Origin: Octopus bimaculoides | Lineage: Eukaryota | Length of the DNA stretch: 64,000 nucleotides | Direction: 5' to 3' | Assembly: GCF_001194135.2 (NCBI RefSeq) | Contig: NC_068983.1 | Location: forward strand, 60,576,386 to 60,640,385 | Part shown: positions 1-64,000 of the stretch, one piece after another | Layout: each line of letters starts with the position of its first letter | Position numbering within the stretch: the first letter of the stretch is position 1 | Position numbers and translations under genes: made by a program | The notes under the pieces: generated by a model | Told to the model about the DNA's origin: nothing | Database searches by the model: none | Seen by the model: only the letters and a program-made list of their open reading frames with translations

Positions 1-2
1 TA

Positions 3-142
3 GCTGGTCTTCTCTTGGAAGAGCCCTGCTTCTCACATGGACAACTGTATGTTGGCTGCTCAAGAGTGGGCAGCAAAAAAACCTATTTGTATATGCTCCA
101 CAAGGGAAAACAAGGAACATTGTTTACAACGAGGTGTTATAA
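3..142 (+). mobile_element. Helitron RepHel helicase C-terminal remnant
   Basis: AGLLLEEPCFSHGQLYVGCSRVGSKK / NLFVYAPQGKTRNIVYNEVL* (PIF1-type motif VI), with a 1-nt frameshift in the A-run at 75-81. Confidence 0.85.
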
Positions 143-261
143 TCACAACAGCAAGAAAATATGTACATGATCACCTTCTTTTACGAAACTTCATTGACTT
201 TCATATATTTATATTGATATACATATATATACGTGTGTTTGGGTGCATGTGTGTATATACA

Positions 262-352
262 TCTCTATATATAAAGATGATGCGTAGTCTAGACGGCGTT
301 TTTAGATTTCATTATTCTCTTTAACCCGGGCAACGCCGGGTATTTCTGCTAG
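262..352 (+). mobile_element. 91-bp non-autonomous Helitron
   Basis: A|TCTCTATATATAAAG 5' end, hairpin ACCCGG-GCAACG-CCGGGT at 324-341, CTAG|T 3' end. Confidence 0.75.
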
Positions 353-2203
353 TTTGTAATAATTATATGTATGTATATATTCATATATATGTACTAATTA
401 TGGTGAATCTCACTGATGAGGACTGAGTATTAATTACAGAGCCTGAAATTGATTGATATGGAATTATCTATTTATCTGTTAAAGGTAGGCTAAATTATTT
501 TGCTCATTTCCTTGCATCCACCTTGTGCAATAGAGTGAAATAGGTGGTTTAGAGTCTTTTTGACTTCTATTTCTAGCGTGTTGGTACTTTTTCCAAGTAC
601 CCTTCGTTATGATTATATATTTTATATATAATTATAAATCTATCTATCTATCTATCTATCTATCTATATATATATTAACATAGGGTAAAAATCATATATT
701 AATTAATATCGATTAATTACCAGGAAGCTAGCACATTTAAAGAATCAAAGAGATTCAGAAACAATATTTGCAATCTCAGGGGATTAAAGTATATTTTTAT
801 ATATAACGTTGACCACTAACGTGGACATTCAATGTGCTAGAAATAGATCACATCTTGTGTCTACTAAGACCTAAATTGTTCTCAAAACGGAATTTAGCGG
901 GATACTATTTCTAGCACATTGAATGTCCACGTTAGTGGTCAACGTTATATATAAAAATATCTATCNNNNNNNNNNNNNNNNNNNNNNNNNNNNNNNNNNN
1001 NNNNNNNNNNNNNNNNNNNNNNNNNNNNNNNNNNNNNNNNNNNNNNNNNNNNNNNNNNNNNNNNNNNNNNNNNNNNNNNNNNNNNNNNNNNNNNNNNNNN
1101 NNNNNNNNNNNNNNNNNNNNNNNNNNNNNNNNNNNNNNNNNNNNNNNNNNNNGGAATTAGCTCGCCAAAACGAAGACTTTTGAATTTTACCATTAAGCTG
1201 TAATTAACAGAACCACATACACGTGCACCTATGACGGTGGGCAATTTTGTATAGGGTTCTGAGGATTATGGTTACATTACGAATAGGCTGAAGAGAAACA
1301 GACAGTCGGTAAGATTGTTAATTTTGAAACCGGTACCTATTTAATAATGATTTTTTAGGTAATTCAAATGTCTTGCCCGCTTACGCTTTGGTATCCCGCT
1401 AAATTCCATTTTGAGAACAATTTAGGTCTTAGTAGACACAAGATGTGATCTATTTCTAGCACATTGAATGTCCACGTTAGTGGTCAACGTTATATATAAA
1501 AATATCTATCTATATATATATATATATATATAAACACACACACACATATAGTATTTCTTATACTTATAAATTACGAATGCAAACAGGTATCTTCTGCCGA
1601 AAAACACACAGAGAAACTTATGGCAGCATACAGAAAATTCAGTTCAGACAATATTTAAAAACATGGAAGAAGCAAACACACACACACACACACACTTTTT
1701 TACAAATGCATTAGTAAAGTGAGTTGCAAGGTAGAAAATACAAATCAGACTGCTGGTAAAGATTTGTAAGAATGGTTAATTTAATCATCAGAAAACTGGA
1801 AGAAGTTGGATCTGATACTTGGAAAAGTTACTAGCCATTTATATATACATATATAAATTCAACCATTTATATATATTTCCCCTTTTCATTCCCCATCCTC
1901 CAAATGTGTAGGGAATGGAAGGTGGTGTGTTCATGATAAAAATATTCCAATGCATTATCATTTTAACATTTGCTTTTCTATGCTTGCATGGGTTGGTCAG
2001 AATTTATTGGCATGGATTTCCTACAGCTGGATGCCCTTCCTTTCATCAATCCTCACCTGTTTCCAAGTAAGGTAGTATTTCCTCATGGCCAGACATGTTT
2101 TTGCACAGGATTGGAAATGAATGGTACTGCTTGTATGATAGTGACACTCATTTACAACAGTATCGCTACAAGGAGGCACACACACTCACATGTATGTACA
2201 AAT

Positions 2204-2248
<45 letters not shown>

Positions 2249-2441
2249 TATCAGGGGCTTTTTTTTCAGCTTTCATCAACCAAATCTACCCACAAGGCTT
2301 TGGTTGGATCAAACCTGTAGTAGAAGACACTTGAGCAAGGTGCCAAACAATGGGGCTGAACCCAAAACCATATGGTTAGCACGCAAATGTCTTAACCACC
2401 CAGCCACAAGTACACCTGATATAAAATATATATAGAAACAA

Positions 2442-5400
2442 CTAATTACAAAAAGAAGAAAAGAAACCCAATGACCAAATCTTTATGAAGAACGGCAAAT
2501 ATTTGAGTAACAGAATCTGTTCCAAGTGTTTCTCTCTTGCAACTGTTGTTGTTGTTGTTGTTAGTTGTTGTCCTAAAAATAAAATTTCCTACTAATTCAT
2601 CATCTGAGGTGTTTCACCTCAACAGGAGATTGAAAAACAAGTCAGAAAAATTAATTACTTTTACCTTCTTGTAACTTCATTCTAAAGTTGTTGCTTTAGA
2701 ATGTACAGGCATTCACCTGGGATGGGCTGAGCTGGCTCCAACCAATGAGTGGTTCATGTCTGGAGTTTCAGTGGGAGCACAGGGTCACATGTAGTCCCCA
2801 GTCACATGCAGATACACTTTGGGATAGTGTGATCTGTAGCAGCTCATCTTGTTATGATTGTCGACTGTTGCAGAGGAACCATTGACCAAATCACTACCAA
2901 TGATCGAAGCAGACATAGGCTGAGTTTGAAACGGGTTCCAGAGACATGCTTTAACAAAAGCTAAGGGGTGCCTCACTCCCAGTGGTCTTCCAGCATACCA
3001 GACACCAACCCAGAATTTCTGAAGGCCCCTGCTATTGTTAGATAGTCACTGAACCCACAGTAGTTTGAGTGGTCATATAGAGGCTTTTTCATTCAATCTC
3101 AAGTACTTGCACCAGAAAAAAGGTACCAATAAAATTAATTACTAGAATTTTTTTTTTTTAAATAAGATAAATATAATAAATAATATCTAAATTCTAAAAT
3201 GTCTCTCACCGAAAAATAATGGTACAATGTCATACCATCATCATCATTTAACGTCTGCTGTCCATACTGGCACGGGTTGGATGGTTTGACCAAGGCTGGT
3301 AAGCTGGAAGGTTGCACCAGACTCCAGTCTGATTTGGAATGGTTTTCTATGGCTGGATGCCCTTCCTAACACTAACCACTCTGAGAGTGTAATGGGTGCT
3401 TTTACGTGCCACCAGCACAGGTGCCATTTGTGTGACACCAGTAACTGTTACGACTACGATTTTGCTTGGCTTGATGGGTCTTCTTCTCAAGCACAATGGT
3501 CAAAATTATTAATGTTGTTCTCTTAAATATTTCTTTCAATGCTGTCTAAATTTGAACTTGGAAGCAATGACCAAGACCTTTGGCATTATGTCATGCTTGA
3601 GAAGAAGACCAATCAAACCGAGCAAGATCGCAGTCATGGCAGATACCGGTGTCATGCAAATGGCACCCATGCTGGTGGCACGTAAAGGCACCTGTTACAC
3701 TCTCAGAGTGGTTGGCACTAGACGGGCATCCAGCTGTAGAAAACCATGCCAAATCAGACTAGAGTCTGGTGCAACCTTCCAGCTTGCCAGCCCTGGTCAA
3801 ACTGTCCAACCCATGCCAAATCAGACTGGAGACTTCCAGCATGCCTACCCAGTCAAACTGTCCAACCCATGCCAAAACGGACAATGGACATTAAATTATG
3901 ATGATTATAATGATAATGATGATGATGATGATGAATGTAAAGACAGTTGAAATGCTGCTAGGCATTTTTCCTGGAGTGCTAACAGTTCTGCCAGCTCACC
4001 ACCTTATGGTATTATTTTACAATGACCATGCTAATACTGCATTATGCTTATAATGTGTTATGTTCATTATGACCAAACAAATATTAGTATTGGTTCTCAG
4101 ATGTTTTTATTAACCTGGAGCAAATTGCCTTTACCTATATTCAACAGCTAAATAAATAGGAAAAGCATTTAAGAGATATAGATTGGAATAAGTACTAGTT
4201 TCCACTGCATAGTATGTTAAATAGTAATACAAAGTTCATAATTATTGAGAACAAATTAAGTAGAAAGAATTAAAATGATGTATCACAAACCTACGACAGA
4301 GTTTTGAGTAGCACCTCAGGTCATTCTAGCACAGAGGTTCTCAAACTTTTTGGGCCACCACTCCTTCATGGCCACATAATACCCTCAGCGCCTCTACCCC
4401 CACTTTCATGTATAAATAAATATTTTATATTTTACTAATTTATATATACTATGAATCATTTGAAATTTAATATAATACTAGCAGGGATACCCAGCATTGC
4501 CAGTGTTACATGCAATGGAAGAATTAGACTTTTCTGTTATATTTTCTCTAATGAACTGGAATACCTATGATTCAAATTTCTTCAAAATTGCAGATGAGGG
4601 TTCTTTCCCTCTTTACACACCGTAAAAAAATTCTAATCATGACACATGTATCCCATACTAATGATCTTTATGCGCAGATTCCAAAACTCCAGTCTTATGG
4701 AACCTGTTAAAAGGATTTTGCTCCTGAAAAATAGAGGTCATGGAGCTCTAAAATGTGGGAATTAAGGCGCCTATTGGGGGTGGGTGTCTTAATGTCAACC
4801 AGAGAAGTTGAATTACTCTTACTCTTAACTCTTTTACCTGTTTCAGTCATTTGACTGCAGCCATGCTGGAGCACCGTCTTAGTCAAGCAAATTAACCCCA
4901 GGACTTATTCTTTGTAAGCCTAGTACTTATTCTATCGGGCTCTTTTGCTGAACTGCTAAGTGACGGGGACATAAACACACCAGCATCGGTTGTCAAACAA
5001 TGCTAGGGGGACAAACACATACACACATATATATATACATATATACGACGGGCTTCTTTCAGTTTCCGTCTACCAAATCCACTCACAAGGCTTTGGTCAG
5101 CCCGAGGCTATAGTAGAAGACACTTGCCCAAGATGCCATGCAGCAGGACTGAACCCGGAACCATGTGGTTGGTAAGCAAGCTACTTACCACATAGCCACT
5201 CCTGCGCCTAATTGTTGAGGATCTTTTTGACTTGGGTGTTGTATCTATTGTTCGAATTTCTTTGAAATAGGAAATATATATATGTTCACCGGGTTTGTAA
5301 AAGAGAGCAAAGCTACAGGAAACCAAAAGACGAATGATCACAATAAGCAGTCAGCTATCCTAGCCTAGTCGTTACTACTCCCCAATATAGAATTCCTCAC

Positions 5401-8400
5401 CGTACAGGTGACAGGCACAGCCGCAAGATGCATTACCGATCTATATCAACTGGAAGGGTGTGACCCAACTCAAATAAACATTAACAACTGTGTGACATGA
5501 AGGCTAAGGGGAAATGAAAGTGTCACCTCTGGAGTTTGCAACTGACCATTATACCGATAGGTAACTGGACAGAATAAATTTACAATCTATAAATGAATAG
5601 AATAACCAGTCACTCATCTGGGAAGGCCTTGAAAACAATGTTACCACCTGGGGACTATGTGTAACCCAGTGATAATAAAAAGACTCAAAGGAGGTCTGCA
5701 AGATTACACACCAGCTGCTACGATTAGCTGAACCATGTTTGCACAGGTGTTGACACAATTTTTCATAGCTGACCTTGTCTTTTATAGCAGTATGGCCAGC
5801 GATGGCTGTGAGCAAGGGAACCTGAGGGCAATGGTTCAAAACTCACTATACATCCATTGTTTCATTATTTAGGTTGTGACATATTCTATAAGTTTTGTTT
5901 ATGTTGATGACTACCAGAGAGAAACTTTACAGTAAACCAAGTTTATTATAATAACTAAGACCACTATGTAACCATTCTGATATATAGAAAAAAAATATTT
6001 TTTTTAAAAACACTAATATGCATTGTGTTTTGAAAATAAAGCATTCATGTTATAATTTTCCATTATTTCACAAATATTTTAAATAGTTTCTGAATATTAG
6101 GTTACCTCTTGAGAAGTTAGACTAACCCATTTCCCCTCAACCTACTGACATTCTAACAGAACAAAATATCAAGTGAATTGACCTCACCAATCTATAAAAC
6201 CATATTTGTAACAAAATTTTTAAAGAAAAACATATCTTCTTTTAGAAATCTTATATTTCATGTCTTTCTAATAAACATTTTCCAGTTATTTTGTTTTTAT
6301 ATTTGGTTTGCAAGATTCTTGATATGACTTTGTGTGTTGAAATGAATTTTGAAGTAATAACAACACACATACACACACTGGTTCAATATCACTTCTTTAT
6401 TGTTAGTCAATTGGTTAAGTATCTAACCAAATAAATTAATCAATTGTCTGTTTTATGAGTTGGTTAAACAAGCAATTGGTTGTTTGTTAGTCAAAGTTCT
6501 TTTATTGATATTCATGACATCTTCAATAACTTGCCGTAACCAAATTATTTACAATAACAAAGTGATATTGAACCAGTGCATGTGTTATTATTATTGGCAG
6601 AACAATCCACCCAAGGCACAAGAAAATTTCTAGTTAGGTTAGGCAAAACACAACAAATATTCTTGGAATCACAATACCAAAAAGAAGACTTGAACCCATG
6701 GTCTTACTGGTCAATATCTCAGGACATTTAATTCTCAAGCCTCTTTTCATCATCATCATCATCATCGTTTAACATCCGCTTTCCATGCTAGCATGAGTTG
6801 GATGATTTGACTAAGGACTGGCAAACCAGATGGCTGCACCAGGCTCCAATCTGATCTAGCAGAGTTTCTACAGCTGGATGCCCTTCCTAATGCCAACCAC
6901 TCCGAGAGTGTAGTGGGTGCTTTTACGTGCCACCGGCATGAGGGCCAGTTAGGCAGTACTGGCAACGGCCACGCTCAAGTGATGTTTTTTACATGCCATC
7001 TGCACAGGAGCCAGTCCAGTGGCACTGGCAATGGCCTTGCTCGAATTTTTTTTCACGTGCCACCGGCGCAAGTGCCAGTAAGGCGATGCTGGTAACGATC
7101 ACGCTCAAATGGTGCTATTTACGTGCCACTGGCACGAAAGCCAGTCAGCTGCTCTGATGTTAAATCTATTTCTTGTATTCGATCCAACTTCTCTCTCATC
7201 ACCTTCTTTCAGTCTTACTTCCGCCCCCTCCCCCCATTGACGATCAGTTTTAAACATTTTGGTAAATCCTTTCTCCTTGAAACTCTATTTTCCAGTACTC
7301 CCTCCTACTCCTTGCCATCTATAAATATATCATTTCTCCCTCCAGCTCCTCCCCATCATTTATAGAACTCATAACCTGCCAGTATTCCCACCAGCTCCAA
7401 GCCTAAATTATACATTCAACAACTTCTAGCTCTTCATTTCAATTTCCTAGTCTAAAAGGAAAATTTAGAACATCTCTAAAAGCACTGATTTCCTCCATGT
7501 AAGAAACACCAACAGACTTTATTTATAACTTTTATCCATTAATTTACCTCATTCATGGATATTATGCCAGCCTTCCCCAACTCCAACATATAACTACTGC
7601 ATCACCAACTTAATGCACGACTAGGTAAGCTAGCTACTTGACTGAGATGACACAACTCAGAATTATGTCTGTAGATTAAAGATGGCACATCTTACTTTTT
7701 ACCCCAAAACTTACTTCCTTGTGACTATCAATTATACTCTGCAATCATTACGGCCATTTATTATCAAGCGCCTGTTGTCATTTAGTAATTATGTTTTGGC
7801 AGACTGTTGTGGAATTAATCAATTCATTTCAAGTGGAACATCAGCACTGACATCTGTAGTGTGTGCGGCATTAAGTCTTATCACAGTTATTAATCAATCA
7901 ATAAGAAGTCAGGCAATTTGATGCTTTCAAAGTTCAACAACTAAAAGTTTACTATGACCAAAGTCAACCAACATGAAATATAAACTCTGGCAGTTCACTG
8001 TATGCTTTTTATCCTATGTTGCAACATAAAACGAATCTATGATTAAATAAATTGACTTCTATTTTAAAATTCAACAGGTTGCGGACAAAAGAAATGTGTA
8101 AGAGTCACATGCTTCTGTTTATTGCTATTTGCATATGAAGATCAATATTTAGAATTTTGGTTTAAACGATACAACTGTGTGTGCTCTCATTTCTTTTTTA
8201 TTTTTTAAATATTTTACTAATGGAATAAGAACCAGTTTTAAACCTAGAAGCAAGACTTTTCCATTAGAATATAGACACCATCAAACAGGTAGTCTAGTGT
8301 GGATGCATACCAAATATGTAAGCATGTGTGCATGTAAATATGTGTGTGTTTGTGTGTGTGTGAGTGTATACACACGGTGGTGCTCCAGCATGACCACAGC

Positions 8401-11400
8401 CACTTGGCTGAAATGAATAAATAAATGAAGAAATAAATAAATAAATATATATATAGAGAGGTGTGGCTGTGTGGTAAGAAGCTTGCTTCACAACCGCATG
8501 GTTCTGGGTTCTGTTCCCACTGTATGGCAACTTGGGCAAATATCTTCTACTATAGTCTCAGGCTGACTAAAGCCTTGTGAGTGGATTTCGTCGATTAAAA
8601 CTGAAAGAAGCCCATTATTTATATATATATGTATGTATATTTCTATGTGTGTGTGTCTTTGTGTCTATGTTTGTCCCATCACCGCTTGACAACCGATGTT
8701 GCTGAACTTAGCAGTTCAGCAAAAGAGACTGGTAAAGTATTAGGCTTAAAAATAAGTCCTGGGATCGATTTGTTTGACTAAAACACCTCAGGATGGTGCT
8801 CCAGCATGGCCAGTCAAATGACTAAAACAAGTTAAAAAATATGTGTGTGTGAATATATATATAAGATATGAAGATATGAATTCAGAGAATTGTGTGAATA
8901 TCACACAAAGCTCTTCTAACAGACTCAGTTAACAGATCACAAAGTAAGCCAATACAGAGGAGTATAATGCAGAGTTTTCCATGCAGTTGAAATCCAAAAT
9001 GTCTAATTGATGGAATTATTTCATGAAGAGAATATAAACGATAAAAATTCAGAAGGTACAAGAAGTAAATATATTTAAACATCCTTAGAATTATGGCCAT
9101 TTCGCAGCTCTTCCTCGTGTAATAATACCAGTGTGGAATAAATTTTATTTACACGTTTGCATTAATATGCAAAATAGTTTAACAATCTTTTTATACAATT
9201 CCTAATAATGTTTAATTATAAAAATATAATAAGATTTTATTTAAGTATCAAATGGCTATGAGGGCCCACCTGAGTAGAACAGGAATCAAAGAGGTCCATG
9301 GGTAAAAAAAAAATGGTTGGAAACGACTGCTTTAACCTCCCAACACCTTATCTAAAACCACCGCCCTCTGTTCTGTTCTTCCTCTCACTTACATCTGAGC
9401 ATAGAAGTGCACAAGGGAAAAAATAGCACTTAAATATAAACACACATATATATATATAGACCAACATCGCCTTCCTAGCGCTTGTGCCGGTGGCACATGA
9501 AATGACATTCGAGCGAGATCATTGCCAGTGTCGCTGGACTGGCTCCTGTGCAGGTGGCACGTAAAATACACCATTTCAAGCGTGGCTGTTGCCAGTACCC
9601 CCTGACTGGCCCTCATGCCGGTGGCACGTAAAAGCACCCACTACACTCTCGGAGTGGTTGGCGTTAGGAAGGGCATCCAACTGTAGAAACTCTGCCAAAT
9701 CAGATTGGAGTCTGGTGTAGCCATCTGGTTTTACCAATCCTCAGTCAAATCGTCCAACCCATGCCAGCATGGAAAGTGGACGTTAAACGACGATGATGAT
9801 GATGATATAGATGTGTATTTACTGGCAATCCTTTGGTTACAAAAACAAGGGTTCCAGTTGATCCAATCAACGGAACAGCCCTGCTCCTGAAATTGATGTG
9901 AAAGTGGCTGAGCACTCCACAGACACACATACTCTTAACATAGTTCTCAGGAAAATTCAGCATGACACAGAATGTGACAATGCCGGCCCTTTTGAATCAC
10001 TGGTATAATTAATTTTTGCCAGCTGAATGGACTGGCGCAACGTGAAATAAAGTGTCTTGCTCAAGGACACAACATGCTGCTGGGAAATGAACCCACAGCA
10101 TTACAATTGTGAGCTAAATACCCTAACCACTAAGCCACACACACACATACTCTTTTACTTGTTTCAGTAATTTGACTGTGGCCATGCTGGAGCACCACTT
10201 TTAGTCGAACAAACTGACCCCAGGACTTATTCTTTGTAAGCCTAATACTTATTCTAACAGTCTCTTTTGGCAAACCGCTAAGTTATGGGGATGTAAACAC
10301 ACCAACATCAGTTGTCAAGTGATGGTAGGGGGACAAACACACACCCAAATACATATATCTATATCTATATATATGATGGGCTTCTTACAGTTTCCATCTA
10401 CCAAATCTACTCACAAGGCTTTGGCCAGGCCAAGGCTATAGTAAAAGGCAGCTGCCCAAGGTGTCATGCAGTGGGACTGAACCCAGAACTATGTGGTTGA
10501 AAAGCAAGCTTCTTACCACACAACCACTCCTGTGCCTATATATCTATGTATATGTGTGTATGTATATGTGTGTATGTGCATGTGTATAAACACACACACC
10601 ACAATGGGCTTCTTTCAGTTTCTGTCTGCCACATCCATTCACAAGGTTTTGGTTGGCCCAAGTCTAAACTAGAAGGCACTTACCCAAGGTGCCACACAGT
10701 GGAACTGAACTCAAAACCATGCGGTTAGGAAGCAAGCTTCTTACCACACAGCCACTCCCGCAGTGTCGGTCTTGTGACAGTGGCTATGCATCATACAACA
10801 CAATTACATATTCACAAACCAATGCAAATAAAGAACACTACGTCATCAGATCAGCAGACCATCATGGCTACACCAATGATTCAAATTGTTTCAAACAGAC
10901 AAATGAGTTATCTATGGTGACATAGTACAGCCAGGTATGCAGTATGCACAACATCCAAAAGATTACGTAACATGTCACACAACTCTCAGCTCATCAAGCT
11001 AACCAAATAAACGAGCTAATGAAGTCGGTTCATCCTCATACACAGACAACAGAATATCCAGATCTTTTGTAATACATTTACATCCACGCCATGTAGATTT
11101 CTCAATTTCTTTAGCAAGATACTGAAAACTCATGGGCCTTTGAACCCTGAGCTGTTGCCAGATGTGGTCCTGATTTTCAATGCAAGGCAGCACAAAACTT
11201 TCTGTCGCTGCCTATTTAGCATCACTGATATGATGATGACATATTTGACATCAGATAATTTTAGCATTTCTCTCATTCTCCTCCTCCCCAGCTCTCTCTC
11301 TCTCTCCCTTTCTCTGTTTATATGTGTATAGTTATCTTTATTTTTTTCCTTGTTTGAGTCATTAGACTGTGGCCATACTGGGGCACCGCCTTGAAGATTT

Positions 11401-13055
11401 TTTAGTTGAATGAATCAACCCCATTACTTATGTTTTTCTTTTAAGCCTGGTTTTTATTCTATCGAACTATTTTGCCAAACTGTTAAGTTACAGGGATGTA
11501 AACACTGGCATCAAATGGCAGTGGGAGACAAACACAGACACTAAAACACATGCGTGAGTTGTCTAAGAGACCATAAGTCAGGGAAAACAACCACTCGTAT
11601 ATCTGTCAGTAGAGCGGGCATAGTATCCGAAACGTATAGTATTCAATATCCATCACAATCGGTTTCACATAAAGAATACAATGGAGTGTTAGGTACCAAA
11701 CTGATTATATAACTTTACACTCATCAGAGTTAGCTGATATGGAAGGTAATATAGTGACTGCTCTCTATTGTCAGAATAGAGAGCAGTCACCATATTCCCT
11801 TCCATATTGGCTAACACTGATGAGTGTAAAGTTATATAATCGGTTTGTTACCCAACACTCCATTGTATTCTTTACACAAAACCAATTGGCAAGATTAGCT
11901 GTGATGGATATTTAATACTATACATTTCAGATAATATGTATACACACACACACACACACACACAATGGGTTTCTTATAATTTCTGTCTACCAAATCCATT
12001 CACAAAGGTTTGGTTGGCTCAAGACTATAGTTGAAAACACCCAAGGTGTCACTCAGTGGGACTGAACATGAAACCATGTGATTTGGAAGCAAGCTTCTTA
12101 CCACACAGCCACACTTGTTATGCTTGTATGTATGTGTAATGTTTCTCTCTCTCTCTCTCTCATTCTATTTGTATGTGGATATTTCTGAACATGTGTTTGC
12201 CTCCAAGTGCCAAAGTGTACTGTCGCCAAAACAGATTGAATGTCCAGCCACCCATAGCAAATAGCCAATGTCCAATCAGCTGCACCAAATCATCTCAGTC
12301 AGTCGATGAAGAGGGGGGATACTTCGAGAACTCTGCAGTGATGACCAGTTCAGGGATTTGTATATCTCTCAATACCAAAGTTTGACACAAATCATTCAAG
12401 GATCTTCCATGTATACAGATCACTGCGTTTCTTTCCTGTCTTCTCTCCAAGAAGTACAGTTTTAATGCTTTCAACCCTTTAGCATTTAAACCAGCTATAT
12501 CCAGCCCAAACATGCTACTTATTTTATGTTCAAACCACTGTCCTTTATTGCCTGAAATACTTTTGTATCATCAACATTCCTTTCAAGTGTTGGACCTCAC
12601 AGAGGCATTGACCGAGACCTTTAGCATTATGTCATGCCTGTGAAGAAAACCCATCAAGCCAAGCAATATCGCAGTCGTGGAAGATACCAGTGTCACACAA
12701 ATGGCACCCATGCCAGTGGCACATAAAAACACCCATTACACTCTCGGAGTGGTTGGCATTAGGGAAGGCATCCAGCCGTAGAAAACCATGCCAAATCAGA
12801 CAGGAGTCTAGTGCAGCCTTCGAGCTTACCAGCCTTGGTCAAACCGTCTAATCCATGCCAGCTTGGACAATGGACGTTAAATAATGATAATGATGAATAC
12901 AACTAGTGATCAACATAACTAATGAGAGTGATTGTTTGTATGACTGAGGGCATGTCTACTGGAGCCACCATAAATAGCAATGGCCCCAACACAGTTCCTA
13001 TGGGACTCCACACACAGACATATATTCATATATGTATATACACACATATACACAA

Positions 13056-13089
<34 letters not shown>

Positions 13090-16000
13090 NNNNNNNNNNN
13101 NNNNNNNNNNNNNNNNNNNNNNNNNNNNNNNNNNNNNNNNNNNNNNNNNNNNNNNNNNNNNNNNNNNNNNNNNNNNNNNNNNNNNNNNNNNNNNNNNNNN
13201 NNNNNNNNNNNNNNNNNNNNNNNNNNNNNNNNNNNNNNNNNNNNNNNNNNNNNNNNNNNNNNNNNNNNNNNNNNNNNNNNNNNNNNNNNNNNNNNNNNNN
13301 NNNNNNNNNNNNNNNNNNNNNNNNNNNNNNNNNNNNNNNNNNNNNNNNNNNNNNNNNNNNNNNNNNNNNNNNNNNNNNNNNNNNNNNNNNNNNNNNNNNN
13401 NNNNNNNNNNNNNNNNNNNNNNNNNNNNNNNNNNNNNNNNNNNNNNNNNNNNNNNNNNNNNNNNNNNNNNNNNNNNNNNNNNNNNNNNNNNNNNNNNNNN
13501 NNNNNNNNNNNNNNNNNNNNNNNNNNNNNNNNNNNNNNNNNNNNNNNNNNNNNNNNNNNNNNNNNNNNNNNNNNNNNNNNNNNNNNNNNNNNNNNNNNNN
13601 NNNNNNNNNNNNNNNNNNNNNNNNNNNNNNNNNNNNNNNNNNNNNNNNNNNNNNNNNNNNNNNNNNNNNNNNNNNNNNNNNNNNNNNNNNNNNNNNNNNN
13701 NNNNNNNNNNNNNNNNNNNNNNNNNNNNNNNNNNNNNNNNNNNNNNNNNNNNNNNNNNNNNNNNNNNNNNNNNNNNNNNNNNNNNNNNNNNNNNNNNTAT
13801 ATTTGACCGTTGACTGAACACTATTCAATTTTTTTTCTCCGTGTTTTTCTCCTTGTCTCCGTATTCTTTCTGTTGAAGAGCGTAGCTCGAAACGTCAAAG
13901 ACTTTCCGTATTCCCGAGCGTCATACTAATATATACTTTTGTTATTTACACCACCTGTCCTCGTCTGTTGTTATTTTTTGTATATTCTCCCATATATATA
14001 TATATATATATATACACGCAGGCACATACACAATGTACACACGCACATCTTGTGGAAAGGGTAGTAAAATTTAAATAAATACTGCTCGTGTCTGATATTT
14101 AGCAAATTTAATTAATAATTCATTAAAAAACATTACACATACTGACAATGACCTATAATATAAACGTATTGCCGAAGCTATACTCTAGTTGCTTAGCAAT
14201 TACCTTTTATTTAAAAAATAATTATAAATGTATAAATAATTCTACATTAACACATAATCTTATACTCTTATTCACCCAGTGTCTAATTACTTTCACTAAT
14301 TTAATCATTTCTGATATAAGCAGAAGACCACATTTGTTTTTCATTGGTTTGTTGTGGGACAATCGATTGAATCGATTCCCACCCCCACACACCAAATACC
14401 TGATTGGTACTTTATTTTATCGATCTGCCACCCCCACCCACCCCCATAAGAACGTAGGTCAAAGCCGACCTCGGTGGGAACTAACCATCAAGAGACGCAA
14501 TTAAAATACCGCAAGGTTGTTTGGTGTTATTGTTTAGTTCAGGTCAATACTATTCGTAGAGAAACTATGAAAGACGTTCCAACCGTGATCAACCGTATTT
14601 ATAGCGGTATTTATGATTACATTATCAAATGTGATTTTTTAAAGACGAAACGGTGTAATTTGAGGGAGATTTGGCTATTATTTCTAGCAGATCGAGTGGC
14701 TATACGAAGGCTTCCACGTTGGCTCGTGTTGTGGTGTTCTACTAATTTTTCCACAAAAACAAAACGACAAAAAAAAAAACAGGTTATCTATATAAATAAA
14801 ACCTGCGGCGAAGCTTCAACATGGTCGATCGATCTGCTAGAAATAGCAGCCAAATCTCCCTAAAAATTATACTATGCCATCTCATGTAAGGGCAGAACAC
14901 ATCAGATAATGTAGTCCCTACATACACATAAACAGACAAGATGGTCATGGTTGGAATATGTTGGATTTGTTTATGTATCAGCTTCAATATAGTTAGGTAT
15001 AGTTAGCCAAAGGATAACCAACAACATGCAGTGTATATAAAGTATATTTATAAATATTAGTGAAGATTTATTTTGGTTTTGTTTACCTTCAAAAAGAAAC
15101 CTGAGTGTAATTTACCGTTTCTTCTTCCCCTGTTTATGCTCAATGGAATGTGGCGGTGGAATGCACATGTCTTTAAGTGGAGCTAAATTGATAGTCGTGG
15201 TTGAATAGTTAACGAAACATGGGAGTGGCCATATATACATACATGTTATATATGACAGTAGAACTCAAAATTTAGAAAGGGACAAATAACAGAAGAATTA
15301 GGTTTAAAAAAATCCTTTGGATGAAAATAGTCGAAGGTTCATGTATAATGTTAGAACGATGTTATATATCTGCAGAAGATGTGGGTTCGTGCCCCATGGG
15401 AGCCTTCGACTCTTACATCCAAGTTGGGTTTTAACCCAATATACTACACCAGTTGTTCTCAATCATTTTTTTTTTTTTTACCTATAAACCCCTTTGATTA
15501 CTATTCTATTCTGGTGGACCCCCATGGCCATTCTAGTTTTACCGAAACTTCTTTCAAAATTCCTATTTTGTTTCTTCACACATTCACTTGTGTTTGTTTG
15601 AAGTATGTACAATGTTGGAGAAAGAAACCTAGCTGTTTCTTACAATAAATACACCCAAAGTAACATTATTTTAACCCTAACCCTAAAATAATATTGTGGA
15701 TCCTCAATTCACCATTTTGCTTGTGTGGATCCCTAAAAATCTTATATGGACCCCAGTTGAGAACCACTGTTCTACACGCTATTAATTATAGCTTTATAAA
15801 CTTCAAGTTCCACGTTAGAAACGATTTCTTTCATATATCTCGAAGTTTCGGAATTCTTATAATATAAACACACACACGATATATACATCTGTCGTCGGTT
15901 TCATTACGAGTATAATAAGGAACGGTGGATGTTATGTTTGCGAGTCCCTGAAAGGGGATTACATTAGAGTGTGGTGTGATGTAATCGAGCACTGACAGAA

Positions 16001-16299
16001 AATACAGAATTCACAACAGTCCAGGACACCCACGTTACCCAAATTCTTCCAGAAAAAGCACTCAACGCACTTTAGAAGCTAAATAAAAACATTAATGGCC
16101 AATCCTCTCAACTACAAACACGGATATGATAACAAGAAGAAGAAATAAACAAACGATTAAGATAAATCTAAAGAGAAATTCCATAACGAAAATATTTCCA
16201 AAAAATACCAATAAAATATTATTAAATTAACTTACCGTAAGGCAATTCAACAGTACGAGCATTTTTTAATGAACTTGCTAAATTTTGCAGAAATTCCAT
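2442..16299 (-). CDS. Hypothetical 95-aa spliced ORF (exons 16236-16299, 5847-5910, 2665-2693, 2442-2572)
   Basis: Donors GTAAGT, GTGAGT and GTAAAA with AG acceptors; phases 1, 2, 1 chain without stops. No recognisable domain. Confidence 0.3.
4478..4800 (-). mobile_element. Degenerate Helitron 3' end (right boundary approximate)
   Basis: Minus strand ctggcaatgctgggtatccctgCTAG|T, similar to the terminus at 324-352. Confidence 0.5.
6376..6578. mobile_element. 203-bp MITE
   Basis: 19-bp perfect TIR cactggttcaatatcactt, extending imperfectly to about 30 bp; no clear TSD. Confidence 0.65.
6754..7150 (-). mobile_element. RTE 3'-UTR-only copy, representative of more than 20 (e.g. 3236-3494 -, 3556-3935 +, 9440-9810 +, 12590-12895 +, 42060-42290 -, 43190-43545 +, 45280-45585 +, 46432-46720 -, 52081-52262 +, 61940-62280 -)
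   Basis: Shared gagtggttggcattaggaagggcatccagctgtagaaa...ttaaacgatgatgat, the same tail as the ORF-bearing copy at 56311-57505. Confidence 0.9.
11619..11938. repeat. About 320-bp imperfect palindrome (fold-back)
   Basis: Arms 11619-11769 and 11775-11938 around a 5-nt loop. Confidence 0.92.
13798..13992 (+). mobile_element. Probable Penelope-like element terminal repeat fragment
   Basis: ctgttgaagagcgtagctcgaaacgt motif of the type seen at PLE termini; sits between (TA)n tracts next to a gap. Confidence 0.4.
15450..15769. mobile_element. hAT-type MITE
   Basis: TIR cagt(t/g)gttctcaa; 8-bp TSD tactacac / ttctacac (7 of 8 match). Confidence 0.75.
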
Positions 16300-17118
16300 T
16301 TTTCCTTTTTGTTTTTTCAACTTTCTGCTCGGTTGCTTCCTCTTCCAGAAAAAGAAAACAACACAACAGTATTTTGGACCCCCCGTTATATAGGTTTGGG
16401 TTGTTTGATTCTAAGAACTAATTCAATAAGGATCTTTATTTTGATCTTATTTAATCACATCCACATTACTTAGTGTGTTTGGATAGCATAAAGAGCCTAC
16501 GCTACTTCCAACACAGGACACGAAACTATATATAAATAAACATGTGCAAGAAGTGTATATTTGTGTGTATATATATATATTGTCACGTAATATGTAAACA
16601 GAAACGCGAACGGATAAAGACGCGAGGCTTTTAAAACTAACTAAAAATCGTCAGAGTCGGGGGTTTTATTATATGTTCCCATCGATGATATAAAATACTC
16701 TATTCCATGGTTAAAGGTTTATTTTCCTAGTTTGCCATTTGCCGTTTTATTCATTTGTCAATGTTTGGTGGTCGCAGCTTGTTTCCTGGTTTGCTGAGGA
16801 AGCAATCATGAATCTCGCCTCATTTCATCATATATAACATATCCATTTCGAATTTACATCCTTTCGCTTTTTCTTTTTCTCTCTCTTTCAATGTCAGTAA
16901 TAAAACAAGAAATACTGTGATTAAATAGATCCATCGTGATGTTGGCATAAAAATAAATAACAGCCACACCTGAACAGCACCAGTTCCTTGGTGGGAATAA
17001 GTGGTGGATAACTCTTCTATTAATGAAAATACAAATAGCGGGGTGGCGATAAAAATAACTGTGAAACCCTCTTATTTACGTTCAGATACCATTTTTAGCA
17101 GGACAGGTCAAACTCTAT

Positions 17119-17182
<64 letters not shown>

Positions 17183-17924
17183 GTTTCTTTCTCAGGAAAT
17201 AAACAAATATGAGGATAAAAAGAATTTTTAAAATATCAATGGTTCTTCTATGACATTTCTATCCTTAAAAATTTTAACAAGGCAAATTCAGTCCAATTAT
17301 AACAGCATTAATATGTATATCTTAATTCTTTTTTTTTCTTTTTTTTTTCAGGAAATAGACACTTTTAAGGAATAGAAAAATATTAAGATATTTGCTAAAA
17401 AAATCAATTAACTTTTGTAACTTATAAATTTATATTTTAACTTCACAGTGTCATACAAGTTTCATGTCCAAGAAGAGGTAGAGACACATTAGGGATGGAA
17501 ACAAATTAGAAAAAGCAGAGTAAGTTGTAAGTTTAGCAAGAGAGGTAGGGAATAAGAGGTGGACAGAATGAGTCCGTACAAGAATTGAAGGATATTCAAT
17601 GTCTTATCATCAGCTGTGTGGTAGGAAGTTTCCTGTTCAACCACATAGTTCCATTCCACTGTAGGGCACCTTGGGCATGTGTCTTCTACTACAACCTTGA
17701 GTCGACTAAAGCTTTGTGAGTGGATTTGGTAGATGGAGACTGAAAGAGGCCCATCGTGTGTGTGTGTGTGCCTATCCCCTACCACTGCTTGACAGCCAGT
17801 GTTGGTGTTTACATCACGAGACCAATAGAATAAGCACCAGGCTTTACAAAAAATTTTTTAAAGTACTGGGGTCAATTCATTTGATTAAAATTCTTTAAGG
17901 CAATGCTCCAGCATGCTCATAGTC

Positions 17925-19288
17925 TATCTCGTGAACCCTTTGTGCTCTTTGATAACTACGTTCAATAAGGAAGCAAACTTTCAAATTTGGTATTTTTTTT
18001 TTATTAGTTCACCTAGAAGAGGTTACTTCTCTATAATGGTGGTCTGTCTGGGATTCTGAATTCATAACCCACACAGAACCATGGAGATGCCATAACACAT
18101 CTGATCTGACATTCCACTAAACTTCTGTGCTCAACTGGTACTTATGTATCAATTCAAAAACAGTGGAAAGCAAAGTTGACCTAGGCAGGATTTGAACTTG
18201 GAAAACAAGGAACTGAAACAACTACAGAGCATTAAGAGCCCTAACCCAAAACTTTAGATATCTCTTCTTTTCATCATCATCATTTAATATCCATTCTCCA
18301 TGCTGGCATACGTTGGACATCTTGATAGGAGCTGGCAAAGCCAAAGACTCCAATTACCTGTTTTGGCTTGGTTTCTACAACTGGATGCACTCCCTAACAC
18401 CAACTACTTTACAAAATGTTCTGGGTGCTTTTTTTTTCATGTTACCAGCATCGTTTCCTCTTTACATGGCACCAGCACCAATGCTTTTTATGTGGCACCA
18501 GCACCAGTAGGGTTGCCAGTGAAGATTATTTTTGACATTTTTTTTCTGAATTAATAGTGATATAGACTTCCATTAGTCTCTCTCATCATCATCATTATTG
18601 CTTTAATATCCACTTTTCCATATTTGTGTAGGGCAGGTGGAATTCGTTGATGCAGATTTCTACAGGTGGATGCCCTTTCCATCACCAGCTCTGTGCTATG
18701 TCTGTTACTCCTTTTCCTTCTCATCAGGTGCTTCAATTCAAATTTCTACCAGTTTTTGGGGCTTCCATATCCTCTTTCCTTAAGTTCTTCTATTTTCAAG
18801 TCTGAAGCCACAAACCACTAACCTATGTTGGGTTGTACAATCTTCAGAGAACAACCTTACATGTACAACCATCTGTCTGTCCTGTTTTCTGGTGGTTGTG
18901 TAATCAATTTGGCTAGTGTACTCACCAGATTGATAGATTATCACGTGGCTTGCTTGTTTCCTGAAGTCAGTCATCATTATCACCATCATTTAACATCCAT
19001 TTTCCATGGTTTGAAAGAAGTAAAAGATGAAAGATAGTTATCTCGTGAACCCTCTGTGCTCTTTAAAAACTATGTTCAATAAGGAAGTAAATTTTCAAGT
19101 TCGGTATCTCTTTTTTTTTTTTTTAGTTCACCCAGAAGAGGTTACTTCTCTGTAATGGTGGTCTGTCTGGGATTCTGAATTCATAACCCAAACAGAACCA
19201 TGAAGATACCATAACACATCTCATCTGACATTCCACTAAGCCACTGTGCTCAACTGGTACTTATCTATCAATTCAAAAACAGTGGAAA
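17925..19288 (+). repeat. Direct duplication of about 250 bp (17925-18169 and 19039-19288)
   Basis: Colinear, highly similar copies about 1.1 kb apart. Confidence 0.92.
18790..18965 (-). mobile_element. RTE APE endonuclease C-terminal fragment
   Basis: HVIIYQSGEYTSQIDY...EDCTTQHRLVVCGFR (IDY and xxHR motifs). Confidence 0.8.
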
Positions 19289-19689
19289 CACTTGCCAGAT
19301 GGCAGAAGACACTAGTACATGACTAACTTTTTGTTACTAACCTACCCAAAGAATTTTATTAGATTATATTACCAACTTGCTCATTCACACCGGAAATAAC
19401 CTATTCATGTTTAAATGATAATTTCAGCACAAACATTGTTAGTACGTCCCAGAAAACACGTGATGTCACTCTGTAAACAATTCAGTTACAGTATCCCACT
19501 TTTATTTAGCATGATATCTGACCTCTGTGAACTTTTAGAAATTTTTCTTCGTTGTCTTTTATGAAAATTTTTAATACCAGTTTCATGTTGTCGAGTAGTG
19601 AATAAGAATTTGAAGACATGGAGGGGAAAAAAATCAAGTAAAATATATGATGAACACAAAGAAAAAAATGCACCACATGGTGTGTGATT

Positions 19690-20175
19690 ATGAATAGGAT
19701 ATTTCAATTTCCGAAAGTGAAACCAGCGATTCCGACAGCAACAAAGAAAATAGATTTTGTGGATCAAATGTTTGAAAACTATTTTTGTTAATGATTTTTG
19801 CGAACAGAGTGAACCTAGTTACAGTGTTGCCCAGGAGACAAAACCATTAGACATCCCCCCCCTCCTCTTAGTTTGTTCAAAACAATTACAGCAGAAGCAC
19901 ATCGTAACACTGAATATAAATAAAAGGATAAGGATAGTTAGTGGTTTCCCACATGCATGGATGAAATCCGAACATTTTTGGCAATTGATATCATGGAGAT
20001 AAGAAAGCTACCCAGAATTATGAACTGCTGGAGCAGCGATGAATCCTTTGGAGACCAGTATTTTCCCAATATCATGATGAGGACCCTATTTTTAAACTTA
20101 TCACAGTATCTACATGTAAGAGACATTAGCAGTATGCAAGTACATGGAGAACCCAAACTTTTAAACCTCATTTAA
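19690..20175 (+). mobile_element. piggyBac (PGBD-type) transposase remnant
   Basis: DEIRTFLAI...RKLPRIMNCWSSDESFGDQYFPNIMMR..F..LSQYLH, a degenerate DDE_Tnp_1_7 N-terminal motif. Confidence 0.78.
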
Positions 20176-23100
20176 AATGACTCCTCATAGACTGCGTTCA
20201 AAATGACCCCTCATTCGACTGCATATTCTATATTAAAATGTTGTTGCATATCCAATTGAATATTAGACAACTCATTTTCTATGGCGAAGTTTCATGAAAA
20301 TTGAAATGATTTTATATTTAGCTAAATTTATTTGTAATTAGAGTCACTTCAGGAGAAAAAGTTTGCAGTAGATTTGTTTAAGAACTTTTTGGTAAATTTT
20401 TTTCTTTTATCTCTTTATTAAAAACATTTCTAAAACTTGGAGGAGAGAAGTATGTTCGCATGGATAATGGTTTGCTTGCAGTTAGTGATTCTGCAAAGAA
20501 AGGGGCTTGGAAGTGCCTTAGAAGCATTGGTTGCAAACACGGGTAACACGGAAGAGAGAAAGTTAAACAAACACAGGAGCCTGACCAGCTACCATCCATT
20601 GTTTCCGGTTACCAAGTGAGCTGGTCCATCATAACATACAGGCAAAAACAGCACGTTTTTACTAGCATTAACTCAAATAATATTTAATACTTAGCATGAA
20701 AACAGTGAGGCTGTAGACATGGTAGAAGCACGTTGAATAGAATAAGATGACACTAAAATTAAAAGCAAGAAGAAAATTTCGCTTATCTGAACGTCTTTTT
20801 CATTCATGACAATAATGGTTAGGTACTCCAGAATGAGTCAGCAAGGCAAACGAGATAATATTTATGAGGTGGGGACAACAGGAAATAAGAGGGGCATTTT
20901 TTTTATGCCCAGCTTCAGCAGGAGGTGTATGCTGTATGTAGTCCCTGGCTGTATGGGCAGCAGCCTCACATCCACCTTTAACTGGACAGTGCTTTGTGCC
21001 TCACTCTGGTCATCCCTGATTGATCTACATGTTATCCTGGCTACAACTTGTGAAAGGACATTGCCCAACATTATTGGATGGAAGCATGTCCTTCTTCTCC
21101 AGCGCAATCAGAGTAGCTGAAAAGAGATCTTAGGCATGGCGGGTGAGTCCACACAAAGAGGAAAAGAGCAAACATACTCTTGCCTCAGCAGAATGTGGTG
21201 AGATTAAATCTCTGAGGTGGTCGGGTCACAGGCCATCTACTCCACCAATGCTGCTCGTAGGGATCTCAGAGTGACAGCCACATCACCACTGTGTTACTGT
21301 TGGGGATTTGGAAATCCCCAACATCTTCTGGAGGGTCCGGATGCTTGAGATGGAGATCAGCCAGAACATCTGGAATGGGTTTGAGCACTGTGTTGCTTGA
21401 GGTCAGCATGCACACTGTGGCCCTCAATTACTTTACAATTGACCTGTACTCAGAGCCTTTTCACACCACCAGAAGGGGTCTAATTGTGTTCCAATAATCA
21501 CATTAATATCTCTTTATTTATTTTTTTTTTTTACTCTTTTTACTTGTTTCAGTCTTTTTGACTGTGGCCATGCTGGAGCACCACCTTTAGTCGAGCAAAT
21601 CGACCCCAGGACTTATTCTTTGGAAGCCTAGTACTTATTCTATTGGTCTCATTTGCCGAACCGCTAAGTTACGGGGACATAAACACACCAGCATCGGTTG
21701 TCAAGCGATGTTGGGGGGACAAACACAGACACACAAATATATATATATATACATATATACGACGGGCTTCTTTCAGTTTCCGTCTACCAAATCCACTCAC
21801 AAGGCTTTGGTCGGCCCAAGGCTATAGTAGAAGACACTTGCCCAAGATGCCATGCAGTGGGACTGAACCCGGGACAATGTGGTTTGTAAGCAAACTACTT
21901 ACCACACAGCCACTCCTGTTAATTAAATTTAAAAAAAAAAGTTGTTTTATGAAGCAAGTCTAAATTCACAATTATATTAGAATTTAATTGAAACACAAAG
22001 TATTTTGGTTAGCAATATACTAATGAAACGGTTAACGAACTATTAGTTGATTAAATAGCCTAGTATTTGACTGTTGCTTCCTCTTATAAACTGAAGACTA
22101 ATGAAGTAAAACTTGAATCACTCATTTATTAACATTATTTAAAAAATTTTACTGAGGTTCATTTGACTTGTTAAATTAATTTTAGAAGTTGTTATCCTGG
22201 CCATCCATACATACATACAGGCATGTCCTCTACAGCCATGGCACCTTCACTTTCTTGCAGCCGAGAGGTCCATGTCTTGCAAGATCCCAGCTGCTGATGC
22301 CAAGTAAAAAAAACACCCATTGTGGTGATTTGTATAAAGTACCTGTGCTAGTGCCATGCAATAGCACTGGTGTTAGTACCATGTAAAAAGCACCCATTAC
22401 ACTTTGTGAAGTGGTCAGTGTTAGGTAAGGGCATCCAGTCATAGAAACCTTGCCAAAACAAACAGTGGAGCTTGGCACAGCTCTCTGGCTTGCCAGCTCC
22501 TGTCAAACCATCCCAACCCATGCCAACATGGAAAATGGATATTACACCATGATGATAATGTTATATTTCTTTCTCTTTCTAAAAAAGATGGCTTAAAGGA
22601 ATTACATCTTAAATAGAGATAAAGACTCAACATCAAACACTTCCTACAAATGAATAATATACAAATAAAGCTCACCGAGCTGCTACAAATATTAGGCCAC
22701 GCAATCCTAGGTAGTCTTCCATGGTGATCTAACATACGCAACTTTGCCAAATAGATTTTTCTTAGATGACCATAACAGGTCTTCCTCTTCAGAGCCTAGT
22801 AGCACTTCTCATCTTTTGATGCCTGAAAATATCTTCTTACATGGATGTACTACTCATAAACATGCTGCAACCTCTGGTTCAAAGCCAATTCTTCTTCCTT
22901 TTTCTCGCTTTAATGTAACATCTGCTCGTCTGCATTACTTTCAGATCTTGTACAATCATTCACTCTCAGACAGGCAACTTTGTTTCAATCTGCTCATATT
23001 TCTCATGAACACCATCTACTTTACAGAGTGTACTGGGTGCTTTTTACATGGCACCATCACCGACAGGGTCACCAAGTACCTTGCAAGAGAAAAAAAAAAC

Positions 23101-25187
23101 CCCTCAACTGGGAGTGGGGTGGTTCTTTGTGCCAGTTGAGAGATAGGTGTCTTGCTGAGTGGATTCTCCAGTTGGAAAAAAGAGTGAGTTACAGAGTAAG
23201 ATAAAGAGAGTGATGATGTCGGGATATGCTCTCAAGGTACATTGTGTGGGGGTGAGAATGTACAAGTGGTTAAATCAACATCCACCATATTAAGCTCTCC
23301 AGTTTAGGTGGGTGATGAACATGAAACATTATGGGTGCTGCATTTCTTCTGATAAATGAATAATAAACAAAAATTATTGTGATATACAGGTAAGCATAGT
23401 TAAATTGGTTTGGACTTTATTTCAGTCTCCCACACAATTTGGATAAAATGTCTTGCAGTATTCTTTCTGTAATCCCGACTTCTTTCATTTTGGGGTCGAT
23501 AAATAAAGTACCATGCATGGTAACTCTACCTTTAACATTGAAAATATGTCAGTCTATGACTTGATGAGAAGATACAAATGAAATTTTCACTTTATACATG
23601 TATAAGATTTTGCTGGTGGAACATTAAAAAATAAGAGGGAAATGTGAATATAAAAGCAGGGTTCACGAATGGTGGTAGATCAATTAAAATAGCAAGGAAT
23701 TTCTGATGAAGGTTTTCCCCTGGCCAACGAATTCCAAGTTCAATGGCTAAATATTTGTGCTGTACTGATGCTCTCTTGAAAGTGGAACTCCTGACACAAA
23801 ATTAAACTGCACCTCATCTAGACTAAATTCTCTTCTGAATTAACCGGGCTACACCTCTTTCCATCATCTGGTTCAGCGGTAAATGGGTAACTCTGTAATC
23901 AAGGGTGATGTCAGCCTGCTTACCAAGCCAGTGGGTTGGCATCATTCAAAAGCAAAAACAATGCAAAGCATACTGTGACCAGCAATGTATAACAACATCT
24001 AATAGTTTGGTCTATCATGTGATATGGTCATTATATTTGTTATAAATCATTATCCTACATTAGTATTTTGTGATTGATAAGCTCATCATATTTTAAACTT
24101 TTCTTAAAGTTCCCTTACCATAGCACAACAGCAGCAAGGTGACAGGCTATTGGGATTGCCCACATTAAAAATAGGAAAAAGTAGTTGATTTTAGTTAGAG
24201 AAATGCCTTGTCATCTTATTAGTGGACATCTCATCAAATTGTTCATGTGTGTTATTGTCATATGTTTATTATTAAAAGTTTGCATTGGAACAGACAGTCC
24301 AATGAAGAGAACCGATTCTATTGGTTCTCTTCATTCTTTTATTCATGACAGCAGAATGTGTGTTGAGGGAGAAGCAAGAATATCCCTGTGAAAGTCGCAA
24401 GTGTGGTAACTAGTTCAACATTTAGACTGTTTTAACTGTGGAAACCCTACTAGACACAAGAATTTGCTTGCCATCATGCCTCAATGCTCATGATTTACAG
24501 ACACTGTTTATCTGTAATAATATCAACATGTGATAATTCCTGAGAGTATTTATACATATTTTTGGTCAGATTTTTGAGATCACTTGTCACCACATAAACA
24601 AAATATTTACATTCCTTACTGACAGCCCAACTAATTATCTTTGAAGTGTTGGTAACTTTAGAAACAAAAGATCCCCTGAAAATACTGTCTACTGAAGGTA
24701 AGGTGGAGAAAAAATGCAAAACAGATATTAAAAACAAATGAAGATATGTGCTGTACAAAAATTGAATTTGGTCTGCCACATGTGGAAGGTCCCAGTTTCA
24801 TATAAATGAAATTGCCAATAGAGGACGTAGAAGTGAATGTGAGAAGTCTTGTGATGAAGCAGCTAAGGAATACTGCCAGAGGAAGAAATGCTGCTAAGCA
24901 TTTTGTCAGGCATGCCAACCGTTCTGCCAGAGTACTAGAAAGGACTAAATATGTATGAAAGGTATGAATTTTGAAGATTCTATAGAGAAAGAATGGCAGT
25001 ATGAGTTTCTGTAGATATTTTCTTTGCCAGGATGTGGCTGATGGTAAAGCATCCAAACAACTGCATGCAATAAAGTGATAACCTTTATCTATAAGAAATA
25101 GTAAACATGGCAATTTAAAGCTAGTTTCAAAGTGGCTGCATTTTGAGAAATTAAACAATGAATATCAAAAATAATATTCTCATCACA

Positions 25188-25193
25188 TTTATT
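25188..25193 (-). terminator. Candidate polyadenylation signal AATAAA of SF3B2
   Basis: TTTATT on the plus strand, about 70 nt past the stop codon. Confidence 0.5.
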
Positions 25194-25265
25194 TGTATAC
25201 AATAACAAAAATATAATGGGGAAATGATGGACATAAAAAATACACAGGCGATTTGCGTCAAACAC

Positions 25266-25328
25266 CTAGAACTTAAATTCTTTATATTTCTTGGCTTTTC
25301 CACTGTCTTGCTGCTGTCGTTTCCGTTT
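25266..25328 (-). CDS. SF3B2: SF3B2 last coding exon c21 (KRKRQQQDSGKAKKYKEFKF*)
   Basis: Conserved KKYKEFKF terminus; TAG at 25268-25266. Confidence 0.96.
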   Translation of the reverse strand, partial: KRKRQQQDSGKAKKYKEFKF

Positions 25329-28300
25329 CTAAAAGTAACAAGGAAATTTTTTTTAGTATTTTCAGAATTTTACAAAGAAATCTCAAAAATTACATACATA
25401 TATTGGCAATTTGCAAGTGAACAATCTTAATGTAATTCTAATATTTTCCATCTTATCTTACTATTAGACCTTCTGGGAATTATCCCACTGCTTCAATTAT
25501 TTACCTCCATAAGATTAAAACTATAATCAAAGTACTGTATTTTAACATGTAATAAAGAACTTGTTTTTGTCAAAAATTAGGTTAAAAAAATACGGGAGTT
25601 TTTTTATACATGGATAGTATTATAATCCCTTACAAAACCTTTTTTTTCCAAATTCTAAGCCCCCAAAATTAGGGGGTTCCTTATACATGTTAAAATATGG
25701 TACTTGTGACTTAGAACCAGTCAATCTGAACATAATTTGAAAGCCTGTATGATTTGATCTTGTGGTGGTGCCACAAAAAAGCACCTGTGCTGGTATCACA
25801 TAAAAAGAACATGCATACTGGTGCCACATAAAAAGCATGGTGCTGGTGCCACATAAAAAGCCCCCATGCTGGTTCCATGTAAAAAGCTCCCAGTAGACCC
25901 TGTAAAATGGCTGGCATTAGGAAGGGCATCCAGCTGTAGAAACCTTGTCAAAACAGACAATTGTAGCCTGGTGCAGCTCTCCGGCAAGCCAACTCTGCTC
26001 TAACTGTCCAACCCATGCCAGAATGGAAAACGAATGTTAAATGATGATGATGATGATAAAATTTGACAATTCTAAACTGAATTTTTTCTTCCTTTTAAGA
26101 ATTTTTTTAATTATCGAGAAAATGAAGATGTTGATTCTTACCCTTTGTTTGGCAGCATGTTCAGCAACCATGTCTGTCAAATCTTCCTTTTCTAACTGAG
26201 ACTGTTGTTCACGCATGGTTTGCTCGTACTTGGCTTGCATTGCTGCACTGTCCATATCCAATTCTTCGGGATTCAAAGCAACTTCAATTGCTTCAGTTCC
26301 TCCTTTTTCACCAAATCGTTTTTGAGTCGGCATTCCAGTTACCTAAACAATTTAAAAAGAAACAAAATTAGCGTCGACCGAATAAATGGGAATAATCACA
26401 TCCATATTAAAGTTCTAACAAATACAAGCTCAACACTGCTCCCTGAACAGAGTGTAGTAGTTGTACCCAAGTACACCTTACTGTCAGAGGTAATAGATAA
26501 TTTCTGGTGGAACAAATATTTTACAAATATTAACTCCATTGCAACATAAAACATATATTCAGAAAATTCTATTGTAGCTTCAGCTATCTTTGTGTGGATA
26601 TGATTTAATTTTTCAGTTGAATGAGATGGTCTCTAGGATGTCATATATGTGTTTGACGATTTGAGAGTCTTCAGTCAGTAGAGCACAAGATTCTTAGACA
26701 TTGTGCATCATGACTTAACAATATAATATACTAAAAAAATGTGATTCAAACATTAACTGCAATAAATATTTAACAAAACATTCAGTATTTAAACTGGTCA
26801 TATCCAGCTCAAATATTCTTTCTGTTTCATGATCAAACTGACCAGACCCAACCTCTCACACCTATCCTACAATGCCATTCTAAAAATAAACAATCACATC
26901 ATCAAAATCTTCAAGCTGTGAAATAATACATGATTAATTTAAAACAATACAATTAAATAACTGGTACTCTGTCGGTTATGATAAGGGTTCCAGTTGATCC
27001 AATCAATTAACATGAAATTAACGTGCAGGTGGCTGAGTGCTCCACAAATACAAGTACTCTTAATGAAGTTCTCAGGGAGATTCAGCATGGCACATCGAAT
27101 GCGACAAGGCTGGCCCTTTGAAATACAGGTACAACTCAATTTTGCCAGGTGAATGGACTGGAGCAATGTGAAATAAAGTGTCTTGCTGAAAGATATAACA
27201 CACTGCTGGGTATCGAACTCACAACCTTACAGTCATGAGCAGATACCCCAACCGCAAAGCCATGCACCTTCATGATTAAATAAACATAAAATTTGACTGA
27301 GAAGTCTGAATGCTAAAGAGTTAAGCAAGGTGAGGTTATTTATAACAAACTTTTAGTTTGACATGCATACATTTAATCCTTTCGTTACTGTATTTATTTT
27401 GAGATGCTCTGTGTTTCTTTCAATTAATTTAAATATAACAAAGAATTTAGTAAAATAACTTAGTTATCATTAAGCTAGTGTTAAGAACATAAACTGTGTC
27501 TAAAATTTTGTGGAAGATTTTAATTAAAAACTTATAAAAACAAGACATTTGTACTACAGAGCCAAAGGCAGTTTCAGCAAGATTGGTATCAAAGGGGTTA
27601 AAAATATCTTGGTGACTTTAACCCTTTTGTTACTATATTTCTGTTGGGATGCTCTGTGTTTCTTTCAATTAATTTTAAATATAACAAAGAATTTAGTAAA
27701 ATGAAAACAAGACATTTGTACTACAGAGCCAGAAGTGGTTGGTAACGAAAGGGTTAAAGAGCAGTCCATAGTTGTTGCTATTATGAGAATAATCCTAATA
27801 CTTATACATACAGCAGACATATCATATATGTGAGCTGATCCCATCATATTTGCTCCAACATTTGTTTTCTTCTCTGGCAGAATTGTATAAAGAGCTGGTG
27901 TATCACCACCTTGGTCTATTGCATCTTCTATACGTTTCTTCCTCAGTTCTATCATGTCAGGTGTTTCTACTCCCATCGGAACTGATGTTATTCCACTCGG
28001 TGTAACCAACCTGAAATAAATATAGTGATTAATTACTTGAGATTGTGTTCATTAGTGTTTTATATTTCCATCAATTTTTTTTTTTTTAAACTGGTTTACA
28101 TTCAATGTACAATGCTAGAAAATAACAGAAATATCTACAGATCCAAACCATTATGTGAATTTTAATGGAAGTTTAATTTGCTGCCAAACGCCAAGAACCT
28201 GACTGTAAATTTGGAATACTCCCAATTTTTACTTATGAACTTCATATTATAACAATTGCAAGTTTTAGATTCAATTCTTTTACCAAGCATTCTTGATATC

Positions 28301-31300
28301 TTTTTTTTTTTTTTTTTACTCCCTGACCCAGTTTTNNNNNNNNNNCCAAGCATTCTTGATATCTTTTTTTTTTTTTTTTTACTCCCTGACCCAGTTTTTA
28401 CTGAGCCAGTAACTGCTGACCTCGGATGATTCAAGAACCACTGCTGAATGAAGTTAGCATACTTCTCAGCATTAATCAATAGACTCTACCCAGAAGCCTT
28501 TGGTACTTCAGGTCAGCATTGAGTTACAGCTCTGCCAGTTCTAATCCAACTACACTTGGCAAGGGATGCATTCAATTCTCATCAATCTCAGACTATTAAA
28601 AGGTAACCAAAACAACGTTCTTCTTCATCCCCATGAAAAGAATGTTTTGCAATCTTTTGACTGTGTCTGGAACGGAAACCTCCAAACCTAGTTGCCTATG
28701 TTCCATTAATCTCTGTTCGCTTAGATTGGAAGTTTCCATCAGACTGTGTCCTGTTATGGCACAGCTCTCTTCCTCTCTCCCGCCTTTTGTTTTAATGCAG
28801 ACCCTAATGTACAAACACATTTGAGCTGCCCCTTCTCCTCTTACAAACTATAAAAAAAAAACAAACAACATTTACTAGAGGTAAATTAAGAAACAAGGTA
28901 CATACCCCTCGGCACCAGGGGTTATAAGCCCTGTTGTGTCTAATTCTTCTTCGGAAGATTCTTCTTCAGACTCTTCACATTCTGACTCTGATTCCAATTC
29001 ACCCCAATGAGTCTTATCGATTTCTTCTTCAGAAACTATAGTCTGGTATAATAAAAACAAAAAATTTTTTTTTAATTAACATAGAAATGATTCAAATAAT
29101 CAGATTTCTTTATTTCTTCTCACTTAACCCTAATGTTTAATGCCTGACACTTGAAACACAACAAAAGAGAAAACTTGGATGAACTCTAACGATTCTTTCT
29201 GTTTGACTATCATCACAGGTAGTTGTTGGTAGAAGTATCAACAATTTATATATTAATTACTTGTAACAATTGGACTGCAGCCATGCTGGAGCACTGCTTT
29301 TTAATCACACAGTTACACCTGCATCTAATCAATTCTTCAATGGCTGATTAGCTAAGTAGCTATTTGTGATACAACTTTAATACATATATATCAGAAAAGA
29401 TCATTTTTTTTTACATTCAAAATACTCCTTAACCTTAAAAAATACCATTGATGTTTTCAGCATTTTGATAACTTAGGTATTATAAGGTTAAGGAGATTCA
29501 GTTTTAGCATCAATCCACATGTTGATCATGTGGAAAGAGCATCATCCTAATCATTATCACCATCATTTAACGTCCATTTTCCATGCAGGCAGTTTGAGAG
29601 GGGCTGCAGCAGGCTCCAATTGTCTCTTTTGGCATGGTTTCTGCAGCTGGATACCTTTCCTAACACCAATCACTTTACAGAGTGTATTGGGTGTTTTTTT
29701 TTTTACATAGCCCAAGTACAGGTGCATATTATGTGGCAGCAGCACCAAATGAAGCAACAGAGTAAAATCTCAAATGACCAACACCTTATTTGCTTGGCCA
29801 TTATATACCCATAAAAAATCTATCATGTACATTAAATGATGTCACATGTCACACAATTACAAGAAAGGAGTATAGCTGATAGAATTGACTCAAAGATGGT
29901 ACTTTGTGCTCTGTGAGACAATTTTCTAGTCTAGATATAAAATAAAGAAAAGTAATTTATACTAGACCATAGCCATTTCTGCCACAATAATATATTTAAA
30001 ACATCTATCATATATTAACAGCACCATTAGTAGAGTTACTAAACACTGTATTTGATACTGCACAAAACAAATATAGTCTAATAATAATGAAGTTATTGTA
30101 TACAATGCTCAGGTGCATTACAGCTCATCAGAAAAAGTAACTAAAACTGCATTTAAGAAGTCATTTGTGATACAACTTCTAATAATTATTTTCTAATAAG
30201 CCTATTGGCTATTCATGACACTAGTGCCTGTTTAGACACAAAAATTCTATGTATATCGCTGCTGTTCCCAGCAGTTGAGCATCTACCATTGACAAAGCCA
30301 AGGAAGGCCGAAATCACATGATCTGGTAGTCTCAGTTGTGGTGATGGCAGCTGATTTATCTTTCACTAGTGATATAAACAAGAGTGCTTATAAGCACCAC
30401 AAATCCATATGAGAGATTCACTCATGGTAAAGTATCACAGAATTTTGTGTTCTAATGGTGCATCTATTTTTAAGTGGGGATAAATATTATCTTTTGCTAT
30501 TAATACCACTTCTGTTTCTAATAATTATTATTCGTCATCAAACCCATTTTTCAATGAAATTTTATTTTTATTATTAAAGATTGTATGATTAATTTGGTAT
30601 GGTATTTATAGTACTATCTTAGGAGATTCTGGTTGTCATCAGTGCCAAAGGGTAAGAAATATTTGAATATAAATCAGTCAGAGATTTTTAACAAAAATGC
30701 AAGGAACTTTGAGACAACAGTCGTTTGAGGAACATCAACAAGATATCCTATTTATCTTAACCCATTAGTACCCATGGTCCTTTTTTTTAGGACCAATCCA
30801 TCATATTTCTGCAACACCTGTATTTTTCTGAGATATCTTTAGTTAGTCATCAAGACTGGAATGTCTTTCAAATATTGTAATAAAATTTTTTCTATATATA
30901 TTTAGTATCAGATAGAGTTGTGTAAAAAAAGATTTTTGGTAATAAATCAAATTTAAAAAATTTGGGCATCAATGGGTTTAAATCCCTTTCCTTATCTAAC
31001 ATTTGTAAACAGATTAATAAATGAGAAATGAGAAAATGGACATAATGGTTTAATAAAGGAAACAAAAATACAAGAAACCTGATATTTACCTGGAATTCTC
31101 CACTTTGGGTGCCAAAAACATCACCATACAATGGCTTGCCTGATTCATCAACAGGAGGTTTACCCCAACCTCCAGCATGATAACCGAATGAACATGACTG
31201 TAATTTAAAAAAAAAAAACAATTATAATAGTATTATTCATAAACTGTTTCTCAGTAATGAGATTTACAAAGTATCTCAAAGCTGTTCAAAATCTTATAAT

Positions 31301-33760
31301 AAAACAGAGTTTGTGCGCGCGCATGTTCCTTATGGATTCGAAATCTGGGTTGCCGATTTTGACGCATGAGGTATCAAAAGATTCAGTAATAAAGTATGTT
31401 TTTTGCACAACTCTTTTTTACTATAATATAACTTCATAAACAAGGTCAGGCGCGTATTATTTATAGTAGATAATCTTTTTAAGTGAAGTATGTTTGTCTG
31501 TGTTTTGTTTAGCCCAGAGCTGCCTCTGATGTAGCAGACCCATCGCATAGTTTTGGGTTTTTTTTTTCTTCCTGAAAAACTGTAAATTTGTGTCTTTCTT
31601 TGGATGAAAATGTTTGTTTTAAGAGAGATTTGGCTGCTATTTGTAGTAGCTCAAGTTACCACAGAGACACCTGTGTGTGTGTGTGTGTTTTGTTGTGGTG
31701 AAAAAAAAAAACCCCAACTTTTTCTCAGACTATTTTGCACAATAATTTTTAAAGAAATCTGGACATCTTTCTTCCTGTTGACCATTCAGCTTCAAATTGA
31801 AATTGTTAATTGTTGGAAGTCAAGTTGTTATCGTATAGAGTGGAAGTTCAATTCAAAGTTTTGAACTCATTATCTTGTGGTTAGTAATCTATAACTTTAA
31901 ATTTGAAGCCATTAAGACTTTAAACATTATTTTACTGGATTTAGCCATTCGACTGTCGTCGTGATGGGGTATCACCGTCAAAAATTTAATTGATCATACT
32001 GACCTCAGTGCATATTTCAGTTTGGCATTTATTTTATAGATCTCTGCTTGATGAACTGCTAACTTTGAGACATAGTGGAACACAATACTTCATTTAACAA
32101 CAAGTGTAAATATACACACATATTAGATGCAAGAATGATAGTGCGGTTGAGAAGTTTGTTTCCCAACGTGGTTCCAAATTCAGTCTCCCTCTGCATGATA
32201 CCTTGGGCAAATGTTTTCTACTATAGTCCTAGGTGAACCATAGAATTATGACTGAATTTGGTAGATGGAAACTGCAGCATTGTTCATCAAAAAATGACCA
32301 AAAAACATGTTTATAAAGAAGAGCTGTTTGCTTCGTACACCTCATGTGCCGATTCTGCACATAAGAAAGGAACAAATAATACAATGTGGCTGTAGGTCAT
32401 AACACCCAGGTGTATTGCTAGTATTTAATAAAACAAAGAGGTATAATAATTGTATGGTTTGAAAGTACAGGCCTAATATTCACATAGGTCCAAATGTTAT
32501 TACAGTCAAAGAATGCCCTATCAATGGAAACATATCTGCTTGTTTCAATTTGTCTACAAGAGGTAAGTAACCACTCTTACTTCATAGTTGTCCTTCTGAA
32601 ATCTAATCATTCAAACAACTGTTATGTTATGAAACGAAAAATATTTCTATCAAAGTATGTAAAAGAGTAAAAAGAACTGTTGTGAAAAAACAGATTTTTT
32701 TTCTTTCTTTTTGCATTACACAGTCAAAGAAGAACTTTTGGGAAATTGATGCACAGAAAAAAAAAAACATATGCTCAACTGAACTAACTTCACATGGATG
32801 ATAATTGATGAGATCTATCTAAATTTTCTTACATCAAGTTCAATGTTAGTGAAAAGAAGTTACAAATCTCCTCTTTGACTTACTGCAAATTTATTCTGTT
32901 ACTTAGTCAGAAATTGCAACAGCACACTGAATTATTACTATAGGTAAAATTTAGTATGTTAATTATATTATCTCGTTGCCCCCTAAAGCCTAACATACCT
33001 GACATGCCCAGAGCTCCCTGGGTGTGGGGGAGTACTACCCATATTGAAAACCTCTTTGGTAAAAGAAATAGAATGTCAGTGAAATTGGAAATGTAGTATA
33101 ATTAAGAAGGAAGGTCATCAAAAATTATGAAATCTGTCAGTTGTAAAGTTTGTGAAAGTTTTGTGTTGTTGTTCATGAATAAAGAATTCTAGAAAGCTAA
33201 TCCAGTAGTTCAGGTTAATGAAAGTACTATGAAGTAGGAAAAAAAGAAGTTGTGCATAAATCTCGAAAGGCAACAAAAATTTAATACATACTTCTGGAAT
33301 TGGTGCATTCAAGCCAGGGATCTTGAGATTTGGGTAGGATGGAGGAGGTCCATATCGTTGCATAGCAATCAACCATGGCGGGGGAACTTTCTCTGAATTC
33401 TGAAATAGAAAAAAAAAAAAATGATCAAATACAATCTTCAGAACATTCAGTATTTATGTGGATATATGCACCAGAATATAGTACCAAAGAGCAATGGCTC
33501 AGAACAATAAGAAAATGTGTGTGCGTGTTTCCTCTTGTGTTTGTCCTCCATCACTGCTTCACAACCAGTGTTAGTTTGCTTACATCCTCAAGTTCAGCAA
33601 AAGGAAACTGACAGAAGCACCAGGTTTAAGGAACTTCCCAACCACATGGTTCTGGGTTCAGTCCCCCTGCATGGCACCTTGGGCAAGTGCCTTCTACTAT
33701 AGTCTAGGGCCGACCAAAGCCTTGTGAGTGGATTTGGTAGAAGAAACTGAAAGAAGCCTG

Positions 33761-33796
<36 letters not shown>

Positions 33797-36700
33797 CCAG
33801 ATGGTGGGGGCATGCACAATTGTTGATATATTCCTGGGTCCTTTCAGACGACCCATCAAGTAGAGTCCTGGTCAGTCCTCGTCTCTGTGAGATACCTCCT
33901 CATCTGCCATGACCATGTGGAATGTGGTCAACAACACAAGCCATCAACCCAGCCAGATTCTCAGTGAGGAGAACACAGTAACCAGGGTCTGGCTTGGAAA
34001 ATCTTCAGCCCCCCTGGTCCTCCCTGTATAGTTGTGAGACTTGGACACTTTCCTGGGCCCTTAGGATAAACCTGAACTCCTTCGCCACCAGGGTGCTTTG
34101 CAGGATTATGGGTTACCATTGGTTGGATTTTGTATCCAATCAATCACTCTGCTCAGGGATGTGCCTTGTTACTTGTATAATTTGGAAGCATCAGCTCAAA
34201 CTGCTTGGCCATGTGTGTGTGTGTGTGTGTGTGTGTGACTGTCCCAATACCATTTGACAACTGGTGTTGATGTGTTTATATCCCCTTGACTTAGTGGTTT
34301 GGCAAAATGGCAAAAAAAAAAAGACAATAGAATGAATACCAAGTTTAAAAAAGAAAAACAAAGGTTCAAGGGTTTGCACATTTCAATATTGTTTTCTAGT
34401 CATAAGGTGTGATGATGGGAGAAAGAGTATGATAAAGGTGGGGAAAAGGAGGAAAACAAGGAAGAAGATGGATAAGGACAGAAACGATGAAGAATAAAGC
34501 TTGAAGGCACACTTAATCATTTGACCAACAAGCTGTAATTAATGAGCCAACTTAATCGGAATTGAACTGCAGCTACACAAAAGCTAAAATAATACCCTTG
34601 ATAATGGTACGGTTGGATTGTTACTAACAGGCTCTCGATTACAAAAATAGAAATTGGTTAATAAATATATGTAGGAATTCATAAATAAATACATTATAAT
34701 AACTTACTGGACCAACTGGCATGCCCAGGGCTGTTCTCAGTTCATCAGAGAGATTACCAGGTTTTTTCTCTTTAAGACGTGTCTCAAATTCTTTACCCTG
34801 AAATATCAAGTCATAAGAAGACATATATATAGATAGATAGATAAATAGATAGATAGATAGATAGATAGACAGACAGGTGTACACACACCCAGTACAAAAA
34901 TTATAAATAACATGAAGACAAGGTAAAACAAAAATAAACACAAAATGTGTATTAGTTTTACGCTCAGCAAAAATAAATGGAAAATCTTTTTTGTTTTGAG
35001 CTAATGCTCTTGTAACAGAAAGAAAAAATGAGGAGAGAACAAAAAAAATGGAGAGAAAAAGAATATATTTCAATCAGATGGTCACTTATAGGAAAGTAAG
35101 AAAAGGTTACTTGAGGTGTGAGTAGCAAGGGGGGACAACTGTGAGAGGTGAGTTGAGGTGTAGGTGGTTAGGGGGACATTTGTGAATCTGGCACGTATAT
35201 ATAAAATTACATCTATTGCATTACACTCCAAAAAGATGACCGAGAAGAAAATTTGAGCTACTTCACTGATATCTAAAGTTGGAGACTCATCAGCAATAGA
35301 AGTCATAAAGTACAAATGAATATAGTGTTAAATTATAGATTTATAACATTTTTATACATGTTTCAGTGACTGCTATGTAATGATTATATAAGATTAACCT
35401 TATACAATTTTTACTCAAACATCACTACATCAGAACTTGTTGCATCCTGAGGGGTCATGAGTACAGTGACAAATTTAGTGTATAAGTATGGGTTCATCAG
35501 GGCTCGGTTCTCAGTTAACTCTTATACATCATAGTCTTTCAGGCCATAACAGAGGAATTTAAAACTGGCTGCCCATGGGAACTACTATATGCTGATAACT
35601 TTACTCATTTAGTAGAATCTGTAGCAGAATTGGAAAAGAAATTCACAGTATGGGAGCAAAACCTAGAATCGAAGAGCCTTAAAGTTAATCTAGCTTTTTA
35701 GAGATTACCAGAGCACTTCATTTCTGCATAATATAAAAAAAGGGATTATATTTTTAGAATATGGTTTCAATTGTTGAGCTCTTGGTTTAAAGATGCAAGA
35801 AACAAAACACACACACACACACATAATATTCAATTCAAAGGTACTTGACTTCATTGTATTCCTTGCATGCATGCATTTAGGCAGAAAAAATGTAAAACAC
35901 TTAGAAAAAAAACAGACTTCAACTTCTGATATGATAAAAAATAAATAAAAAAAAAAGAACATGAAACAAATATCAGGATTTACCTCATAATAAAGATCCC
36001 CATGAATGGTCAATTTTGGTTTGGTTTGCCATCGGAAGAAAGCATCATGGAGTTTTTGGTAATCAATATCAATCTTGCCAAGTTTAGGACGCACTTTCTC
36101 ACGCATCTTTGCTTTCAAGGTTTTCTGATCTTCCTGGAAAATACAATCCATAAAAATGCTACATAAAACTGTAGAGAATATAACCCCACAAAAAGTGAAT
36201 ATTAGCAGTCTTGTTACATGTTCTTTTCTATCCATTAATTTCATCTTTAATATTGGTTTTAAATTTTGCCACAGGGCCAGCAGCTTCATGGGTGAGGCTA
36301 AATTGATTATTTCAAATCCCATTGCCCAAATCCCTTGCAAAGCTTTGGTCAGCCTGGGGCTACAGTAGAAGACATTTGCTCAAGGTGCCTTGCAATAGCA
36401 CTGAACCCAAAACCACATGGTTGGGAAGTGAACATAACCATACAACTATGCCTATATATCATCATGAATGCTCTTCCTAATGTCAATCCCATTACAAAGT
36501 GTACTGGGTGCTTTTTATGTGACACCATCACCAGTGATTTTAATGAGACCCCTTCACCACTGCTTTTTATGTGGTGCCATCACCAATGCTTTTTATGTGG
36601 TACCATCACCAGTGCTTTTTATGTGGTGCCATCACCACTGCTTTTTATGTGGTACCATCACCACTGCTTTTTATGTGGTACCATCACCACTGCTTTGTAT

Positions 36701-39700
36701 GTGGTACCATCACCAGTGCCTTTTATATGTAAATAATTTATTAGGCCTACCTTTTCAGCCAAAGCAGCCCTCATTTCCATAATTCCAGTAGCTTTGATAA
36801 AATCTGGTAGTTCAAAAGGTGGCTTTTCAATACCTCTCTTTCCTTGAAGGTATTTACTCTTAAAACACCAATGACGTGGCACTGGAACCGTATTCCTGGT
36901 GGCCTGAAGCAAAACAAAATTAAAATATAATCCAATCACACTATCCTGTTTCATTAAACTCAAATATTTTCACAAAATCTTAAACAATAACATCATTATG
37001 TATTTTTTGTAACTAAAAAAAAAAAATAATAAATTCTTCTTTTCCAGTCTAGAAAGTGGCAAAGAATAAAGTTGCCAATAAATTTCAAGCAAAGAGAACA
37101 AAGAACAACTTACTTTGAGTTGTACAAGCAGTCTTGGATCCTGAGCTGTAGCATCATGCATCTCCACTACATCAGGTCTTGATACAAGCTAGACGAAAAA
37201 AAAAAAAGTAAATACATAAAATGTTATTTCCATTATGAGAAAGAGAGCTTTTAAAACAAAAGTCAAGGATATTGATCAGAATGTTCTGGATATTTCTTTT
37301 GTCTTTCTCCTTCTTTCTACATAAATCCCATCTTCCTGCAAAATGCTCTCCACAATCAGAAATCATTAATATGCTTTAGTGTTTTATATTTATACATGTG
37401 TGTGATCATATGGGTATGCATGTCTATGTGTGACCGTGTTTGTTTGTATCTGCATCTCTCAATTTCTGGTGCGTGTATGTCTGTGTGTGATTGAGTGTGT
37501 CTCATTTTCTGGTGTGTGTGTGTGTGTGTGTGTATCTCATTTTTTGATGTGACCGGTCCTTTCTCCAGCTCATTATATGCTCAACAATACGAACAATTTT
37601 TATTCCCCATACTACAGGCCTGAACATATAACCTCCGTCTAAGCTGATCATGAATTGCATTGACTTCACTAGTCAGGTAAAATTTGGAAGGTGCACGGGC
37701 ACTGCAATTTTTCTAAGGGTACATATGTTTATAAGTTACCAAACATCACAGAAACCTTGTAAACTTACCTGTTTTAATTGTGCAATACTCAAGCGAGTGA
37801 GTTTCTTCAACTTCTTCTTTGACAACTTTGGTGCCTCATCATCAGCCACTAAGTCCTGTTAGAGAAATAATGCAATGTTGCAGTGAATAAACTTGATTCG
37901 TTTGACAATGAAATTATTCAATAACCAAAAGGATAAACACCTAAATAAATTTAACAACGAAATACAATTTAAAAAGAGAAGAAGATCAAACAGAAACATT
38001 CCTGGAGACAAACCACAATAAACAAATAAAATATAAAAACTTCATCGTAAGTGAGAATCACAGAAAATTATCTCAGCAAAACGAGAAGAAATTTACATGC
38101 CAATGCCATGTGTCAGCACCATGTAAAAGCACCCGTGCCTAATACCACATGGAGTGCACCTGTACTGATGCCACATAAAAGCACCCATGCTTAATACCAC
38201 ATGGAGTGCACCTGTACTGATGCCACATGAAAGCATCCATGCCTAATACCACATGGAGTGCACCTGTACTGATGCCGCATGAAAACACCCATGCCTAATA
38301 CCACATGGAATGCACCTGTACTGATGCCACATGAAAGCACCCATGCCTAATACCACATGGAATGCACCTGTACTGATGCCACATGAAAGCCCCTATGCCT
38401 AATACCACATGGAGTGCACCTGTACTGATGCCACATGAAAGCACCCAATACAATTTTAAAGTGGTTGGTGTTAGGAAGAGCATCCAGCCACAGAAACCAT
38501 GCGAAAACAAGATGACTGGTGCCTGGTGCAGCCCTCCAGTTTGCCAGCTATCATCAAACTATCCAACCCATACCAGCAGAGGGAAAACGGACATTAAATG
38601 ATGATCTTCACCTACCACCACCTTATCTCTCCCTCTATGCACCAATGATGATGATGATGCTCCACTTTACCCAAACGATAACCTGAAGTAGCACTGAATC
38701 ACCTCCTAGCCAACCCTTCCCCACTACCCTTATCTCTCAATAACCCCTTGACTCTACTTTTCCCTTTCCTTTCTATTAACCATTTTATCTTTCATGCGGC
38801 ACTTCACCCATCCATGTACCAGGATGTGGTAACAATGCTTTTCCTTCTACTCAACCCTCACATCACCTTCTCTCTCTCTCACTAACTCTTGATACTATCT
38901 GATCCCTAATCCTCCTGTTACTCCCTCCCCTAACACTGTCTCAGTTATTGTCTCCTCGACCACCCTCTTTCAACAATAAACCTAACTCCAATACGATCCG
39001 TCCTGGACCCCAACAAACCAGTGCTGGCTGTACAATCCGTAAAGGGGTTGGTATTAGGAAGGGCATACAAAAACGTGGTCCACCCACCCACCCATTGAAC
39101 TCTCCTATCCATATCAGCATATGGTATGAACATAAAACAACAACAATGCTGCTGCCACCAACAATAAAGTCTGAATGCTATAACGGTGATATTAAAAAAA
39201 ACAAAAAAGGGAGGAAGTAACTCACTTCATCATCGTCTATAATGAGTCCTCGAGCCTTTATAGGAACTTCTTCAGGTTTTTTTTCCTCTTCTCTTCTTTC
39301 TTCTGGTCTTTGGAAATCTTTTGGTTTTTCAGGATCTGCAATCTTCAAAAGAAATAAAAAGCAAATTATGGAAAATAGAGAAATGATAAGAATTATACAA
39401 CTACATTCATTATTCCAGAAATTAAAAAAAAAACCCTTTAGCATTTAAACCAGCCATATCAGACCCAAATATTCTATCTATTGTTATGTTCAAACTGGTG
39501 AAATCCAGCCTCACGCACCTACCCTACAATGTCATTTTAAACATAAACAATCACATCAATCTCTTGAAGCTTTGAGATAATGCAGGATTAATTCAAAACA
39601 ATATGAATAGATAAGCATCACATTTGATAGAGTAATCTGAATACTGAAGAGATAAGTCAATTTTTGATAAAACTCATTAGATAAAGTGACTCAAAACAAT

Positions 39701-41971
39701 TGCAACTCTGACTTCAAATATGTTTGAATATAAAATCAAAGAAGAAAAGATCAGTTTTTCTAGAATTAGGATTAAGCTTACAATATAGAAGATCACTTTG
39801 AAAAGTGATGACTATGAACAAATTACATTGATGTATGTTTGGTTTTCTTTTTTAAAGCAAATGATTCTATTGTCCCACACAACTAAAGACTAAATGTCAT
39901 AGAATTCTAGCCTGAAATATTCCCCAATGAAATCTCACACGAAACAGAAAAAAGATTAATTACTGAAGGAGTTAAATTCATACTACAAAATAATTTTTCA
40001 ACTTCAATATCAGCATTTATAAATAAATACCTAGGGCTGTAATGAGAATAAATGTTGCCCCAACATACACCAATTTAATCAAAGCATACCTAGAAGTCTA
40101 AATAATTTTGCTTTAATTTTATTGCAAATGCTAAACAATTCATCTCCAGCTGTAATTTATTTATAAAATATACTGTAACCTTACAAATATAGTATATTAG
40201 GAAATAAAACCACAACTCTTCCTTCACTGTAAACATTCATGTGATTGTAATTGCTGTAGGCTTTGCAAATGTTGCTCGGAAGTTAATTATTGTCTTCAAA
40301 CATGAAAATATTGTGCAACATAAAACAAAAATTAGTAAAATACTTTTCATATGACTTCCTAAATCCTAATACATACCTTGAAATTCTCAAATATCTTTGC
40401 AAAAACATGGTAGTTAACATCAAAGTGGCCAATATCTAACTGTTCTTGTACATACCTGAAAATAAAATAGAGAGTCAACAAAATGTGTGTGTGTACCCAA
40501 AATTATTGACAACCAATAAAAGTAACAAATGAAATACATTTTTTTAATGAACTATACAATAAGATTAAATGTTTAAGATAGGTTGTTAAGATTATCATTT
40601 CCTGACTATCAATTTCATATCTGAAGTGCATATTGACAATGCTTAGAGAATGTGCCAGGCAACTGTGGAGAAAACAAAACAAGAAACAATACTTCTAGAA
40701 AAATGGCAAATGTTCAACTAGAAAAACATGAAAGAAACACACCCACTCAACACAAGTGTCCCCATCCCCAGGAGTGATTAAATGCTAGGATCAGGTACCT
40801 GCCATCCACATCACTCACTATGACAATCCCCACTAAGCCCTTAACACTGTGCGCCTCTTCCAATGATGATAGCAACTGGGTTGCCTCACCTGTTGAAAGT
40901 CACATGATTGTGTAAAATTTTCAACCAGCAACATTGAGCTGTGAGTGCCATGTGGATTATAGTCTTGCTGGAACATGCTTGCTCACCAACCACCCACCTA
41001 TTTGATGCAGAGTTTGACCACCAATGTTATGCAGATAGTAGCAGTGATCCTGTGAGAAGTGAGGTCACAACCCCCAGGATCATCAGATATGATGGAAATA
41101 TGGTGTGCATCACCTTCTTGGGATCCTTATTTATGAGCCTCATCAACCCATTCAAAGCAGGGTTCCAAACAACCATAATGGTGAAATGTATGTAGGAACA
41201 AATAATATAAACTTGTGTCTACCATAGTTTATGCATATATAATGATTTTGCTTAGTCATAAGGATACTAATAACCTGTTGTTAGAACTGAGGGAGTTCCA
41301 GCAACTCAAAATCCAAAAATTCAATGTTTTCAATGTTGTAAGCAGCCATATGTGGCTATGCATTGTTGGGTAACAATAACACTTGCTTTGACAACTGACC
41401 TCAGTGTTTGGTGCTGGTTTCAGCTTGTTGGCCAGCATTTCAGAGTCATTGCTCATCATCAGTCTGGAGCAGCATGGCCTGCTAGCTGTCAATGCCTATC
41501 TGCCTTTGAAAACATATTTCAAGTGAAATACATTCACTAGGGCTAAATAACAGCAGCATTCTTCCCTTTCATGGGACTGTCCCATTAAGTTGACAACATA
41601 CTATCACTTTATCATGCTGCTACTGCATAAATCTCTCTCAGAGAGATTTAGAAATATATTATTTCTATAAACTAAAATTAATTCAACTGAAAATCCAAGA
41701 TTGAATGAAATCTATACTTACTCTATTTCCACACTTCGATCATTTTCATCATCTTTAGCAGGTTTTTTCTTTAAGTCATTTGCATCTTGCATGAATTCTG
41801 GATGTTTCTTCTTATTCTTCTTTTTCTTCTTCTTCTTTCTTGTCCTGTTCTTTAATATGTAAAAAAAAAAGTATATAGAAAAAATGAGATTTTCAAGTAT
41901 TAAACATGAAAAAAGCAATTCAAATCCATGTTAATGTAAATAAAGAAATAAAAATTACAATAGACACATAT

Positions 41972-42012
<41 letters not shown>

Positions 42013-42697
42013 TATGAACACACACCCCATCATATCTACCTACCTACCTACCTAATTGCTGTTGCTGTCATCATCATCATCACTTAACATCTGTATTCCA
42101 TACCAATATGGGCAGCAGGATGGTTCAACAGGAACTGGCAAGTCAGAAGACTGCACCAAGCTCTACTGTCTGTTTTTGCATGATTTGTATAGCTGGATGC
42201 CCTTCCTAATGCCAACCACTTTACAGAGTGTACTGGCTGCCTTTTACATGGTGCCAGCAGCAATGAAGTCACTAAGTAACTTGCAAGATGTGACCCTTCA
42301 ACTGATGGGAATAGTGCTGAGGGACAGAAAAGGTGTCTTGCATTAAAAGGGAAATATGGCTTTGTCTGTCTGTCTGTCTATATATATATATATATTCTTT
42401 TATTTGCTTCAGTCATTTGACTGCAGCCATGCTGGAACACTGTCTTTAGTCGAACAAATCGACCCCAGGACTTATTCTTTGTAAGCCTAATACTTATTCT
42501 ATCAGTCTCTTTGGCTGAACTGCTAAGTAATGGGGACATAAACACACCAGCATTAGTTAAGCAATAGNNNNNNNNNNNNNNNNNNNNNNNNNNNNNNNNN
42601 NNNNNNNNNNNNNNNNNNNNNNNNNNNNNNNNNNNNNNNNNNNNNNNNNNNNNNNNNNNNNNNNNNNNNNNNNNNNNNNNNNNNNNNNNNNNNNNNN

Positions 42698-42729
<32 letters not shown>

Positions 42730-45583
42730 TTGCAAGTTCCCAATTAGAAATCGCATATTGAAACAGATATTGTTGTACTTCAGGATGGTCCTTTTATTTA
42801 TTTATTTTTTTTGCCAAATAAACGCACACACATATTTTTTTTCTTTGCTCATTTATTACTGTTATTTTATCATTTTAACACCTGGCCATTGAATGGACTA
42901 AGTGGAGCAAGAACACACACGGAAACGAAGAGTGTTGCTGAAGAGGTCGCAGATGTGTGACGAAAGATAAAGATGAGAGGAGTGATGAGGTACCAGCCTT
43001 AGCTGTAAGGTACAACTCTACTTTCAGAACATCTTCCTGACCATTTGAGAATATACATTTCCCAGTGCTTGTTATTCCTAAGCATGTGCCACATGCAAAA
43101 CCTGTTTTCTGTTTTCATCTGCCTCCTTGCATTTTTTAATTATTTATTAAGCTGCATATGACTATTTTGGATTATATATATGCACCATTCAAGCATGGCT
43201 GACGCCAGTGTCACCTGACTGGCACCCATGCCAGTGGCATGTAAAAAGCACCATTCAAGTGTGACCAATGCCAACGCCACCTGACTGGCACCCATGCTGG
43301 TGGCACATACAAAGCACCATTCGAGCATGGCTGATGCCAGTACCGCCTGACTGGCTCCTGTGCCAGTGGCACGTAAAAAGCACCCACTACACTCTCAGAG
43401 TGGTTGGCATTAGGAAGGGCATCCAGCTATAGAAACTTTGCTAAATCAGACTGGAGTCTGGTGCAGCCTCCTGGCTTGCCAGTCCTCAGTCAAACTGTCC
43501 AACTTATGCCAGCATGGAAAGTGGATGTTAAACAATGATGATGATGACAATCTACACAAAATCTACCATGTGCAATACTCAATCAAGCATTAGCTGTAGA
43601 TTTCGACATATATTGTCAAATATAAGTTTAGAAGCATAGGACTAACCTCTTTTGCCTTTTCTTGACTTTTCATATCGTCATCTTCCTCATCAGCATCATT
43701 TAGAGTTGCACTTGTAATAGATATACTTGTAACTTCCTCATCATCCTCATCGTCAGCATCAGCTATTCTGACTTGATTTTCTGGTGCTTCTGAAAATAAA
43801 GATGTTCCAAAGATATCAGAAACTATTTTTCATTAATCACTTAAGCTTTGATCATGAGATATGTTGTAGCACGTTTTATTTTGCCCTAATAATAAGATAA
43901 ATCACAAAAGAATCCTGTTTTTTAACAGGTTATGTGGAAGGAATCTGGGTTAGAGGGAGACCCAGGAAGACATGGGATGAGGTGGTGAAGCATGACCTTT
44001 GAACGTTGGGCCTCACAGAGGCAATGACAAAAGACCGACACTTCTGGAGGTATGCTGTGACTGAGAGGACCCGGCAAATAAAGTGAGTTCACAGCTGTAA
44101 CCTACACCAGTGTTACATAACCAGCCCACTCAAAAGTACCTTGGATCGTAGGGCGACATGCCATGGTTGAGGAGACCTATTGAGTCAAGAACATCAACAT
44201 CAAATCAAATGGAAATTGTAGTTGTGACCCCCGTGCCAGTAACACGCAAAAAGCACCATCTGAACGTGGCCGATGCCAGTGCCGCTTTGACTGGCTTCCG
44301 TGCTGGTGGCATGTAAATATATCCACTACACTCTTGGAGTGGTTGGCATTAGGAAGGGCATCCAGCTGTAGAAACACTTCCAGATCAGATTGGGGCCTGG
44401 TGCAGCCTCCTGGCTTCCCAGACCCCAGTCAAACTATCCAACCCATGCCAGCATGGAAAACAGACGTTAAACGATGATGATGATGATGATGCATTTAGTT
44501 GCCAACGCAATCTCTTATATTAACAAATCAAAAAGAATATTACAATTATTATTAGCAACTTTTGACACAGAAAGGTGGCAATAAACATTTCTATCAGAGA
44601 ATTATTGATATCCAACTTCCAATTAAAAGATATGAAATCGATCAATAGACAAACAGATTTCATCTAAAATCTAATGTTGTAATAATAAACTTAATGGCTT
44701 TCCTGCACATATTACTGGTACACTGAACTGTGATGATAGTATTGAAAACATTCAAAGGTCTTACCAGTTTTATCTATATCTTCTGATACTGCACCTATTT
44801 CCTGAGCACGCACATCCATAAAAGCGAGAATCTTTTCTAAAGCCTGGGGCAATTTTATTTCTTTCTGCTGTCGTTCAGAAGTCTGTCAATATAAAAGGAA
44901 AGAAAGCAAAAAAAAAATAGTAAGAGATTCTTGTATACAATATAGAAGTTCAGAATTTGTTTATTTGTGAGTGTATTCCTTAAGTTTTGTGAAAACACTC
45001 CATTACACACCCCGCAAAAGTATTTTAATCTTTCTTGCATAAAATCCTTCCAGTACAATTCTGGGCTCTGGAACCCAGAAGAGAGAAAAATTCTGTACTT
45101 TATTTTATCAACAGAGAAAAGAAATTTACAACCTTAGATGAAATAAGACAACAGAAAACAAAAAAAGCTTGCATACACACAGACATATATATGAAAAATA
45201 CACAAATACACTTCTAACAGTGAAAGTCCATACACATCCATAAAAAGCACAACACAAAGATACATTCACAGGAAGTGTGCATGATTGTGTTGAGCGAGAT
45301 CGTGCCATTGCTGCTGGACTGGCTCCTGTGCAGGTGGCACGTAAAATACACCATTTTGAACGTGGCCATTGCCAGTACCTCCTGACTGGCCTTCATGCCG
45401 GTGGCACGTAAAAGCACCCACTACACTCTCTGAGTGGTTGGCATTAGGAAGGGCATCCAGCTGTAGAAACTCTGCCAAATCAGATTGGAGCCTGGTGCAG
45501 CCATCTGGTTCGCCAGTCCTCAGTCAAATCGTCCAACCCATGCTAGCATGGAAAGCGGACATTAAACGATGACGATGATGATG

Positions 45584-45615
<32 letters not shown>

Positions 45616-48600
45616 GCAATGCACTCTGGCATTGCCAGGGTGTTATCACCTACAGCCACATTGTATTATTTGTTCCTTTCTTATGCGCAGAATCGGCACA
45701 TGAGGAGTATGAAGCAAACAACTCTTTTTTATAAACATGTTTTTCAGTCATTTTCTGATGAACAACACTGCAGTTGCTGTCTACCCAATTCAGTCACAAG
45801 ATTCAGTTTGAATCCATAAGGAACACACATACACACACACACAAACTCTGTTTTATATATTAAGATATATACATATAATATTTATCCCTATTTAAAAATG
45901 GATGTATTAGAACACAGAATACTGTGATAATTACCATAACAGAACTTCTCACATGGACTTTTGGTGCATAGAAGCACTCTTGTTATATCACTAGCAGGAG
46001 ATAAACCAACTGCCATTGCTACCAGAGAACCAGATTGCATGATTTTGGCCTTGTCAATGGTAGAAGCTCAACAGCTGGAAATAGCAGCAACCCAATCAGT
46101 TACAGGTGTCGCAAATAGCCAGTGGGCTTATTAAAAAATAATTGATAGCAACAAAAGCAGTATTAATACTAAGATGTAATGTTTATCCCCACTTAAAAAT
46201 AGATGCTGTGTTAGAAGACAGAATAATGGAATAGTTACCAAGAGAGAACAGTTATTTCATTTCAATATTTGTTTATTAATAGGCATATTTCTATTGCGCA
46301 GGACTGAGATCAGATCTGCAGCTCCATTCCAATAATATTTTGTGTAGTAATATATTTAAGTTATGAGACCCAAATGACACATGGCTCTAATTGAATCGTT
46401 GGTATATGTTGTGCGTGAGAGGGAGAGTGTTCATCATCATCATTTAACGCCCGTTGTCCATGCTGGCATGGATTGGACGGTTTGACTTGGCTGGCACGCT
46501 GGAAAGTTGCACCAGGCTCCAGTCTGATTTGACATGGTTTTCTATGGCTGGATGCCCTTTCTAACACCAACCACACCGAGAGAGTAATGGGTGCTTTTTA
46601 CGTGCCACTGGTACAGGTGCCATTTGCATGACACCAGTATCTGTCACGACTGCAATTCTGCTCGGCTTGATGGGTCTTCTTCTCAAGTACGACATAATGC
46701 CAAAGGTCTTGGTCATTGCTTCCGTGAGGCCCGACAGTAGAAAGGAACTCGGCCACTTTGCTCCCATGGGGCCCAACACTCAAAAAGAACTCAGCCACTT
46801 GCCTCCGTGAAGCCCAACACTCAAAAGGAACTCAACCACTTGCCTCTGTGAGGCCCAACACTCAAAAGGAACTCAGCCACTTGCCTCCCTGAGGCCCAAC
46901 ATTCAAAAGGAACTTGAAAGTGGAAATTTCAGACTTACCTGAGATTTTGAATCTATTGCTGTCGTAGTNNNNNNNNNNNNNNNNNNNNNNNNNNNNNNNN
47001 NNNNNNNNNNNNNNNNNNNNNNNNNNNNNNNNNNNNNNNNNNNNNNNNNNNNNNNNNNNNNNNNNNNNNNNNNNNNNNNNNNNNNNNNNNNNNNNNNNNN
47101 NNNNNNNNNNNNNNNNNNNNNNNNNNNNNNNNNNNNNNNNNNNNNNNNNNNNNNNNNNNNNNNNNNNNNNNNNNNNNNNNNNNNNNNNNNNNNNNNNNNN
47201 NNNNNNNNNNNNNNNNNNNNNNNNNNNNNNNNNNNNNNNNNNNNNNNNNNNNNNNNNNNNNNNNNNNNNNNNNNNNNNNNNNNNNNNNNNNNNNNNNNNN
47301 NNNNNNNNNNNNNNNNNNNNNNNNNNNNNNNNNNNNNNGGGGAGGAATACTCTGAAGAGAAGGGGGAGGAGGTGGTGGTGGTGCCATGCTCTGTGGAGGA
47401 CCTGGTGGCTGCAATCCTGACGTTGGTGGTGGTGGTGGAGGCGGTGGCGGAGGTGGACCACTAGCCTGGGTCACAAACTGTGGAGGGGGGAGCTGATTAT
47501 CTGAACTTTGAGGGGGTGGTGGGGGTGGAATAGGCATCATTTGAGCTGCAAGAGACAAAATCAGGTATTTTATTAGTTATTATAGTAATATATTAACATT
47601 TACATGTATTAATATTTAAAATAATAATTTCTTATGCATTGGTGCCACATGAAAAGCACTCCTGCCAGTGCCAGGTATAAAGCACCCATGCTAGTGTGAC
47701 ATGTAAGGCACTTGTGCCATTGCAATACATAAAGCACTTGTGCTGGTGCCGTGTATAGAGTACCTGTGCAGGTGTCGCGTTATTTTATCTTTTAAATGAT
47801 ATCAATTCAAAGACATGAACAACTAAATCAAAACAGCAAAACATTGAATTAATGAAGAGATGGTCACCTGATTGCATTTGGTGATGCATAAACTTTTGTT
47901 GTTCTTCTTTCTGTGCAGCCTCTTGTTGTTGTTGCATGATAGCCAGTTGTTGTTGGCGCATCATCTCTGCTTCATCTGCCTGGTGCTGATCTAGAATCAT
48001 CTGTTGGGAAACAAAATGAAAAAAAAGAAAAAAAAACCATTAACAAAGCAAATAAATTTCTCACCAGAGACTAACATGAACACACTGTGAAGTGGTTTAA
48101 CCCTTTCGATACCAACCCGGCTGAAACCACCTCTGGATCTGTAGTGCAAATGTCTTGTTTTCAAAAGTTCTGAATTAAAATCTTCCACCAAGCCTTAATC
48201 ACAATTTATGCTCTTAACACTAGCTTAATGATAACGAAGTTATTTTACTAAATTCTTTGTTATATTTAAAATTAATTGAAAGAATCACAGAGCATCTCAA
48301 CAGAAATATGGTAACAAAAGGGTTAATGGATATATAAGACACCACATGAAGCAACACTTGAATATAAATAGAACACAAAAATATACTAGAAGTGCAAGTA
48401 TTCAAATTTAAACCAATAGCATGATACATTAATGTACTCATATCCAATTTTAAATATTATCATAAATCTCTTTAGTACCACCTTGATAATGCTTGTCCAT
48501 GAGGGGCCCTGTCCTGTCGACCTTCTCTCCCAACCCACATTTCATTCCCTAATATCCAAACAGCACTGGTGCTAGTGTCATATAAGAGCACTGAGTACAT

Positions 48601-51600
48601 TCTGTAAAGTGGTTGGCATTAGGAAGGGTATTATCAAGCCATAGAAACCATGCCGAAGCAAACAAGTAGAGCCTGGTGTGGCTCCTGGCTTTTGCCAGCT
48701 CCTGCCAAACTGTCCAACCTGTGCCAGCATGGAAAACAGACAGCAAATGATGATTTCTAGCTTCTCACTTCAAAGGGAAACTTCATTCTTTAATTTCTTT
48801 CTATTTGCTTTTTTGCTTCTGAGTCTCCTTGCCACTCCCTATCAAACCAGACCAAGGTCTACATTCCTCACTTGCAAAAGTTTCAGTATTTACAATTATC
48901 TACCATTCTCATTTTGTGTTAAGTAAAAAGTCCATCTTTCAATAATCCTTAATAGTCTTCATCTCTCTTCACATTTTGTACTCATTCATAACTTCTGTAT
49001 TTCTATTAATATTCCCATTCTGGTGTCTCCCACATGACCATTGCAGACACCAACCACAACACATATAACTGCCATCAATTCTTAAAGGTTTCATAAAACC
49101 AATTCTTTTGACTTTTACACTTCCTACTAAGAATAAAGCACAAAATAGAGATGCTGATATCAAACTTAAGCAGAGCAGAGGTGCCTTTCTTGTGGAGGTT
49201 TATGGATCATGGGATGAAGAATTCTCATAGTTACCCTTTGTTGTTTTATTAGCATCTGTTGCTGTTTTTCAGCCTCTAATAATTGCTGCTGCTGTTGAAC
49301 TTTCTCCATCAATTGAAGGTATTCTCCTCCAGCAGCAGAAGCAGCAGGTGATGCATTTGGGCCAGAGGGTGGAGGCGGTGGAGGTTGTGGTAATGGTGGT
49401 TGTGGTGGTGCTTGCTGGGACATGACAGCTGCTACAGCTGCTGCTGCTGCTGCAGCTTGCTGCTGATGCTGTTGAAGGGCCAACATCTGTTGCTGGAGAA
49501 CAACTTTTTGTTGAAGTTCTTCGTCCATTTCAGAAGGACCAGCCTGAAGAAAAAAAAAAGAAAAGAAAAGAAAATGTCATGAAATTAATGATTAGAAATA
49601 AAAATACTAATTGCTAATACAGACATTTTGTTATTTTAAAATAATAGAAATGCTTAACAAGCTGGGAAATATTTCATCTGAAAACAAATGTTGAAACAAA
49701 AATGTATTAATTATTGTTATTCATTTGTTTATATTTGGTTACAGGTTCCAGTCTTTTGTCACCTTGACATCTTCCACTTTTGGTTTCCAGCATAAATTCT
49801 TGCATTCTTTCACCTGTTTTATTCCTTCAACTGCAGTTATGGTAGGGCACTGCTATTAATAGTTTCAACTGCTACATTGATCTTCTCCATCACTCTTCCC
49901 GCTACAGCACAACTCCTGCATATTTCTCACTCTCTACCCTTACCATTCACACTCCCTGGAACCAATTCCATTTTTTTTCCACAAACTCTCAGTATCATCC
50001 CTTACTTCCTTAATTTCTCCTATCCTTCCGCTATACAACCTTCATTTTGCAAATGGTTCCCTTCCCCTTATTACCTCTCCCTTCCTCCCTCCCACCTCAT
50101 GTACCTGACTTCACTCCTAACAATTTGCACCTCTTTCATGTATCACCCCACCCCACACCATCTCTGCAGCCACCTCCAACAAATATTCATAAATGACCAC
50201 ACCCCCACCCACTCTATTTCCCTCTATCCATCTTCTACTTGCCTCTCACACTCCCACAAACTTGCTCACCCACCCATACCACTTCCCTTTCATTCACCTT
50301 CTCGCAACTTGAAGATATGCTCAGATACATCTTCACCCCCCATTCTCTTTTCTCTTCTAGCTGGGGTAGGCAAGTATCTCCCCTACATCAAGACACTTGT
50401 TCCTCTCCCTCTATTATTTGTTATATTTAAAATTAATTGAAAGAAACACAGAGCATCTCAACAGAAATACAGTCACGAAAGGGTTAAAGGTAAAGAAAAA
50501 AAGACTCATTGGATAATGCAGACATACTTCTAAGTAGCTATGTTATGGCTAGAATAACTTTAATCATAGATCTGCTCAATCACAGATGATCTGGGGCTAA
50601 ACAAGGAATCAGGTTTTATAAATGGCACATACAGAAGTAGTAAAAATAAATTCAAGAGGAAAATCTCAGATAAACAAATGGAGAATAGACTTCATATTGT
50701 AAATACCGAATTTCATGATCCACATAAAAATTAGACAAAGCTAAGATAAATTGATATTTTTTAAACATATTTATTCCAGTGTTGAAAACACGCATGTGGG
50801 CAGACATGGAAAAGAAAACATGTAACAAAATTGTTAGAATGGGAGGAGTGACATGAGCTACAAAAGCTATAAATTTGAAACCTTAAATGTTAACATTGTA
50901 TTCACTAGTCTGAGTGGCTGTGTGGTAAGTAGCTTGCCTACCAACCACATGGTTCTGGGTTCAGTCCCACTGCATGGCACCTTGGGCAAGTGTCTTCTAC
51001 TATAGCCTCGGGCCAACCTTGTGAGTGGATTTGGTAGACAGAAACTGAAAGAAGCCAGTCATATATGTGTGTGTGTGTGTGTGTGTGTATGTTTGTGTTT
51101 GTCCCCCCCCAACATCGCTTGACAACGATGTTGGTGTGTTTATGTCCCCATAACTTAGTGGTTCGGCAAAAGAGACTGATAGAATAAGTACTAGGCTTCC
51201 AAAGAATAAGTCCTAGGGTCAATTTGCTCAACTAAAGGCGGTGCTCCAGCATAGCCGCAGTCAAATGACTGAAACAAGTAAAAGAGTAAAGAGTAGTCTG
51301 TAGCAACAGCTATAAATTTAACTCAGAGAAGTTAAGTTTCTTCATTGTCCCAAAAATCACCTTGGTAATGCTTGTCCATGAGGAGTGCTGGTACCACATA
51401 CAAAAGCACTGGTGATGGTGTTATGTTAAAAGCATTGGTAATGGTGCCACATAAAAAGCACTGGTGACAATACCCAGTAAATAACACCCAGTACACTCTG
51501 TAAAGTGGTTGGCATTAGGAGGGGCATCCATGCCAAAACAGACAATGGAGCTTGGTGCAGCTGTCAAACCGTCCAGCCCATGCCTGCATGGAAAATGAAC

Positions 51601-54046
51601 ATTAAATAATGATGATGATAATGCTTGTAATAAAACTTTAAAGCAATGAATGTCCCCATAACTATTATCTCCTTTAAGAACTGGTTTCCATTACAATGTC
51701 TATTCACCATTCTTCAAGGTAATCTAAAAAATACTATTATCAGATAACGACAAACAGCCACATTCTCAAGCAGAATATGCAATATGCTCATAAGAATAAA
51801 AATATATAAATTAACATACATCTTCATCCGATGCAGGATCCAGGTCCACATCTGATCTTGAAGGTTGCTTCTTCTTGTTCCTGTTGAAAGAAAATTATTT
51901 AAACAAATTATATCACACTTGTCTGTAAAATAAATCCTTATCAATATGATGTTAAGTTTCAGCAGAAAATATTTATCTAGTTATATATTTGGTTAATCTT
52001 AGGTTTATCTACAGTTGTTTAATAATATATTAATGCATCAATATGCATGGACAGTTAATATATTGATTTTGTAGATTGCTGTAAAAGCACCCACTACACT
52101 CTCGGAGTGGTTGGCATTAGGAAGGGCATCCAGCTGTAGAAACTCTGCCAAATCAGATTGGAGCCTGGGGTAGCTATTTGGTTCGTCAATCCTCAGTCAA
52201 ATCGTCCAACCCATGCTAGCATGGAAAGCAGACGTTAAACGACGATGATGATGATGATGATGTATATTAAGTATCTCAGGCCACCTTCGGTCATGCCTGA
52301 CCATGGGTATCATGTCTATCCATTTATTGTCTAGGTTGGTCTGATTGGCTTGAGCAGCGCCTCCTGTAGCTATGGAGACCAATGTGAGAATGACAGTCTC
52401 AGTCGCATCTGTGTGTAGATTCTGGTCTGTCGGCTGTCGATCCCTTATGTCAGGCTCGCTTTTCTGCAGCTGACAGCTTCTCTTCACCGATCCGTAGCTG
52501 TTTGAGAAGTGTGCTTTTCCACCTGGTGCGGTCAACTGCCAGGTCCTCCCAGGAGTTGATGTCAATGTTGAGCACCTTCATGTTCCTCTTGCACACGCCC
52601 TTGTACTTCAGCTGCGGGTGGCCCTTGTTCCTCTGTCCTGCTGCGAGTTCTCAGTAGAGAATGTCTTAAGATTCAGCTGTTGTCCATACGGCAAACATGG
52701 CCTAGCCAGCGTAGTCAACGTTGTCTCAGCAAGGTGTACATGGGAGGTCAGCACTAGTCAGGACATCGGTGTTGGTCACCTTGGCCTGTATAATGACCTT
52801 ATATATATATATATATATATGTATACACAGGGTCGGCCTTAGGAGGTGTGGGGCCCAATTGGTAACAATTTTGGTGAGCCTCAGGTTCCCAGTCAACTTG
52901 CACCAAGGTCTAAAGAATCATAAAAATATAAAAATCCAGCCATTGAAACTATGCTACCATGCAGTGCTATGTAAAAGCATTCAGTCCATGCTGTAAAGTG
53001 GTGGTGTTAAGAAAGACATCCAGTTACAAAAAACATGCCAAACCAGACAGGTATCAGACGTAGCCCCTGGCTTATTGGCCCCTGTCAAACTGTCCAACCC
53101 ATGCCAGCATGGAAAATGGATGTTAAATGATGATGATGATGACCTCCTTTAGTTGCTGAGAATCTAAGTAATCCTCCCCTGACCAGGCTTCCATTCAATG
53201 CAGAGTGAACTCTGTTGCTTCTACTGCTTATATAACACTAGTAAGCTGTGTATCACCACAGTACAAGTACAATTAACTCTCACACAGTGTCTCCCTTGGA
53301 AATCTCCCACTAAACACTTTCCTAATCTTTTATGCTTGGAAATAAACTACTCCATAACATCTCTGGAGGCACCCAATGGAGCTTTCCAGTTTGGGGGAGC
53401 CCACAGTGGCTCTTGACAATGCTCACCTCCTCAAACTGAAATTAAAATGATTCCCTGAGATTTATTAACTTTTAACATCTTGTTGAAAATTTTAAAGTTA
53501 AAAACCTCAATCCTGTAATGATTTTCTTCCAGAACAGAGATGTGTGGATGTTAATAAGTTGTTGCATGAGAAGTTGACTGAACTGCACAAAATAGAAGTC
53601 TTTTACAATGAATCATTTTTTATGGCAATACAAATACAAAAAATAAAATACATAAATTATTAAGAAGCACTGGTGCTGGTTCCACATAAAAAGTACTGGA
53701 GATGGTGTCACCTAAAAAGCACAAGTGTTGGTGCCATGAAAAAAGCACCCAGTACTCTCTGTGAAGTGGTTGATATTCGGAAGGACATCCAGATGTAGAA
53801 ACCAAGCCAAAACAAACTATGGAACCTGGTGCAGCTCCTGGTCTTGCCAGTTCCTGTCAAGCCGTCAACCCATGCCAGTATGGAAAAGGGGCGTTAAATG
53901 ATGATGAAATTCTTAGCTTGAAAGCAAATATTCTTTCTACAGAAAGAGGTAAATCAGTTAAGGAACACTAACTCATGCACTGAACCAAAAACACACAGGA
54001 AGAAATAAAGCTTTTCAAGCAAAACTTACCTTGAACGAGATTTCAT
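25266..54046 (-). CDS. SF3B2: Splicing factor 3B subunit 2 (SAP145), spliced CDS of 21 coding exons
   Basis: Hand-spliced translation gives SF3B2 hallmarks: KLPQALEKIL, APKLSKKKLKK, RPDVVEMHDATAQDPRLLVQLKATRNTVPVPRHWCF (DUF382), PPPWLIAMQRYGPPPSYPNLKIPGLNAPIP (PSP), and the C-terminus KKYKEFKF*. All introns are GT-AG with matching phases. Part of exon c5 lies in an N-gap. Confidence 0.97.
26142..26342 (-). CDS. SF3B2: SF3B2 exon c20 (VTGMPTQK...EDLTDMVAEHAAKQR)
   Basis: Matches human VEVALAPEEL...DMVAEHAAKQ. Confidence 0.96.
26770..27324. mobile_element. Second TTAA MITE family, interrupted by a SINE; related copies near 39435-39655 and 12475-12535
   Basis: tagcatttaaaccagc...tctgaatgctaaagagTTAA. 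Confidence 0.65.
26961..27274 (-). mobile_element. tRNA-derived SINE family B; other copies at 9848-10140 - and about 59610-59830 -
   Basis: gagttcgatacc B box, gcaagacactttatttcac core, 9-bp TSD attaaataa at 26952-26960 and 27275-27283. Confidence 0.82.
27373..27601. mobile_element. TTAA-flanked piggyBac-type MITE; related copies at 27618-27757 (internally deleted), 48097-48326 (inverted) and 50418-50487 (partial)
   Basis: TTAA-(c/t)cctttcgttac ... gtaacgaaaggg-TTAA type termini; shared body sequence. Confidence 0.85.
27812..28010 (-). CDS. SF3B2: SF3B2 exon c19 (LVTPSGITSVPMGVETPDMIELRKK...HIYDMSA)
   Basis: SAP145 C-terminal domain; phase 2 to 0. Confidence 0.96.
28906..29042 (-). CDS. 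SF3B2: SF3B2 exon c18 (TIVSEEEIDKTHWGELE...LITPGAEG)
   Basis: WGELE motif followed by an acidic tract; phase 0 to 2. Confidence 0.95.
31090..31197 (-). CDS. SF3B2: SF3B2 exon c17 (SCSFGYHAGGWGKPPVDESGKPLYGDVFGTQSGEFQ)
   Basis: Near-identical to human; GT-AG. Confidence 0.97.
32270..32421 (+). mobile_element. Partial second copy of the same Helitron, 3' hairpin deleted
   Basis: Reverse complement of about 45613-45775; ends tgtattgCTAG|T. Confidence 0.65.
33292..33399 (-). CDS. SF3B2: SF3B2 exon c16 (NSEKVPPPWLIAMQRYGPPPSYPNLKIPGLNAPIPE)
   Basis: PSP domain signature. Confidence 0.97.
34708..34797 (-). CDS. SF3B2: SF3B2 exon c15 (GKEFETRLKEKKPGNLSDELRTALGMPVGP)
   Basis: Start of the PSP domain; GT-AG. 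Confidence 0.97.
35455..35697 (+). mobile_element. RTE RT core fragment
   Basis: VHQGSVLS...GCPWELLYADN...ELEKKFTVWEQNLESKSLKVNLA (degenerate YADD motif). Confidence 0.85.
35984..36133 (-). CDS. SF3B2: SF3B2 exon c14 (EDQKTLKAKMREKVRPK...HGDLYYE)
   Basis: DUF382 C-terminal half, near-identical to human. Confidence 0.97.
36555..36725. repeat. Minisatellite, about 6.5 x 26 bp
   Basis: Unit caccactgctttttatgtggtaccat. Confidence 0.92.
36751..36903 (-). CDS. SF3B2: SF3B2 exon c13 (ATRNTVPVPRHWCFKSKYLQGKRGIEKPPFELPDFIK...ALAEK)
   Basis: DUF382 core; GT-AG, phase 0 to 0. Confidence 0.97.
37114..37188 (-). CDS. SF3B2: SF3B2 exon c12 (LVSRPDVVEMHDATAQDPRLLVQLK)
   Basis: DUF382 start; GT-AG, phase 0 to 0. 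Confidence 0.96.
37769..37855 (-). CDS. SF3B2: SF3B2 exon c11 (DLVADDEAPKLSKKKLKKLTRLSIAQLKQ)
   Basis: Matches human APKLSKKKLRRMNRFTVAELKQ. Confidence 0.95.
38128..38444. repeat. Minisatellite, 6 x 52 bp
   Basis: aataccacat recurs at 38141, 38193, 38245, 38297, 38349 and 38401. Confidence 0.95.
39226..39342 (-). CDS. SF3B2: SF3B2 exon c10 (IADPEKPKDFQ...LIIDDDE)
   Basis: GT-AG, donor GTGAGT, 117 nt, phase 0 to 0. Confidence 0.9.
40377..40455 (-). CDS. SF3B2: SF3B2 exon c9 (YVQEQLDIGHFDVNYHVFAKIFENFK)
   Basis: Matches human EYVTEE...FKRIFEAFK; phase 2 to 0. Not in the ORF track. Confidence 0.92.
41722..41849 (-). CDS. SF3B2: SF3B2 exon c8 (NRTRKKKKKKNKKKH...RSVEIE)
   Basis: Basic cluster as in human NRKRRNRKKKKK, ending VEIE; donor GTAAGT, phase 0 to 2. 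Confidence 0.92.
43647..43789 (-). CDS. SF3B2: SF3B2 exon c7 (acidic: EAPENQVRIADADDEDDEE...EKAKE)
   Basis: Acceptor ctttattttcag, donor GTTAGT, phase 1 to 0. Confidence 0.88.
43925..44490 (+). mobile_element. RTE 3' end with (GAT)n tail
   Basis: GRPRKTWDEVVKHDL*TLGLTEAMTKDR, followed by the shared 3' UTR. Confidence 0.85.
44765..44882 (-). CDS. SF3B2: SF3B2 exon c6 (TSERQQKEIKLPQALEKILAFMDVRAQE...)
   Basis: Matches human PKIPQALEKIL; GT-AG, phase 0 to 1. Confidence 0.92.
45613..45865 (-). mobile_element. 253-bp non-autonomous Helitron in an SF3B2 intron
   Basis: A|TCTTAATATATAAAA start, hairpin CTGGCAATGCCAG, CTAG|T end. Confidence 0.7.
46725..46915. repeat. Minisatellite, about 4.5 x 41 bp
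   Basis: gcccaaca recurs at 46771, 46812, 46853 and 46894. Confidence 0.92.
46939..47545 (-). CDS. SF3B2: SF3B2 exon c5 (poly-Pro region; interior hidden in N-gap 46969-47338)
   Basis: Acceptor ttttgtctcttgcag, then AQMMPIPPPPPP. After the gap TTTAIDSKSQ|GTAAGT, phase 0. The stated gap length is out of frame, so it is an estimate or hides an intron. Confidence 0.8.
47868..48000 (-). CDS. SF3B2: SF3B2 exon c4 (MILDQHQADEAEMMRQQQ...HQMQS)
   Basis: Acceptor ttttgtttcccaacag, weaker donor CAG|GTGACC, phase 0 to 1. Confidence 0.8.
49235..49543 (-). CDS. SF3B2: SF3B2 exon c3 (Q/A/P-rich: AGPSEMDEELQQKVVLQQQ...KQQR)
   Basis: Acceptor (t)ncttcag, donor GTAACT, 309 nt, phase 0 to 0. Confidence 0.85.
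50911..51293 (+). mobile_element. tRNA-derived SINE family A with an internal (TA/TG)n; other copies at 4814-5202 -, 8460-8835 +, 10150-10535 -, 11345-12115 -, 21531-21916 -, 54270-54590 +
   Basis: gagtggctgtgtggtaag (A box)...gggttcagtccc (B box)...gactgaaacaagtaaaagag tail. Confidence 0.88.
51820..51880 (-). CDS. SF3B2: SF3B2 exon c2 (RNKKKQPSRSDVDLDPASDED)
   Basis: Acceptor ttttctttcaacag, donor GTATGT, phase 2 to 0, in frame with c1 and c3. Confidence 0.7.
52275..52790 (-). mobile_element. Degenerate 3' fragment of a second, BovB-like RTE family
   Basis: DILY*ELAAGQRNKGHPQLKYKGVCKRNMKVLNIDINSWEDLAVDRTRW... with a terminal Cys/His motif and several stops. Confidence 0.82.
54030..54046 (-). 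CDS. SF3B2: SF3B2 coding exon c1 (MKSRS); whole exon 54030-54090
   Basis: Acceptor ctttcag after a poly-T tract, ATG at 54046, donor AAG|GTAAGT, phase 2. Confidence 0.65.
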
Positions 54047-55572
54047 ATTTGTATTTCAAATTTGATCCTAGTTGACCAAAATGGACAATTCTGAAAGGTC
54101 AAAAAAAAAAAAAATTTTAATCAATAGTTTTAGAAAGATTTTAGTTTCATGTACCATACCTATTCCTCTCATTCCTTTGTGCTCTGAATTCTAATCTAAT
54201 CTAATCAACCTAGCATTTAATCTTTTCAGATTCAATAAAAAAAATAAACACTTATATCGAAATGGGTAACCACATGACTCCAGGTTCAATCCTATTGCGT
54301 GGCACCTTGAGCCAGTATCTTCTATTATGGCATCGAGTCGACCAAAATCTTGTGAGTGATTTTGTTATACGAAAACAGAAACAAGCCCATCACACATAAG
54401 TGTGTCCCCTATTACCGCTTGACAACTGGTGTCGGTGCGTTTACATTCCCGTAACATAGCTGTTCGGCAAAAGACACTAACAGAATAAGTACCAGGCTTA
54501 AGTACTGGAGTCGATTCATTCGACTAAAAATTCTTCAAGGTGGTATTCCAGCATGGCCGCAGTCTAATGGCGAAAGCAAGTAAAAGAAAGAAAGATGGGA
54601 TGAAGAAAGCAAGGCAATTACCGCAAAACAAAATCCTCCAGAATGCGAAGATAGTGAAAGAGAATGACAAGATAGGAGAAAATGTTGTCAGTGGTGGAAC
54701 TCTATAACACCATTATTTCTGCTGGTTTTTAAGCACAATTGGATCTGAAAATTAGAAAGTTTGTTGTTTATGTAATGTTGCTTATAATTAGACACTTCTA
54801 AGTTATCTAAATACACATCTCTCTCTCCTCGCAATACACGTTTTTAAGATTACATTAATTTGCCTCCCTCAAGTAAACAATATTCCGCTTTCATTTCGTT
54901 TCAGTAATCTAAATCATGTTTTTATACATGCCCCATTTCTTCGAAATTCACCAGATTCACTGATAAAAAATAATTAAAATAAATAATGAACATGATTTAA
55001 CAGCAGATCAAAATAATTAAAATAAGCATAATAAGCATGAGTTAACAATAACAGATAGCGATATAGGTGAAAGTGTGGTCAGTTTGTGATGTATTCACAC
55101 CGATGTGTGGCTAAAGGGATAATGTGGGTATAAAAAATAATAATAATGAATGTTTAAAGAGGGAAAGAGACGGTGATTGTACCGTAAGATCACCAAAGAG
55201 ACAAAAAGAAAAAATGAGGGAAGGACTGTAAAATTTGGAAGTGTTTTATACCTATTAGAATATTTAAAACAACAAATTAGTAATTATGGCAATAATTATG
55301 TTAATTATAATTAGTAATTACATTAAGATTAAAAACAAGTGTAGTTTGGATTTGTTTCTATTATTTTCAAACATTTAACAGCGATAAAACAATATAAACG
55401 AACGATTTAAATGTGATCCGGAAGAGAAATAAATAAACTTTCCGAGTAAAATGTTTTCTAAACGAACAAAAAAAGTGTAAGAAATTGACCAAAGAAATTA
55501 ATTCAAAGTTAAATGAGGAGAGTGAAATAATATAGAGAAGCAATATAGAGTTGATGAAGGAGAGAAACTCAC

Positions 55573-55680
55573 CGAGGAATTAATTTAAAGTTTGATTTAG
55601 GGATCGAATAAACAAAACATAAAAATTCACAGAAAGAAATCCTGGGCCAACGCGGTCATTAACAGGAAGTTTTAGCGTAA
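55573..55680 (-). other. SF3B2: Probable non-coding first exon of SF3B2 (5' end approximate)
   Basis: Consensus donor TCG|GTGAGT after 55573. Locally CpG-containing region with an ETS-like CAGGAAGT at 55663-55670. The TSS cannot be determined from sequence. Confidence 0.55.
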
Positions 55681-56310
55681 ACTGGATTATAAGGTCGTAA
55701 TAATGTCAATTATTTCATTTTATACAAAAGTTTGTAAATCGTTCAATGTTTCTAACTTTAATTCTAAAAATTATAACTATAAAATGATAACATTCGTTTT
55801 GTTATATAATTCAAAATTATATATATGCAAATATCGACTGCATGAAGGAATATTCTTATTTAATAAAAATATACGTTATATATTTCCTAAAACCAAAATC
55901 TTGTAAATTTCTTACGTTTATAAGGCCTTTATCCGAAAGAAGTCCAAAGTGCAACAAATATTCCTTAATTATTGACAAAATATCTAAATAACGACAGTAA
56001 TTAAAGATCGTGCCGTAAATGATAATTTAAGACCAAAGGAGTTATCTCCCTTCTTCATTGGTTACTCTTAGGTCAACATTCCCAAAGCTTCGAATTGAGA
56101 GCCTTCAAACCCAGACTATGTGTTTTGTATGCATGTCATTGCATTATCCGATGTATCTCTTCTTTGTTCAAGATTATAAACTGTGATTTGAGGGTCATCG
56201 TTTTTTTTTCATTGTTGTTTACTGCCAGGCCATCTCTGATCTGGTTGGCTTTTGATCAAAGCAATTCAACTGTCATTCCCACCACCACGTCATTCTTTTT
56301 GGTTTTTAAG

Positions 56311-57505
56311 AGTTAACCTAGTAAGTAGGAAAGCAGATAAATCACAAATCCCCTCAGGTAGATGGCCCTGCTCACTATGCAGAAAAGGAGTAGGTAGTAA
56401 CTCTATAAGATGTACCCGGTGCAAGCTATGGACACATAAGAGGTGCAGCAATATCAAAGGCAGATTAACTACGAAGTTAGTTTTTGTATGTGGCAGATGT
56501 TCAGGTGCAATAAACACTGTAAACAAACAGGAAACAACTTCTATCTCATTCCAGGGAGAAAAACTAGAGGTAGTCAATAGCTTCCGCTATCTGGGTGACC
56601 AAGTTAGTAGTGGGGGTGGGTGCGCTGAAAGTGTAGCTGCTAGAATAAGAATAGCCTGGGCAAAGTTTAGAGAGCTCTTACCTCTGCTGGCGACAAAGGG
56701 ACTCTCACTCAGAGTNNNNNNNNNNNNNNNNNNNNNNNNNNNNNNNNNNNNNNNNNNNNNNNNNNNNNNNNNNNNNNNNNNNNNNNNNNNNNNNNNNNNN
56801 NNNNNNNNNNNNNNNNNNNNNNNNNNNNNNNNNNNNNGTGGTGTGCAAGAGAGACGATTGCGCTGGTTTGGACATGTGGTGAGAATGAATGAGGATAGCT
56901 GCGTGAAAAAGTGCCACACCCTAACAGTTGAGGGAACCTGTGGAAGAGGTAGGCCCAGGAAGACCTGGGCTGAGGTGGTGAGGCAAGACCTTCGAACATT
57001 GGGCCTCACCGAGGCGATGACTACTGACCGAGACCTTTGGAAATGTGCTGTGCGTGAGAAGACCAGGCAAGCCAAGTGGGATCGTTGCCAGTGCCATCTT
57101 GAGCGTGACCGTTGCCAGTACCACCTGACTGGCCTTTGTAGGGTTTTCGAGCGAGATCGTTGCCAGTGCCCCTGGACTGGCTCTTGTGCGGGTGGCACAT
57201 AAAAGACACCATTTCGAGCGTGGCCGTTTTCGTGTGGGTGACATGTAAAAGCACCCACTACACTCTCTGAGTGGTTGGCGTTAGGAAGGGCATCCAGNNN
57301 NNNNNNNTGGCCGTTTTCGTGTGGGTGACATGTAAAAGCACCCACTACACTCTCTGAGTGGTTGGCGTTAGGAAGGGCATCCAGCTGTAGAAATTCTGCC
57401 AAATTAGATTGGAGCCTGGTGTTGCCATCAGGTTTCACCAGTCCTCAGTCAAATCGTCCAACCCATGCTAGCATGGAAAGCGGACGTTAAACGATGATGA
57501 TGATG
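56311..57505 (+). mobile_element. 5'-truncated young RTE-clade LINE (RT C-terminal half, PHD-type finger, 3' UTR, (GAT)n tail)
   Basis: LRVNL...EVVNSFRYLG...RIRIAWAKFRELLPLL...ERRLRWFGHVVRM...GRGRPRKTW; no stops on either side of N-gap 56716-56837. Confidence 0.93.
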
Positions 57506-58069
57506 ACACATTTGTATGCATTAAAAAATTCACTACATGACATTACCAACTTGCTTTGAGTTGCTGAAGGAGCAAATAAACAAGGGAAATACTGAGTCAA
57601 TATGATGAGGTAGAACCAAGCATGTCTTGTGTCTGTATGTGCATTGGTCATTCGGTGGTGTCTGTTTATGTTCTGCTACTGTGTTGGGTCGTTCATGCTG
57701 AATATGTGGTTCTATGTTGGCTGCTTGACTGGTGCAAGTTACTTGATAATTCGCCTGGTGATGGCTATCTCCACCATCCCTTGACAGATTGCTGTATTTA
57801 TAATGGTCATGATAGCTAGAAGGATAGACATACCAAGGAGTAATTTCTACCTATGTAAGTTGCCTCCTGTCCACTTGAACCTTAAATGACATGGCTCAGG
57901 TTGTAGGTCAAAGGGAAATCCATCCATTACTTTTTGACAGGACAAAGAAATTTCTTTCATGCCTGTTTGGCCAGTGGTGGATCAGATGAGCAAGAATCCT
58001 TAGATTTGGTTTCGAATCTCAGCTCAGAAAAAGGAAGTGTTAGTTTTTACACTAACCCACTTCTAACAC

Positions 58070-58620
58070 TGTTAATACTGTTCTGACCTCGTCTACAGAA
58101 TTCATATTTTTTCTGTCCAAGTGATTTTGAAGACTGTGGAATAAATGATAATCAGATGAGGCAATGTCTAGCAAATATGGTGGGTGGGGCATCGTTTCCC
58201 ATTCAAACTGCTCCAGCCTTTGGAATGTCATCCTTGCTGTATGTGGCTGAGTATTTTCCTGAAAGAACACCTTTCATCTTGAAACCAAAGATGGTCGTTT
58301 TCCTTTTAGCACTGGTGTCAATGAATGGTTGAATGACCAAATTGAAGCTTTTCTGCTTGGTCCTCAACAGTTACAATGGGATTTTGTTCCACCAGGATTT
58401 GCAGGACATCCTTGTCAAGCTCTACAAATCTTTCAGAACAAGGCACATCTTCTAGGCTGTAGTTTCAGGCTTGGAATTTTTGGAACCACTGTTGACACTG
58501 GCTTATGCTTATTGTCTGATCCCCATGTACTGCATTAATATACCTCACACTTTCTGTTGTGTTGTTGCCTTTATTGAACTCATAAAGCAAATTATGCTGA
58601 ATAAGCTCCTCTGTCACTTA
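58070..58620 (-). mobile_element. Internally deleted mariner transposase remnant
   Basis: N-terminal LLYEFNKGNN...QCQQWFQKF..NYSLED fused to catalytic FQENTQPHTA...WETMPHPPYLLDIASSDYHLF (degenerate YSPDLAPSD). Confidence 0.88.
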
Positions 58621-60069
58621 AAATCAAACTGCACTCTTCAAAACTTGTGCTAAGAATAAGGATAAGGTAAAATTGCTACCTGCTTTAATAGCAAGTTGAT
58701 GCAAGTAGTTTATCCTGTTCCCCTCCAACTTTTAGTTCATACAATTGAAAAACCCGTATTATTTATGGGATGACCCAATATTTTTGTTATGGTAGGGTGT
58801 TACACTGAAGCTTCACAAACTCTAGCTGTAATTCTTCTGAAACAGAAGCAACAGAAGCAAGGGCGGTGGAGAAGCAAAATGCATGAATTCCTTTTTTAAT
58901 GTCAAAAAATATTACTGCATGCAGATCTAAAATTAGAACTTCATATTCTGAGCAATGTGCATCAGTCTTTTCTAGAAGTCCGTCAGATCAGAGGGGAATG
59001 AAAGATTGAATATCAAAATGGGAACACTAAGTTCAGGGACTTCATTTTCTTTTTTAACCAAGAACAACCTGATTTCTTCTGACAAAGCAAAATCCTTTAC
59101 AGAACACTTCTTTTCTTTCCAGGAGTCGGTTGAGTTTCCATTTAACACCCTAGCACCAGGGCTGAATTAATACCCTTAAAAAATTTTGGTCCGCTCATAT
59201 ATAATTCAAAATATCAACAATAAGAATTGGAATTGTATGCCAAACATATCTCTTGTTTTTGTTTTGTACAAATCTTGAAAAGGGAATCAAACCATCAGGT
59301 AATAGATGTTCTTAAAGAATTCTTCATTTGGGTTGTCGTTTTAAGGAGGTTTGCTTCCATATGAATATGAGTGTATGCATACACACATGTATTTCCATCA
59401 TCATCATTTAACATCTATCTTCCATGCTGGCAGGGTTGGATGGCTTGACAGGAGCTCGCAAGCCAGACAACTGCACCGAGCTCCATTGTCTGTTTAGGAA
59501 TGGTGTTTACAGCTGGATACCCTTCCTGACACTAACCATACTACAGAGTGGACTGGGTGCTTTTTACATGGCAAGGTCTGCTAATTACTGATCCAATTGT
59601 CCAATCTACTCCTTGAATAAGCACAAAGGTGGCTGAGTACTCTACAGGCATGTCTACCCAAGGTACAATTTTTCAGTGAGAACCAGCTTGACAGTATGAG
59701 CAAGGCTGGACCTTTGAACAGGGCATCAAGCAGTTTCCTTTTCACTCAATTTCATTAACAAGGTTTGAGTTGACCCAAGGCAAAAAGACACAGCCTCAAG
59801 ATATCACACAGTTCAAACCAGGGAACTCATGATTTTATATCTCTTACAATAAAGAACACTGAAATCTGTTTGAGATTTTTTATTAAAAAATATGTTTATT
59901 CTTATCATAAATAAAAAAAATGTCCTTACTGAAAATGACAAAACATTGGGACACTTTGGAGATTATTGTTCTTGGACTGGTGTGATAGTAGTAGCTGTGA
60001 AAATGCTAGCTGGTCAATATGTGTTGCTGTCCCCATCTGTCTGTTGTTTTGTGTTGTCATAGCACTCTG

Positions 60070-60306
60070 GTCAGTTGTTCCTTCAGCTGCTCTCTTCCGT
60101 GTCTGGTCTCATGTTTTATGTCCTCCTTCTGTTGTTAGTGGCTAAGATCCCATTAGTTGCTTCTGCTGTTCTCTTCTGCGTCTAGTCTCATGTCCTCCTT
60201 CTGTTATCAGTGGCTAAGATCCCATTGGTTGCTTCAGCTTCTCTCTTCTGGGTCTGGTCTCATGCCTCATGTCCTCCTCCTGTTGTCAGTGGCTAAGATC
60301 CCATTG
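60070..60306. repeat. Tandem repeat, 3 x 72-79 bp
   Basis: gtggctaagatcccatt at 60138, 60210 and 60289. Confidence 0.88.
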
Positions 60307-60999
60307 GGTTCACCACTTGTTACAAAGAAATGTCTTTTGGTGTCTCTCCTTTGCCATCTGTTCATTACGTTTGTGCTGTTCCAGTGCCTGAGTCAGGTAC
60401 CACTCATCATCTGTTGTCTGTGGGGTTAGCTGTGCTGAATATATATAGTGTAGTTTGGCTCAGAAAGAAGCACACCCAGATTTTTGTAATGATGCGTCTG
60501 ATGAAAAATTCAGAGGTACACCAACCACAGTGACATAAAAATCCATCCTTCCATCCATATCAAAATGTGCCCCAACACAAGATACTCCACCTGCAAATAT
60601 GCCTGCCTTTTCCCATCATATTCTTGTACCTTTCATTCTCCACCTATTGTGGGTCTTCTGGTGCCTTGCTCACCCTGTTACCCCACACCTCAAAAAACAC
60701 CTCAATTTTATGCTACCTCCTCTCTTCAGAGTTCCTACAATAGATTACACAGAATTAGGTTTATAAGTCTGAAGACTTCACTCTATCACTGCCCACAGGC
60801 ATAGTATAGTAAGTAAAGATATTGGTTAATGCAGTGCACTAAGAGGTTCTGAGTTCAATCCCAGACAAGGCCGTGAGGTAATTTGCAAAAAAAAAATCAA
60901 CAGAAGCAAAAGTGTCACAAAATGAAAACTGTACCCCTGAGGATCAAATAAAGGATTAGGTTTGAAATTCTGAAGCCTGCTAGCCACCGGATCATTTAT

Positions 61000-61560
61000 C
61001 AGGTGAAGAATGTTGCCTTCAGACTTAGTGGGGGCTAGAAGGACCCAGAGACACAAACTCATACAGAAAAGGAAGTTATGGAAGCTGAAGGATCCTTCGA
61101 ATGGTGAGAGATGTAGAATTGTTCAAAATGAAGCATTTGGTGAGGAGGAAGAAATAGAGAAATATGAGGTAGAGGGCAACTGTAAGTTCTTAGGGAATAA
61201 CTTACACTGAAGTTGACAAACCAAATCTGTGGTTGGAGCAAAGCATGGTGTTGGTGGAATGGCGAGGGTGACAGGGTCAGAAATGAGAAGACACTGGTTT
61301 GGAAAGAATGGAAAAGCAGGGTTAGTGAAGAACTATATCAGGTAGCTAAAAGGGAAGCAGAAAGGAAGGGGTTTGCCACTGTCATACACTGCAAGGTGTT
61401 CCAGCATGCTTGGCTGTGTATCAAAGAGAATCAGGATGTTGTGGAAGAGAAGTATGTATGGACGGAAATGCTATGCTTGCACTTAGTGATTCTGAAAAGA
61501 AAGAGGTGTAGAACTCCCAGTTGCCCTCTACTATCACCGAGATGCTTAAAATATCTGATG
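61000..61560 (+). mobile_element. RTE endonuclease-RT linker fragment
   Basis: TNQICGW...WWNGEGDRVRNEKTLVWKEWKS...ELYQVAKREA...ENQDVVEEKYV. Confidence 0.75.
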
Positions 61561-62405
61561 CAGCATTTTGTTTCTTACTGGTATTTATGCCAAGGTTGGC
61601 TAAACCTTGGTTATTTGTCTGTTCACATATGTGGCTCATGGAAATATGTTGGTTAAGCTCTTTCTTACCACAGTTAATATAAAAGTTTCAAATATTTCAC
61701 GTTTTATAATTATTTATTGGATATGAACTGATACCAGCTGTGAAAGTGTTGTGGGAACAGCCTTTCTTTTGCGGAAAGGGGGAAGAGTGTCCCACAACTA
61801 TTACAAATAAACCCAAACATAGAAATATTATGAATTTTTTCTTAATTTCAACCCCTTTTATTTTAGCTTTGTACTCTCTGACTTTCTCAACATATTTTCC
61901 ATTCAAATTCTAACCCGGTAGATACATATTACTGTAGATCATCATCATCATCATCATCGTTTAACGTCCGCTTTCCATGCTAGCATGGGTTGGACGATTT
62001 GACTGAGGACTGGTGGACCAGGTGGCTACAGCAGCCTCCAATCTGATTTGGTAGAGTTTCTACAGCTGGATGCCCTTCCTAACACCAACCACTCCAAGAG
62101 TGTATAGTGGGTGCTTTTATGTGCCACCAGCACGAAGGCCAGTCAGGCGGTACTGGCAACGGCCATGCTCGAAATGGTGCTATTTACGTGCCACCGGCAC
62201 GGAAGCCAGACAGCTGCTCTAGCAACGATCATGCTCGGACGGTGCTCTTAGTGCTCCACTGGTACAGGTGCCATCACGATTTCGCTTTGGATATATTAAT
62301 TTCATCACTCTGTTACAAAACACACAACATTGTGTAGTTCGCACTAGAAATTGACAATGATTGAGAATATTTACTTGAGTCTCTCCTGTCCATCGTCTTT
62401 CCCTA

Positions 62406-62575
62406 TGGGTCGGCTGAAAAGTATATAGGCTGACCAAGATGCTCCCACAGAATGTAACCAAATGAGGCTTATTTTTCAACATAATCCCTCTTGCGATCCA
62501 CACACTTCTTCCATCGGTGTTGCCATGCTTGGATCCCATCGGTGAAGAGGCTTTCATCATGTTGGTCAGCTGCTA
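62406..62575 (-). mobile_element. Mariner 3' end with terminal repeat
   Basis: DESLFTDGIQAWQHRWKKCVDRKRDYVEK*, then a TIR-like end abutting TA. Confidence 0.8.
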
Positions 62576-62699
62576 CAAGGGTAAGTGAAATAATACCTTA
62601 GAAAGAAGTAATTATGGAAGATCTACTTCCTGGACCAGGTGATGAAAGTTATAGAGAAAAAGAATTAGGCTACATGGGGAAGCTAGGGATAGGCCATAA

Positions 62700-62875
62700 T
62701 AGAGGAATTTAGGACAGGATGCTCATGGGAACTATTACATGAATCTGTAACAGAACTAGAAAAGGAATTCCAAGTGTGGAAGCAAAACCTGGATTCAAAG
62801 GGCCTTAAAATAAACTTAGCAGAGACCAAGGTAAATGGTCCTGTTCCATATGTAGAAAAGATGTAGATAATTTGT
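62700..62875 (+). mobile_element. RTE RT fragment running into the start of the Cys finger
   Basis: EEFRTGCSWELL...ELEKEFQVWKQNLDSKGLKINLAETK, then KWSCSICRK after a deletion. Confidence 0.8.
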
Positions 62876-63310
62876 TAGCTAGGGGCCCTAATTCACAGTC
62901 TCCAACTGGGTTATCCTTATATCTTTTCCATAGTAACATACCTATCTCTATTATTCTTTTTAACCTCTCCTCAATTGTCACAAAACCACCTTCCCCCAGT
63001 GAAAGAGACTTTGTTTTGTCTTGCAAGTTACTTCATGATCCTGCCAGTGCTATGAAAAAAAGCACCCAGTGCACTCTGTAAAGTGGTTGGTGTTAAGAAG
63101 GGCATCCAGTTGTAGAAAACATGCCAAAACAGACAATAGAGCTTGGCACAGATCCCTGGCTTGCTAGCTTTTGTCAAACCCATGCCAGCATGAAAGACAA
63201 AGTGCTAAGTGATGATGATGATGATTTATCATGCCGGACTTCATATAGGAATGCAAAATTTTCCAAATAACATACAAAATAGCTCAGGAATGAATGTAAA
63301 GTAGGAACTA

Positions 63311-64000
63311 AATAATAATAATAATTGATTCTGGTTTTATTGGCCACAAGGGCTGATACAAATTAAAAACATATAAGGACAAAGACAGGACGAAGGTTAC
63401 AAAGGGTTTTGTCCGAAAAGAAAAATGTTCGTGTAAACAATGGAAAAACAGAGAAAGATATAACAAATAAAACTCCCAAAAAGGGGAGGTGCTTCGAAAG
63501 GTTACACATGGAAAAACCCATAAAAGCCACGGGAGCCTGGTCAGTAAATAAAAAGGGGTATAGAGCTCCTTCTCCTTTTATATTACCTTTTTTACAGGTG
63601 TATCCTCAGAATTAGTCCGTTCATACTGGCCATTCTTCCAACAGTTACCCATCTTTCAAGAAATTTGCTATGAGACAGCACTTCCCCCTCTACTCTCATC
63701 TTCCTTTTCAAGTGGAACTTGAAAAAGTTGATGAGGCCTTGGCCAAAGAGGAAAGTGTCTGACTTTAGCCCTTTCAAACAGGTCCACCATACCACCTCTT
63801 TCGCTACAGCCACTAGACATAGGAAAATTGCCTTGCCCTCCCGGTTAAAGGAGGTTGGCGGGTCAATCTTCACGATGGATTCAGCTGATAACCAGATCCG
63901 TCCCACGTGACAGTAGTTGTTTGACATAAACCCACAGGTCAGCAATACTTGGGCACTGGACGAGTGCATGCAGAACGGTTTCGTCGTCCTGAGCACGCAC
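63311..64000 (-). mobile_element. Tx1/L1-clade LINE 3' end, continuing beyond the window
   Basis: DETVLHALVQCPSIADLW (zf-RVT-like), a frameshift to ...AVAKEVVWW...FFKFHLKRKMRVE...FLERW, and an (ATT)n tail. Confidence 0.75.

Follow-up and report, generated by a model that had tools for sequence, protein, structure and literature searches.

A serine codon at the position of the PRMT9-methylated arginine in an otherwise ordinary SF3B2 gene

The 64-kb stretch of DNA analysed in this work (hereafter, the window) carries a gene for the splicing factor SF3B2 (SAP145) in which Ser takes the place of human Arg508. As the preliminary description had stated, Arg508 is symmetrically dimethylated by PRMT9, with a bearing on the binding of SMN and on splicing; it is the single site at which PRMT9 places this mark (PMC10984984; PMC10202292). 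Judging from its sequence, the gene is intact and strongly constrained and, apart from the PRMT9 acceptor residue, is an ordinary ortholog by every test that we applied. We lean towards the view that the Arg-to-Ser change is a real germline allele and not an error. The observation rests on one base of a gapped draft assembly, and the evidence on both sides is given below.

The AGT codon, originally reported at positions 36856–36858 as part of the motif WCFK-S-KYLQG, was confirmed by direct reading of the minus strand (36858..36856), where the context CAT TGG TGT TTT AAG AGT AAA TAC CTT CAA GGA translates as HWCFK-S-KYLQG. The codon lies 46 nt into a 153-nt exon (36903–36751, minus strand) that has canonical splice signals at both ends (acceptor AG, donor GT) and encodes ATRNTVPVPRHWCFKSKYLQGKRGIEKPPFELPDFIKATGIMEMRAALAEK, the first part of the DUF382 domain. 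The alignment with the human SF3B2 chain from the PDB (5z56_2; E 5e-141, residues 468–689) is gapless and pairs residue 1 of the query with residue 468; the Ser, which is residue 41 of the core, falls exactly on Arg508, in agreement with the original assignment. Likewise, the claim that editing could not restore Arg at this codon holds, as AGU contains a single A and inosine in its place gives GGU (Gly). A 26-bp minisatellite (36508–36726; 8.4 copies, about 88% matches, with periods of 52 and 78 also scored) starts 25 nt downstream of the donor site of this exon.

The SF3B2 gene body occupies positions 25266..44882 of the minus strand and was modelled as 16 exons that form a 651-aa open frame ending in TAG, which is its sole stop codon. 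Exons 1–8 are located at 44882–44765, 43789–43647, 41849–41722, 40455–40377, 39342–39226, 37855–37769, 37188–37114 and 36903–36751, the last of these being the exon with the AGT codon, and exons 9–16 at 36133–35984, 34797–34708, 33399–33292, 31197–31090, 29042–28906, 28010–27812, 26342–26142 and 25328–25266, with AG/GT at every splice site. Additional upstream exons for the N-terminal part of the protein (47339..49543, minus strand) were recognized by tblastn with the N-termini of two homologs (Haliotis P0251, and P0121), by open frames and by flanking splice signals. They comprise a Gln-rich exon at about 49543–49235 that contains MDEELQQKV..., a second exon at about 48000–47868 and a Pro-rich exon that starts at about 47548. 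The borders of these three exons are approximate and the true start may be further upstream. The Pro-rich exon is truncated by the N-gap at 46969–47338, so the full protein is unreadable from the assembly.

The identity of the gene, which had been proposed from the letters alone, is well supported by domain and homology searches. The product matches DUF382 (PF04037) with 199.1 bits (E 3e-59) over profile positions 2–127 of 127, directly followed by the PSP domain (PF04046; 78.2 bits, profile positions 1–46 of 46, core residues 138–188). Homologs of the 427-aa core number 4599, and the best named ones are all 'splicing factor 3B subunit 2'; identity over this core is 72% to human SF3B2 and 84% to that of Haliotis asinina. 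Comparison of the gene with its two nearest transcripts gave a pN of 0.10 against a saturated pS of 0.77–0.88, that is, a pN/pS of about 0.12. The spliced gene structure and this ratio speak against a pseudogene or a retrocopy.

The rest of the window is typified by a dispersed SINE-like repeat of about 150–380 bp, which is present in both orientations in at least 36 segments (up to 24 pairwise matches per copy; e.g. 3227–3441, 6749–7046, 9510–9808, 22360–22563, 25766–26057, 43187–43549, 44248–44490 and 45303–45587) and makes up 13.5% of the window, several SF3B2 introns included. An open reading frame at 56252–57202 (plus strand), interrupted by the N-gap at 56716–56837, looks retrotransposon-like. 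In its first part, a PHD finger scores weakly (26 bits vs. a cut-off of 24); its second part gave no Pfam match and contains the string RLRWFGHVVRM, which we take to be typical of LINE reverse-transcriptase tails. The segment at 58055–58273 (minus strand), presumably a remnant of a mariner-like transposase, also gave no match in Pfam, and an Rfam search of the window revealed no RNA genes. The G+C content of about 36%, the long introns and the share of the SINE-like repeat fit many molluscs.

The same affiliation is indicated by the gene itself, which in a neighbour-joining tree groups with molluscs, outside the three named gastropods. Its nearest named relative is the Haliotis asinina protein XP_067680182.1 (P0251), with 91% identity over DUF382 and PSP, and the nearest sequence overall is a transcript from run SRR14492786 with about 85% protein identity. 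The transcripts of the two closest relatives have AGG (Arg) at the site. The H. asinina protein keeps the Arg as well, although in the form HWSYKRKYL vs. HWCFKRKYL, so the two residues before the Lys-Arg of the motif are not invariant in molluscs. The stop-to-stop open reading frame of the site exon, used as a query together with its intron flanks, found no match whose local identity exceeded 89%, and Ser was absent from the matches; an exact-sequence look-up of this frame returned no record, and blastn of the gene against 95 fetched loci gave exon-level matches only (74–86%).

We found Arg at the site in 119 of 120, 120 of 120 and 113 of 113 homologs among the matches listed in three protein searches, the lone exception being an 'SF3B2-like' protein of the opossum Monodelphis, which has His. 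These searches returned proteins of about 0.5–1.75 times the query length (up to 747 aa for the 427-aa query, 70–176 aa for the 103-aa query and 140–434 aa for the 248-aa query), which put full-length mollusc SF3B2 proteins (860–990 aa) out of reach of the search with the 427-aa core; Haliotis was found via the cluster-representative search only. That search, an exhaustive one over 1.84 billion representatives, yielded 146 sequences that cover the site (131 with Arg, seven with Ser, five with Lys, one each with Gly and Ala, and one misaligned). A tally of 523 distinct motif-bearing SF3B2 proteins gave 497 with Arg, 12 with Ser, six each with Ala and Lys, and one each with His and Gly. At the DNA level, 241 million metagenome records were scanned by exact matching to the conserved context with the site codon left open, which produced 93 matches, every one of them with Arg; the codons were CGC (42), AGG (23), AGA (9), CGA (9), CGT (7) and CGG (3). 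As all six Arg codons are in use, the DNA must have changed again and again without altering the amino acid. The Ser (AGY) version of the conserved context had no matches in the metagenome scan, and open-codon scans of genome contigs and viral contigs returned no matches.

The block around the site had been described as highly conserved, and the alignment bears this out. Conservation among 120 homologs reaches at least 97% in 201 alignment columns, and the window protein differs at just three of these, Arg to Ser, Met to Ile and Ser to Thr, of which the last two are conservative and the first is the sole radical change. The two further changes at conserved columns show a long-separated lineage in which a few such changes have been fixed.

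Outside the animals, the site is more permissive. Organism names are attached to two sequences with Ser, those of the ichthyosporean Sphaerothecum destruens and the amoebozoan Vermistella antarctica, and the remaining Ser-bearers are metagenome sequences; Lys is found in the fungus Coemansia and in the budding-yeast Cus1 of solved spliceosomes (HWQSKKEYL). No sampled animal was found to have Ser at the site. The preliminary description had allowed that substitutions at this position might prove common in invertebrates: residues other than Arg (Ser, Lys, Ala, Gly) do occur in protists and fungi, but none was seen in the sampled invertebrates. The site is thus usually basic, by the sequences surveyed, and Ser is compatible with a working spliceosome in other eukaryotes. 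Nine of the 12 Ser-bearers have Arg at the position of Gly513 (LQRK vs. LQGK), as against one of the 497 Arg-bearers. This Ser508/Arg513 pairing in protists (P0308, P0314, P0338, P0355, P0356 and cluster members, all outside the window) may represent a compensating relocation of the positive charge. The window SF3B2 has no such compensating Arg, its Gly513 equivalent being kept.

How far the single base can be trusted depends first of all on the assembly. Seven N runs (966–1152, 13090–13797, 28336–28345, 42568–42697, 46969–47338, 56716–56837 and 57298–57307) mark the window as a gapped draft scaffold, and a base-call or consensus error in such a short-read draft, with a true codon of AGG or AGA and no biological change, is an explanation that we regard as unlikely. 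In its favour, AGT is one third-position transversion away from the AGG of the relatives, which is what a base error, or for that matter a heterozygous SNP, would give. Arg is otherwise near-invariant in animals, with the one His in Monodelphis, which makes for a low prior for a real fixed change, and a scan for anomalies selects for errors and enriches rare alleles. On the other hand, the site is located in the middle of a gap-free 14-kb stretch (28346–42567), over 5 kb away from the nearest N run; the sequence there is unique and no long homopolymer adjoins the codon. None of the 16 exons in the model has a frameshift or an internal stop, which argues for good local base quality. Repeat-collapse misassembly at the site is ruled out, as the exon does not overlap any dispersed repeat. 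Set against the two further lineage-specific changes at conserved columns, consensus substitution errors are also rare. Because this long branch has fixed those two changes, rough rates suggest that a real substitution is likelier than a consensus error.

If the base is correct, it may still be a private or heterozygous variant, a rare and probably mildly deleterious allele that was picked by the assembler in a species that normally has Arg. High heterozygosity is typical of marine invertebrate genomes, and the change from AGG is a single step. In addition, mouse homozygotes tolerate the loss of the methylatable Arg, so carriers could exist (PMC10984984). Nevertheless, nonsynonymous polymorphism at so constrained a site should be rare, and we give this possibility a modest share of the probability. 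It would be very unlikely for the gene to be a diverging paralog or a young pseudogene, with a canonical Arg-bearing SF3B2 elsewhere in the genome: odd extra copies do exist, since the lone non-Arg animal match, the His protein of Monodelphis, is annotated 'SF3B2-like', but the introns, the canonical splice sites throughout, the intact 651-aa frame, the low pN/pS and a mere three departures in the 201 conserved columns do not fit a copy under relaxed constraint. Mutually exclusive splicing with an alternative, Arg-encoding version of the site exon is a known route by which animals diversify a conserved exon, and nothing further speaks for it; we consider it extremely improbable, and within the window it is effectively refuted by a sensitive tblastn search with both the Ser and the Arg versions of the exon, which found a single copy in the 64 kb, the next-best match having E ≥ 0.37. 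A real germline allele therefore remains our preferred reading, to be taken with the proviso that these estimates overlap, a private variant being also a real allele. The points that support it are the clean codon and exon, the 16 intact exons, the strong purifying selection, the gap-free and non-repetitive site, the tolerance of Ser and Lys that other lineages display, and the viability of mouse R491K homozygotes, which lack the mark and are impaired (PMC10984984). A point against it is that Arg at the Gly513 equivalent, present in most Ser-bearing protist sequences, is missing here.

The consequences of a real change can be gauged from work on mammals. PRMT9 is highly specific for the sequence 505-CFKRKYL-511 (PMC10202292). 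Arg508 is highly methylated in vivo, the mark being near-stoichiometric in mammals, it promotes the binding of SMN and it contacts RNA; its methylation weakens RNA binding by the peptide at the anchoring site (PMC10984984). The mark is absent from mice with a Prmt9 knock-out or an Sf3b2 R491K knock-in; these animals are viable apart from partial postnatal lethality and show defects in splicing and learning; about 1900 splicing events are altered by the loss of the mark (PMC10984984). Among protostomes, prmt9 is kept in annelids (PMC12153100) and the PRMT-9 of Caenorhabditis elegans acts on SFTB-2 (PMC10578352), so the protostome ancestor probably had PRMT9. Digestion with trypsin/Lys-C did not yield the peptide with the methylation site in the C. 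elegans study (PMC10578352). Our search for the distribution of PRMT9 in molluscs, insects and plants found no usable literature.

Assuming that the allele is real, an ancestral AGG or AGA would have become AGT by a single third-position transversion, replacing the equivalent of Arg508 with Ser. With Ser at the acceptor position, the encoded protein cannot receive the symmetric dimethylarginine mark of PRMT9 at its sole known site. The substitution would also remove the guanidinium group and the charge contact, and Ser508 may therefore be closer to the weak-contact, methylated state than the Arg-to-Lys mutant is. Given that the methylated peptide holds anchoring-site RNA less firmly, we propose that the small neutral Ser probably amounts to a constitutive weak-contact state, for which PRMT9 would be dispensable. 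The cost would presumably be the loss of the Tudor-domain interaction of SMN that depends on symmetric dimethylarginine, together with any regulation by PRMT9.

In a broader version of this scenario, an entire clade of molluscs, perhaps the cephalopods, would have Ser at the site as a fixed trait, with the PRMT9–SF3B2 axis naturally dismantled and PRMT9 lost, decaying or redeployed to other substrates; the near-stoichiometric methyl-Arg would have given way to a small neutral residue, which would make the weak contact with the anchoring site permanent. We regard this extension as doubtful. A phospho-switch at the Ser, which has Lys on both sides, is conceivable at most. Speculatively, and going by the genetic code alone, A-to-I editing of the middle A in the flanking Lys codons (AAG at 36859–36861 and AAA at 36853–36855, minus strand) could in principle convert them to the Arg codons AGG and AGA. 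Such editing would be of consequence in a coleoid alone, where it could supply, at the level of RNA, a basic or methylatable residue beside the site.

The interest of the substitution stems from the standing of Arg508 of SF3B2 as the one substrate site of PRMT9 that is firmly established. If confirmed, an animal lineage that does without it would be a natural knock-out of the PRMT9–SF3B2 axis. It would show whether Arg508 has been conserved for its methylation or for its contact with RNA, would test enzyme–substrate co-evolution in the form of PRMT9 loss upon loss of the site, and would point to the introns for which the contact at position −13 is needed. Should the base prove to be an error or a private allele, it has no wider meaning.

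Compared with the SF3B2 (SAP145) proteins of human and mouse, the window protein is clearly orthologous, sharing DUF382 and PSP and the identical flanks HWCFK-x-KYLQGKRGIEKPPFELPDFI, but it has Ser in place of the methyl-acceptor Arg, so that the defining feature of a PRMT9 substrate is missing. All the flanking residues of the motif (C505, F506, K507, K509, Y510 and L511, i.e. CFK-S-KYL) are kept; these flanks are also conserved in lineages without PRMT9, which makes them uninformative on the age of the change. The closest experimental counterparts are the mouse Sf3b2 R491K and human R508K mutants, in which the PRMT9 mark is abolished at the same residue, the mouse allele supporting life with altered splicing (PMC10984984). 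Lys in these mutants, however, retains the positive charge and strengthens binding at non-consensus anchoring sites, whereas the Ser of the window protein is uncharged and its effect on RNA may be the opposite; moreover, the mouse change was engineered, whereas the Ser would be natural.

Two natural systems come near to this condition. Cus1 of Saccharomyces cerevisiae has the same fold and the same position within a working SF3b complex that does without Arg; it has Lys there, remaining basic, in a motif that has diverged around the site (HWQSKKEYLSGR), unlike the Ser of the window protein. To our knowledge, S. cerevisiae has no PRMT9. The SF3B2 proteins of S. destruens, V. antarctica and uncultured protist lineages have, like the window protein, a natural Ser at the equivalent of position 508 within a conserved DUF382, but these are not animals, and most of the Ser-bearers combine it with the Arg513 that the window protein lacks. 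If real and fixed, the substitution described here would thus be a new natural variant, in an animal, of a known protein-modification site, and not a new kind of system.
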